Assembly (NCBI GenBank): GCA_951406725.2
Contig: OX597842.1
Location: forward strand, 7,254,001 to 7,318,000
Direction of reading: 5' to 3'
Source: Octopus vulgaris
Taxonomy: Eukaryota
Length of the DNA: 64,000 bases
Part shown: positions 1 through 64,000 of the stretch, piece after piece
How positions within the stretch are numbered: position 1 is the stretch's first letter
Layout: each line of letters starts with the position of its first letter
Notes under the pieces: model-generated
What the model was told of the DNA's origin: nothing
The model's input: only the letters and a program-made list of their open reading frames with translations
Database searches by the model: none
Position numbers and translations under genes: made by a program

Positions 1-3000
1 GGGCGGGGACCCTAATTCTAAAACCCTAACCCTAATTCTAAAACCTTAACCGTAAAGCTAAACGCACGAAAGATGTCATGACTAACAGTGAGAAACGAAA
101 TATAGTTGACGGCTGTAATTTTATTCAGCTGAATACACATCACTGATTTGTTGAAGGTAAAGATTCCATATAACTCGTCATGGCATTCTCCAGTTTCTCT
201 GGGTATTCTTACACATGTATGACCCCCACCACAGAATTTGTTGACTCGTAACTGTCAGAAAAAATGGATATTTTTTAACAAAAGTTTCCACAAATACACT
301 TTAGAGATCTTTTCGGTTTGGACGGCAGTTTTTTCTAGCGGTGTCATATGAAATTGACACCCATAATTATAACCCTAGTATCGATCTATTGCATTTCAAT
401 CTCTTTTAGGGTTAGGGTTAGGGGTGGGGAGAAGGGTATCTATTTTCTTCAGAAATGTAAATAAACCCAATCTGTTTCTTAAACGAGGGACATATTCATA
501 CGGCACAGACTGTTTTCACCTCAGATCCCACTTCAGATGGCATGGATGCCGATTACATCGGAATTTATTATATATTAAAAAAAAATTCCGAGTGTGGGGT
601 GAGGAGTTTTGGAAAATTCAAACGAAACAGTTTTCTTTATGGGTAACTTTAAGAAAAAAAAGCATCGTTTTTTAATGAAAACGAAAAATATCGATCTTCC
701 GCAGATGGTATACCAAAACTGGAACCATTTGGATGGCGATTTCCATAAAAATATGTGGTAATCTTGCATATATACACCCTCGCCGACTTTGTTGCCTAAC
801 TGTCAGAAAAGTAGATACTTTTCAATGAAATTTTCTACAAATCGCTTAGATTCTGTAGATTCAGAATATATAGGAATTTGTTGGAAAGAACTTTTCTGAA
901 GAGGTGTGGAAAGTTTCTGAAAATTCATACGACCCGACTTTTTTTCCTCATAACTTTTAGTAATTTAACGAATTGCTTTTTCAAGCGGTTTTTTTTTTTT
1001 GGATATTTCTTTTTAAAAAAATCTAAAATAATTTCTCGTTTTGTGTTGTTCTTGATTGCTTTTCATTCATCTATTCAAGAAATAACATAGAGGAGGCAAA
1101 CAAGTGCAGACAAAGGGATTAGTGTTGCATCATCTTCGAAGAACACCACAATCGTGTGACAAGTCGTTCCTACAACGACTACCTATCCTATAACAAATGT
1201 TCATACAATTTCGGCTGAAAGTTATTAAACAACGTAAAAAAAAATATTTATGTTGTTTAGAAAAAAAATTTATTTACTTAGTTTTAAAAAAATTATTTAC
1301 TTTGTGTAAAAAGTTATTTATTTTGTTTAAAAAAACCCAAGTTATGATGAGGTACCAAAGGTTTATGTAATTATGGGTATGATGGGGGTACTTGCCGTGT
1401 ATTTAAAAATTATTTATTTGTTTAGGAAAAAACCCTACATAGCACACTCGCGCTAGGTAGTGGTTGTAGGATCGACTAGCTAGCGCTAGTACGCGAGTGC
1501 GCGCACCGGGACCACTCTTCTTAAATAGTACCAATAATATTTCATAAAGCATGGATTAGATTCTGTAGTTTTAAAATTGGTTTTATGCAAGCAGGTATGT
1601 GTTTATCTATGCAGCCTGTGTATGGCTGTGGTGAGAGTTTTTCACCTCTTTTACTTTTTTCAGTAAAATACATATGCGAATGGTAAAAGAAAAACTATGG
1701 ATCTTACATTCGACGGATATTCGTCCTCATCTTGTTTGTTGTTAAGAGTGGTTAAGAGCACGGGCTACTAACCCCAAGATTCCGAGTTCGATTCCAAGCA
1801 GTGACCTGAACACTAACAATAATAGCATCGAAAAATACCCTTAGGAATGAGAACCCACGTTCGATGGAGGCTGGAGGGTATATCAGCCGAAACCTTGTGT
1901 TAACAACAAACAAGATGACAGGTATCCGTCGAATGTAAATAATGTACATACTTTCTCATCTCTTAAATATAGAACTGTAAAAAGCATTCAGTTTACGAAC
2001 TTTTTGCTTAAATCCCAGTAACAGGCCATGAAATGTGTTTATGGGGAAAAAATATTGAAAAAAATCGATACATCGGAGAACAAATAAACGATGACGGTAT
2101 GAGATTGTCGTGAGGGTGGGTGGGCACTGTCATGGTGCTAAAAGTTCCAGTCCTTAAACTACACGCCAAAAAATGTTTTCTTTTTCTTTTTTTAACAACT
2201 TCATAGTTACAAATTGCAAGATAAAATAAGGGTTTCTTACCTTCCTTCACTTAGCAAATAATTCCAGTCACTATTTGTGTACAAAAAATTGCAAGGGAAC
2301 CGGTCTATCGTACGTAGTGGGCGAAATTAAAATAGATGCAGCGATGTGTGCGCCTGTAGCGGTATCTGATATCCTCACTCGAACACACATACACAACACT
2401 TGCTAACACTCACAACCCTCTAATTTGTAAATAAAATCTTATCTTATCTCAAACAGTGGAACGGCTTGTCAACGTGCATCTATTTTCTGTTGGCATGGTA
2501 TTGTAAAAATAGTATCTATGGCTTATCTTATTTCGTTACGGATGCGATCGTGTGACTTACCTATGTCACCAACCTCCTCACATGCGGTCGTTTTTTTAAG
2601 AAATAACATGTGGTCGTTTTTTAAAGACATAAAATGCGGTCGTTTTTTAAAGACATAACATGCGGTCGTTTTTCCTACACGCCTTTCGTCACTTTCCAGA
2701 CTTGTCATAGCAGCCCGAAGTAACATAATCTTCCTATGTCGATGAGAGACGCCAACATGTGCCAATTTTTTCACACAATATCAAAACTTTATTTCGATTA
2801 TTAATAAATCCATAAATATTAAGTTCTGTTTAGCTTTGATTACTTTAGGAGTCTAATCAAAGCAAGAAAAAAAAACTATTGTGTAAATTTATTATATGAA
2901 ATAATGCTTTATATTTGTAGTTAGAAAGTTCCTATTTTTAGCAGAAATATTTTTCTGCATTGAAAAACTGAATTATTAAATAATTCTCAACATCGAGGGG

Positions 3001-3024
3001 TAGGACAAGGCACAGGCAGTTTAA

Positions 3025-4100
3025 CCCTTTCGTTACTATATTTCTGACCAAAATACACCCCTTATGTGTTTCAATTAATTTCTAACATAATCATAAATTT
3101 AGTCTGGCTTCATTAAACAACTATAACTTTTTTATTTATCAATATTTTATCTGATTTTTGGAAGATAATTTAATGAAATGTTCTCAACCAATTCTATACT
3201 ATAATTTTTGTCACAAGGTGACTCTAATTGCAGGTAGATACAGGTTAATTCAACAAAATATAAAATTATTAAATTTTTTTTCAAACATCGCTATAGAAAA
3301 TGGGTTATTAGCTAATATTCAATTGGGTATACAACAAAATTTTACGATAGAATTTGTTATTCTGGGTAACTTTCTGATACCCATAATAATATTTATGGCA
3401 AAATAGTCTGAATTTCATTTAAGGTTGTGGGAAACCACTAACTATCCTTTCTTTCGCTTTGTTTACATTTAGCGTAACGATTCGTTTCCGCCGTAATGAG
3501 TTCAAATAGACTCATCGGAAAAAGTAAAAAGAAATAGTCTATCACTTTACTCTCCTGGGAAAGTCTGTGGCTTGGTCCAGTTTCTTCAGAAAAATCACCG
3601 AAAGAAACAGTTTTAAATTTTCACTCCATTCAGGTGCCAATTCATTTTCTTTATCGCTGTCGGAGCTCTCGGATTCACTGTTTTCACTTTCGGAAAATGA
3701 AACATCAGATTCATTATCAAATACCACGTGCTTTTTTTTTTCAGTCATAGAGTTAGATTTATGAAGGTCTTCAGTAGAAAATCCTTCGAATTCTGACTCG
3801 CTGCTTGATATAATGAAATTCGTATCCATTTTTTGTCAGAATTACAAATTTTGAAAACACAATAGGAACAAATTTCGGAAAAAAATCTCCCAAAATTAAC
3901 GTAATTAAAATTACACTTTGATCGTTGTACAAAACTGTAGATGGACTGTTTACGAAGTATTATCACTTGTTTTCACGAATGTACTAAAGAGATTTGCTCT
4001 GATATTCTCATTTAAATATGAATAGGTAAATACGGGCGGGTTTGGTCACATTAACCAAAATTTCTTTCGGGCGGCTTTGGGCGGTTTGGTAACGAAAGGG
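3025..4100 (-). mobile_element. Non-autonomous piggyBac-like element
   Basis: TIRs CCCTTTCGTTAC / GTAACGAAAGGG flanked by TTAA and TTTAA; acidic remnant ORF (SESEFEGF...ESSDSD...EWS) like a piggyBac transposase N-terminus. Confidence 0.75.
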
Positions 4101-4802
4101 TTTAATACTAAAAATCTAGTAGAGATGATATCAAATTTAGGTTTAGACTACACCTAAAAATATATATTAACGATTTTATTTATTCCTTTCAGTATTTAAT
4201 CAATTTTTTTTATTGTGAAATTTCATTTTTCCTACCTTATTGCATGATTTTTAATTTGAAAAGAGATTCTTATTTTCGGTTTTAACCTTGAAACAAACTC
4301 TTTTATGGATTTTAACTTTTTGACAAAAAATTGCTTTATTTATAACCCATTACCTTTCATCTTTTACCTCCTTCAGTTTCTTTTGACCAAATCCACTGAC
4401 AAGTCTTTTGTCAGCCGAAGGATGAACTAGAAAACACTTTGCCCAAGGTACTGCTGTAGTGGGACTGAACCCAGGACCATGTGGTTGGGAAGCAAACTTC
4501 TTTCCCCACAGCCACGCCTGTGGCTATCTAACCTGATGTGTTTCCAGGAAGGAGAAAATACAATATTCATATTTAATATTTTTGGCAAATAGCTGGGAGT
4601 TGTATTCTAGTAAAGCACTGATGCATTCACTGTTTTTAGGTTAGAAATAAGCATTACTGAAAATAGAACCACATGGTCTAAGGTTCAGTCCCACCATGTG
4701 GCACCTTGGGTAAATGTCATCTACTATAGCATGGGTTGACCAAAACCTTGTGAAGGGATTTGGTAGGCAGAAACTGATGGAAACCTGTTGGATACACACA
4801 CA

Positions 4803-5693
4803 GGACCTTTTCCTTTTGAACGGTAGTTTTCAACACGATTTCTAGTTAACTAGACACTTTTAAACTTCGTATACTGGTAGAATGTGTCAAAATAAAACAT
4901 GTTTTGGATCTTTTCCTTTTGAACGGTAGTTTTCAACACAATTTCTAGTTTTCTAGACACTTTTAAACTTCGTATACTGGTAGAATGTGTTAAAATAAAA
5001 CAATTTTTTCTCTTGGCTTTCTTGAAAAAATTGTAATTTGTAAGTTTAACGAAGTTTAATTTTTCGAATTTTAACTAATCCTACGGCCTCTAGTGAGCTA
5101 CAATCATTTGCTGCACGTCTAAAACAGACAACATCCTGTCACTAACCCTCACCCCAAATTTTAGCCTTTCGGTTTATTTTTTCTTCATTGTTAAATTAAT
5201 TTAAGGATAACAATTAAGAAAAAAAAACGATAGCAATGGAAAATAATTTTAATTTAACAATTAAGAAAAAAAAACGAAAGCAAAAACTCAAAACAAAAAC
5301 AAAACGAATAATTTTAGACACACGCGTAACAATTAAATTAATTTAACAATTAAGAAAAAAAACGAAAGGCTAAAATTTAGGGTTTGGGTTAGGGGTGGTG
5401 AGAAGGGTATCTTTTTCTTCACAAATGTAAATAAACCCAATCTGTTTCTTAAACGAGGGACATATTCATACGGCACAGACTGTTTTCACCTCAATAGACG
5501 TCATTGATTGGTTAAAATTGCAGAAATCGAAGAAGAAAAAAAACAATAAATATCTTACAAACTATAGAATTCCCTCAATAAAGCCAAGAGAAAGAGATGT
5601 TTTATAAACACATTCTACCAGTATACGAAGTTTAAAAGTGTTTAGTTACGTGGAAATTATTTTTAAAAACTACCAGTCAAACCGAAAAGATCC
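4803..5693. mobile_element. MITE with long inverted arms (duplicate ~24833..25627; related pieces at ~306..520 and 50732..51420)
   Basis: GGA(T/C)CTTTTCC..TTGAACGGTAGTTTT ... AAAACTACCAGTCAAACCGAAAAGATCC termini; internal TAACCC/GGGTTA motifs. Confidence 0.65.
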
Positions 5694-5739
5694 CACTTCA
5701 GATGGCATGGATGCCGATTACATCGGAATTTATTATATA

Positions 5740-6127
5740 CTAGCAGTATTGCCCGGCGTTGCTCGGGTTTGTAAGGGAAATAACTATATAAGCATTTTTA
5801 GAGAGTTGTAGCCAAAAAATAGCAAAAAAATGCATTAAAATTGGAAAAAAAATGATGGTAATTTTTTTTTTAAATCGTTGACTCATCGTAGACATTTTTA
5901 GATAGTTACTTCCCTTATATAATAGCGAAAAAAATGCATTAAAATGGGAAAAATTGATGGTAAATTATTTTTAAAATCGTAGACACGCGCTAATACCCAG
6001 AAGGGCTCGATATGAATCACGACTATAAGATACCCAGTTTTGGTTAAACTGCACCGCAAAATGTGGGTGTAGTTAGGAATCTAAATCGTAGGAGACAGAC
6101 ACACAACCTTACTTTTATATATAAAGA
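5740..6127 (-). mobile_element. Short non-autonomous Helitron (duplicate 25674..26071)
   Basis: On the minus strand it starts TCTTTATATATAAAAG and ends with a CCCGAGCAACGCCGGG hairpin + CTAG. Confidence 0.8.
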
Positions 6128-6599
6128 TAAGGTTTCCAAGATTGGTAGAAGGGAGGGAAAGTGTCTCTCAAACTGAAGACTTGGTCTTGGTAAAAAAACT
6201 TCTCTGAAAATACAAGAAAAATAAAAAGGCCATGAGGAGTCGTATGGGATGCCTAAACCAAAATTTTGCCTTTTCTTTATAGATTCTTGAAAGGATGAAA
6301 GACAAAGTTGACCTTCGCAGGATTTGAACTCGGCGTACTGAGGGAACAAATTCTGCATGACATTTTATTGGATCCAGATAATTTACCTCATTGTTTATCA
6401 TTAAGGTAGGCCATGGTGGGATTTGAATTTGGAGCATTAAAAAGCAGAACTAAATAATCTTTTCTACTTTGGTTACGAGGCCTGAAATTTTCAGGAAGGG
6501 GGCAGATCAATTATATGGACCCTATTGCTTAACTCAGTGGTTCTCAACCAGGGTCCATATAAGGTGTTGTTATTAAAATTTATCTGCAATAAATTGCTT

Positions 6600-6810
6600 G
6601 GCTCAGTGGTTAGAGTGTCAGGCTTGCAATCATGAGGTAGTGAGTTCGATTCTTGGACTGGGCTGTGTTGAGCAAGACACTTTATTTCACATTGCTCCAG
6701 TTCACTCGGCTGTAGAAATTAGATGCAACTTCTCTGGCGCCAAGCTGTATTGACCTTTGCCTTTCCTTTGGATAACATTAGTGGCATGGAGAAGGGAGGC
6801 TAGTATCTAT
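6600..6810 (+). mobile_element. tRNA-head SINE, degenerate (duplicate ~26544..26755)
   Basis: GCTCAGTGGTTAGAG A-box, GAGTTCGATTC B-box, then SINE body GAGCAAGACACTTTATTTCAC. Confidence 0.6.
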
Positions 6811-8399
6811 GTTTGTTCCTTCTCGAGCCATGCCTGGCTCATATGGGCCGGTTTCCCGGTCTCTTGGCATATAGGATTCCCACCTGGACAGGACACCGGT
6901 CTGTCGCAGGTGAGCTGCAAGATGCAGGAGAAAAGAGTGAGAGGAAGTTGTGGCATAAGAGTCAGCAGTTCTTTTTAATGTTCCAAATTCAAATCCCACC
7001 ATGGCCTACCTTAATGATAAACAATGAGGTAAATTATCTGAGTCGGATGTCCTATTATAGCCATCCCTTATATATATATATATAGGGAAATGTGTTGTTG
7101 AAAATGCAGATAAATTTCAAAAACACGTAATTGTTTAAAATACATTTATTTTCAATGGTTAGAATTATTTACTTTAATAAAATAAAATAATTTATTTAAA
7201 AAGGTTAAACAACAATTTGGGAAGACGATAGTCGATACACAGTAGGATGGAATGTCGGAGTCGTGATCAGTGTGTAAGGACTAGTTCTTTGTTGATAGCC
7301 ATTATGTTTACATGAAAGAACGATGGTTGAAGTGGTGAAGAAAACATTTATCTACCGTTATGTTGAAAATACCTTACCTTGTCAGGTAAGTTATAAAATT
7401 TGAGAGCATGTGAAAGAAAGTTAGATGTGGTAGAATTTTTCTTTGTACAATTTTGTGTACATGTTCTCTTAGCAGTGAGCCACTGATAGCAATGGAATGA
7501 TTTTGTTAGGGAACAGATGTAGAGCTAGTGAAAGTGGTAGGGTTGTGGGATGTTGTCTCACAGTTGCTGACATTAAATTTCATTTCTCTTCCTGACCATT
7601 GTCTTTAGTACCTGCCATGATTGGGATCATGATTCTAGCGTTCCGTTCCCTAACTCATGGTAGCTGTCTCTGACTTGGTTGAGTTGTCACAAGCCAACTG
7701 ACTAACTGTCTTTTTGCTTGAGGTTCTTGCTTTTATAACTATCCAGGATAGACCTATCGTTGAGAACAATGTGCTTTGTTGGTGGTACTGTGATATCTCT
7801 ATTCTAGCTTTTGGTGAAGTAGAAGAGGTTAGAAAGGGTCAAGTGGTGAAGACATTATTTTGGCCTAGCTAAAGGCATCTGGAAAATGTAAAACTGCTGT
7901 CAGAGAGAAACCATTGTTCCATCATCATCATCACCATCATATAACGTCCGTTTTCCATGCTAGCATGAGTTGGACAGTTCAACCAGGGTCCAGGAAGCCA
8001 GGAGGCTGCACCAGGCTCCAGTCTGATCTGGCAGTGTTTCTACAGCTGGATGCCCTTCCTAACAACAACCACTCCGTGAGTGTAGTGGGTGTTTTTATGT
8101 GCCACTGGCACAGGGCCAAATGAGGCTGGCAACGGCCACAATTGGTTGGTGTTTTTTACGTGCCACCAGTACAGAAGCCAGTCAAGGATGACTGTGGTAC
8201 TGCTACGCCAGCCATTGGGTATGACTCCATCATGAGCTACCTGGTTTACAATTTGGGTGACCAGACAATAGCCCACGCCACAAGATGTTTTAAGCATCTC
8301 AGCAGTGAATCCTGATGGCCTCATCTGATTTTTGATTTGTTAAAATACTAAATACTGGTGACTTTTTTTTGGTGGTCAAGCTTGTCGTTCTGCTTATTG

Positions 8400-8640
8400 G
8401 CTTCCCTGTGGAAGTTAAGCTAGTTTGACCTATGTAGTCCCCACCACATCCTCCACATTTGAGAAAATAGATTAAGTTCTTCAAAGCACATTATGGTAAA
8501 AATTTGACTTGATTTAAATTTGTATGTTGAGCCCTCAAAGGGTAAGATGCAAGTTCCACAGTTGGGGCCGTTGTACTTTTTGACTTGTAATTTTTTTTCA
8601 AGTTCTTGGAGTCGCTTTTATCAGGTTTTAGGGATTTGAT
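8400..8640 (-). mobile_element. Penelope-like GIY-YIG endonuclease remnant (duplicate ~28447..28690)
   Basis: Frameshifted PNCGTC...EGSTYKFKS..IF then KNLIYFLKCGGCGGDYIGQT. Confidence 0.7.
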
Positions 8641-8714
8641 GCCATCGTGCAAATTATGGGGCACAAAAGAAAAAGCACCAACCAATCCTTTCTTGCGTGC
8701 TATACCAATTTTTT

Positions 8715-8857
8715 CTAGATTCTCCATAGGCTAATTATGATGAGAGCATAAAGGATGACTCCAGCAAAGAAGAATATGCAAAGGCTTATTGCTATACGCT
8801 CGCCATTGCTGAGTCCTTCTGATGTAGCAACTTTAAAATCTTTTGTTGCTTCATTAT
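8715..8857 (-). CDS. Paralogue A terminal exon: stalk + transmembrane helix + stop
   Basis: TTTTTTGCAG acceptor; phase-1 reading DNEATKDFKVATSEGLSNGERIAISLCIFFFAGVILYALIIISLWRI-TAG. Confidence 0.8.
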
Positions 8858-9482
8858 CTGCAAAAAATGAACAGTAAAGCATATATCTTTTGTTTTTGAT
8901 AATAAAGAAAAAATTGTAATATTTACCAGGATTTACTATTTTGCCACATACCGAAGTTTAGAAATAGCAGCCATAGAACCTTAGCTATTTCCTCTACTCT
9001 GGTATCCTTATCCCGTCCATACATTTGATTTTGCCTCTCTTCAAGACTAGCACACCACACTTCCTCAGTCCGAACTCCATTCTGATATCAGCACTGAAGG
9101 TAAATACTGTATCAACGAGGGAACTGACTTGGCTTCATAAAGTTTGAGGTCATCCGTGAATAACAAATGGTTGACTTTTTGTTGGTGGCTTTCGAATACA
9201 CACCCAGCTTTTGCTTTCCTCAGAATCAGTGTTAGTGGTATCAAGCACAGTACAAAGATCAGTGGGGACAGACAGTCCGTTTGGAAGATGCCCCTCCTGA
9301 TATCTACTGTCTGTAAACTTCTTCCATATGCTATCAGGTTCGTCCTCCCATTTGCCATACTTTTTCCAAGCAATCGCTCAACATTTGATGCAACCCTTCT
9401 GCTCACATGGCAGGACTCCATTTTTTCTTTTCCAGATGTTTGTACATTGACTCTGCAAGTATTCCAGTCAATAATTTCCACA

Positions 9483-9533
<51 letters not shown>

Positions 9534-11429
9534 GGCAGTGAGCTGGTAGAATTGTTAGCACACTGCACGAGATGCATTTTTGTCCATTGCTATGTTCCGA
9601 GTTCAAATTCTGCCGAGGTTGACTTTGCCTTTAATACTTTCAAGGTCAATAAAATAAGTACCAGTTGAACACTGGGGTCGATGTAATCGACTCATTCCTA
9701 CCTCCCCTAAGCTGCTCTTGTGGAATAATTTGAAATAAAAATACTAATTATAATCATTATTATTATGAACTTGAGGTCGTTTCCTGGCAGAATTGTTACT
9801 GCACCAGAAAATATATTCAATAGTACCAGCCAAATAGACTCAAATTGATGTAATCAAGGAACCTGAAACTGATGACCTTGTGCATGAATCAGAAAGAATT
9901 ATTATTGTTATTATTAGCAGAAGTCATTTCCTTACCTTCTATCCCAAGAGTAATAGTTGCATTACAGGAGTTCTTGTCATAGAATCTCCAAAACAAATCC
10001 TCTCTCGTTATATTCTCGATGTAGAGAATAGAAGTTCTATGAATCTGCCTAACTACATATTTGCCACGATCGCAATATTCCTTATTGCACTCGATACTAC
10101 GGACCCTATTTCTCCAGACCACAGGCCTTTCCATATAGGGAATATCTTTAACATAAAGAGAGATACTTTGTCCGAGCACAGGGTTTCCTGCAATAAATAT
10201 ATGAATCATTATTATTGACTAGTTTCCCATATGAAAGATTTCAGGATTCATTTTTATCATCATCATTGTTTCAACACCTACTTTTACATATCTGGAATCA
10301 GAGTTTTCTTTATATAAAGATTTGGGACACTTCCTCTCGTGATATCACAGGTGATTGTATAACAAAGAGCCAGGACATTAAATAATGACGGTCATGGTAG
10401 GTGAACTTCAAGTAAAATTGTATGAGTTAAGAGAAAAAAATAAAAAAACAGAACTGAAAAGATAGTGTCTAGTTTAAGATGAGAAAAAGGTACTCCACTT
10501 ACCTTTCAAAATACCTATTTTGTACTCTTTTTTACATTGCCAACCTATTCAAATAGAAAACAAAAATATTTTCAGATTTTAAATTTTTGATTACTCTTTA
10601 CTCTTTTACTTGTTTCAGTCATTTGACTGCGGCCATGCTGGAGCACTGCATTTAGTCGAGCAAATCACCCCCGGGACTTATTCTTTGTAAGCCCAGTACT
10701 TATTCTATTGGTCTCTTTTGCCAAACCGCTAATTAACGGGGACGTAAACACACCAGCATCAGTTGTCAAGCAATGCTAGGGAGACAAACACAGACACACA
10801 AACATATACACACACATACATATATATATATATACAAATTGAGATAGGGGTTGTAAATGAAACCCTCCATGTGATAACATATATCCAATATACTGCTAGT
10901 GAAGTACCCATCAAAGTTAATACATAAATGTTAAGAATTGCGATGCAATTAATTCATTTACTGTATTATATGGGCAAAGGTAAAATGTTTTACCACAAAT
11001 TAATAATACAAAATAAGAAAATGGAGAAATACATCTAAATCAATTATCAACTACCAGATAATACCCAATCACATACTTTATTAAACCACTACATAAGAAC
11101 ATTAAGGTCAAACATAATAATATAGAACAAAACAGTGTACATGAAGGAGTAATATGATACAATAAGTATAATATGTATAAGAGGATATAAATATACACAA
11201 CATCTTACAGCTGTTTCGGCCATGCAGATAATGGTGTCTCATTTTAGTTATATTATCCATGTGTGATAGGTCAATATGTAGTTATAAATGAGACATTTAC
11301 AAAAATATCCCAAGGCCTCTTCAGAAATTATGAAATACAAACCAAATTAAATCTACACCCATATAAGTGTGGGTACATACCCATAATATATCATGTACAC
11401 ATACATATGAGTGCATATACTCATACTCC

Positions 11430-11460
<31 letters not shown>

Positions 11461-13728
11461 ATAGATATACATGATAATATAAATAATATAAATCAATAAA
11501 CATACATATGTTCCATATTCAATGTTACAGTTTTTCAACTTAATATTTTGATATTACAATGTAGAAAACATACACATATTAATACCCAAATGCAGATATA
11601 CAGAGTCAAGAGTACATTATATTAATTTATATTTATTTCCAAAATGTCATTAACGTTAACAATGTTAACATCATTACCATTATCATTACCACTAATGCTA
11701 CCAATATCATTATTCTTATTATTAATAACACTAATACTAGCAAAACAACATATAGATCATATAGCAATATAATAGCAAAACCAAGGACAACAATAGTATT
11801 ACAGTACCATGCAAAGCATTAAATATCTGCATATACATACAAAATAAGAAATAAAAGCATATGGTTTACATGATATTATGTACCACAGGTGTACAAATGT
11901 ACATACGACTGCAATTTATAATTTCAACTGTTACACAAAAACAGTATTACGTTCAGAAATATTTAAGAATCGAACGCTAAAATATGATTGGCTTGTACAT
12001 TTAAATTTAAATAACAATTGTCTTTCTTTACGGTTGGTTTGTTAAGAAACATCCACACACGCACATTTGCAAACGTACGCCTAAACGCACATACACAGAC
12101 AAATCACAACTCAAGAGATACCAGGTCACACACACACACATGCTTACATACAAATCTACACACATGTTTGTGTTCTCCCAGTCAACAGCCTTATCATTGC
12201 TGGTACTTTAAACTCTTCGGTTGCATATTTGTGTGAATAAAATCGTTTTTCTTTGGAATAGGAAAAAAAAGTCTATCTTTATTTCTTCTTTTGCTGGTGT
12301 CTCAAATTTAGGTTAAATCAGTGTTTCTCAAAGGGGAGGCCTATGGGACGGTCGGACAAGTTGGCTTGAGAAAATTTGGTTTAAATGTTTGACAACTCAG
12401 CACCATCCATTGGACGGGGTGGGGGCGTTTTGCTTGTACATTATATAGTGACAGAAGGTATTGAAAATGTGATTATATGTTTGAACACTAAGACATCTGC
12501 TATTTTCATCATCATCATCATTCAAATATCCATTTAAATGGGTCATATAGAATATGTTTAGGTGGACAATAACGAAAAGGAGTGGGCTGAGGACTGAGCC
12601 TTGTTGAGCACTTACCTGTACACCAGATTCTTAGTTATACCTGTGGGTAACTCATGCAGACAGAGATATACATTAAATACAGTGACATAAGGTATTGAGG
12701 CTCTATGTTTAAACACTATTCTTTTACTTGTTTCAGTCATTTGACTGCAGCCATGCTGGAGCACCACCTTTAGTCGAACAAATCGACCCCAGGACTTATT
12801 CTTTGTAAGCCTAGTACTTATTCTATCAGTCTCTTTTGCCGAACCGCTAGGTTACGAGGACATAAACACGCCAGCATCGGTTGCCAAGCGATGTTGTGGG
12901 GACAAACACAGACACACAAACACACACATACATATATACGACGGGATTCTTTCAGTTTCCATCCACCAAATCCATTCACAAGACTTTGGTCAGCCCAAAG
13001 CTATAGTAGAAGACACTTGCCCAAGGTGCCATGCAGTGGGACTGAACCTGGAACCATGTGGTTTGTGCATGAATTAGAAAGAATTATTATTGTTATTATT
13101 AGCAGAAGTCATTTCCTTACCTTCTTCCTTCAAAGAAACCCTTGCATAGCGAGTTTTCTTGTCGCGGAAAGTCCAATCCACATCTGCCTGTGATATATTT
13201 TTTATCAAAATAGTGGATATATTTCCACTCTGCTGAACTTCTACTCTGCCAGATTTATAACATGTTGTATCACATTGAAAGCTTTCATTCACATTTGTCC
13301 AGGTAACAGGTCGCTCCATGCTGGGTATTTCTTCAGTTTGAAGAGTCATGTTTCCTCCAAGTACAAAACTTCCTGAAATAAATATATATATATATCAATA
13401 TTACAGACTAGTTTCCCATATGAAAGATTTCAGGATTAACTTTTCATCATCATCATTCTCTCAACATCCATTTTCTCCATGCTTGGGATCAAAATTCTCT
13501 TTATATACAATTCAAAACTCTTCCTGACATAATATCTCTCTTTTACTTGTTTCAGTCATTTGACTGCTGCCATGCTGGAGCACCACCTTTAGTCATGCAA
13601 ATCAAACCCAGGACTTATTTTTGTAAGGCTAGTACTTATTCTATCGGTCTCTTTTGCCGAACCGCTAAGTTATGGGGACGTAAACACACCAGCATCGGTT
13701 GTCAAGCGATGTTGGGGGGACAAACACA

Positions 13729-13776
<48 letters not shown>

Positions 13777-15007
13777 CATATATACGACAGGCTTCTTTCA
13801 GTTTCCGTCTACCAAATCCACTCACAAGGCTTTGGTCGGCCCAAGGCTGTAGTAAAAGACACTTGCCCAAGGTGCCACGCAGTGGGACTGAACCCGGAAC
13901 CATGTGGTAGGTAAGCAAGCCACTTACCACACAGCCACTCCTGCGCCAGACTATTGTATCCCAGACTATTGTATAACAAAGAGCCTGGGGATTAAATGAT
14001 GATGGTTATGGTTGGATTTCAAATAAAATTGTTAAAAATTATGTTAATCAGGAAAATTTAAAAACAAAAACATGACTATAAACTGAGGGAAGAGAAAGAA
14101 ATAAAAGAGAGAACTGAGAAGATAGTGTCCAGTTTAAAATGAGAAACAGGTTTCTTACCTTTTTTAATGATTTTGTAGACTCTTTCACATTGCGAGCCTA
14201 AAAGAGATGAAGACAAAAATATTTTCAAATTTTACATTTTTGAGTATTATTGTCGTCGTCATCGGCGGCATTTAATATCCGTTTTCCATGCAGAAATGAG
14301 TTGGACAGTTTAACCAGAGTTGACAAGATGGAGAGCTGCACAAGGCTCCAGTGGGATTTAGCATGCTGGGTGCTTTTATTTGGCACCACATGAGAGCCTG
14401 TTCATGGCACTGCCATGTGCTTTTTATGTGGCAATGGCACAGAAATCTTGCAGGCCAATCTTCTTCAGCAGGGGAGTGACCTTAACATATCTGCTGTGGA
14501 GTACGGCTCTCTTGAGTACAGCAAGGCCCCAGGCATTTTGCTTGTTTGTCATCTTGTCTGAAAGGCAAGTGGGAGTTGTAGGGTGTGGGACGTTGTCTCA
14601 CAGTTGCTGACAGTAAACCTCATTTCTCCCTCTGACTAAGGTTCATGAAGTATTTATTTACCGTCACGTTACAATACCTTGCTTTGACAGGCAGGTTATG
14701 ATAAATCCAAAAGCATGCGAAGAAAAGTTTGTGTTTGTGTTCTCTTCATTGTTTAGTAGTAAATACAGAAAGAGATAGAATGATATTGTAAGAGAACAGA
14801 ATTAGAGCTAGTGAGAGTTGTAAGGTGTGGGATGTTGTCTCACAGTTGCTGACAGTAAACTTCATTTCTCCCTCTGACTAAGGTTCTAGCTGGTCAGCCA
14901 ATACTGAAGGATTACCCACTAAAAAATAGAGCAAAAACAAATGAAAACTTACCATAAAAAATTGTAAACAAGGCAAAGAAGAAGAAGATGAATAGCTGAC
15001 TGTCCAT
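8715..15007 (-). CDS. Paralogue A: 260-aa type-I membrane protein with two atypical Ig-like domains; join(15007..14953,14197..14159,13372..13121,10544..10503,10187..9936,8857..8715)
   Basis: Assembled by hand. All introns are GTAAG...(Y)nAG, all phase 1, total 783 nt with no internal stop. Protein: MDSQLFIFFFFALFTIFYGSQCERVYKIIKKGSFVLGGNMTLQTEEIPSMERPVTWTNVNESFQCDTTCYKSGRVEVQQSGNISTILIKNISQADVDWTFRDKKTRYARVSLKEEGWQCKKEYKIGILKGNPVLGQSISLYVKDIPYMERPVVWRNRVRSIECNKEYCDRGKYVVRQIHRTSILYIENITREDLFWRFYDKNSCNATITLGIEDNEATKDFKVATSEGLSNGERIAISLCIFFFAGVILYALIIISLWRI*. Confidence 0.85.
9065..9483 (-). mobile_element. R4/Dong-like non-LTR RT fragment next to (TAA)n (duplicate 29109..29527)
   Basis: RRGIFQTDCLSPLIFVLCLIPLT...VNHLLF(T/M)DDLKLY. 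Confidence 0.75.
9936..10187 (-). CDS. Paralogue A Ig-like exon D2 (252 nt)
   Basis: ATTGCAG acceptor, GAAG|GTAAGG donor; 31/84 aa identical to D1 without gaps. Confidence 0.88.
10503..10544 (-). CDS. Paralogue A micro-exon 2 (GWQCKKEYKIGILK-G), 42 nt
   Basis: GAATAG acceptor, AAG|GTAAGT donor, homologous to micro-exon 1. Confidence 0.8.
10590..10820 (-). mobile_element. SINE 3' part (abundant family; duplicate ~30635..30870)
   Basis: CTCTTTTACTTGTTTCAGTCATTTGACTGCGGCCATGCTGGAGCAC motif recurs many times in the window. Confidence 0.75.
12720..13062 (-). mobile_element. SINE (duplicate 32820..33162)
   Basis: Same family, with part of the tRNA-like head (GGTTCAGTCCC B-box). Confidence 0.75.
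13121..13372 (-). CDS. Paralogue A Ig-like exon D1 (252 nt)
   Basis: ATTTCAG acceptor, GAAG|GTAAGG donor; motifs LGGNMTL, PVTW, CxxxC, STILIKNISQAD. Confidence 0.88.
13537..13946 (-). mobile_element. Full-length tRNA-head SINE in intron 2 of paralogue A
   Basis: Head GGCGCAGGAGTGGCTGTGTGGTAAG...GGTTCAGTCCC, internal (CA)n/(TA)n, family 3' end. Confidence 0.8.
14159..14197 (-). CDS. Paralogue A micro-exon 1 (GSQCERVYKIIKK-G), 39 nt
   Basis: CTTTTAG acceptor, AAG|GTAAGA donor, phase 1/1, open in both duplicates. Confidence 0.8.
14953..15007 (-). CDS. Paralogue A exon: ATG + signal peptide (MDSQLFIFFFFALFTIFY-G)
   Basis: TTTTTCAG|ATT-ATG acceptor, hydrophobic h-region, donor G|GTAAGT, 55 nt (phase 1). 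Confidence 0.85.
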
Positions 15008-15148
15008 AATCTGAAAAATAATTTTTAAAAAGAGTGAAAACTTGTTATCTCAGTCCCATCAATGGGAGGAACTGATAATATTTTAGGTCTTATTTTAACT
15101 CCTTTTATTTTCAGAATTTCAGTCCCAATGTCTTCTGATGTCACTTAC

Positions 15149-15200
15149 TCTCTCCTCCATTTCCCAAAACACAAAATAACAAGAAATATTCATGTCAGAT
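15149..15200 (-). other. Candidate 5' UTR exon of paralogue A (3' edge 15149; 5' edge unknown). The equivalent edge in paralogue B is 36486
   Basis: The ATG exon has an acceptor only 3 nt upstream, so an upstream non-coding exon is expected. The nearest consensus donor GA|GTAAGT is at 15148 and is conserved in both copies. Confidence 0.4.
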
Positions 15201-16152
15201 GTCTACTTAACAATCATGATGACATTGCTGTGGTATTTAACATTAGGTTATATATACGTGTATATATATAAAAGGCATCGTGTGTGTGTGCGTACGTGAA
15301 TGTAATTTATGCATGTCCACAAATTAGCAAGCATGTTGCTCTAATTTTAGGAGGACATTCGTCATGATCCTAGCTATATTTTCGTCAAATTATTTTACGT
15401 ATATTTCTAAGTGTATCTCTACTGATTTCCTATAGAATTTCAGGTAAACAGTGAATCTTATGATGTTTCATATTCAAATATGTTTATGTAAATGATGTTA
15501 TTAGAGACAGAAAAGATAGGTAATAGGTGTATGTACATATTTCGAGAGTTGTTGTCCTTTCATCAGCACCACATCCTACCCATCGACTATCCATGATGCC
15601 TAAAAGTGTTACACAGTGGGACTGAACCTGGAATCATGTGGTTGGGAAGCAAACTTGCTTGGTTTTAATAGTATTAAAATAGATTGTATTTGTATTTTAT
15701 GGTCAGATCAAGGATCTCATCAAATGCTGATGAAACCTGCTGCTCGAACCATGTAAACAAGTGAAGAAAATATATAGTGCATGTGTTTATTTGGCAAAAA
15801 AAATTTAAATAACCATCCTGAAATACAATATATATATATATATATATATATTAGAGAAAAACCACTATTATGCAATTCAAACAATGATAGACATAAACCA
15901 AATCATAAATAAAAAATAAAATATAGTTTAAAACATAACTAGATCACATTCATTTTTGTACTTTTTGTGATCTAGTTATATGTTTTATAATATATTTTAT
16001 TTTTTATCTATGATTTCGTTTATGTCTATCATTGTTTGAAGTGCATAATAGTGGTTTTCCTCTAATTTATAGATATTATATATTTATATTGTGAAATTTG
16101 ATTTAATACCAAATTGAATTTTTCCTTGTAAGTTTGGAGTTTATACTAAGAT

Positions 16153-16186
<34 letters not shown>

Positions 16187-16279
16187 CCCAATAACTGATG
16201 AGCATGTCCATGTCTTATTTTTTTCCTTATGTTCCTTTCTCATCCTTCTGTGCATTTCTTACTCTTTCCTTCTCTCTCT

Positions 16280-18280
16280 TATCATTTAACATCTGTTCTC
16301 CATGCTGGCATGGTTGGAATAGTTTGACAGAAGGTGACCAGCTGAAGAGCTGCCTGGGATCCATATTGTTTGTTTTGACATGGTTTTAGTGGCTGGATGC
16401 CCTTCCTAATGCCAACCATTTTACAGAGTATAATGTGTGCCTTTTGTGTGGCACCATCACCAGTGCTTTTCACAAGGTACCAGCAAGAACTTGCACGCTT
16501 TTCTTTTGTGGGACCATGGTTTTAGGATCTCAACTCTGTTGTGGTGGGGCAGCTCTGCTCAAGTATAGCAATGCACCAAATTTCTTCCTGTCATCTCTTT
16601 CATCAGGTTCAATATTTAAAGATTGGTCTTCAAAACATTGACACAAGTCTTCCTGGGTCTCCTTCTTCACACCAACACGTATCATATAATCTTCCCTTCA
16701 CCCAACAGAGGGAAAAGCTCTCGGAAACTTCTCCATCCTATTTTTATTCTAGCAATTACACTTTAAGTACAACCTCCTCCCCCTAACTAATCAGAACACC
16801 TAGGTAACAAAAACTATCTGCAACTTCTATAATCACAGGGACATTTAAGGAAATCAATTTCTCGTGTAGCTGTGGTCGTTATGGCTCCTGTACACCTTCA
16901 CATACAAACACTAATTTCTCTGTTATCCTTCCAACTATTCCACTACACCTCTTGCCTGCTTATAGCTTGCACTGGGTACATTGAATGGAATTACTGCCTA
17001 CACCCTTCCTACATACTGAATAGGGACATTTAGCTGATGGGCGAAAGGTCCTGTTGGGTTTCTTGCTTATTACAACCTTGGTCCTTGCTAAATTTACCTT
17101 AAGACCATCTAATTCCAGGTTCTGTTTCCGCACCCAGAATTTCTTTTCTAATTCTGTTACATATTCTGCTATGAGGGCAAGGTCATTAGCATGTAGAAGT
17201 CCTCTGGGCTTCCAGTCTTACATTGCTCTCTTATGGCCCAGAGGATGATGAAGAATAGTAGGGGGCTGGGAACCAACCCTTGGTGGACACCTACCTATGC
17301 ACTAAATTCATCAGTGTACACACGGCTAACTCTCACTTTACTAACAGTACCCCTTTACATGGCCTATACTACTTTCATGGGCCATTTGTCTATCTCTAAC
17401 TTCTTCAGGGACCACTCTATCTCACAGCAGGGATCTCTGTTGAAGGTTTTCTGCAGATCAACAAATGCCAAGTAAAACTGCTTGTTCTTAGCTAAATACT
17501 TCTTTTGACTATGTATTTCTATCTGGGACAAAATCAAATTGCATTTCAGCCAGCCTAATTCCGCTCCTAATTAATTGTGCTAAAATTCTCTCTACAACTT
17601 TCATCACCTGTTCCAGCATCTTGATACCTCTATAATTACTTCTAAGGCATCTCACTTGCTCTTGTAGCACCTGACTTCATTGTCATTAGGGATTACATCT
17701 TGAATCACCCAATTCACTACATTGGCGAGACTGTATCCAACTACCAGATATCTTAAGCATTTCGACAGTGACTCCTGATGGGTCAGGGGCCATTCCTATT
17801 TTCATATCTTTAATTGCTTTATCTATCATGCTGGTGTCAACCAGGACAGCTGGTCCCTTTGTAGGGTTCACATAAGGAAGATTCCCTTCCTCCCGTTCAT
17901 TCTCCACATCTAATAGTCCCTTATAGTAGCTCTTCCAAATTTCTTTTTCTCCAGAATCACTAATAGCAAACATACCATTATCTGTCCATACACACTTCTC
18001 TTCCACATGTTGATTCTCTAACACAAATGTCTGGCAACCCAGAACACCTCAAGTCTCTCATCTTCATATTGTAAACTCCTTCCTTTCTGCTTCTGCTCTG
18101 GCAAGATATACCTGACGTTTAGCTCCTCTTTTAGTTGTCTGATATGGTTGTTTGCTCCCCCAATTCTTCCTGTCATTCCAGGCTTGTCTTGTCTCTTCCA
18201 TAGTCATGACTAGCTTGTTCCATCACCAGGACTCTCTTGGGCTGGTGGAGCACAATTGTGCAGCTATGCCAATGGTCTGT
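16280..18280 (-). mobile_element. Decayed RTE-clade LINE (part re-duplicated at ~19188..19722)
   Basis: EKCV..DNG.FAISD..KEIWKSYY.GLL.VENE..., KAIKDMK.GMAPDPSGVTVEMLK, VGVHQGLVPSPLLFII. Confidence 0.75.
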
Positions 18281-18397
18281 GTTTAACTCAAACACGCACT
18301 CATACAATAATCCGTGAACAGAAGACAAAAGAAAATTGCAGCAAAGCTGTGGGATGGTGGTAACAGACGTGGGGCGAGATGCGTAGCCGTATTTCGA

Positions 18398-18622
18398 AGG
18401 CTGGCAGAGACGTTAGCACGCCGGGCGAAATGCGTAGCCGCATTTCGTCTGCCTTTACGTTCTGAGTTCAAATTCCGCCAAAGTCGACTTTGCCTTTCAT
18501 TCTTTCGGGGTCGATAAATTAAGTACCAGTTACGCACTGGGGTCGATGTAATCGACTTAATCCATTTGTCTGTCCTTGTTTGTCCCCTCTATGTTTAGCC
18601 CCTTGTGGGTAATAAAGAAACA
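18398..18622 (+). mobile_element. tRNA-head SINE ending in ...TAATAAAGAAAC
   Basis: GCTGGCAGAGACGTTAG A-box, GAGTTCAAATTCC B-box, core GGGGTCGATAAATTAAGTACCAGT. Confidence 0.8.
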
Positions 18623-19504
18623 GACGTGGTGTGCAAGGCCACCATTTAACTTGACATTGCATTTTTATTCTTCTCCTCAGTTTCATTTTGACATATGCCT
18701 TGCGTTCTTATCCTTCTGTGTCACGAATTCAGTGTGCACATGGATATTGCGTATTCATCCTTCTTGCCTTGGTTCCTACTCAGAACTGCTTTGGGTTCAT
18801 AACCATCTCACGAACTTCGATGGTTGTGGAATAACTGACGAGATTAGGAAATTATTGCAGTTTGATATCTAGGAGTGATCTCCCTTCTACGACTTCCTTG
18901 ACCGAGCAACAAACGGCCACACCCATTAACTGTTGCCTAGGAAACTGATCAGGTCCTTGGTGATGTTCACCGCGGTACATAATAACTCCTGATGCTTCAT
19001 ACATTCCACCCATTCCGGTGTTCCTTTTGATGTACGGACTATATTACCTGGATAGCACTACTGGATTATAAACCCTTTTGAATTAGACCTGGTAATAATT
19101 TTGAGTCTTTGTAAATGACAGGGAAATGGAATATTCGGCGGAATTCTAGTTTAAACTTTCCATATAACTCGTCATAACCTTCTTCATTATGGCTCCTGTA
19201 CATCTTCACATACAAACACTAATTTCTCTGTTATCCTTCCAACTATTCCACTACACCTCTTGCCTGCTTATAGCTTGCACTGGGTACATTGAACGGAATT
19301 ACTGCCTACACCCTTCCTACATACTGAATAGGGACATTTAGCTGATGGGCGAAAGGTCCTGTTGGGTTTCTTGGTCTTTGCTAAATTTACCTTAAGACCA
19401 TCTAATTCCAGGTTCTGTTTCCGCACCCAGAATTTCTTTTCTAATTCTGTTACATATTCTGCTATGAGGGCAAGGTCATTAGCATGTAGGAGTTCCTCTG
19501 GGCT

Positions 19505-19540
<36 letters not shown>

Positions 19541-22500
19541 TGTGTACAGTGCTCAGGTGCACTACAACTCATCTAAAGTGTATATATAATCAGGTGAAGT
19601 TTCGGCGGATTTCGGAAAGTCTTACATTGCTCTCTTATGGCCCAGAGGATGATGAAGAATAGTAGGGGGCTGGGAACCAACCCTTGGTAGACACTTACCT
19701 ATGCACTAAATTCATCAGTGTACTGTTACTATTATTTATGACAACCCTAACCCCAAAAACCTTAAAGGTAAAACCAGTACAAACGCACGAACGATGTCAT
19801 AACAGTGACAAACGAAATATACACGGAAGATAGTTGCTGTTGATAAACAAAAGCAGTAATTTTATTCAGCTGAATACACATCACTGATTTGTTGAAGGTA
19901 AAGATTCCATATAACTCGTCATAGCATTCTCCAGTTTCTTTGGGCATTCTTACACATGCATGACCCCCACCACAGAATTTGGGTAAAATTACAGATTAAC
20001 ACCCGCACGATTTTCACTAAGAAAAAAAAGACTCGGACTTTTTGCGTGGAATCAAGTACCCTGACCTCCTAATATGCTGCAAATCCCATATTTTGGTTCG
20101 GAATTGGTCCGGAGGGGGGCGGGGACCCTAATTCTAAAACCTTAACCCTAATTCTAAAACCTTAACCGTAAAGCTAAACGCACGACCGATGTCATAACTA
20201 ACAGTGACAAACGAAATATAGTTGACGGCTGTAATTTTATTCAGCTGAATACACATCACTGATTTGTTGAAGGTAAAGATTCCATATAACTCGTCATAGC
20301 ATTCTCCAGTTTCTCTGGGTATTCTTACACATGTATGACCCCCACCACAGAATTTGTTGACTCGTAACTGTCAGAAAAAATGGATATTTTTTAACAAAAG
20401 TTTCCACAAATACACTTTAGAGATCTTTTCGGTTTGGACGGCAGTTTTTTCTAGCGGTGTCATATGAAATTGACACCCATAATTATAACCCTAGTATCGA
20501 TCTATTGCATTTCAATCTCTTTTAGGGTTAGGGTTAGGGGTGGGGAGAAGGGTATCTATTTTCTTCAGAAATGTAAATAAACCCAATCTGTTTCTTAAAC
20601 GAGGGACATATTCATACGGCACAGACTGTTTTCACCTCAGATCCCACTTCAGATGTCATGGATGCCGATTACATCGGAATTTATTATATATTAAAAAAAC
20701 ATTCCGAGTGTGGGGTGAGGAGTTTTGGAAAATTCAAACGAAACAGTTTTCTTTATGGGTAACTTTAAGAAAAAAAAGCATCGTTTTTTAATGAAAACGA
20801 AAAATATCGATCTTCCGCAGATGGTATACCAAAACTGGAACCATTTGGATGGCGATTTCCATAAAAATATGTGGTAATCTTGCATATATACACCCTCGCC
20901 GACTTTGTTGCCTAACTGCCAGAAAAGTAGATACTTTTCAATGAAATTTTCTACAAATCGCTTAGATTCTGTAGATTCAGAATATATAGGAATGTGTTGG
21001 AAAGAACTTTTCTGAAGAGGTGTGGAAAGTTTCTGAAAATTCATACGACCCGACTTTTTTTCCTCATAACTTTTAGTAATTTAACGAATTGCTTTTTCAA
21101 GCGGTTTTTTTTTTTTGGATATTTCTTTTTAAAAAAATCTAAAATAATTTCTCGTTTTGTGTTGTTCTTGATTGCTTTTCATTCATCTATTCAAGAAGTA
21201 ACATAGAGGTGGATAACAAGTGCAGACAAAGGGATTAGTGTTGCATCATCTTCGAAGAACACCACAATCGTGTGACAAGTCGCTCCTACAACGACTACCT
21301 ATCCTATAACAAATGTTCATACAATTTCGGTTGAAAGTTATTAAACAACGTAAAAAAAAATATTTATGTTGTTTAGAAAAAAAATTTATTTACTTAGTTT
21401 TAAAAAAATTATTTATTTTGTTTAAAAAAACCGAAGTTATGATGAGGTACCAAAGGTTTATGTAATTATGGGTATGATGGGGGTACTTGCCGTGTATTTA
21501 GGTTGTTTAGAAAAAATTATTTATTTATTTTGTTTTGGAAAAAAAAACCTACATAACACACTCGCGCTAGGTAGTGGCTGTAGGATCGACTAGCAAGCGC
21601 TAGTACGCGAGTGCGCGCACCGGGACCACTCTTCTTAAATAGTACCAATAATATTTCATAAAGCATGGATTAGATTCTGTAGGTTTAAAATTGGTTTTAT
21701 GCAAGCAGGTATGTGTTTATCTATGCAGCCTGTGTATGGCTGTGGTGAGAGTTTTTCACCTCTTTTACTTTTTTCAGTAAAATACATATGCGAATGGTAA
21801 AAGAAAAACTATGGATCTTACATTCGACGGATATTCGTCCTCATCTTGTTTGTTGTTAAGAGTGGTTAAGAGCACGGGCTACTAACCCCAAGATTCCGAG
21901 TTCGATTCCAAGCAGTGACCTGAACACTAATAACATCGAAAAATATCCTTAGGAATGAGAACCCACGTTCGATGGAGGCTGGAGGGTATATCAGCCGAAA
22001 CCTTGTGTTAACAACAAACAAGATGACAGGTATCCGTCGAATGTAAATAACGTACATACTTTCTCATCTCTTAAATATAGAACTGTAAAAAGCATTCAGT
22101 TTACGAACTTTTTGCTTAAATCCCAGTAACAGGCCATGAAATGTGTTTATGGGGAAAAATATTGAAAAAAATCGATACATCGGAGGACAAATAAACGATG
22201 ACGGTATGAGATTGTCGTGAGGGTGGGTGGGCACTGTCATGGTGCTAAAAGTTCCAGTCCTTAAACTACACGCCAAAAAATGTTTTCTTTTTCTTTTTTT
22301 AACAACTTCATAATTACAAATTGCAAGATAAAATAAGGGTTTCTTACCTTCCTTCACTTAGCAAATAATTCCAGTCACTATTTGTGTACAAAGAATTGCA
22401 AGGGAACCGGTCTATCGTACGTAGTGGGCGAAATTAAAATAGATGCAGCAATGTGTGCGCCTGTAGCGGTATCTGTCACACACACACGAACACACAGACA

Positions 22501-23052
22501 CAAACACGTGTTGCATGCACACATACACAACACTTGCTAACACTCACAACCTTCTAACATTAACACCATTGTAAATAAAATCATTATCTTATTTCGAACA
22601 ATGGAACGGCTTGTCAACGTGCATCTATTTTCTCACATGCGGTCGTTTTTTAAAGAAATAACATGTGGTCGTTTTTTAAAGAAATAACATGCGGTCGTTT
22701 TTCCTACACGCCTTTCGTCGCTTTCCAGACTTGTCATAGCAGCCCGAAGTAACATTATCTTCCTATGTCGATGAGAGACGCCAACATGTGCCAATTTTTT
22801 CACACAATATCAAAACTTTATTTCGATTATTAATAAATCCATAAATATTAAGTTCTGTTTAGCTTTGATTACTTTAGGAGTCTAATCAAAGCAAGAAAAA
22901 AAACTATTGTGTAAATTTATTATATGAAATAATGCTTTATATTTGTAGTTAGAAAGTTCCTATTTTTAGCAGAAATATTTTTCTGCATTGAAAAACTGAA
23001 TTATTAAATAATTCTCAACATCGAGGGGTAGGACAAGGCACAGGCAGTTTAA

Positions 23053-24129
23053 CCCTTTCGTTACTATATTTCTGACCAAAATACACCCCTTATGTGTTTC
23101 AATTAATTTCTAACATAATCATAAATTTAGTCTGGCTTCATTAAACAACTATAACTTTTTTATTTATCAATATTTTATCTGATTTTTGGAAGATAATTTA
23201 ATGAAATGTTCTCAACCAATTCTATACTATAATTTTTGTCACAAGGTGACTCTAATTGCAGGTAGATACAGGTTAATTCAACAAAATATAAAATTATTAA
23301 ATTTTTTTTCAAACATCGCTATAGAAAATGGGTTATTAGCTAATATTCAATTGGGTATACAACAAAATTTTACGATAGAATTTGTTATTCTGGGTAACTT
23401 TCTGATACCCATAATAATATTTATGGCAAAATAGTCTGAATTTCATTTAAGGTTGTGGGAAACCACTAACTATCCTTTCTTTCGCTTTGTTTACATTTAG
23501 CGTAACGATTCGTTTCCGCCGTAATGAGTTCAAATAGACTCATCGGAAAAAGTAAAAAGAAATAGTCTATCACTTTACTCTCCTGGGAAAGTCTGTGGCT
23601 TGGTCCAGTTTCTTCAGAAAAATCACCGAAAGAAACAGTTTTAAATTTTCACTCCATTCAGGTGCCAATTCATTTTCTTTATCGCTGTCGGAGCTCTCGG
23701 ATTCACTGTTTTCACTTTCGGAAAATGAAACATCAGATTCATTATCAAATACCACGTGCTTTTCTTTTTTCAGTCATAGAGTTAGATTTATGAAGGTCTT
23801 CAGTAGAAAATCCTTCGAATTCTGACTCGCTGCTTGATATAATGAAATTCGTATCCATTTTTTGTCAGAATTACAAATTTTGAAAACACAATAGGAACAA
23901 ATTTCGGAAAAAAATCTCCCAAAATTAACGTAATTAAAATTACACTTTGATCGTTGTACAAAACTGTAGATGGACTGTTTACGAAGTATTATCACTTGTT
24001 TTCACGAATGTACTAAAGAGATTTGCTCTGATATTCTCATTTAAATATGAATAGGTAAATACGGGCGGGTTTGGTCACATTAACCAAAATTTCTTTCGGG
24101 CGGCTTTGGGCGGTTTGGTAACGAAAGGG
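23053..24129 (-). mobile_element. Duplicate of the piggyBac-like element
   Basis: Same TIRs and remnant ORF. Confidence 0.75.
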
Positions 24130-27009
24130 TTTAATACTAAAAATCTAGTAGAGCTGATATCAAATTTAGGTTTAGACTACACCTAAAAATATATATTAAC
24201 GATTTTATTTATTCCTTTCAGTATTTAATCCATTTTTTTTTATTGCGAAATTTCATTTTTCCTACCTTATTGCATGATTTTTAATTTGAAAAGAGATTCT
24301 TATTTTCGGTTTTAACCTTGAAACAAACTCTTTTATGGATTTTAACTTTTTGACAAAAAATTGCTTTATTTATAACCCATTACCATTCATCTTTTACCTC
24401 CTTCAGTTTCTTTTGACCAAATCCACTGACATGTCTTTTGTCAGCCGAAGGATGAACTAGAAAACACTTTGCCCAAGGTACTGCTGCAGTGGGACTGAAC
24501 CCAGGACCATGTGGTTGGGAAGCAAACTTCTTCCCCCACAGCCACGCCTGTGGCTATCTAACCTGATGTGTTTCCAGGAAGGAGAAAATACAATATTCAT
24601 ATTTAATATTTTTGGCAAATAGCTGGGAGTTGTATTCTAGTAAAGCACTGATGCATTCACTGTTTTTAGGTTAGAAATAAGCATTACTGAAAATAGAACC
24701 ACATGGTCTAAGGTTCAGTCCCACCATGTGGCACCTTGGGTAAATGTCATCTACTATAGCATGGGTTGACCAAAACCTTGTGAAGGGATTTGGTAGGCAG
24801 AAACTGATAGAAACCTGTTGGATACACACACAGGACCTTTTCCTTTTGAACGGTAGTTTTCAACACGATTTCTAGTTAACTAGACACTTTTAAACTTCGT
24901 ATACTGGTAGAATGTGTCAAAATAAAACAATTTTTTCTCTTGGCTTTCTTGAAAAAATTGTAATTTGTAAGTTTAACGAAGTTTAATTTTTCGAATTTTA
25001 ACTAATCCTACGGCCTCTAGTGAGCTACAATCATTTGCTGCGTCTAAAACAGACAACATCCTGTCACTAACCTTAACCCTCACCCCAAATTTTAGCCTTT
25101 CGGTTTATTTTTTCTTCATTGTTAAATTAATTTAAGGATAACAATTAAGAAAAAAAAACGAAAGCAATGGAAAATAATTTTAATTTAACAATTAAGAAAA
25201 AAAAACGAAAGCAAAAACTCAAAACAAAAACAAAACGAATAATTTTAGACACACGCGTAACAATTAAATTAATTTAACAATTAAGAAAAAAAAACGAAAG
25301 GCTAAAATTTAGGGTTTGGGTTAGGGGTGGTGAGAAGGGTATCTTTTTTCTTCACAAATGTAAATAAACCCAATCTGTTTCTTAAACGAGGGACATATTC
25401 ATACGGCACAGACTGTTTTCACCTCAGTAGACGTCATTGATTGGTTAAAATTGCAGAAATTGAAGAAGAAAAAAAAACAATAAATATCTTACAAACTATA
25501 GAATTCCCTCAATAAAGCCAAGAGAAAGAGATGTTTTATAAACACATTCTACCAGTATACGAAGTTTAAAAGTGTTTAGTTACGTGGAAATTATTTTTAA
25601 AAACTACCGGTCGAACCGAAAAGATCCCACTTCAGATGGCATGGATGCTGATTACATCGAAATTTATTATATACTAGCAGTATCGCCCGGCGTTGCTCGG
25701 GTTTGTAAGGGAAATAACTATATAAGCATTTTTAGAGAGTTGTAGCCAAAAAATAGCAAAAAAATGCATTTAAAAATGGAAAAAAATGATGGTAAATTTT
25801 TTTTTAAATCGTTGACTCATCGTAGACATTTTTAGAGAGTTACTTCCCTTATATAATAGCGAAAAAATGCATTAAAATTGGAAAAATTGATGGTAAATTA
25901 TTTTTAAAATCGTAGACTCATCGTAGACATGCGCTAATACCCAGAAGGGCTCGATATGAATCACGACTATAAGATACCCAGTTTTGGTTAAACTGCACCG
26001 CAAAATGTGGGAGTAGTTAGGAATCTAAATCGTAGGAGACAGACACACAACTTCACTTTTATATATAAAGATAAGGTTTCCAAGATTGGTAGAAGGGAGG
26101 GAAAGTGTCTCTCAAACTGAAGACTTGGTCTTGGTAAAAAAACTTCTCTGAAAATACAAGAAAAATAAAAAGGCTATAAGGAGTCGTATGGGATGCCTAA
26201 ACCAAGATTTTGCCTTTTCTTTATAGATTCTTGAAAGGATGAAAGACAAAGTTGACCTTCGCAGGATTTGAACTCGGCGTACTGAGGGAACAAATCCTGC
26301 ATGACATTTTATTGGATCGAGATAATTTACCTCATTGTTTATCATTAAGGTAGGCCATGGTGGGATTTGAATTTGGAACATTAAAAAGCAGAACTAAATA
26401 GTCTTTTCTACTTTGGTTACGAGGCCTGAAATTTTCAGGAAGGGGGCAGATCAATTATATGGACCCTATTGCTTAACTCAGTGGTTCTCAACCAGGGTCC
26501 ATATAAGGTGTTGTTATTAAAATTTATCTGCAATAAATTGCTTGGCTCAGTGGTTAGAGTGTCAGGCTTGCAATCATGAGGTAGTGAGTTCGATTCTTGG
26601 ACTGGGCTGTGTTGAGCAAGACACTTTATTTCACATTGCTCCAGTTCACTCGGCTGTAGAAATTAGATGCAACTTCTCTGGCGCCAAGCTGTATTGACCT
26701 TTGCCTTTCCTTTGGATAACATTAGTGGCATGGAGAAGGGAGGCTAGTATCTATGTTTGTTCCTTCTCAAGCCATGCCTGGCTCATATGGGCCGGTTTCC
26801 CGGTCTCTTGGCATATAGGATTCCCACCTGGACAGGACACCGGTCTGTCGCAGGTGAGCTGCAAGATGCAGGAGAAAAGAGTGAGAGGAAGTTGTGGCAT
26901 AAGAGTCAGCAGTTCTTTTTAATGTTCCAAATTCAAATCCCACCATGGCCTACCTTAATGATAAACAATGAGGTAAATTATCTGAGTCGGATGTCCTATT
27001 ATAGCCATC

Positions 27010-27128
<119 letters not shown>

Positions 27129-28761
27129 AGGGAAATGTGTTGTTGAAAATGCAGATAAATTTCAAAAACACGTAATTGTTTAAAATACATTTATTTTCAC
27201 TGGTTAGAATTATTTACTTTAATAAAATAAAATAATTTATTTAAAAAGGTTAAACAACAATTTGGGAAGACGATAGTCGATACACAGTAGGATGGAATGT
27301 CGGAGTCGTGATCAGTGTGTAAGGACTAGTTCTTTGTTGATAGCCATTATGTTTACATGAAAGAACGATGGTTGAAGTGGTGAAGAAAACATTTATCTAC
27401 CGTTATGTTGAAAATACCTTACCTTGTCAGGTAAGTTATAAAATTTAAGAGCATGTGAAAGAAAGTTAGATGTGGTAGAATTTTTCTTTGTACAATTTTG
27501 TGTACATGTTCTCTTAGCAGTGAGCCACTGATAGCAATAGAATGATTTTGTTAGGGAACAGATGTAGAGCTAGTGAAAGTGGTAGGGTTGTGGGATGTTG
27601 TCTCACAGTTGCTGACATTAAATTTCATTTCTCTTCCTGACCATTGTCTTTAGTAGCTGCCATGATTGGGATCATGGTTCTAGCATTCCGCTCCCTAACT
27701 CATGGTAGCTGTCTCTGACTTGGTTGAGTTGTCACAAGCCAACTGACTAACTGTCTTTTTGCTTGAGGTTCTTGCTTTTATAACTATCCAGGATAGACCT
27801 ATCGTTGAGAACAATGTGCTTTGTTGGTGGTACTGTGATATCTCTATTCTAGCTTTTGGTGAAGTAGAAGAGGTTAGAAAGGGTCAAGTGGTGAAGACAT
27901 TATTTTGGCCTAGCTAAAGGCATCTGGAAAATGTAAAACTGCTGTCAGAGAAAAACCATTGTTCCATCATCATCATCACCATCATATAACGTCCGTTTTC
28001 CATGCTTGCATGGGTTGGACAGTTCAACCAGGGTCCAGGAAGCCAGGAGGCTGCACCAGGCTCCAGTCTGATCTGGCAGTGTTTCTACAGCTGGATGCCC
28101 TTCCTAACAACAACCACTCCGTGAGTGTAGTGGGTGCTTTTTATGTGCCATTGGCACAGGGCCAAAGGAGGCCAGCAACGGCCACAATTGGTTGGTGTTT
28201 TTTACGTGCCACCAGTACAGAAGCCAGTCAAGGATGACTGTGGTACTGCTACACCAGCCATTGGGTATGACTCCATCATGAGCTACCTGGTTTACAATTT
28301 GGGTGACCAGACAATAGCCCACACCACAAGATGTTTTAAGCATCTCAGCAGTGAATCTTGATGGCCTGATCTGATTTTTGATTTGTTAAAATACTTAAAA
28401 CTGGTGACTTTTTTTTGGTGGTCAAGCTTGTCGTTCTGCTTGATTGGCTTCCCTGTGGAAGTTAAGCTAGTTTGACCTATGTAGTCCCCACCACACCCTC
28501 CACATTTGAGAAAATAGATTAAGTTCTTCAAAGCACATTATGGTAAAAATTTGACTTGATTTAAATTTGTATGTTGAGCCCTCAAAGAGTAAGATGCAAG
28601 TTCCACAGTTGGGGCCGTTGTACTTTTTGACTTGTAATTTTTTTTTAAGTTCTTGGAGTCGCTTTTCTCAGGTTTTAGGGATTTGATGCCATCGTGCAAA
28701 TTATGGGGCACAAAAGAAAAAGCACCAACCAATCCTTTCTTGCATGCTATACCAATTTTTT

Positions 28762-28904
28762 CTAGATTCTCCATAGGCTAATTATGATGAGAGCATAAAG
28801 GATGACTCCAGCAAAGAAGAATATGCAAAGGCTTATTGCTATACGCTCGCCATTGCTGAGTCCTTCTGATGTAGCAACTTTAAAATCTTTTGTTCTTTCA
28901 TTAT
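28762..28904 (-). CDS. Paralogue B terminal TM/stop exon
   Basis: As in A except one A->R change in the stalk. Confidence 0.8.
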
Positions 28905-29526
28905 CTGCAAAAAATGAACAGTAAAGCATATATCTTTTGTTTTTGATAAAAAAAAAATTGTAATATTTACCAGGATTTACTATTTTGTCACATACCGAAG
29001 TTTAGAAATAGCAGCCATAGAACCTTAGCTATTTCCTCTACTGTGGTATCCTTATCCCGTCCATACATTTGATTTTGCCTCTCTTCAAGACTAGCACACC
29101 ACACTTCCTCAGTCCGAACTCCATTCTGATATCAGCACTGAAGGTAAATACTGTATCAACAAGGGAACTGACTTGGCTTCATAAAGTTTGAGGTCATCCA
29201 TGAATAACAAATGGTTGACTTTTTGTTGGTGGCTTTCAAATACACACCCAGCTTTTGCTTTCCTCAGAATCAGTGTTAGTGGTATCAAGCACAGTACAAA
29301 GATCAGTGGGGACAGACAGTCCGTTTGGAAGATGCCCCTCCTGATATCTACTGTCTGTAAACTTCTTCCATATGCTATCAGGTCCGTCCTCCCATTTGCC
29401 ATACTTTTTCCAAGCAATCGCTCAACATTTGATGCAAACCTTCTGCTCACATGGCAGGACTCCATTTTTTCTTTTCCAGATGTTTGTACATTGACTCTGC
29501 AAGTATTCCAGTCAATAATTTCCACA

Positions 29527-29577
<51 letters not shown>

Positions 29578-30851
29578 GGCGGTGAGCTGGTAGAATTGTT
29601 AGCACACTGCACGAGATGCATTTTTGTCCATTGCTATTTTCCGAGTTCAAATTCTGCCGAGGTTGACTTTGCCTTTAATACTTTCAAGGTCAATAAAATA
29701 AGTACCAGTTGAACACTGGGGTCGATGTAATCAACTCATTCCTACCTCCTCTAAGCTGCTATTGTGGATTAATTTGAAATAAAAATACTAATTATAATTA
29801 TTATTATTATGAACTTGAGGTCGTTTCCTGGCAGAATTGTTACTGCACCAGAGAATATATTCAATAGTACCAGCCAAATAGACTCAAATTGATGTAATCA
29901 GGGAACCAGAAACTGATGACCTTGTGCATGAATCAGAAAGAATTATTATTGTTATTATTAGCAGAAGCCATTTCCTTACCTTCTTTCCCAAGAGTAATCG
30001 TTGCATTACAGGAGTTCTTGTCATAGAATCTCCAAAACAAATCCTCTCTCGTTATATTCGCGATGTAGAGAGTAGAAGTTCTATGAATCTGCCTAACTAC
30101 ATATTTGCCACGATCGCAATATTCCTTATTGCACTCGATACTACGGACCCTATTTCTCCAGACCACAGGCCTTTCCATATAGGGCATATCTTTAACCTCA
30201 AGAAAGATACTTTGTCCGAGCACAGGGTTTCCTGCAATAAATATATGAATCATTATTATTGACTAGTTTCCCATATGAAAGATTTCAGGATTCATTTTTA
30301 TCATCATCATTGTTTCAACACCTACTTTTACATATCTGGAATCAGAGTTTTCTTTATATAAAGATTTGAGACACTTCCTCTCGTGATATCACAGGTGATT
30401 GTATAACAAAGAGCCAGGACATTAAATAATGACGGTCATGGTAGGTGAACTTCAAGTAAAATTGTATGAGTTAAGAGAAAAAAATAAAAAAACAGAACTG
30501 AAAAGATAGTGTCTAGTTTAAGATGAGAAAAAGGTACTCCACTTACCTTTCAAAATACCTATTTTGTACTCTTTTTTACATTGCCAACCTATTCAAATAG
30601 AAAACAAAAATATTTTCAGATTTTAAATTTTTGATTACTCTTTACTCTTTTACTTGTTTCAGTCATTTGACTGCGGCCATGCTGGAGCACCGCATTTAGT
30701 CGAGCAAATCACCCCCGGGACTTATTCTTTGTAAGCCCAGTACTTATTCTATTGGTCCCTTTTGCCAAACCGCTAATTAACGGGGACGTAAACACACCAG
30801 CATCAGTTGTCAAGCAATGCTAGGGAGACAAACACAGACACACAAACATAT

Positions 30852-30888
<37 letters not shown>

Positions 30889-31494
30889 CAAATTGAGATA
30901 GGGGTTGTAAATGAAACCCTCCATGTGATAACATATATCCAATATACTGCTAGTGAAGTACCCAACAAAGTTAATACATAAATGTTAAAAATTGCGATGC
31001 AATTAATTCATTTACTGTATTATATGGGCAAAGGTAAAATGTTTTACCACAAATTAATAATACAAAATAAGAAAATGGAGAAATACATCTAAATCAATTA
31101 TCAACTACCAGATAATACCCAATCACATACTTTATTAAACCACTACATAAGAACATTAAGGTCAAACATAATAATATAGAACAAAACAGTGTACATAAAG
31201 GAGTAATATGATACAATAAGTATAATATGTATAAGAGGATATAAATAAATATAAATATACACTGCATCTTACAGCTGTTTCGGCCATGCAGATAATGGTG
31301 TCTCATTTTACTTATATTATCCATGTGTGATAGGCCAATATGTAGTTATAAATGAGACATTTACAAAAATATCCCAAGGCCTCTTCGGAGATTATGAAAT
31401 ACAAACCAAATTAAATATACACCCATATTAGTGTGGGTACATACCCATAATATATCATGTACACATACATATGAGTGCATATACTCATACTCCT

Positions 31495-31555
<61 letters not shown>

Positions 31556-34500
31556 GATATACATAATAATATAAATAATATAAATCAATAAACATACATA
31601 TGTTCCATATTCAATGTTACAGTTTTTCAACTTAATATTATGATATTACAATGTAGAAAACATACACATATTAATACCCAAATGCAGATATACAGAGACA
31701 AGAGTACGTTATATTAATTTATATTTATTTCCAAAATGTCATTAACGTTAACAATATTAACATCATTACCATTATCATTACCACTAATGCTACCAATATC
31801 ATTATTCTTATTATTAATAACACTAATACTAGCAAAACAACATATAGATCACATTATTAGCAATATAATAGCAAAACCAAGGACAACAATAGTATTACAG
31901 TACCATGCAAAGCATTAAATATCTGCATATACATACAAAATAAGAAATAAAAGCATATGGTTTACATGATATTAAGTTCCACAGGTGTACAAATGTACAT
32001 ACGACTGCAATTTATAATTTCAACTGTTACACAAAAACAGTATTACGTTCAGAAATATTTAAGAATCGAACGCTAAAATATGATTGGCTTGTACATTTAA
32101 ATTTAAATAACAATTGTCTTTCTTTACGGTTGGTTTGTTAAGAAACATCCACACACGCACATTTGCAAACGTACGCCTAAACGCACATACACAGACAAAT
32201 CACAACTCAAGAGATACCAGCTCACACACACACACATGCTTACGTACATACAAATCTACACACATGTTTGTGTTCTCCCAGTCAACAGCCTTATCATTAC
32301 TGGTACTTTAAACTCTTCGGTTGCATATTTGTGTGAATAAAATCGTTTTTCTTTGGAATAGGAAAAAAAAGTCTATCTTTATTTCTTCTTTTGCTGGTGT
32401 CTCAAATTTAGGTTAAATCAGTGTTTCTCAAAGGGAAGGCCTATGGGACGGTCGGACAAGTTGGCTTGAGAAAATTTGGTTTAAATGTTTGACAACTCAG
32501 CACCATCCATTGGACGGTGTGGGGGCGTTTTTCTTGTACATTATATAGTGACAGAAGGTATTGAAAATGTGATTATATGTTTGAACACTAAGACATCTGC
32601 TATTTTCATCATCATCATCATTCTAATATCCATTTAAATGGGTCATATAGAATATGTTTAGGTGGACAATAACGAAAAGGAGTGGGCTGAGGACTGAGCC
32701 TTGTTGAGCACTTACCTGTACACCAGATTCTTAGTTATACCTGTGGGTAACTCATGCAGACAGAGATATACATTAAATACAGTGACATAAGGCATTGAGG
32801 CTCTATGTTTAAACACTATTCTTTTACTTGTTTCAGTCATTTGACTGCAGCCATGCTGGAGCACCACCTTTAGTCGAACAAATCGACCCCAGGACTTATT
32901 CTTTGTAAGCCTAGTACTTATTCTATCAGTCTCTTTTGCCGAACCGCTAAGTTACGAGGACATAAACACGCCAGCATCGGTTGCCAAGCGATGTTGTGGG
33001 GACAAACACAGACACACAAACACACACATACACATATACGATGGGATTCTTTCAGTTTCCATCCACCAAATCCATTCACAAGACTGTGGTCAGCCCAAAG
33101 CTATAGTAGAAGACACTTGCCCAAGGTGCCATGCAGTGGGACTGAACCTGGAACCATGTGGTTTGTGCATGACTTTGTGCATGAATTAGAAAGAATTATT
33201 ATCTCTTATTATAAAAGGCAGATTTTATCTGCCTCCCTTTGGGAGTTATACAAATCTACAATATAGGATTTCTTCAATTACAATTTACCTTGCATTTTTA
33301 AGAGTACAATGCATCGCGTCATGCCAGGTCCAGTTTTTAAAATTTAAACTCCAATTAAGCAAAATTTACAGAAAACTCACATTCTGGTGTGTGTGTCAAA
33401 TGCTTTTCTTAGTCTGGTTTACAGCACACGCAAACGCACACACACAGTGGGCAACGAATAAAATGAAAGTAATTGACTTACTGTAGTGAGTGATTCTTTC
33501 ACTCTGCCTCCCACTTCCTCTTTCAACACATAGACACGCAAATATATAAATAAAATTGTAAGCTAACGTGCGTGTGTGTGAGTGGGTGTGTGGGTGTGCG
33601 CGTGTGTGTGTGTGTGTGAGGGTGCGTGTGTGTGTGTGTGTGTGTGTGTGCGTGTGCGTGAGTATGTGACAGGAAAGTTTTTTACGACGAATATAACACC
33701 TATATCCAAGTAGCAGAAAGATAAGACAGTAAGGTGTGATTTGAGGGAGATTTGGCTGCTATTTCTACCATGTCTAGCTGCCATGTAGGGGTCTCCCTCA
33801 TAGGCTCATACATACATATATACATAGATAAGACAGTAAGGTGTGATTTGGGGGAGATTTGGCTGCTATTTCTACCAGGTCTACCTGCCATGTAGGGGTC
33901 TCCCTCATAGGCTCATACATACATATATACATAGATAAGACAGTAAGGTGTGATTTGGGGGAAATTTGGCTGCTATTTCTACCAGGTCTACCTGCCATGT
34001 AGGGGTCTCCCTCATAGGCTCATACATACATATATACATAGATAAGACAGTAAGGTGTGATTTGGGGGAAATTTGGCTGCTATTTCTACCAGGTCTAGCT
34101 ACCATGTAGAGGTCCCCCTCATTGGCTCATACATACATATATACATAGATAAGACAGTAAGGTGTGATTTGAGGGAGATTTGGCTGCTGTTTCTACCAGG
34201 TCTGTTAGGCCTTCTCATGTAAACTCAAGCTTTCTCATGCCTTGAACATAAGACCAAAGCAGAGAATGTATTCATTTATTCTTCTGCTTTTTCCAGCCAT
34301 TGGTCTGTGGCCATGCTGGGGCAATGCTTTGAAGAATTGTAGTTTAATGAATCAACTCGTTTTATTTTTGTAAGCATTGTACTTATTCTATCTGTTTCCT
34401 TTGTCAAACCACTAGGTGACAGGGATGTAAACAAACCAACATTCGTTGTCAAGCAGTGGTGGAGGACAATCACAAGCACAGACACGCACACACACACACA

Positions 34501-36344
34501 TACATGCATACACATATACACACATACATACATACATACATATATATATATGTGTGTATATATATATTTTCGTCGCTTTGAGACCGCGACCTGTTCACTG
34601 ACAAAAATATCGTGCTAACAGGTCGCGGTCTCAAAGCGATGAAAATATTTTGACAAATTAAATTTAAATGTTGAAGTGAATCTAACGGTTTTTGTGTGTT
34701 TCTTAAATGGCTTATAAACACCTTCAACGCTGCAACTGTTTTCGTTCCAGCACACGATCTCAGATCAAGTCACTTGCTATGCAAGTACATCTCTGTAACT
34801 ATATATATATTTATATATATATATATATGTATATTGGTAAAAACAGTAAGATAACAAAAGAAAGAAAGAGACCTCAATATTATGTAAATAGAGGAAATCT
34901 TTATATATAAAAGTGAGGTTGTGTGTCTGTCTCCTACGATTTAGATTCCTAACTACTCCCACATTTTGCGGTGCAGTTTAACCAAAACCGGGTATCTTAT
35001 AGTCGTGATTCATATCGAGACCGTCTGGGTATTAGCGCGCGTCTACGATGAGTCTACGATTTAAAAAAATTTACCATCAATTTTTCCCATTTTTAATCCA
35101 TTTTTGACATATATAAGGGAAGTAACTCTCTAAAATTTATTATTAAATCTCAGAACGTAAAAAGCTACAGTAACACCCCCCTTTGTGGTTAGCCATATTG
35201 AGATGGCTATTATACTTTACATCTCTAAAAATGCTTATATAATTATTTCCCTTACAAACCCGAGCAACGCCGGGCGATACTGCTAGTTGTTATTATTAGC
35301 AGAAGTCATTTCCTTACCTTCTTCCTTCAAAGAAATCGTTGCATAGCGATATTTCTTGTCGCGGAAAATCCAGTCCACATCTGCCTGTGATATATATTTT
35401 ATCAAAATAGTGGATATATTACCACTCTGCTGAACTTCTACTCTGCCAGATTTATAACATGTTCTATCACATTCAAAGCTTTTATTCTCATTTTTCCAGG
35501 TAACAGGTCGCTCCATGCTGGGTATTTCTTCAGTTTGAAGAGTCATGGTTCCTCCAAGTACAAAACTTCCTGAAATATATATATATATATCAATATTACA
35601 GACTAGTTTCCCATATGAAAGATTTCAGGATTAAATTTAAAAACAAAAACATGACTATAAACTGAGGGAAGAGAAAGAAATAAAAGAGAGAACTGAGAAG
35701 ATAGTGTCCAGTTTAAAATGAGAAACAGGTTTCTTACCTTTTTGAATGATTTTGTAGACTCTTTCACATTGTGAGCCTAAAAGAGATGAAGACAAACATA
35801 TTTTCAAATTTTACATTTTTGAGTATTATTGTCGTCGTCATCGGCGTCATTTAATATCCGTTTTCCATGCAGAAATGAGTTGGACAGTTTAACCAGAGTT
35901 GACAAGATGGAGAGCTGCACAAGGCTCCAGTGGGATTTAGCATGCTGGGTGCTTTTATTTGGCACCACATGAGAGCCTGTTCATGGCACTGCCATGTGCT
36001 TTTTATGTGGCAATGGCACAGAAATCTTGCAGGCCAATCTTCTTCAGCAGGGGAGTGACCTTAACATATCTGCTGTGGAGTACGGCTCTCTTGAGTACAG
36101 CAAGGCCCCAGGCATTTTGCTTGTTTGTCATCTTGTCTGAAAGGCAAGTGGGAGTTGTAGGGTGTGGGATGTTGTCTCACAGTTGCTGACAGTAAACTTC
36201 ATTTCTCCTTCTGACTAAGGTTCTAGCTGGTCAGCCAATACTGAAGGATTACCCACTAAAAAATAGAGCAAAAACAAATGAAAACTTACCATAAAAAATT
36301 GTAAACAAGGCAAAGAAGAAGAAGATGAATAGCTGACTGTCCAT
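28762..36344 (-). CDS. Paralogue B: 260-aa type-I membrane protein with two atypical Ig-like domains; join(36344..36290,35776..35738,35569..35318,30588..30547,30231..29980,28904..28762)
   Basis: Same six exons, lengths and splice sites as paralogue A, frame intact. 19 aa differences by manual comparison. Confidence 0.85.
29980..30231 (-). CDS. Paralogue B Ig-like exon D2
   Basis: 252 nt, canonical sites, 6 aa differences from A. Confidence 0.88.
30547..30588 (-). CDS. Paralogue B micro-exon 2
   Basis: Identical to 10503..10544. Confidence 0.8.
33202..35286 (+). mobile_element. Composite Helitron insertion present only in copy 2
   Basis: Starts TC, ends hairpin + CTAG, inserted at A|T with no TSD; empty site at 13089/13090 in copy 1. 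Confidence 0.85.
33721..34200 (+). repeat. 107-bp minisatellite, ~4.5 copies, inside the Helitron
   Basis: ATAAGACAGTAAGGTGTGATTTG recurs about every 107 bp from 33721. Confidence 0.9.
35318..35569 (-). CDS. Paralogue B Ig-like exon D1
   Basis: 252 nt, canonical sites; GSFVLGGTMTLQTEEIPSMERPVTWKNENKSFECDRTCYKSGRVEVQQSGNISTILIKYISQADVDWIFRDKKYRYATISLKEE. Confidence 0.88.
35738..35776 (-). CDS. Paralogue B micro-exon 1 (GSQCERVYKIIQK-G)
   Basis: 39 nt, canonical splice sites, 2 nt differences from A. Confidence 0.8.
36290..36344 (-). CDS. Paralogue B signal-peptide exon
   Basis: Identical to 14953..15007. Confidence 0.85.
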
Positions 36345-36594
36345 AATCTGAAAAATAATTTTTAAAAAGAGTGAAAACTTGTTGTCTCAGTCCCATCAAT
36401 GGGAGGAACTGATAATATTTTAGGTCTTATTTTAACTCCTTTTATTTTCAGAATTTCAGTCCCTATGTCTTCTGATGTCACTTACTCTCTCCTCCATTTC
36501 CCAAAACACAAAATAACAAGAAGCTATTCATGTCAGATGTCTACTTAACAATCATGATGACATTGCTGTGGTATTTAACATTAGGTTATATAAA

Positions 36595-36851
36595 CGTATA
36601 TATATAAAAGGCATCGTGTGTGTGTGTACGTGAATGTAATTTATGCACATCCACAAATTAGCAAGCATGTTGCTCCAATTTTAGGAGGACATTCGTCATG
36701 ATCCTAGCTATATTTTCGTCAAATTATTTTCCCCTGAGGCACCAGCAAATAGCGCTAAAATAAATTTTCGACCTTAACTTAACAATTTTCACAGCAGAGA
36801 AATCCACCATTGTTTATACAAACACGAGTCAAATCCCCTTCTAGCAACGGT

Positions 36852-36942
<91 letters not shown>

Positions 36943-37642
36943 ACTGATTTTTAAAATTTCGTCTTTTTACTGAGTGATTGACAGGCAAAAACAGACAGAA
37001 AGGTGTTGTTATGTATGTATGTGTGAATGACTTCAGTCACACACATACACACGAACATGTATGCATACAAAACACAAAACACATATAAACGATATTCTCC
37101 GTTTCTCCACAACTAATTTCCTAATTTGCTGAATCCGTTGCTCTACTCATAGCAATATATAGCTGTTCGTGCATGAACATGGGAAAGAGCAGGGGTTACC
37201 AGAGCAAAAGACCCACATGTTGACTGTAGACATGCTCCTTCGCAAACGATCGGCTAATATTTTGTAAACAATGTTTCAAAACTGTCCATGTTTTCGAAAG
37301 GAGAGATCTGACTCTTTTCAACCATAACGTCTACCAATTTTGATGTATTTTGTTCAAACTTGATGCCAGGATTACTTAGGACTCATGGGATCTTTGAATG
37401 CTTTAAGTTCTCCAAAAACGAAAAAAAAAAAAAACAATCGATGAGCGGAAAAAATAAAGAAAGCAATTCCTAATGGGATTTCCCAATCAAATTGTCTGCA
37501 AAATTTCAGCCAAAAGTTTACCAATTTCAATGGATTTCACTCAAATTTGACGTCGATGTTACTTAGTTTGCTTTGAAATAAAGAGCTTGATTAGCTTAAT
37601 AATCCTAACTTAATCCCGAGCAAAGCCAGGCTATACTGCTAG
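36595..37642 (+). mobile_element. Helitron-like element (3' part missing in copy 1 at ~15396)
   Basis: TATATAAAAGGC start; ends CCCGAGCAAAGCCAGG...CTGCTAG; internal (GA)n. Confidence 0.6.
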
Positions 37643-38090
37643 AATACGTATATTTCTAAGTATATCTCTACTGATTTTCTATAGAATTTCAGGTAAACAG
37701 TGAATCTTATGATGTTTCATATACAAATATGTTTATGTAAATGATGTTATTAGAGACAGAAAAGATAGGTAATAGGTGTATGTACATATTTCGAGAGTTG
37801 TTGTCCTTTCATCAGCACCACATCCTACCCATCGACTATCCATGATGCCTAAAAGTGTTACACAGTGGGACTGAACCTGGAATCATGTGGTTGGGAAGCA
37901 AACTTGCTTGGTTTTAATAGTATTAAAATAGATTGTATTTGTATTTTATGGTCAGATCAAGGATCTCATCAAAGGCTGATGAAACCTGCTGCTCGTACCA
38001 TGTAAACAAGTGAAGAAAATATATAGTGCATGTGTTTATTTGGCAAAAAAATTTAAATAACCATCCTGAAATACAATATATATATATATA

Positions 38091-41000
38091 ACGGGAAGGT
38101 TTACGAAAATAAACAAAAGACGAAGGCAGGTGGAGTACAAACAAACAATTGTATTAGTATGGCGCTCAGGAATAGAAATAAAACAAGTCATTTACGTTTC
38201 GAGCCTACGCTCTTCGACAGAAACATACACAGAAAAGAAACAAGGAGAGAAAAAAAATGCGTGCAGGAGCTAACGATTCAACATGGCGTTCTGATTTCAG
38301 CCAGAAGTCAGAGATCAGACGAAAGACACTAGAGGGATAGTAGGGGACATAACAGGGTCAAGTGACCTCGCCCCAACATAAGGGTGCGTGTGTGTATAAG
38401 AGAGTATGTATGTGCATATGAAAGAGGGCTGGTGGTCTGGACGTGTGTATGTATGTATGATGTGATGTGTAATGTCGTATGGTGTAGTGTAGTGTCGTAT
38501 AGTGTAGTGTAGTGTGGTGTGATGTAGTGTAGTGTGGTGTGATATTGTGGGGGTGGCGACAGTGGGGAAAGCCCATGTGGGGTGTGCGTTCGGCTGGGGG
38601 TTGGGGTAGAGTGGGGGTTGTGGGGAGAGGAAGGGAGGGGGAGGGGAGAGAAGGGGAGTGAGGGAGCAGAGCAAAAGAGAGAAGGGAAAGAGGGAAGAAG
38701 AAAGAAGAAAGAGAGTAGGGATGAAAAGATGAAGGACTGAAGAGAAGTAGGAGTCGGGGGGGGGAGGCTAGATGAAAAAAAATGGGGGGGTGTGAGACCA
38801 AATGGCGTAAAAGAGCGAAGAGAGAAAATTAATCCCTGTTCATGGCGCAAACGGGAATCTGGATGGCCTCTGTACAAGGACAATCCGAACACAGAAAGGT
38901 GTTCCAAGGAGTGATCGGTGGAGCGGAAATGGCATGAGACCGGTGTGTCATTGGCCAGGCGGATGTCTCGGAGGTGTCCCGCGAACCGGTCAGCCAAGCG
39001 GCGTCCCGTTTGTCCGATGTACAGGGAATGGCAGAGAGAGCAGGAGATGCAACAGATGATATTGCTGGAGGTGCAGGTGAAGGAGTTGATGATGCGATAG
39101 GGTCGATGATGGGTGCCAGTGAGGAGGGTGGTGTTGGAGAGGTAAGGGCAAGTGTGGAAACGTGGGCGGGAGAAGGGGAACGAGCCAGGTTGGGAGGTAG
39201 GGTCAGGGAAGAAGCTGTGGACCAAGAGGTCTCGTAGGTTATGGGCTCGTTTGAAGGAGGGGAGGGGTTAGTTAGGGAAGAGGTGTGAAGTGGACGAGTC
39301 AGACTGGAGATGCCGGAAAGCTCGAAGAATGGTGCGTTGGAGAGGTAGGGTGGTGGGGTGGTAAGTGATGGGAAAAGGGAGGCGGGAGACTACAGGGCGG
39401 GTTCGGGGGGAGAGAGCAGATGCACGGTCTACGGAACGTGCTCTGGGAAGGGTGGTGTGGATAGTGGTGAAGGGGTATCCACGTAGGATGAAGTAGCGAG
39501 CCATGAGTTGAGACTGAGTCTTAAAGTCATGGTCGTCACTACAGAGCCTATGCAGACGGAGGAATTGGGAATAGGGGATGGAAAGCTTGGTGTGTTTGGG
39601 GTGAGAGGAAGAGAAGTTTAGGTATGAGTGTGAGTCTGTGTGTTTGTAGTGAATGGAGGTGGTAAGAGTGGAGTGATGAATGCTGACTGAAATGTCGAGG
39701 AAGGAGACAGAGGTGTTGGAGATAGTGGATGTGAATTGGAGAGCAGGATGGAAGGATTGAACAAAAGAGAGGAAGGAATCTAGATGTTCACGGGAGAGTG
39801 AGGTGGCACCGATAATGTCAATGTAACGACCGTATAGTTCGGGAGTGGGACCAGTGAAACTAGAGAATATTTGGGCCTCACATAGCCAACGAACAGGTTC
39901 GCATAGTTGGGGCCCATTCGTGTTCCCATGGCCACTCCCGAGAACTGTTGGTAGAACTCGCCCGCGAACGAGAAGCAGTTAAGAGAAAGGACAAGTTCGG
40001 CCAGACGAATGAGTGTGGAGGTGTCAGGTTCGGGGTTGGGGCGGAGGTCGAGAAAGTGTTGAAGTGCCCGCATCCTTTGTGGTGAGGGATGACGGTATAG
40101 AGGCTCTGGATGTCCATTGTAAAAAGTATTGTGGAGGAGCCGGGAGGAAAGGAGAAAGAGTTGAAAAACCAGAGAGCATGGTTGGTGTCGTGGATGTGGG
40201 AGGGAAGAGACGCCACTAGGGGGGCAAGGACACGGTCGAGGTATTTTGAGATGAGCTCCGTGGGGCAGTTACAGGCGGAGATGATGAGGCGGCCAAGGTT
40301 GTTGGGTTTGTGTATTTTGGGGAGGAAGAAAACGGTGGGGTTCGGACAATGAGGTTGGATGCGGTGTGGGTGAGACGGGAGGACGAGATGAGGTCGTGGA
40401 CAGTAGAGGATACCGTCTGTTGGTAGCTAAGCGTGGGGTTAGAGGACAGAGGGGAGTAGAAGGAGGTGTCATTGAGTTGGCGGAGCGCCTCAGCCCTGTA
40501 GAGGTCTGTGCGCTACACCACCACAGCTCCACCCTTGTCAGCCGGTTTGATGATAATGTCAGCGCGCCGTTGGAGGGAACGAAGAGCCGAGAGCTCAGCT
40601 GGGGAGATGTTGACGCGGTGGTGGCGCCTGGAGAAGTTGAACCGCTCCAACGCACGCTGACAGGCACCCGCGAAAAGATCCACTGCTAGGAACTGGCCGG
40701 GGGGCAGGCGTCCACAGATATGGTCAGCGGCCCAGGTCAGTGAAGCAGTCCTCATCGTTGGATGCGGGTGGCATGTCGCGGAAAAACGCACCCAACCGGA
40801 CGCGGCGCACAAAGCTGTGGACATCAGCACGCGTCTGGAATTCCTTACAGGATGGAGTGAGGGGGATGAAACGCAGACCCCTTCTGAGGACGGAGCGTTC
40901 CGCCGCAGAGAGGGGAAGATCAGGGGGTATGGTAACAACAGACGGAAGTGGAGAAGGGGTGGGTGAAATAGAAGTGGATGGAATAGGAGTAGGAGGGGTG

Positions 41001-41541
41001 GTAGGGCTGGTGGAGTTCTGACGGGGAGGGATTGGGGAGGTGTGTGGGGGTTGTTAGGTGTGGGTGGGTGGAGCCTATCAGGAGGGGAGAAGGGTAGTGG
41101 AGGAGTTGGGGTAGTGGCGTCGGGTGTGGTGGAATAGAGGACTGATTGGAGTTTATGAAGTTTGGTATTGGAAAGAAATTGATGGAAGAGGTGATTCAAA
41201 TGGATAATGAAGCGCAGCGTGTTTTGAGCATGGAAAGGTGGCAGAGAGGAGAAAAAGATGGAAAAAGCAGGAGGGAGAAGGCAGTCGATGGTATGTAGTT
41301 TAGAGAGATTGGAGCGAATGGTGGAACGCATAAGGCGGTAAGATGTGGTGCGGAGTATGGGTAAGATGGAAGAAGCAGAGTGGAGAGCAGGGTGGAAATG
41401 GAGGCGGAAACCTTTAGGGATGAGGCGGTGATGTAGGCAGCGGCTTAGAAAAGAGATGTGGCTAGAGAAGCGGGATTTTTTTTAAAAAGGAGCGGAGAGA
41501 GGTTAATGGATGGCTGAAAGCAGTTTGAAGGGAGTAGGCAT
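38091..41541 (-). mobile_element. Near full-length Penelope-like retroelement (RT + GIY-YIG), frameshifted
   Basis: IIIKPADKGGAVVV, TMDIQSLYT, GVAMGTRMGPNYANLFVG, NIICCISCSLCHSLYIGQTGRRLADRF. Confidence 0.92.
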
Positions 41542-42860
41542 TTCTTCAGAAATGTAAATAAACGCAATCTGTTTCTTAAACGAGGGACATATTCATACGG
41601 CACAGACTGTTTTCACCTCAGATCCCACTTCAGATGGCATGGATGCCGATTACATCGGAATTTATTATATATAAAAAAAAATTCCGCGTGTGGGGTGAGG
41701 GGTTTTGGAAAATTCAAACGAAACGGTTTTCTTTATTGGTAACTTTAAAAAAAAAAAAGCATCGTTTTTTAATGAAAACGAAAAATAGCGATCTTCCGCA
41801 GATGGTATACCAAAACTGGAACCATTTGGATGGCGATTTCCATAAAAATATGTGGTAATCTTGCATATATACACCCTCGCCGACTTTGTTGCCTAACTGC
41901 CAGAAAAGTAGATACTTTTCAATGAAATTTTCTACAAATCGCTTAGATTCTGTAGATTCAGAATATATAGGAATTTGTTGGAAAGAACTTTTCTGAAGAG
42001 GTGTGGAAAGTTTCTGAAAATTCATACGACCCGACTTTTTTTCCTCATAACTTTTAGTAATTTAACGAATTGCTTTTTCAAGCGGTTTTTTTTTTTGATA
42101 TTTCTTTTTAAAAAAATCTAAAATAATTTCTCGTTTTGTGTTGTTCTTGATTGCTTTTCATTCATCTTAATTTATTCAGTGAATGTTTCATTCTTTTCCC
42201 TTGGCTCACCTGTCCTACTACAGGGTTTATCCTGTTGTATCACCATAACTATGTTACCTGAGATACACCTGCATGTTAATTAAACAGAAATACGAAAAAA
42301 AGAAAAACTGACGCGACTGAGCTGGAAAATAATATTCAAGAAATAACATAGAGGGGGCTAACAAGTGGAGACAAACGGATGAGTAGTGTTGCATCATCAA
42401 TAATCGTGTGACAAGTCGCTCCTACAACGACTACCTATCCTATAACAAATGTTCATACAACGACTACCTATCCTATAACAAATGTTCCTACAACGACTAC
42501 CTATCCTATAACAAATGTTCCTACAACGACTACCTATCCTATAACAAATGTTCCTACAACGACTACCTATCCTATAACAAATGTTCATACAATTTCGGTT
42601 GAAAGTTATTAAACAACGTAAAAAAAATTATTTATGTTGTTTAGAAAAAACCCAAGTTATGATGAGGTACCAAAGGTACCAAATGATGAGGTACCAAAGG
42701 TTTATGTAATTATGATGAGGTACCAAAGGTTTATGTAATTTTGAGTATGATGGGGGTACTTGCCGTGTATTTAGGTTGTTTAGAAAAAATTATTTATGTA
42801 GGAAAAAAACCTACATAGCACACTCGCGCCAGGGAGTGGTTGTAGGATCTACTAGCAAGT
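41541..42860 (+). repeat. Third, partial and more diverged copy of the start of the unit (matches ~444..1490)
   Basis: Same sequence from TTCTTCAGAAATGTAAATAAAC to CACACTCGCGC; no receptor exons follow. Confidence 0.8.
42421..42590 (+). repeat. 33-bp tandem repeat x5
   Basis: C(C/A)TACAACGACTACCTATCCTATAACAAATGTT; single unit in copies 1 and 2. Confidence 0.9.
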
Positions 42861-43499
42861 GGTGTGCGGGGGGTGGTATGTGTGTGTGTGTGTATATGTT
42901 GGTGCAGAAATAGAATAGTCCATTCCATCTGGACTATTCCATTTCTGCACGCAAATTTTATTTTAATTTATTCCCATAATTACATAAACGTTTGGTTCCT
43001 CATCATAACTTTTATTGAACTGGAGTCCAACCTAGACAAGTTAATAGGAATCCTAAACAATAAGGAAATATGTTATGCTCAGTCAGTCGTGTTTTTATTT
43101 TGTCGAGTTTCGTTAATTTCATTTTTCCCTTAAAAATTTCATCTACATATTTGAATTCCTTTTTTTTTTGCATTTATGACTTTTTTGATGTCTAAGGATG
43201 GATATTGTTGTGTCTGAGTATATTGATAGATACAACCTTTGTATTGAAAAATATTGAAAAATTAGAAAGCATCAATTAATGTTTTTTTTTTTTTATTTTC
43301 TTTGCTAAAAACCCGTGTTTTCAGATATGGAGATTCCAGAAAATTGCTAAAAATCGGTATTTTGCAATTAAAAACAATTTTCTTTGCTAAAAACTCAGAC
43401 AACATCCTGCTACTGTTTGCTTTCGCCGTTGCCTTGGAAAGCGATTATATATACGCGATGTGTGTGTGTGCATGGTGAACCACTCCGAAGAGGATGGAC

Positions 43500-43561
43500 G
43501 GATAGAGAGACAGACAGACAGACAGATAGATAGAAAGACAGATAGATAGATAGATAGATAC

Positions 43562-43626
<65 letters not shown>

Positions 43627-43689
43627 GAGACAGATAGACAGATAGATAGAGAGACAGACAGACAGATAGAGAGAGACAGATAGATAGAG

Positions 43690-43728
<39 letters not shown>

Positions 43729-43807
43729 GAGACAGACAGACAGATAGATAGAGAGACAGACAGACAGATAGATAGATAGAGAGACAGATAGATAGATAGA
43801 GAGAGAG

Positions 43808-43838
<31 letters not shown>

Positions 43839-43899
43839 GAGAGAGACAGACAGACAGACAGATAGATAGAGAGACAGATAGATAAATAGAGAGAGAGAG

Positions 43900-43934
<35 letters not shown>

Positions 43935-44047
43935 GAGAGATAGAGAGACAAACAGATAGATAGAGTGACAGACAGACAGATAGATAGAGAGACAGACAGA
44001 CAGACAGATAGATAGGTAGAGAGACAGATAGAGAGAGAGAGAGAGAG

Positions 44048-44098
<51 letters not shown>

Positions 44099-44143
44099 GA
44101 GGCAGACAGACAGATAGATAGAGAGACAGACAGATAGATAGAT
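43500..44143. repeat. (AGAT/AGAC/AG)n compound microsatellite
   Basis: Direct reading. Confidence 0.97.
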
Positions 44144-44144
44144 A

Positions 44145-46187
44145 TGTTTCTTTATTAGCCACACAGGGCTGCACACAGATAGAACAAATTACAAGGTAGA
44201 GCTTTTCTTTTGAAGGTTAAAAAAAAAAAAAAAAAAAAAAAAAAGGGAAGGGGAGTTTCGATCAAAAGGGATCGTAAAAGGAGAGAAAGAGGACAAAAAA
44301 AAAGGGGGTTAAAAAAAGGGGGGAGGAAAAAAAATTGATCAATAGGGATCGTTATCACAGAAATGTCAATATGAAGTGTAAAGGGGAGGACAGGTGAGGT
44401 TTACCCGTGGAAAGAAAAGCCTACGGAAAAGACCACGGTAACCTCGGTCAATGAAGTCACATTTATATTTATTTTTTTTTTTTTTTTTTTTTTTGCAAAT
44501 AAGCAACTCTCTGTTTTCGATTTCTGGGTTCATAGGACTATGCTCAAGGTGGCTTCGTCATTCATACGTGCCATTCTTGCTACATTCACCCATCTTTTTT
44601 TAAAACATTCGCTAGACAAAACTTGCCTCTCTACTCTCACTTTCCTTTTCAAGTGGTACTTGAAGAAGTTGATGAGAGATTGACCAGAGAGGAAAGTGTT
44701 TGTCTCCAATCCTTTCAGACGCGTCCACCAGATACATTCTTTCGCCATAGCCACAAGGATGATGAAAATAGCTCTTCCTTCCCGTTTGAAGGAAGGAGGC
44801 GTGACAATATTGACGATAGACTCAGCTGATAAACCGACTCGTCCCACACGTGACAGCAGTTGTTCGACATAAGCCCACAGGTCGGAAATTGTTGGACACT
44901 GAACGAGTGCGTGCAGAACGGTTTCGTCGCTCTGACCGCATCTCGGGCAGGTCGGCCCCGTGTTTCTCGAGCCGTGTCTGTAGAGCTTATCCCGAACGGG
45001 TAGCGCTTCTCGGTAGCACTGCCAGGCCAGGGATCTCTGGAAGTTGTCCATGGGCCCTGGCCCGAAAGTCGTCCTGAACAGGCGGGTCAGGTACTCCTCG
45101 TCGACGTCCAGGTTCGCCCCGAGCTCGTCGTCGTACCTCCCCTCCACTAAACCCCTATAGAATGCTTTGGTTGTGTTGAAGTCACTTAAGGTCGACCCAG
45201 GACGGCAGAGTTGCTTGAGAGCAACGCGACACTCGCGGTGCCATTCGCCCTTCCTCGGCCTCTTTTTGATCCACGACTGCAGTTCGGTCATGGAGACGAG
45301 CTGCGGGAAAGCGTGCCTCACAAACGGCGACCACACCTGTTCACCGTCGTCTACATAGAGCCAGAGATGCCGCAGTCTCAGCGCGTGTCTGCGCATCATC
45401 AACCACGGCATGCCCAGCCCTCCTTTTAACGGGTGTTGACAGCAAATGGATCGCCTGACCATCGGGACGCATCCTTTCCACAAGAAGCGAAAGAGGATGC
45501 GTTGTAGTTTGGTGATGGTAGGGTCGGGACAAGGTACGACGGTCAGGCGGTAGTAGATGACGGACGCGATGTACGTGTTCGCCACCTCCGCTCGACCTTT
45601 TAGGGACAGTTTCCTCTCGGCCCATTGCCGGGCGAGAGTGACCACCCTACTCGTTATCTCGTTCCAGTTCTTCTCCATTTGGAGGTCCGGACCGAACCAG
45701 ACCCCGAGCAACTCAACCGGGCCGTCGGTCCAGCGTCCCACGACGGAGGCGCTGGTGGACGGCATGGGCTTGCTTCTCCAGGTGCCTAGTCGCAAGCCCA
45801 CTGACTTTTCCCGGTTGATTTTCGCTCCTGTCACCGCTTCGTAGTTTTTCAGTGTCTCGCCGACCAGCTCGATGTGCTCGTGGCTAGACACTATGACGGT
45901 GACGTCGTCCGCGTATGCAGACACGCTCGTCCCGCATCCCATTCTCGCGGGATGCCCCTTAGAGTCGCCAGCTTCCGCAGTAGTGGCTCAAGAGTCAATA
46001 CGTATAGAAGCGCCGAGAGGGGGCATCCCTGACGGACCGAACGTGCAATGTCGAAAGGTCTCGATAGATGTCCATTTACGCGAATTACCGAACGGATGCC
46101 TCTGTACAAGGCAGCTATCCATCCGCGGAAAACGGGACCGAAACCAGCCGCTCTCAGGACTGCCCCCAAGTATCGATGGTCTACCCC
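44145..46187 (-). mobile_element. 5'-truncated L1/Tx1-like LINE (RT C-terminal part + zf-RVT-type domain)
   Basis: RSVRQGCPLSALLYVL.LEPL, SAYADDV, GAKINREKS, KGGLG, CPRCGQSDETVLHALVQCP; one frameshift near 45940; 3' end AATAAAGAAAC. Confidence 0.92.
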
Positions 46188-46645
<458 letters not shown>

Positions 46646-47739
46646 TAAAGGAAAAGATCCTTGTTTTTTACTGCCCACAAGGGGCTAAACATAGAGGGGG
46701 CAAACAAGGACAGACAAACGGATTAGTGTTGCATCATCTTTGAAGAACACAGTTGAAATGATACAGGATGAACTCCGTCCTACAATGTTTTACATCAACA
46801 GCTTAGACCTTGCCATTTGCCAGAAGATCTTGTGATTCAGTTCTTTCACCATGCTGAAGGAACTCAGGTTTTGAAACTGTTTATAAAATGTGTCTATCGG
46901 GCATGGATTTTATGTGACTGAGTAATTAAATTATCTAATAAATGTACTATATTAATGCAGAAATAAGGCAGATATTTATAACTGGTCTGCAGAATTTAAT
47001 GAAAAATTCTGTCCCACAAACAAAAGATGGATTCAGCACAAAAGGAAGAAAAACTACATGCAGCAGAATACTGGTTCAAGCAACCCCACCCTGTCCATGT
47101 AGGAGAGAATTTCATTGATAGGCTTTTCGGAGTTACTTTAACAACTGCAACTCTAAAGTCAATGGACAAAATAAAGATCTTACCTTCACTTTGGAAATAA
47201 CTTGAGATTAATTCAGTCACAAATTACAATTTGTGTTGCAAATAATTCGGAAGACACTGTGCAGATTACGGATAAAACGATAAATGGGTGATCCTTCAAT
47301 AAGGATTGGCTGAAACCTGTCATTGGGCGTAGCTAAGAAATTCCTATACCAGGTATGTAATCATGCGACAAAACCATTATTCCACTAAAATTATATCAAA
47401 TTACAAGTCGTGACTGAATAAAGTATTAATTTCAAACCTAAATTTTTGTCATTCCACTTCTCTTAACTCAACGTTTATAATAATAATAATAATAATGAAA
47501 TTATTGTATACAGTGCTCAGGTGCACCACAACTTGTCAGAAAGTGCATATAAAGTACATGCAGTAATGTAGAAATGTCTGGAAAGCGAACAATGTATGAT
47601 GCTACTAATATGCACACAGTAGTTTCTAGATGCCTAATAATATAGCATTCAGTTTTTTAAGAAAATTTGATAGTGCAATGAACATTGATATAAAATGACG
47701 CTAGCGACTTACATTTAATGCATTCAATTAGAACCATGT

Positions 47740-50696
47740 TATGAGAATAATCATAAAAGGTCAAATTTTGCAACATGATGTCATCAATTTCAAAAGAAAA
47801 AGGAAGTTTACCCAATCATACAACCAAGACTACATACTCCTCGGTTTTGCACCATCATACAGCGATACAAATAAACCAGAATGCTTGGATTGTGGATTGG
47901 TGATGACGAATGATTCCATGAAGAAATCGAAATTAATGTCCCATTAGCAACTGATACACTCTGGTTCCGTTGGAAGAAGTCTTGATTATTTTGAAAAGAA
48001 GTTGGAGATGCGGTGGAAAAAGGAATAATTGTCATTAGAAGTATTCATAAAGAAAGAAAAAAAATCAACGTTGGGAAAAAGGCCCTGGGAGCAAGGTACG
48101 CAGTGAGTGAATTAGTTGCAAAGGTGAGTAAAGCTCACTCAATCGCTGAAATTCTTGTTAAACCAGTAATTTTGGTGTCATCATCATCATCATTATCATC
48201 ATCATCGTTTAACGTCCGCTTTCCATGCTAGCATGGGTTGGATGGTTCAACTGGGGTCTGGGGAGCCAGAAGGCTGCACCAGGCCAGTCAGATCTGGTAG
48301 AGTTTCTACAGCTGGATGCCCTTCCTAATGCCAACCACTCCGATAGTGTAGTGGGTGATTTTTATGTGCCACCGGATGGTGTTTTTTATGTGCCACCGAC
48401 ACAGGTGCCAGACGAGGCTGGCAGACGGCCACGCTCGGATGGTGTTTTTATGTACCACCGACACAGGTGCCAGACGAGGCTGGCGAACGGCCACGCTCGG
48501 ATGGTGTTTGTTACGTGCCCTCAGCACGGAGGCCAGTCGATGCGGTACTGGCTACGGTCACGTTCGGATGGTTTTCTTATGTGCCACCAGCACTGGTACC
48601 ACAAGGATACAAATTCCATTGATGTTCATCTATTTTGATTTGATTTTCACTTGCCTCAACAGGTCTTCACAAGTGTCACAAGCAGGAAGGTATGCACAGG
48701 TGGACTGACTATGTCCCAGGTAGGGGCCACGGGTTATGGCCTCACTAGTCTTGCCGGGTCTTCTCACGCACAAAGAAATACTTGGAGAAGAGGCTGCCAC
48801 TGTTCTACAAAGAGTCCCTTTGTCCAATGACACTGTTAAAAGAAAGCAGGAAGAGATGGCTGAAAATCTGGACGAACGATGGGTGGTCAAGCTTAAATTC
48901 TTTAAGTTTTCTCTACAAATTGATGAAACAACTCTTCATAACTGCTGCTTGCCTATGTTCGCTTTATCGAAGAGCTGACTCTATGAGAAGAAATGCTCTT
49001 TATGAAAGCATTAACTGATACAAAAAGTGAGACAATACCTTGCTGCTTAATCACTCAATAGTTTAATGGAGAGTGCCCTCCAATTGGCAATTTCATCTGT
49101 CAATTTTGTCAAAGTTAATGCTCTCAACGAAAGGCTATTTTCACAATTCTGTGAAAATGAGGAGGACCAAATGCTTTTGTTACATACAGAAGTTCGATGG
49201 CTGTCAAAAGGCGGTTGTCTCACACGCCTTGTACAAATGTGGGATACGCTTCTGCATTTCCCCGAGAACATGCACCTTTAAGCAAGCCGACGGAAGCAAA
49301 AGGAAAAGACAAACTTCCTGCTTGAGGCTATGCATGATATTGACACAAAGACAAGAATTTTCTACCTTGCCGACATTTTCTCATAGGTCAATGCTTTAAA
49401 TAAATTTATTCAAGTATGCAGCGCAACGACAGTGGACTGTACTGAGAAGACACGGTCATTCATAAACAAGCTTGGTTTATGGGTAACTCAGCTCCAAAGG
49501 GGACATCTTGTGATAACAACCATCATCAGTTGTGTCAGCCATTTGAAGAGTATGGATGTGAGAAGACGCTTCCGGGATATATTCCACTTGAAGCCACTGA
49601 AGTGGTTTTTTGACCTTCATCACTATCATCATCATCATCATCATCATCATCGTTTAACGTCCGTTCTCCATGCTAGCATGGGTTAGACGGTTCGACCGGG
49701 GATCTGGGAAGCCGGAAGGCTGCACCAGGCTCCAGTCTTATCTGGCAATGTTTCTACAGCTGGATGCCCTTCCTAACGCCAACCACTCCGTGAGTGTAGT
49801 GGGTGCTTTTTACGTGCCACCTGTACAGGTGCCAGGCGAGGCTGGCAACGGCCACGGTCGGATTGGTGCATTTTACGTGCCACCAGCACGGAAATGCATG
49901 TATATATATAAATACATACATATATTTATATATATACTCTTTTACTCTTTTACTTGTTTCAATCATTTGACTGCAGCCATGCTGGAGCACCGCCTTTAGT
50001 CGAGCAAATCGACCCCGGGACTTATTCTTTGTAAGCCCAGTACCCACTCCATCGGTCTCCCTTGCCGAACCGCCAAGTGACGGGGACGCAAATCCCAAAC
50101 GTCCAACCAATTTTTTTGATCTTAAGGAGAATGCAATCTTAATGATGAAATTGGATAGAGAAAACCTTCGTGGTTGGCTGCATGTAAAGACATTTCCAAC
50201 ACTTTTTCATGAAGCAATCTCATTCCTCGTCTGTTTTCCAACATCCTGGTTAGTTGAAGCTGGATTTTCCACAGTGAGGGACATTTTCACCCCCCCCCCC
50301 CCGCAATGTTCTTCAAATTGTGAAAAGAAGAGATTTGCGTCTCAAGTTGAACGAATCCTTTGAAGTTCAAATTGATAACCTAATTAAAAAACACCAGCTG
50401 CAATGTAGCGATTAATTAAATTGCTTCTTCATTTCTTGTAAATAAAAGTGTAAATATACTTTTCTTCCATTTTTAGATGTTTTTTTGTTTGTTTGCCGGT
50501 TCCATAAACAAGATGTTATAACACTGACGTAGTTTTTATTGCACCCGTACATGAAGCGGGCATGTGGAAACAGTCACTACTTTATGGGGTTTTATATTCC
50601 GGAAGAGGGTCGGATAACTGGTTTAGAGGTCAGTTGCCCTGGGATCTTTTGGTCATAAAAAGTGGGCCCGATGGTGAAAAAGGTTGAGAACCACAG
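47740..50696 (+). mobile_element. Fossil hAT transposon (Charlie/Buster, ZBED5/ZBED8-like transposase) interrupted by SINEs
   Basis: DYILLGF..KPECLDCGLVMTNDSMKKSKL, KAHSIAE.LVKP, VPLSNDTV, FSLQIDETT, LLLHTEVRWLSKG, FPTSWLVEAGFS; end AAAAGGTTGAGAACCAC. Confidence 0.88.
48180..48770 (-). mobile_element. SINE/RTE-related element with (ATG)n tail and internal ~65-bp repeats (relatives at ~7920, 27965, 49625, 58755, 61080)
   Basis: CATCATCAT-CGTTTAACGTCCGCTTTCCATGCTAGCATGGGTTGGA...CTGGATGCCCTTCCTAA.GCCAACC. Confidence 0.7.
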
Positions 50697-52261
50697 AGGT
50701 AAACCACATGAGAATATGGCACAGAGTTTCTGGATCTTTTCCGTTTGAACGGCAGTTTTCAACACAATTTCTAGTTAACTAAACACTTTTAAACTTCGTA
50801 TACTGGTAGAATGTGTCAAAATAAAACATTTTTTTCTCTTGGCTTTCTTGAGAAAATTGTAATTTGTAAGTTTAACGTAGTTTAATCTTTCGAATTTTAA
50901 TCAATCGATTGCTTCTATTTAGCTAAAATCATTTGCTGCGTCTAAAACTGAGACATCCTATCACTGATCCTAACCCTAACTGGATCTTTTCCTTTTGAAC
51001 GACAGTTTTCAACACGATTTCTAGTTAACTAAACACTTTTAAACTTCGTATACTGGTAGAATGTGTTTATAAAACATCATTTTTTTTGGCTTTATTGAGA
51101 AAATTCTATGGTTTGTAAGATATTTCGTCTGAAATTTCGAGCATTTCAGCAATTTTAACCAATCGCTGACCTCCATTTGGGGTGAAAACATTCCATGCTG
51201 TATGAATATGTCCCTCGTTTAAGAAACAGATTGGGTTTATTTACATTTGCGAAGAAAAAAAGATACCCTTCCCCCACCCCTAACCATAACCCTAACCCTA
51301 ACCCTAAAATAGATTGAAATGCAATAGATCGATACTAGGGTTATAATTTCATTTGAGACCGCTAGAAAAAAATCCCATTTTGAGTAGTGGTGTCGTATGA
51401 AATTGTCACCCATAATTATAATCCTAGCAGGGGCGTGCACTCTCAGGTATGCAAGGTATGCGTTGCATGCCCTGTGATTTTTTTATCCATATGATCGGAA
51501 AATTAGATAAAATAGTTACTTTGTTTCAAAGAAAATCCGTCCAGTTGTATTTTTCTCCCCTTCTCTCTCAGTGACTCTACTTCTGCTTTTAGAAGTCATG
51601 CATTGACAAGACCAGCATGTTAGACACTCCCTCTCTGTCTCAGTTTGTCCTTCCTTCCTCTCTCTCTCACTCTTAGCGACTTGTTTAAAAGACATGCTAA
51701 GGGGATAGGGCATTTGAAATATTTTTACCCCCTTCCTCTTTCTCTTAGTGGCTATGCTGTGGGAAGACCCGCATGACCTCCCTCTCTATCTCTTAGTTTG
51801 TCCCTCCTTCCTCTCTCTTAGTGAATTGATAAAACAGATGCTAGGAGGAAAGGTCGTTCATAATATTTTGTACCCCCTTCCACTTTCTCTCAGTGGCATG
51901 TCATGCTATGAGCTGACCGCATGATACCCACTTTCTGTATCTTTCTGTTTTGTTGAAATTGACTTACAATTTATGCCGGCGCTTCCACGTGTGTTCTGTT
52001 CGTATATAAGAACAGCCTTTTACGAAATGTGTGTTATAAACGATATTTTGAGAAATAGTTTTTCGAAAGGAGAATTCGATGGAAAATAATTAATTATATC
52101 GGTGGGAGAGCAACACCGAAAAGGGCTAATGCATTAGATAACATTGTTAAAAAAAAGATTTCCGAAGGCAACAGCCTCACGGCTTATTATTACCACAAAG
52201 AAAAATTATCATTTCATAATCAGCAGACACTAAAAAAACTGATTCCATCACACTCCAGGGG

Positions 52262-52850
52262 GATAAACTAGAAGTAGTTGATAGTTTCCGCTACCTGGGT
52301 GACCAAGTTAGTAGTGGGGGGTGGATGCTCAGAGAGTGTCACCACTAGAATACGAATAGCCTGGGCAAAGTTTAGAAAGCTCCTACCCCTACTGGCGACA
52401 AAGGGTCTCTCACTCAGAGTGAAAGGTAGATTGTATGATGCATGTGTGCGAACTGCCATGCTTCACGGCAGTGAAACATGGGCCGTGACTGCAGAGGACA
52501 TGCGTGGACTTGAAAGAAATGAAGCTAGCATGATCCGCTGGATGTGTAATGTCAGTGTGAATGCACGACAGAGTGTAAGCACCCTGAGAGAAATGCTAGG
52601 CATAAGAAGCATCAGATGCGGTGTGCAAGAGCGACGCTTGCGATGGTATGGTCATGTACTGCGGATGGATGAGGAGAGATGTGTGAAGAAGTGCCACTCC
52701 CGAACAGTTGAAGGAACCAGGGGAGAGGTAGACCCAGGAAGACATGGGATGAGGTAGTCAAGCATGTCCTCAGAGCGTTGGGCCTCACTGAGGCAATGGC
52801 GAAGGACCGAGACCTCTGGAGATGTGCTGTGACTACTAAGACCCGGGATG
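52262..52850 (+). mobile_element. RTE-clade LINE 3' fragment
   Basis: VDSFRYLGD, RIRIAWAKFRKLLPLL..KGLSLRVKGRLYDACVRTAMLHGSETW, RRLRWYGHVLRM. Confidence 0.88.
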
Positions 52851-52997
52851 CTCCCGGCACCAGTTCCGCATACCCCCTGCCCATCCAAAGTACCTTGGAT
52901 CCCGGAACATCTCGCTGTGCTTGAGGAGACCTGTCGAGTCAAGTGCATATACATGAACATCGAACCAAATATCAATGGAAACAGTAGTTGTGATACC

Positions 52998-55900
52998 TGT
53001 GCCGGTGACACATAGAAAGCACCATCTGATCGTGGCCGTCGCCAGTGCAGCCTCCACTGGCTTCTGTGCCGGTGGCACATAAAAAGCACCATCCGAACGT
53101 GACCGATGCCAACCCCGCCTCGAATGGCTTCTGTGCCGGTGGCACATGAATATCAAACCAAATATCAATGGAAACAGTAGTTGTGATACCTGTGCCGGTG
53201 ACACATAAAGCACCGTCCGAACGAGGCCGTTGCCAGTGCAGCCTCCAATGGCTTCTGTGCCGGTGACACATAAAAAGCACCATCTGAACGAGGCTGTTGC
53301 CAGTGAAGCCTCCGATGGCTTCTGTGCCGGTGACACATAAAAAGCACCATCTGAACGAGGCTGTTGCCAGTGCAGCCTCCGATGGCTTCTGTGCCGGTGA
53401 CACATAAAAAGCACCATCTGAACGAGGCCGTTGCCAGTGAAGCCTCCGATGGCTTCTGTGCCGGTGACACATAAAAAGCACCATCTGAACGAGGCTGTTG
53501 CCAGTGAAGCCTCCAATGGCTTCTGTGCCGGTGACACATAAAAAGCACCATCTGAACGAGGCCGTTGCCAGTGAAGCCTCCGATGGCTTCTGTGCCGGTG
53601 ACACATAAAAAGCACCATCTGAACGAGGCCGTTGCCAGTGAAGCCTCCGATGGCTTCTGTGCCGGTGACACATAAAAAGCACCATCTGAACGAGGCTGTT
53701 GCCAGTGAAGCCTCCGATGGCTTCTGTGCCGGTGACACATAAAAAGCACCATCTGAACGAGGCTGTTGCCAGTGCAGCCTCCAATGGCTTCTGTGCCGGT
53801 GACACATAAAAAGCACCATCTGAACGAGGCTGTTGCCAGTGCAGCCTCCGATGGCTTCTGTGCCGGTGACACATAAAAAGCACCATCTGAACGAGGCTGT
53901 TGCCAGTGCAGCCTCCAATGGCTTCTGTGCCGGTGACACATAAAAAGCACCATCTGAACGAGGCTGTTGCCAGTGAAGCCTCCGTGACACATGGCTTCTG
54001 TGCCGGTGACACATGACCATAAAAGCACCATCTGAACGAGGCTGTTGCCAGTGAAGCCTCCGATGGCTTCTGTGCCGGTGACACATAAAAAGCACCATCT
54101 GAACGAGGCTGTTGCCAGTGAAGCCTCCGATGGCTTCTGTGCCGGTGACACATAAAAAGCACCATCTGAACGAGGCTGTTGCCAGTGAAGCCTCCGATGG
54201 CTTCTGTGCCGGTGACACATAAAAAGCACCATCTGAACGAGGCTGTTGCCAGTGAAGCCTCCGATGGCTTCTGTGCCGGTGACACATAAAAAGCACCATC
54301 TGAACGAGGCTGTTGCCAGTGAAGCCTCCGATGGCTGTGCCGGTCTGTGAACGAGGCTGTTGGTGAGCCTCCACATAAAAAGCACCATCTGAACGAGGCT
54401 GTTGCCAGTGAAGCCTCCGATGGCTTCTGTGCCGGTGACACATAAAAAGCACCATCTGAACGAGGCTGTTGCCAGTGAAGCCTCCGATGGCTTCTGTGCC
54501 GGTGACACATAAAAAGCACCATCTGAACGAGGCTGTTGCCAGTGAAGCCTCCGATGGCTTCTGTGCCGGTGACACATAAAAAGCACCATCTGAACGAGGC
54601 TGTTGCCAGTGAAGCCTCCGATGGCTTCTGTGCCGGTGACACATAAAAAGCACCATCTGAACGAGGCTGTTGCCAGTGAAGCCTCCGATGGCTTCTGTGC
54701 CGGTGACACATAAAAAGCACCATCTGAACGAGGCTGTTGCCAGTGAAGCCTCCGATGGCTTCTGTGCCGGTGACACATAAAAAGCACCATCTGAACGAGG
54801 CTGTTGCCAGTGAAGCCTCCGATGGCTTCTGTGCCGGTGACACATAAAAAGCACCATCTGAACGAGGCTGTTGCCAGTGAAGCCTCCGATGGCTTCTGTG
54901 CCGGTGACACATAAAAAGCACCATCTGAACGAGGCTGTTGCCAGTGAAGCCTCCGATGGCTTCTGTGCCGGTGACACATAAAAAGCACCATCTGAACGAG
55001 GCTGTTGCCAGTGAAGCCTCCGATGGCTTCTGTGCCGGTGACACATAAAAAGCACCATCTGAACGAGGCTGTTGCCAGTGAAGCCTCCGATGGCTTCTGT
55101 GCCGGTGACACATAAAAAGCACCATCTGAACGAGGCTGTTGCCAGTGAAGCCTCCGATGGCTTCTGTGCCGGTGACACATAAAAAGCACCATCTGAACGA
55201 GGCTGTTGCCAGTGAAGCCTCCGATGGCTTCTGTGCCGGTGACACATAAAAAGCACCATCTGAACGAGGCTGTTGCCAGTGAAGCCTCCGATGGCTTCTG
55301 TGCCGGTGACACATAAAAAGCACCATCTGAACGAGGCTGTTGCCAGTGAAGCCTCCGATGGCTTCTGTGCCGGTGACACATAAAAAGCACCATCTGAACG
55401 AGGCTGTTGCCAGTGAAGCATCTCCGATGGCTTCTGTGCCGGTGACACATAAAAAGCACCATCTGAACGAGGCTGTTGCCAGTGAAGCCTCCGATGGCTT
55501 CTGTGCCGGTGACACATAAAAAGCACCATCTGAACGAGGCTGTTGCCAGTGAAGCCTCCGATGGCTTCTGTGCCGGTGACACATAAAAAGCACCATCTGA
55601 ACGAGGCTGTTGCCAGTGAAGCCTCCGATGGCTTCTGTGCCGGTGACACATAAAAAGCACCATCTGAACGAGGCTGTTGCCAGTGAAGCCTCCGATGGCT
55701 TCTGTGCCGGTGACACATAAAAAGCACCATCTGAACGAGGCTGTTGCCAGTGAAGCCTCCGATGGCTTCTGTGCCGGTGACACATAAAAAGCACCATCTG
55801 AACGAGGCTGTTGCCAGTGAAGCCTCCGATGGCTTCTGTGCCGGTGACACATAAAAAGCACCATCTGAACGAGGCTGTTGCCAGTGAAGCCTCCGATGGC

Positions 55901-57480
55901 TTCTGTGCCGGTGACACATAAAAAGCACCATCTGAACGAGGCTGTTGCCAGTGAAGCCTCCGATGGCTTCTGTGCCGGTGACACATAAAAAGCACCATCT
56001 GAACGAGGCTGTTGCCAGTGAAGCCTCCGATGGCTTCTGTGCCGGTGACACATAAAAAGCACCATCTGAACGAGGCTGTTGCCAGTGAAGCCTCCGATGG
56101 CTTCTGTGCCGGTGACACATAAAAAGCACCATCTGAACGAGGCTGTTGCCAGTGAAGCCTCCGATGGCTTCTGTGCCGGTGACACATAAAAAGCACCATC
56201 TGAACGAGGCTGTTGCCAGTGAAGCCTCCGATGGCTTCTGTGCCGGTGACACGTGACACAAAAAGCACCATCTGAACGAGGCTGTTGCCAGTGAAGCCTC
56301 CGATGGCTTCTGTGCCGGTGACACATAAAAAGCACCATCTGAACGAGGCTGTTGCCAGTGAAGCCTCCGATGGCTTCTGTGCCGGTGACACATAAAAAGC
56401 ACCATCTGAACGAGGCTGTTGCCAGTGAAGCCTCCGATGGCTTCTGTGCCGGTGACACATAAAAAGCACCATCTGAACGAGGCTGTTGCCAGTGAAGCCT
56501 CCGATGGCTTCTGTGCCGGTGACACATAAAAAGCACCATCTGAACGAGGCTGTTGCCAGTGAAGCCTCCGATGGCTTCTGTGCCGGTGACACATAAAAAG
56601 CACCATCTGAACGAGGCTGTTGCCAGTGAAGCCTCCGATGGCTTCTGTGCCGGTGACACATAAAAAGCACCATCTGAACGAGGCTGTTGCCAGTGAAGCC
56701 TCCGATGGCTTCTGTGCCGGTGACACATAAAAAGCACCATCTGAACGAGGCTGTTGCCAGTGAAGCCTCCGATGGCTTCTGTGCCGGTGACACATAAAAA
56801 GCACCATCTGAACGAGGCTGTTGCCAGTGAAGCCTCCGATGGCTTCTGTGCCGGTGACACATAAAAAGCACCATCTGAACGAGGCTGTTGCCAGTGAAGC
56901 CTCCGATGGCTTCTGTGCCGGTGACACATAAAAAGCACCATCTGAACGAGGCTGTTGCCAGTGAAGCCTCCGATGGCTTCTGTGCCGGTGACACATAAAA
57001 AGCACCATCTGAAGCCTCCGATGGCTTCTGTGCCGGTGACACATAAAAGCACCATCTGAACGAGGCTGTTGCCAGTGAAGCCTCCGATGGCTTCTGTGCC
57101 GGTGACACATAAAAAGCACCATCTGAACGAGGCTGTTGCCAGTGAAGCCTCCGATGGCTTCTGTGCCGGTGACACATAAAAAGCACCATCTGAACGAGGC
57201 TGTTGCCAGTGAAGCCTCCGATGGCTTCTGTGCCGGTGACACATAAAAAGCACCATCTGAACGAGGCTGTTGCCAGTGAAGCCTCCGATGGCTTCTGTGC
57301 CGGTGACACATAAAAAGCACCATCTGAACGAGGCTGTTGCCAGTGAAGCCTCCGATGGCTTCTGTGCCGGTGACACATAAAAAGCACCATCTGAACGAGG
57401 CTGTTGCCAGTGAAGCCTCCGATGGCTTCTGTGCCGGTGACACATAAAAAGCACCATCTGAACGAGGCTGTTGCCAGTGA
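52998..57480 (+). repeat. 67-bp minisatellite, roughly 65 units, running into the assembly gap
   Basis: Unit GCCGGTGACACATAAAAAGCACCATCTGAACGAGGCTGTTGCCAGTGAAGCCTCCGATGGCTTCTGT. Confidence 0.97.
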
Positions 57481-57580
57481 NNNNNNNNNNNNNNNNNNNN
57501 NNNNNNNNNNNNNNNNNNNNNNNNNNNNNNNNNNNNNNNNNNNNNNNNNNNNNNNNNNNNNNNNNNNNNNNNNNNNNNNN
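57481..57580. other. Assembly gap (100 N)
   Basis: Run of n. Confidence 1.
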
Positions 57581-57654
57581 TAACTTTATTTCAGCTGCAT
57601 TATTCCAGGCATCCTCCGGATGTCAAGAGCGGCAACGGCACTTTTGTTTTGCTA

Positions 57655-58045
57655 CTCTCTTTACTGTTTCAGTCATTTGACTGCGGCCATGCTGGAGCAC
57701 CACCTTTAGTCAAGCAAATCGACCCCAGGACTTATTCTTTGCAAGCCTAGTAGTTATTCTATTGGTCTCATTTGCCAAACCGCTAAGTTACTGGGACGTA
57801 AACACACCAACATCGGTTGTCAAGCGATGTTGAAGGGACAAACACACACACACACACACACATACATATATATATATACATATATATGACGGGCTTCTTT
57901 CAGTTTCCGTCTACCAAATCCACTCATACGGTTTTGGTCAGCCCGGGGCTATAGCAGAAGACACTTGCCCAAGATGCCGTACAGTGGGACTGAACCCGGA
58001 ACCACGTGGTTGGTAAGCAAGCTACTTACCACACAGCCACTCCTG
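57655..58045 (-). mobile_element. Full-length tRNA-head SINE
   Basis: Same family as 13537..13946. Confidence 0.8.
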
Positions 58046-58109
58046 TACCTCACAGCCACTCCTAATAATAATAATAATGCTATGCATTATTATTATTATT
58101 ATTTTTTTT

Positions 58110-58506
58110 TTTGTCTATTATGAAAGACTCCGATAGTTCTTAATTTCAGGTTGTTCTTTACTTGAAAGCAATCAATGACAAATCTCCAAATGTTTCAAGT
58201 AATGCCTCTCCTGTGACTCAAAGAGACAATACTCTCCTTACAATGCAAGCCATACCCAACAAGGCTGCCTTCTGGATCACTTCAAGCCTGATAGAAGCTC
58301 CAATATTCTTAATATGTTTTTTAAAACCCTTAGAGACTGCTCCTAATGCTCCAATTACCACTGGTATCACCATTACTTTCCTCATGCCCCATAACTTTCT
58401 TATCTCGTCCCGCAGTGGCTGGTATTTCTCAATCTTTTGTTTCCTTACCTTTCACCCTTGAATCACCTCAAATTGCAACATCTATTATCTTTACTTCTTT
58501 TTCATC

Positions 58507-58563
<57 letters not shown>

Positions 58564-59960
58564 TAGTCTTATTTTTATAATATGCTTTCACTTCACTACC
58601 GAGCACAGCTCTGTGTGCCTTGTGGTTTGCTGTGATGCTCTTATTTTTACTGTGTTGAAAGTGTTTTGCGTAGGATGTGTGCAGTGCCCAGTAGTGCAAT
58701 TTTCTGTATGTTATATATATTTGTAAGTCCTGGTGTTTTTGTTATGTATTTGTGCCGGTGGCACGTAAAAAGCACCCACTACACTCTCGGAGTGGTTGGC
58801 ATTAGGAAGGGCATCAAGCTGTAGAAACTCTGCCAGATCAAGATTGGAGTCTGGTGCAGCCATCTGGTTTGCCAGCCCTCAGTCAAAATCGTCCAACCCA
58901 TGCTAGCATGGAAAGCGGACATCAAACGATGATGATGATGTGTCTGAATATTTTTTTATCATACCTAATGCGCCTACTATGATAGGAATTGTTTGTTTTT
59001 AGATTCCACATTCGAATTACCTCTATTTCCAGGTCTTTGCATTTTGAAAGTTTCTCCATTTCTTTTAGAGAAACGTTGTCATCTGCAGGTATTGATATAT
59101 CAGTTAGAAAGCATTTTTATCTTTATGATCTCTGACAACTATATCTGGCCTATTGGCCTTAATTTCTCTATCTGTGTGTATTGGCATATCCCAGAGTATG
59201 GTTGCTTTCTCATTTTCTGTGACCTTTTTCTGGTGTGTGCCTATACCATCTTTTTTCTGTTGTTATTCCATAGTGTTGGCATAGCTTCCAGTGTATGTAG
59301 GTCATAACTCTGTCATGTCTGTGACTATACTCCTTCTGAACCAGGACTGGTCAACCAGAGACAATATGATTTACTGTTTCTTGTCCATCTCCACATATTC
59401 TGTAGTTACTTGTATTTCTTTTCATTATGTGTTTTTGGTAATTTCTGGTGGGGAGGCTTTGGTTTTGTGCTGCAATTAAAAATCCCTCTGTTTCTGCTTT
59501 AAGTCCTGAGCTTCTCAACCATTGCTGGAATTTTTCTCTGTCTATTTCTTTTGCATTTAGTTTAGCCCAGTATTTGTCATGAAGGAGCTTTCTTTTGCCA
59601 TCGTTTTATCATAGTCCGTTGCTGTTCTAGTTTGGATTTCATTTGTTTTATAGCTTTTGTTGTTTCTTCTTCTTCTTCTTCATATTTGTTAGGTAGTATG
59701 ACTTCTTGTTTGTACTTGTCAGCTTCCTTAAATACTGAAAACAGTTTTTTGTTTTGCTCGTGTTTTGTGGCTGTTTGTATTAGTTTTCCTTGCTTCTGGA
59801 GTAGGTATTTTTGCAGTCCTATGGTGGTTATTTTATAAAAGTTTTCCAGCTCTATAAGGCCTCTACCACCTTCTATACATTATATATATAGCCCTTCTAT
59901 GTCAGATTTTGGGTGGTGCATCCTAGATCCTGTCATTATTATTCTTGTTTTCCTCACCAA
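58110..59960 (-). mobile_element. Two tandem 3' fragments of R4/Dong-like (restriction-like endonuclease) LINEs, each followed by (TAA)n
   Basis: IQKAALLGMACIVRRVL (~58230-58280); IPIIVGALGMIKK and YNIQKIALLGTAHILRKTL (~58660-58990); TAA runs at ~58088 and 58508-58560. Confidence 0.72.
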
Positions 59961-60272
59961 TGCCTGTGTCCCCTGGATTCAATTTTAACTATTATATACA
60001 CAGTCTATGAAACTGGTCCTTTAATAACCCAATAGACATAAATGGTAAATGGTTTAGGAGTGAAATTTGCATCCTAGTTTTTAAAATATATCTACCAAAT
60101 TAAGAGAGCTTGGAAGAGTGCTTGGAGATACATGGTGTATTTTATAAATATGCCTAATTCAAGTATCACAAAAACATGAAACTATTGGTAGCTTTTTCAG
60201 TTTGCGTATTAGATTGATATATCATATATTATATATACATAGATGAAATCCTGTATCGTTCTATCATTGCAG

Positions 60273-60557
60273 AGAAGATAAGAATGGAACATTATCCATC
60301 TGATTTGGAGGTGAGCAAAGGAGCGGAGGCAATATTCACATGTGCTACCACAAGTGATACCATGCAGGAAGATGACTTACGAACCATTTGGTGGAAGGAT
60401 GGCAAGGCTATAGCCATCGATGACAGAATAAGCCTAAACTCCCAGAACAATTCACTGACCATCAGGAGTGTGACCAGAAAGGATGTTGGCCGTTACACAT
60501 GCATGGTCACAGATGGATTGGATAGTGTTAATGCATCAGCATTTCTCTCTGTTAAAG
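60273..60557 (+). CDS. Internal exon of a neuroglian/L1-family-like gene: I-set Ig domain (Ig6-like)
   Basis: ATTGCAG| acceptor, AAG|GTAAGT donor, 285 nt phase 1/1; AIFTC...IWWKDG...NNSLTIRSVTRKDVGRYTC..TDGLDSVNASAFLSVK. Confidence 0.9.
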
Positions 60558-60825
60558 GTAAGTTTATTTTGTATGTTTGTATGTGTATGTGTTTGTTGTT
60601 CTCAACTCCTCAGAGGTGGTGACCACCTATTTTTGAGTACCCAAGATTGAATTTTAACTTACAGGTGCAACAGTCTGGTAAGAATCTTGCTTCCCAGTTA
60701 CACGGTGCCTGGTTCAGTCCCACTGCATTGCATCTTTGGCAAGTGTCTTCTACTATACAAATCCACCCACAAGTCTACTAGGGACATGTGAGTGGATGTG
60801 GTAGACATAAACTGAAAACAGGTTG

Positions 60826-60870
<45 letters not shown>

Positions 60871-61699
60871 ATCCAAACATGAAAACATAAAGAGAAAACA
60901 CAACAATGTGAGGATGTGGAACAAGTATAGTGTTATTGGATGCTCAGGAAAGGAAAGAAAGAAGGAGGATTTAACATTTCGAGCAGAGCTCTTCGTCAGA
61001 AACATAGAAAAAGGAAAGATCCAAAGAAGGGAAGACGGAGAAAGAAAATCGCCAACGATACACACGTGGTTATATATCATCATCATCATCATCATCATCA
61101 TCAGTTAACGTCTGCTTTCCATGCTAGCATGGGTTGGACGGTTCAACTGGGTTCTAGGAAGCCCGAAGGCTGCACCAGGCCAGTCAGATCTTGCAGTGTT
61201 TCTACACCTGGATGCCCTTCCTAACGCCAACCACTCTGTGAGTGTAGTGGGTGCTTTTTATGTACCACCAACACAGGTGCCAGACGAGGCTGGCGAACGG
61301 CCACACTCGGATGGTGCTTTTTACGTGCTACCAGCATAGAGGCCAGGCGAGGCTGGCAACGGCCACGATCAGATGGTGTTTGTTACATGCCACCAGCACG
61401 GAGGCCAGTCGATGCGGTGCTGGCTACGGCCACGTTCGGATGACAGAATATATGTATATATTTACGGAGATGTACTTGCATAGCGAGTGACTTGATCTGA
61501 GATTGTGTGCTGAAACGAAAACAATTGCACCGTGGAAGGTGTTTATAAGCTATTTAAGAGATGCAGCACGAAGTTTTGTCGTCTCAAAGCGACGAAAATA
61601 TTTTTACAAATTAAATTTAAATGTTGAAGTGAATCTAACGGTTTTTGTGTGTTTCTTAAATGGTTTATAAACACTTTCCACGCTGCAATTGTTTATATG

Positions 61700-61760
<61 letters not shown>

Positions 61761-61934
61761 CGCTACTTTCCCCCCACCCCATCTTTATACCCAGATTTTC
61801 ACCAGTCACTGCAATCTCCACTCCCTACTCCTGCCTTCTTGGCAATACCTGGTTGCATATATTTTAAGAGATGCATTTTAGCAAGAAATCAAACTACGTA
61901 TCTCCTAAACTGCCATCTTTTTTTGCCTCACATA

Positions 61935-62211
61935 TATAGTCGTGATTCATAACGAGCCCTTCTGGGTATTAGCACGCGTCTACGATTTAAAAAAAATTTT
62001 ACCATCATTTTTTTCCATTTTTATGTATTTTTTCACTATTATATAAGGGAAGTAACTCTCTAAAAATGTCTACGATGAGTCAATGATTTAAAAAAAAAAT
62101 TACCATAATTTTTTTTTCCATTTTTTTGCTATTTTTTGGCTATAACTCTCTAAAAATGCTTATATAGTTATTTCCCTTACAAACCCGAGCAACGCCGGGC
62201 GATACTGCTAG
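61935..62211 (+). mobile_element. Helitron 3' part
   Basis: Ends CCCGAGCAACGCCGGGCGATACTGCTAG. Confidence 0.75.
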
Positions 62212-62331
62212 TATATTCTAAAAAAATCTACCTCCGTAAACTCTGTCCAATCCATACAAGCATGGAACATGGACGAGGATGTTGATTTTATGTATGTTTA
62301 TGACAGTGATGCTCTCCTCTTTCTGTTACAG

Positions 62332-62437
62332 TTACCCAGCCACCTGTGATATTAATCAACCCACCTACCCAGGTACTGTTTAAAGAATTTCAGACTGCGG
62401 TACTTCCATGCAAGGCCAGTGGTGAACCACAACCAAC
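62332..62437 (+). CDS. Exon of neuroglian/L1-like gene: first half of an Ig1-like domain (VTQPPVILINPPTQVLFKEFQTAVLPCKASGEPQP)
   Basis: Polypyrimidine + TTACAG acceptor, AC|GTATGT donor, phase 1/2; the LPCxAxGxPxP motif is typical of L1/neuroglian Ig1. Confidence 0.88.
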
Positions 62438-62785
62438 GTATGTATTATTGTTTGTGTAGTAGTAGTAGTAGTGGTGGTGCAATCATGTGGTTCTGATGGC
62501 AGTAGAGCAGAAGTGGTGGCCATGTGGTGTGGAGATAATGTAGTCGTGTAGTGAAGATGGTGTAGTGGGGATGGGTGTTAAGAAAAGTGGTTGTCTGGTT
62601 TTTCAATTTAAGATTCTTTTCGTTTTTGGTACAGGGGTTTAGAATTTTTACTCATTCCCCCAAGTCAATTAATATAAATCTGTGAAGATTTAGGGTTGTG
62701 GTCGTGTTCTGACTGCTATTTTTAGCATGCTGGTGCTGCTTTTAGCACTCTTAATTATTAATACATGCATATATAAATATGTATA

Positions 62786-63206
62786 TCTCTCTATATATAA
62801 ACGGCAGTTTGTCTGTGTGCGTGTCTGTGTGTCTGTTAGGTTGTATCCTCACCCTGACCACGGCTTTCAACCGATTCTGATGAAACTTGACACACACATA
62901 GCCCAATGTCATAATTCAAAACTAACACAGCGAAAATTTTGAAAAGTTCCCCCAGTTCTGAAAAAGATCGATGAATTCGACATGGGGTCGACAATCAGAA
63001 ACACAAACCACAAACTGTCTAGGGGACGCAACTCGACCTTTTTAACTCTCAAAAATTTTTTGGCTATAACTCTCTAAAAATGCTTTATAGTTATTTCCCT
63101 TACAAACCCGAGCAACGCTGGGTGATAATTTTTGGCTATAACTCTCTAAAAATGCTTTATAGTTATTTCCCTTACAAACCCGAGCAACGCCGGGTGATAC
63201 TGCTAG
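62786..63206 (+). mobile_element. Short Helitron with a duplicated 3' segment
   Basis: A|TC start, hairpin + CTAG|T end. Confidence 0.75.
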
Positions 63207-63239
63207 TATAGATTATATTGGATGCTCCGGTAACACTGC

Positions 63240-63362
63240 TCCAACCACAGATCTTCTTTCAGGATACCGGGAATGAGTTACACTACTTCATTAACCAGCC
63301 ATGTATGGCAGCTGAAAGATGACAGAAATCCACATGTAATATCATGGAAAATCCTAGAAAAG
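63240..63362 (+). mobile_element. Penelope/GIY-YIG C-terminal remnant
   Basis: NHRSSFR...TTSLTSHVWQLKD...HVISWKILEK. Confidence 0.55.
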
Positions 63363-63689
63363 TGTGTGTATGGTCGTATGTTTGTGGGGTGCATGCGCAC
63401 ATGCATATGTGTGTGTATGTCTACTTTTTATCTCTCCACATTGTTTTTAAACTCACTATTCAGTTTCTCTGTCTTTCTGTTCGTCTGTATCTCTTGCTCT
63501 CTTTCTCTTACACACACTCACACAAATACACACAAACACCCACACACACAGACCCCTGTCCTCCTTTCTACTTTCCTCAATTTCCACCCATTATCACTTC
63601 ATTTATATCTACATCCATACTCAAAAACTCACCCACCCTCTATCCCCATCTCCTTCGTCTTCATCTTTTTCCCTCTCTTCTAAAACCAG

Positions 63690-64000
63690 GTACACCTGGA
63701 AAAAGGGCAAACAGGACTTCAATGTGGCTGGCCGTGATGACTTTATCTCCACAGTACCAAACGAGGGAACACTTGTGTTCAAGCGACCCAGAAAAAAAGA
63801 TGCTGGCATGTATCAATGTTTTGCAAACAACTCTTATGGGGTGGCCATGTCAGGCATCGTTGAGCTACGGCTTGCCTTCCTGATGCCGTACACCAATCAG
63901 GAACCAAAGACCATCACTGTGTTACCAGGGGCATCTCTCGTCCTCCCTTGTAACAAGCCAATCAGTTACCCTGAGGCCAACGTGACATGGGTGTTGAAAC
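63690..64000 (+). CDS. Exon of neuroglian/L1-like gene: rest of the Ig1-like and start of an Ig2-like domain (runs off the window)
   Basis: ACCAG acceptor, phase 2; YTWKKG...EGTLVFKRPRKKDAGMYQCFANNSYGVAMSGIVELRLAFL...GASLVLPCNKPISYPEANVTWVL. Confidence 0.9.

Follow-up and report, generated by a model that had tools for sequence, protein, structure and literature searches.

The 64,000-nt stretch of the Octopus vulgaris genome analysed here (contig OX597842.1, positions 7,254,001 to 7,318,000), referred to as the window, contains an intact octopus gene of 260 codons on the minus strand, denoted copy A. The gene consists of a signal-peptide exon, two cassettes that each combine a micro-exon with an immunoglobulin (Ig)-like exon (D1 and D2), and a membrane-anchor exon (Table 1). 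Both Ig exons have AG/GT borders and all cassettes are phase 1-1. No cytoplasmic tail is encoded: a short stalk and a transmembrane helix are followed by the stop codon. The window also holds a second gene, copy B, and the two copies could be two haplotypes of one locus assembled in tandem. The Octopus sinensis protein LOC115225395 (P0005) was identical, gap-free, to copy A at 225 and to copy B at 232 of 260 positions. Both P0005 and the gene models of the window include D1 and D2.

Table 1 Exons, shared intronic blocks and dispersed repeats of the two gene copies (window positions).
Feature	Position	Strand	Remark
Signal-peptide exon, copy A	14953..15007	-	ATG at 15007; matches N-terminus of P0005
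Micro-exon 1, 39 nt	14159..14197	-	AG/GT borders; carries a Cys
Intron flank after micro-exon 1	14083..14158	-	65 matches/11 mismatches to flank after micro-exon 2
SINE-like dispersed repeat in D1 cassette intron	13540..13948	+	Copy A only; 85-87% matches to window copies
32-nt block, D1 side	13406..13437	-	34-65 nt upstream of D1 acceptor
Ig-like exon D1, copy A	13121..13372	-	252 nt, phase 1-1
58-nt 3' flank of D1	13063..13120	-	Homology to D2 flank stops at 3'-truncated SINE-like repeat 12716-13062
Micro-exon 2, 42 nt	10503..10544	-	29 matches/10 mismatches to micro-exon 1
Second high-copy dispersed repeat, decayed end	10254..10289		Depth peak and loose ends; common to D1 cassette
32-nt block, D2 side	10217..10248	-	30-61 nt upstream of D2 acceptor
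Ig-like exon D2, copy A	9936..10187	-	252 nt
58-nt 3' flank of D2	9878..9935	-	20 low-copy donor-proximal nt and 38 nt of repeat tail
Old, internally deleted dispersed-repeat copy	9765..9915	+	Its (ATT)n tail is the distal part of the flank
Stalk and transmembrane exon	8715..8857	-	Ends in stop; helix 232-259 in model
Copy B, intact, 260 codons	28762..36344	-	20 kb from copy A
Copy B, signal-peptide exon	36290-36344	-
Copy B, first micro-exon	35738-35776	-
Copy B, D1	35318-35569	-
Copy B, second micro-exon	30547-30588	-
Copy B, D2	29980-30231	-
Copy B, transmembrane exon	28762-28904	-

To characterize the encoded protein, we used an alignment-based AlphaFold model of P0005 (mean pLDDT 83). Both domains are predicted to adopt an Ig beta-sandwich fold of the V/I-set: the VIA structure comparison matched both to CD8aa (Z 9.8, rmsd 2.6 over 89 residues), with V-set and I-set rows tied for each, and the best Foldseek E was 2e-7. 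Micro-exon 1 is predicted to be the source of the first strand of domain 1 (strand E28-31). A C-strand tryptophan (W56) is conserved, and the cysteines that are conserved form a CX3-4C pair (C65, C69), while no B- or F-strand cysteine for the canonical B-F disulfide was found in the alignment. With this pair instead of the B/F cysteines, the protein is an atypical member of the Ig superfamily. Among 24 proteins the best Pfam Ig match, to I-set, was 23.6 bits against a curated cut-off of 23.7 (13.1 bits for D1), and a sequence search of the PDB returned only CD2 (E 0.47). Matches to Pfam YafO (E 0.014, below cut-off) were dismissed.

The intron edges of the two cassettes were found to be alike and their exons divergent, as a sequence-only reading had proposed, reversing the usual pattern of conservation. 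The 58 nt following each Ig donor differ at one position (57/58), and the 32-nt block preceding each Ig exon is exact (32/32), also in copy B at 30261 and 35601. The micro-exon flanks are likewise similar, sharing a motif at 10451 and 14111 that recurs at 30495 and 35690. D1 and D2 share only 31 of 84 residues when the split codon is counted (30 of 83 whole codons) and 56% of their nucleotides. The differing 44% corresponds to a corrected divergence of about 0.67, compared with 0.21 for the intron, a value that leans low because the scoring took in just the alignable parts.

The cassette intron could be aligned throughout: in its seven intronic segments 346 columns matched and 60 did not, and outside the two blocks there were 252 matches and 57 mismatches (18% different). 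When the 60 mismatches were shuffled over the 406 columns, a perfect 32-nt run arose in 27% of shuffles, a 58-nt window with at most one mismatch in 2.8%, and both together in 0.36%. The 32-nt block alone is thus within chance, but the pair is beyond it. A search of Rfam returned only two mir-297 matches, which lie on an (AT)n run and are far below the gathering score.

Silent sites of the exons were also found to be diverged. A codon maximum-likelihood comparison of D1 and D2, based on 83 codons and a one-ratio model, gave dS 1.43 and dN 0.70. The resulting omega of about 0.5 indicates that the excess of exon divergence extends to silent sites. Fixing dS at the intron value of 0.21 was rejected (p=5e-9), as were 0.42 (p=1e-4) and 0.6 (p=0.006), and 11 of 27 degenerate codons that encode the same residue in both exons differ. 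Flank divergence therefore does not track synonymous exon divergence, with dS about 1.4 in the exons against 0.21 in the intron and 0.03 in the blocks.

Part of the shared flank derives from a dispersed repeat. The distal 38 of the 58 nt (9866-9916) represent the terminus and (ATT)n tail of a high-copy element. In each cassette this remnant lies at the same base, 20 nt away from the donor. The element beside D2 differs by 22% from a neighbouring copy at 9525-9764 (107 matches, 30 mismatches; 0 of 300 shuffles as good). The SINE-like repeat at 13540..13948 is absent from the D2 cassette. We searched four sequencing runs with 9790-10590 as the only query, and over this entire query most matching records were less than 90% alike (119 of 164 in run X1, 153 of 218 in run X3). 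The D1 and D2 flanks, in comparison, differ at 1 of 38 repeat-derived sites. The suspicion that the flanks are a common dispersed repeat is thus correct where 10254-10289 and 38 of the 58 nt are concerned. It was nevertheless rejected as an explanation of the 57/58 identity because most other copies are less than 90% alike.

Among like copies the exons vary, mostly by amino-acid-changing differences and in a patchwork, while the adjoining intron barely does. Copies A and B diverge by 4.4% in exons and 1.3% in introns, about a 3-fold difference. Nonsynonymous changes in the Ig exons (19/390) exceed non-coding changes (188/14184, p=3e-6), silent divergence (3/108) is not significantly above the non-coding level (p=0.18), and omega is 1.34, not above 1 (p=0.64). 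In two DNA runs, contigs (records 7 and 23; joint 9938-10206) carry both flanks around an unlike stretch that replaces the exon; two further contigs (records 6 and 22) cease matching at the first base of the exon. In two DNA runs, micro-exon 2 and its intron were covered by a single contig that differed at 1 of 372 nt, and the D2 exon in the same two runs had 15 listed variant sites, none of them silent when read singly. Of 33 pooled sites, 3 were silent (p=0.052). Positive selection on the Ig exons is therefore no more than suggested. Four-gamete incompatibility was observed in 10 of 21 informative site pairs in D1 and 6 of 21 in D2, from 4-5 protein sequences of automatic gene models, and these conflicts could reflect recurrent mutation. 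In raw-read run X22, 12 partial reads matched, none inside the exon, too few for copy number. Run X11, presumed to be RNA, gave an unspliced contig over both flanks with no splice joint and is uninformative on expression or intron retention.

To place the two cassettes among their relatives, we examined database proteins. The named octopod relatives are all "uncharacterized" or "hypothetical" and carry no recorded function in the matches obtained. Five gene models (P0007, P0010, P0012, P0027, and P0037, two of them named O. bimaculoides) read through the donor into translated flank. Their domains are only 29-63% identical to D1 or D2, yet the same flank follows, although the tails were picked by a pattern favouring similar tails. 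The five models fall in five sub-clades of one 21-row clade, in which no other clear donor read-through was found, and a single residue of the tail (M or I) is distributed in conflict with the exon tree, as judged from 15-residue tails only. Another model, P0023, likewise ends in the flank that follows micro-exon 1 (0 of 2000 shuffles as good). D1 and D2 have separate outgroups, P0007 and P0012, respectively, indicating that the D1/D2 split is old.

We propose, with a probability of about 0.5, that introns are homogenised by gene conversion in a tandem cluster while the exons are kept apart by selection. An old internal duplication would have given rise to D1 and D2, and the intron edges are likely near-identical because gene conversion copied intron DNA between the repeated cassettes. 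Conversion tracts confined to the intron would drift freely, and those entering an exon would be purged or would stall at its divergent border. Like-with-like exchange between tandem gene copies, together with diversifying selection, may then reshuffle variants among D1 exons and, separately, among D2 exons. In that case the flanks would be no dedicated switch but a by-product of ectopic recombination and a substrate for it. Blocks of 32-58 nt are short for gene conversion, and the low divergence of the micro-exon-to-Ig introns between A and B and the many annotated isoforms fit constraint. A comparable pattern is described for the human red/green opsin genes, in which introns undergo gene conversion and divergence is highest at exon 5 (Fawcett and Innan 2011, PMC3924837). 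There, as here, introns of tandem paralogs are closer than the exon between them, an outcome attributed in that account to conversion and selection. The octopus case differs in that domain cassettes within one gene, as well as a multi-gene cluster, are involved, the exons have diverged much more deeply (dS about 1.4), and only short blocks are near-identical.

The main rival, a possible but tentative one, is that the blocks are splice-regulatory elements (a branch-point zone, a downstream enhancer and a micro-exon enhancer), including an exapted repeat tail, held by purifying selection and serving alternative use of micro-exon and Ig cassettes. D1/D2 identity is highest immediately next to the exon, the position at which splice elements lie: one block precedes the acceptor by 30-61 nt, the other adjoins the donor, and the flank is kept in O. 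bimaculoides models. Models of the family omit micro-exons or Ig exons, a single gene is annotated with 16 or more numbered isoforms, and between A and B the introns that join micro-exon to Ig exon show little divergence (2/497 vs 1.4%, p=0.07). Against this, the similarity is not restricted to short motifs: roughly 400 nt of intron, two decayed repeat ends among them, differ far less than the silent sites do. The flanks also tolerate damage. In other cassettes the upstream flank is only about 76-81% alike and the 32-nt block carries substitutions and indels. In copy B about 2 kb is inserted within the D1 3' flank with the reading frame intact, about 0.6 kb is missing beside the D1 32-nt block, and the D2 flank carries a substitution. 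The suggestion of splice-selection elements survives as a candidate, but block-to-block pairing was no stronger than in shuffles in any of the four pairs tested (fractions 0.41-0.95). In Dscam1, mutually exclusive Ig exons are selected by pairing between a docking site and selector sequences. Duplicated Ig exons and conserved intronic elements are common to both, whereas the octopus gene models join D1 and D2 in a single reading frame, and the four pairs tested showed no complementary pairing.

An unlikely alternative is that the flanks serve as homology arms for exchanging entire Ig exons from one cassette or gene to another, whether in germ-line or somatic cells, and so build up a combinatorial receptor repertoire. 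The phase 1-1 cassettes, similar flanks bracketing different exons, the differing number and order of domains in family proteins and the patchwork variation among like copies are consistent with such swapping. Exchange between D1 and D2, as earlier suggested, is not supported: each exon keeps its position in all four gene units (A, B, P0005 and the complete unit of P0004, a small sample of germ-line assemblies), and the exon alignment shows no recent exchange patch, with identity flat at 9-14 per 21 nt. P0007, moreover, carries a D1-type exon (63% identity) linked to the same signal and to micro-exon 1. Brown-algal ROCO LRR genes (PMC3341825) likewise have uniform same-phase exon modules in candidate receptors, rearranged between duplicated loci. 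Exon order there is visibly recombined between recent duplicates, unlike the D1/D2 order, which is unchanged between copies. We regard as quite doubtful the broader idea of a clustered hypervariable octopod Ig receptor family, built of uniform micro-exon and Ig cassettes, whose intron edges are recombination arms swapping whole recognition exons, possibly somatically, as a diversified-receptor system of cephalopods in immunity or self-recognition.

It is also quite unlikely that the duplication is young (about 0.2), with the exons evolving faster through positive selection and a higher coding or silent mutation rate, and the perfect blocks reflecting chance and splice-site constraint. The roughly 3-fold exon/intron ratio recurs in A vs B and D1 vs D2, and a 32-nt run arises readily by chance. 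Rapid exon change following a recent duplication is nevertheless rejected as the sole cause because silent sites also diverged, and the A/B silent divergence and the separate outgroups likewise argue against this reading. Snake venom families, including ASSET, look alike in having conserved introns and accelerated exons (PMC2711939), as do conotoxin genes (PMC3862624). In these accounts introns are more than 85% similar and exon segments strongly different; the products are secreted toxins, whereas the octopus gene encodes a membrane Ig protein with a D1/D2 omega of about 0.5. Since opsin and venom genes already show introns more alike than exons, the pattern does not constitute a new mechanism. 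Finally, it is very improbable that the 3' flank is kept because donor read-through encodes a short tail and stop of a secreted isoform: the sole D1/D2 difference swaps one stop codon for another and five models end so, but the stop is missing in P0037 and P0027, the D2B tail has an amino-acid change and the D1B tail an insertion, the tail derives from a repeat, and this reading does not account for the 5' flanks.

The gene probably encodes a variable recognition receptor of the cell surface, with immune, self/non-self or neural roles as candidates. Members of the Hydractinia Alr family (PMC9546547) are likewise diverse single-pass proteins encoded in a cluster; they have 1-3 atypical Ig domains without the B-F disulfide and undergo alternative splicing. 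Alr domains are encoded by single exons and are followed by an Fn3-like region and cytoplasmic tails. The octopus gene, in contrast, builds each domain from a micro-exon and a 252-nt exon, has a CX3-4C loop and no tail, and lacks an Fn3-like spacer after the Ig domains. No sequence relationship between the two families was found. We found no description of the octopus family in the literature searched, though gene-family tables of genome papers may list it, and the main text of a 2025 review of invertebrate IgSF proteins does not contain "octopus", "cephalopod" or "squid" (PMC11999971).

These results flag a tandem cluster of uncharacterised, atypical Ig-like octopod surface proteins, apparently undescribed, fast-varying and likely to be recognition receptors. 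The shared flanks offer a direct handle on it: primers or baits placed on them could capture the divergent exons cluster-wide. Recognition exons that vary between gene copies and individuals while the surrounding DNA is nearly fixed are typical of arms-race or self/non-self receptors.

The gene lies on the minus strand, where six exons of copy A, with AG/GT at every inner border, join into a 260-codon open reading frame. In order, they encode the signal, micro-exon 1, D1, micro-exon 2, D2, and a stalk and membrane helix before the stop. D1 and D2 are Ig-like exons of 252 nt, each forming a cassette with its micro-exon and the intron between them. The product matches Octopus sinensis LOC115225395 (P0005; P-numbers denote database protein models of relatives) at 225/260 residues without gaps, indicating that the window is octopus DNA. 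Copy B, intact and about 20 kb away, diverges by 1.4% overall (214/14916) and may represent either a genuine tandem duplicate or a second haplotype. Two units are fused in the O. vulgaris model P0004.

Features of the window, in window coordinates
Feature	Position	Strand	Remarks
Copy A	8715-15007	-	
Copy B	28762-36344	-	
D1; D2 (copy A)	13121-13372; 9936-10187	-	
Micro-exons 1; 2	14159-14197; 10503-10544	-	
Post-donor flanks, 58 nt	13063-13120; 9878-9935		
32-nt blocks	13406; 10217		
Micro-exon flank motif	14111; 10451		
Dispersed repeat, end and (ATT)n tail	9866-9916		
Dispersed repeat, decayed body	9765-9915		22% different from neighbouring copy
Second repeat, end	10254-10289		
Tandem duplication, 16-18 kb	1-15842; 20117-38090		1.4% divergent; several copy-specific insertions/deletions; either a genuine duplicate or two haplotypes
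Inverted repeat	15840-16076		just upstream of copy A; 98-nt arms, 92% complementary
Insertion, ~2 kb	33213-35286		within D1 3' flank of copy B
Tandem repeat, 107 nt	33719-34203		in that insertion
Element	34897-35287		in that insertion; inverted at 5739-6128, 25673-26072
Decayed retroelement-like	38332-41481	-	G+C-rich; by eye, pieces resembling reverse transcriptase and nuclease; 39271-39978 without Pfam match
Decayed retroelement-like	~44300-46000	-	LINE-like frame flanked by (GATA)n arrays
Array, 67-nt unit, 4.5 kb	52997-57480		most copies about 99% identical; dispersed-repeat origin; may partly be an assembly effect
100-N gap	57481-57580		ends the array
Exons of separate gene	60218-60616; 63700-63999	+	canonical Ig domains, strand opposite to D1/D2 gene; Pfam I-set E 1e-13, Ig_3 E 2e-8

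The sequence-only reading had described near-identical flanks around dissimilar exons, and this feature is real. The post-donor flanks of D1 and D2 agree at 57/58 positions, the 32-nt block upstream of each Ig acceptor matches exactly and the micro-exon flank motif recurs, while the exons share 30/83 residues and 56% of bases (52% at third positions). Cassette similarity extends past the blocks: seven hand-picked intronic segments, with a SINE-like insertion in D1 left out, gave 346 matches and 60 mismatches, and intron divergence without the two blocks was 18%. Shuffling these columns often reproduced the 32-nt run by itself (27%), seldom the 58-nt block (2.8%), and the two jointly in 0.36% of cases. 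A one-ratio codon model over 83 codons gave dS 1.43 and dN 0.70 for D1/D2 and rejected dS fixed at 0.21, 0.42 and 0.6 (p 5e-9, 1e-4 and 0.006). Degenerate codons with the same residue differed in 11/27 cases. In a domain tree of 71 rows and few columns, D1 grouped with P0007 and D2 with P0012, both well supported, which indicates that the D1/D2 split is old; D1 and D2 as sisters were weak (93/58). Fast protein change following a recent duplication, one of the explanations earlier proposed, is therefore insufficient, as far as a one-ratio estimate from 83 codons allows.

We aligned contigs and reads of four sequencing runs to 9790-10590. Summed depth at 9866-9916 was about 30 times that of the exon in two DNA runs, and dozens of contigs continue into unrelated DNA past 9916. 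This stretch is the end and tail of a dispersed repeat. Low copy number is confined to the 32-nt block and some 20 bases next to the donor. Repeat-derived flank bases differ at 1/38 between D1 and D2; most aligned records are <90% alike.

Similar flanks are found elsewhere in the family. The check proposed by the sequence-only reading, whether the flanks bracket different Ig exons, thus received a partial answer: they do. Contig records 7 (DNA run X1) and 23 (run X3) keep both flanks around an unlike stretch replacing 267 bases, and in records 6 and 22 the upstream flank matches up to the exon's first base; identity over these upstream flanks is about 76-81%. In five of the database gene models the reading frame continues past the Ig donor and terminates in translated flank. 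Their preceding domains show 29-63% identity with D1 or D2 and 33-51% among themselves, and all five models fall in the 21-row clade containing D1 and D2. P0023, from the other clade, terminates in translated micro-exon flank (0/2000 shuffles).

The pattern repeats on a small scale. Between copies A and B, 22/504 Ig-exon bases differ, against 1.3% of non-coding DNA. Of these differences 19 alter the residue (p 3e-6 vs non-coding), and omega (1.34) was not significantly >1. In the two DNA runs, micro-exon 2 and its intron (10219-10590) form a single contig with one difference. The D2 exon falls into several contigs that vary at 15 listed sites, none of them silent when read singly; one would be a stop if read alone and co-occurs with a neighbouring change, as in copy B. 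Pooled with the A/B differences, and leaving aside letters that other cassettes, repeats or unrelated raw reads contribute to this stretch, variants occupy 19/252 exon sites vs 1/358 upstream (p 4e-7). Variants among four D1 and five D2 proteins are patchwork-like, with 10/21 and 6/21 pairs incompatible, respectively.

The best fit, an inferred one, is concerted evolution, in which intron DNA would be homogenised between repeated cassettes and selection would keep the Ig exons apart. Such a process would account for silent exon sites being older than both the bulk intron and the repeat-derived bases, and for the tolerance of flank damage such as the insertion in the flank of D1B (D1 of copy B) and the deletion beside its block. 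The main rival, splicing constraint on the blocks, draws on their shortness, their placement where splice elements would be and the skipping of micro-exons and Ig exons in family models; it may act alongside conversion. Swapping of exons via the flanks is unlikely, as D1 and D2 hold their positions in 4/4 units and their exon alignment contains no recent patch.

Concerted evolution of introns with exons held apart by selection is reviewed for red/green opsins (PMC3924837), and our case would work the same way. The likeness to venom genes is in appearance (PMC2711939, PMC3862624). The octopod family is reminiscent of Hydractinia Alr but fails Alr's defining features (PMC9546547). On the tests run, the locus does not look like a Dscam-type array.

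A model from a 30-row alignment predicted two Ig sandwiches (pLDDT 83), the first strand being supplied by the micro-exon. The domains have a CX3-4C pair, are without the B-F disulfide and score below Pfam cut-off. Both micro-exons encode Cys. D2, P0007 and P0012 have an additional Cys close to where the domain ends; its absence from the window's D1 suggests that D1 may carry an unpaired Cys, through which dimers could possibly form.

The family is large: clustering at 50% leaves 26 representatives. Of 24 profile-search hits, 23 were named, all from Octopus or Argonauta; these relatives are all uncharacterised or hypothetical, and many lie on contigs of a single length within a species. Atlas neighbours were unnamed mollusc clusters and V-set families, so distant relatives beyond octopods are possible. 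P0006 and P0031-P0042 have 1 to 5 Ig domains per model, with micro-exons or Ig exons skipped and, in several, near-identical tandem domains; isoform numbers of LOC115225115 reach X16. Our search of mainly open-access literature found no account of this hypervariable octopod Ig family, which is apparently undescribed. A tail-less, variable Ig receptor suggests a possible role in recognition or adhesion.
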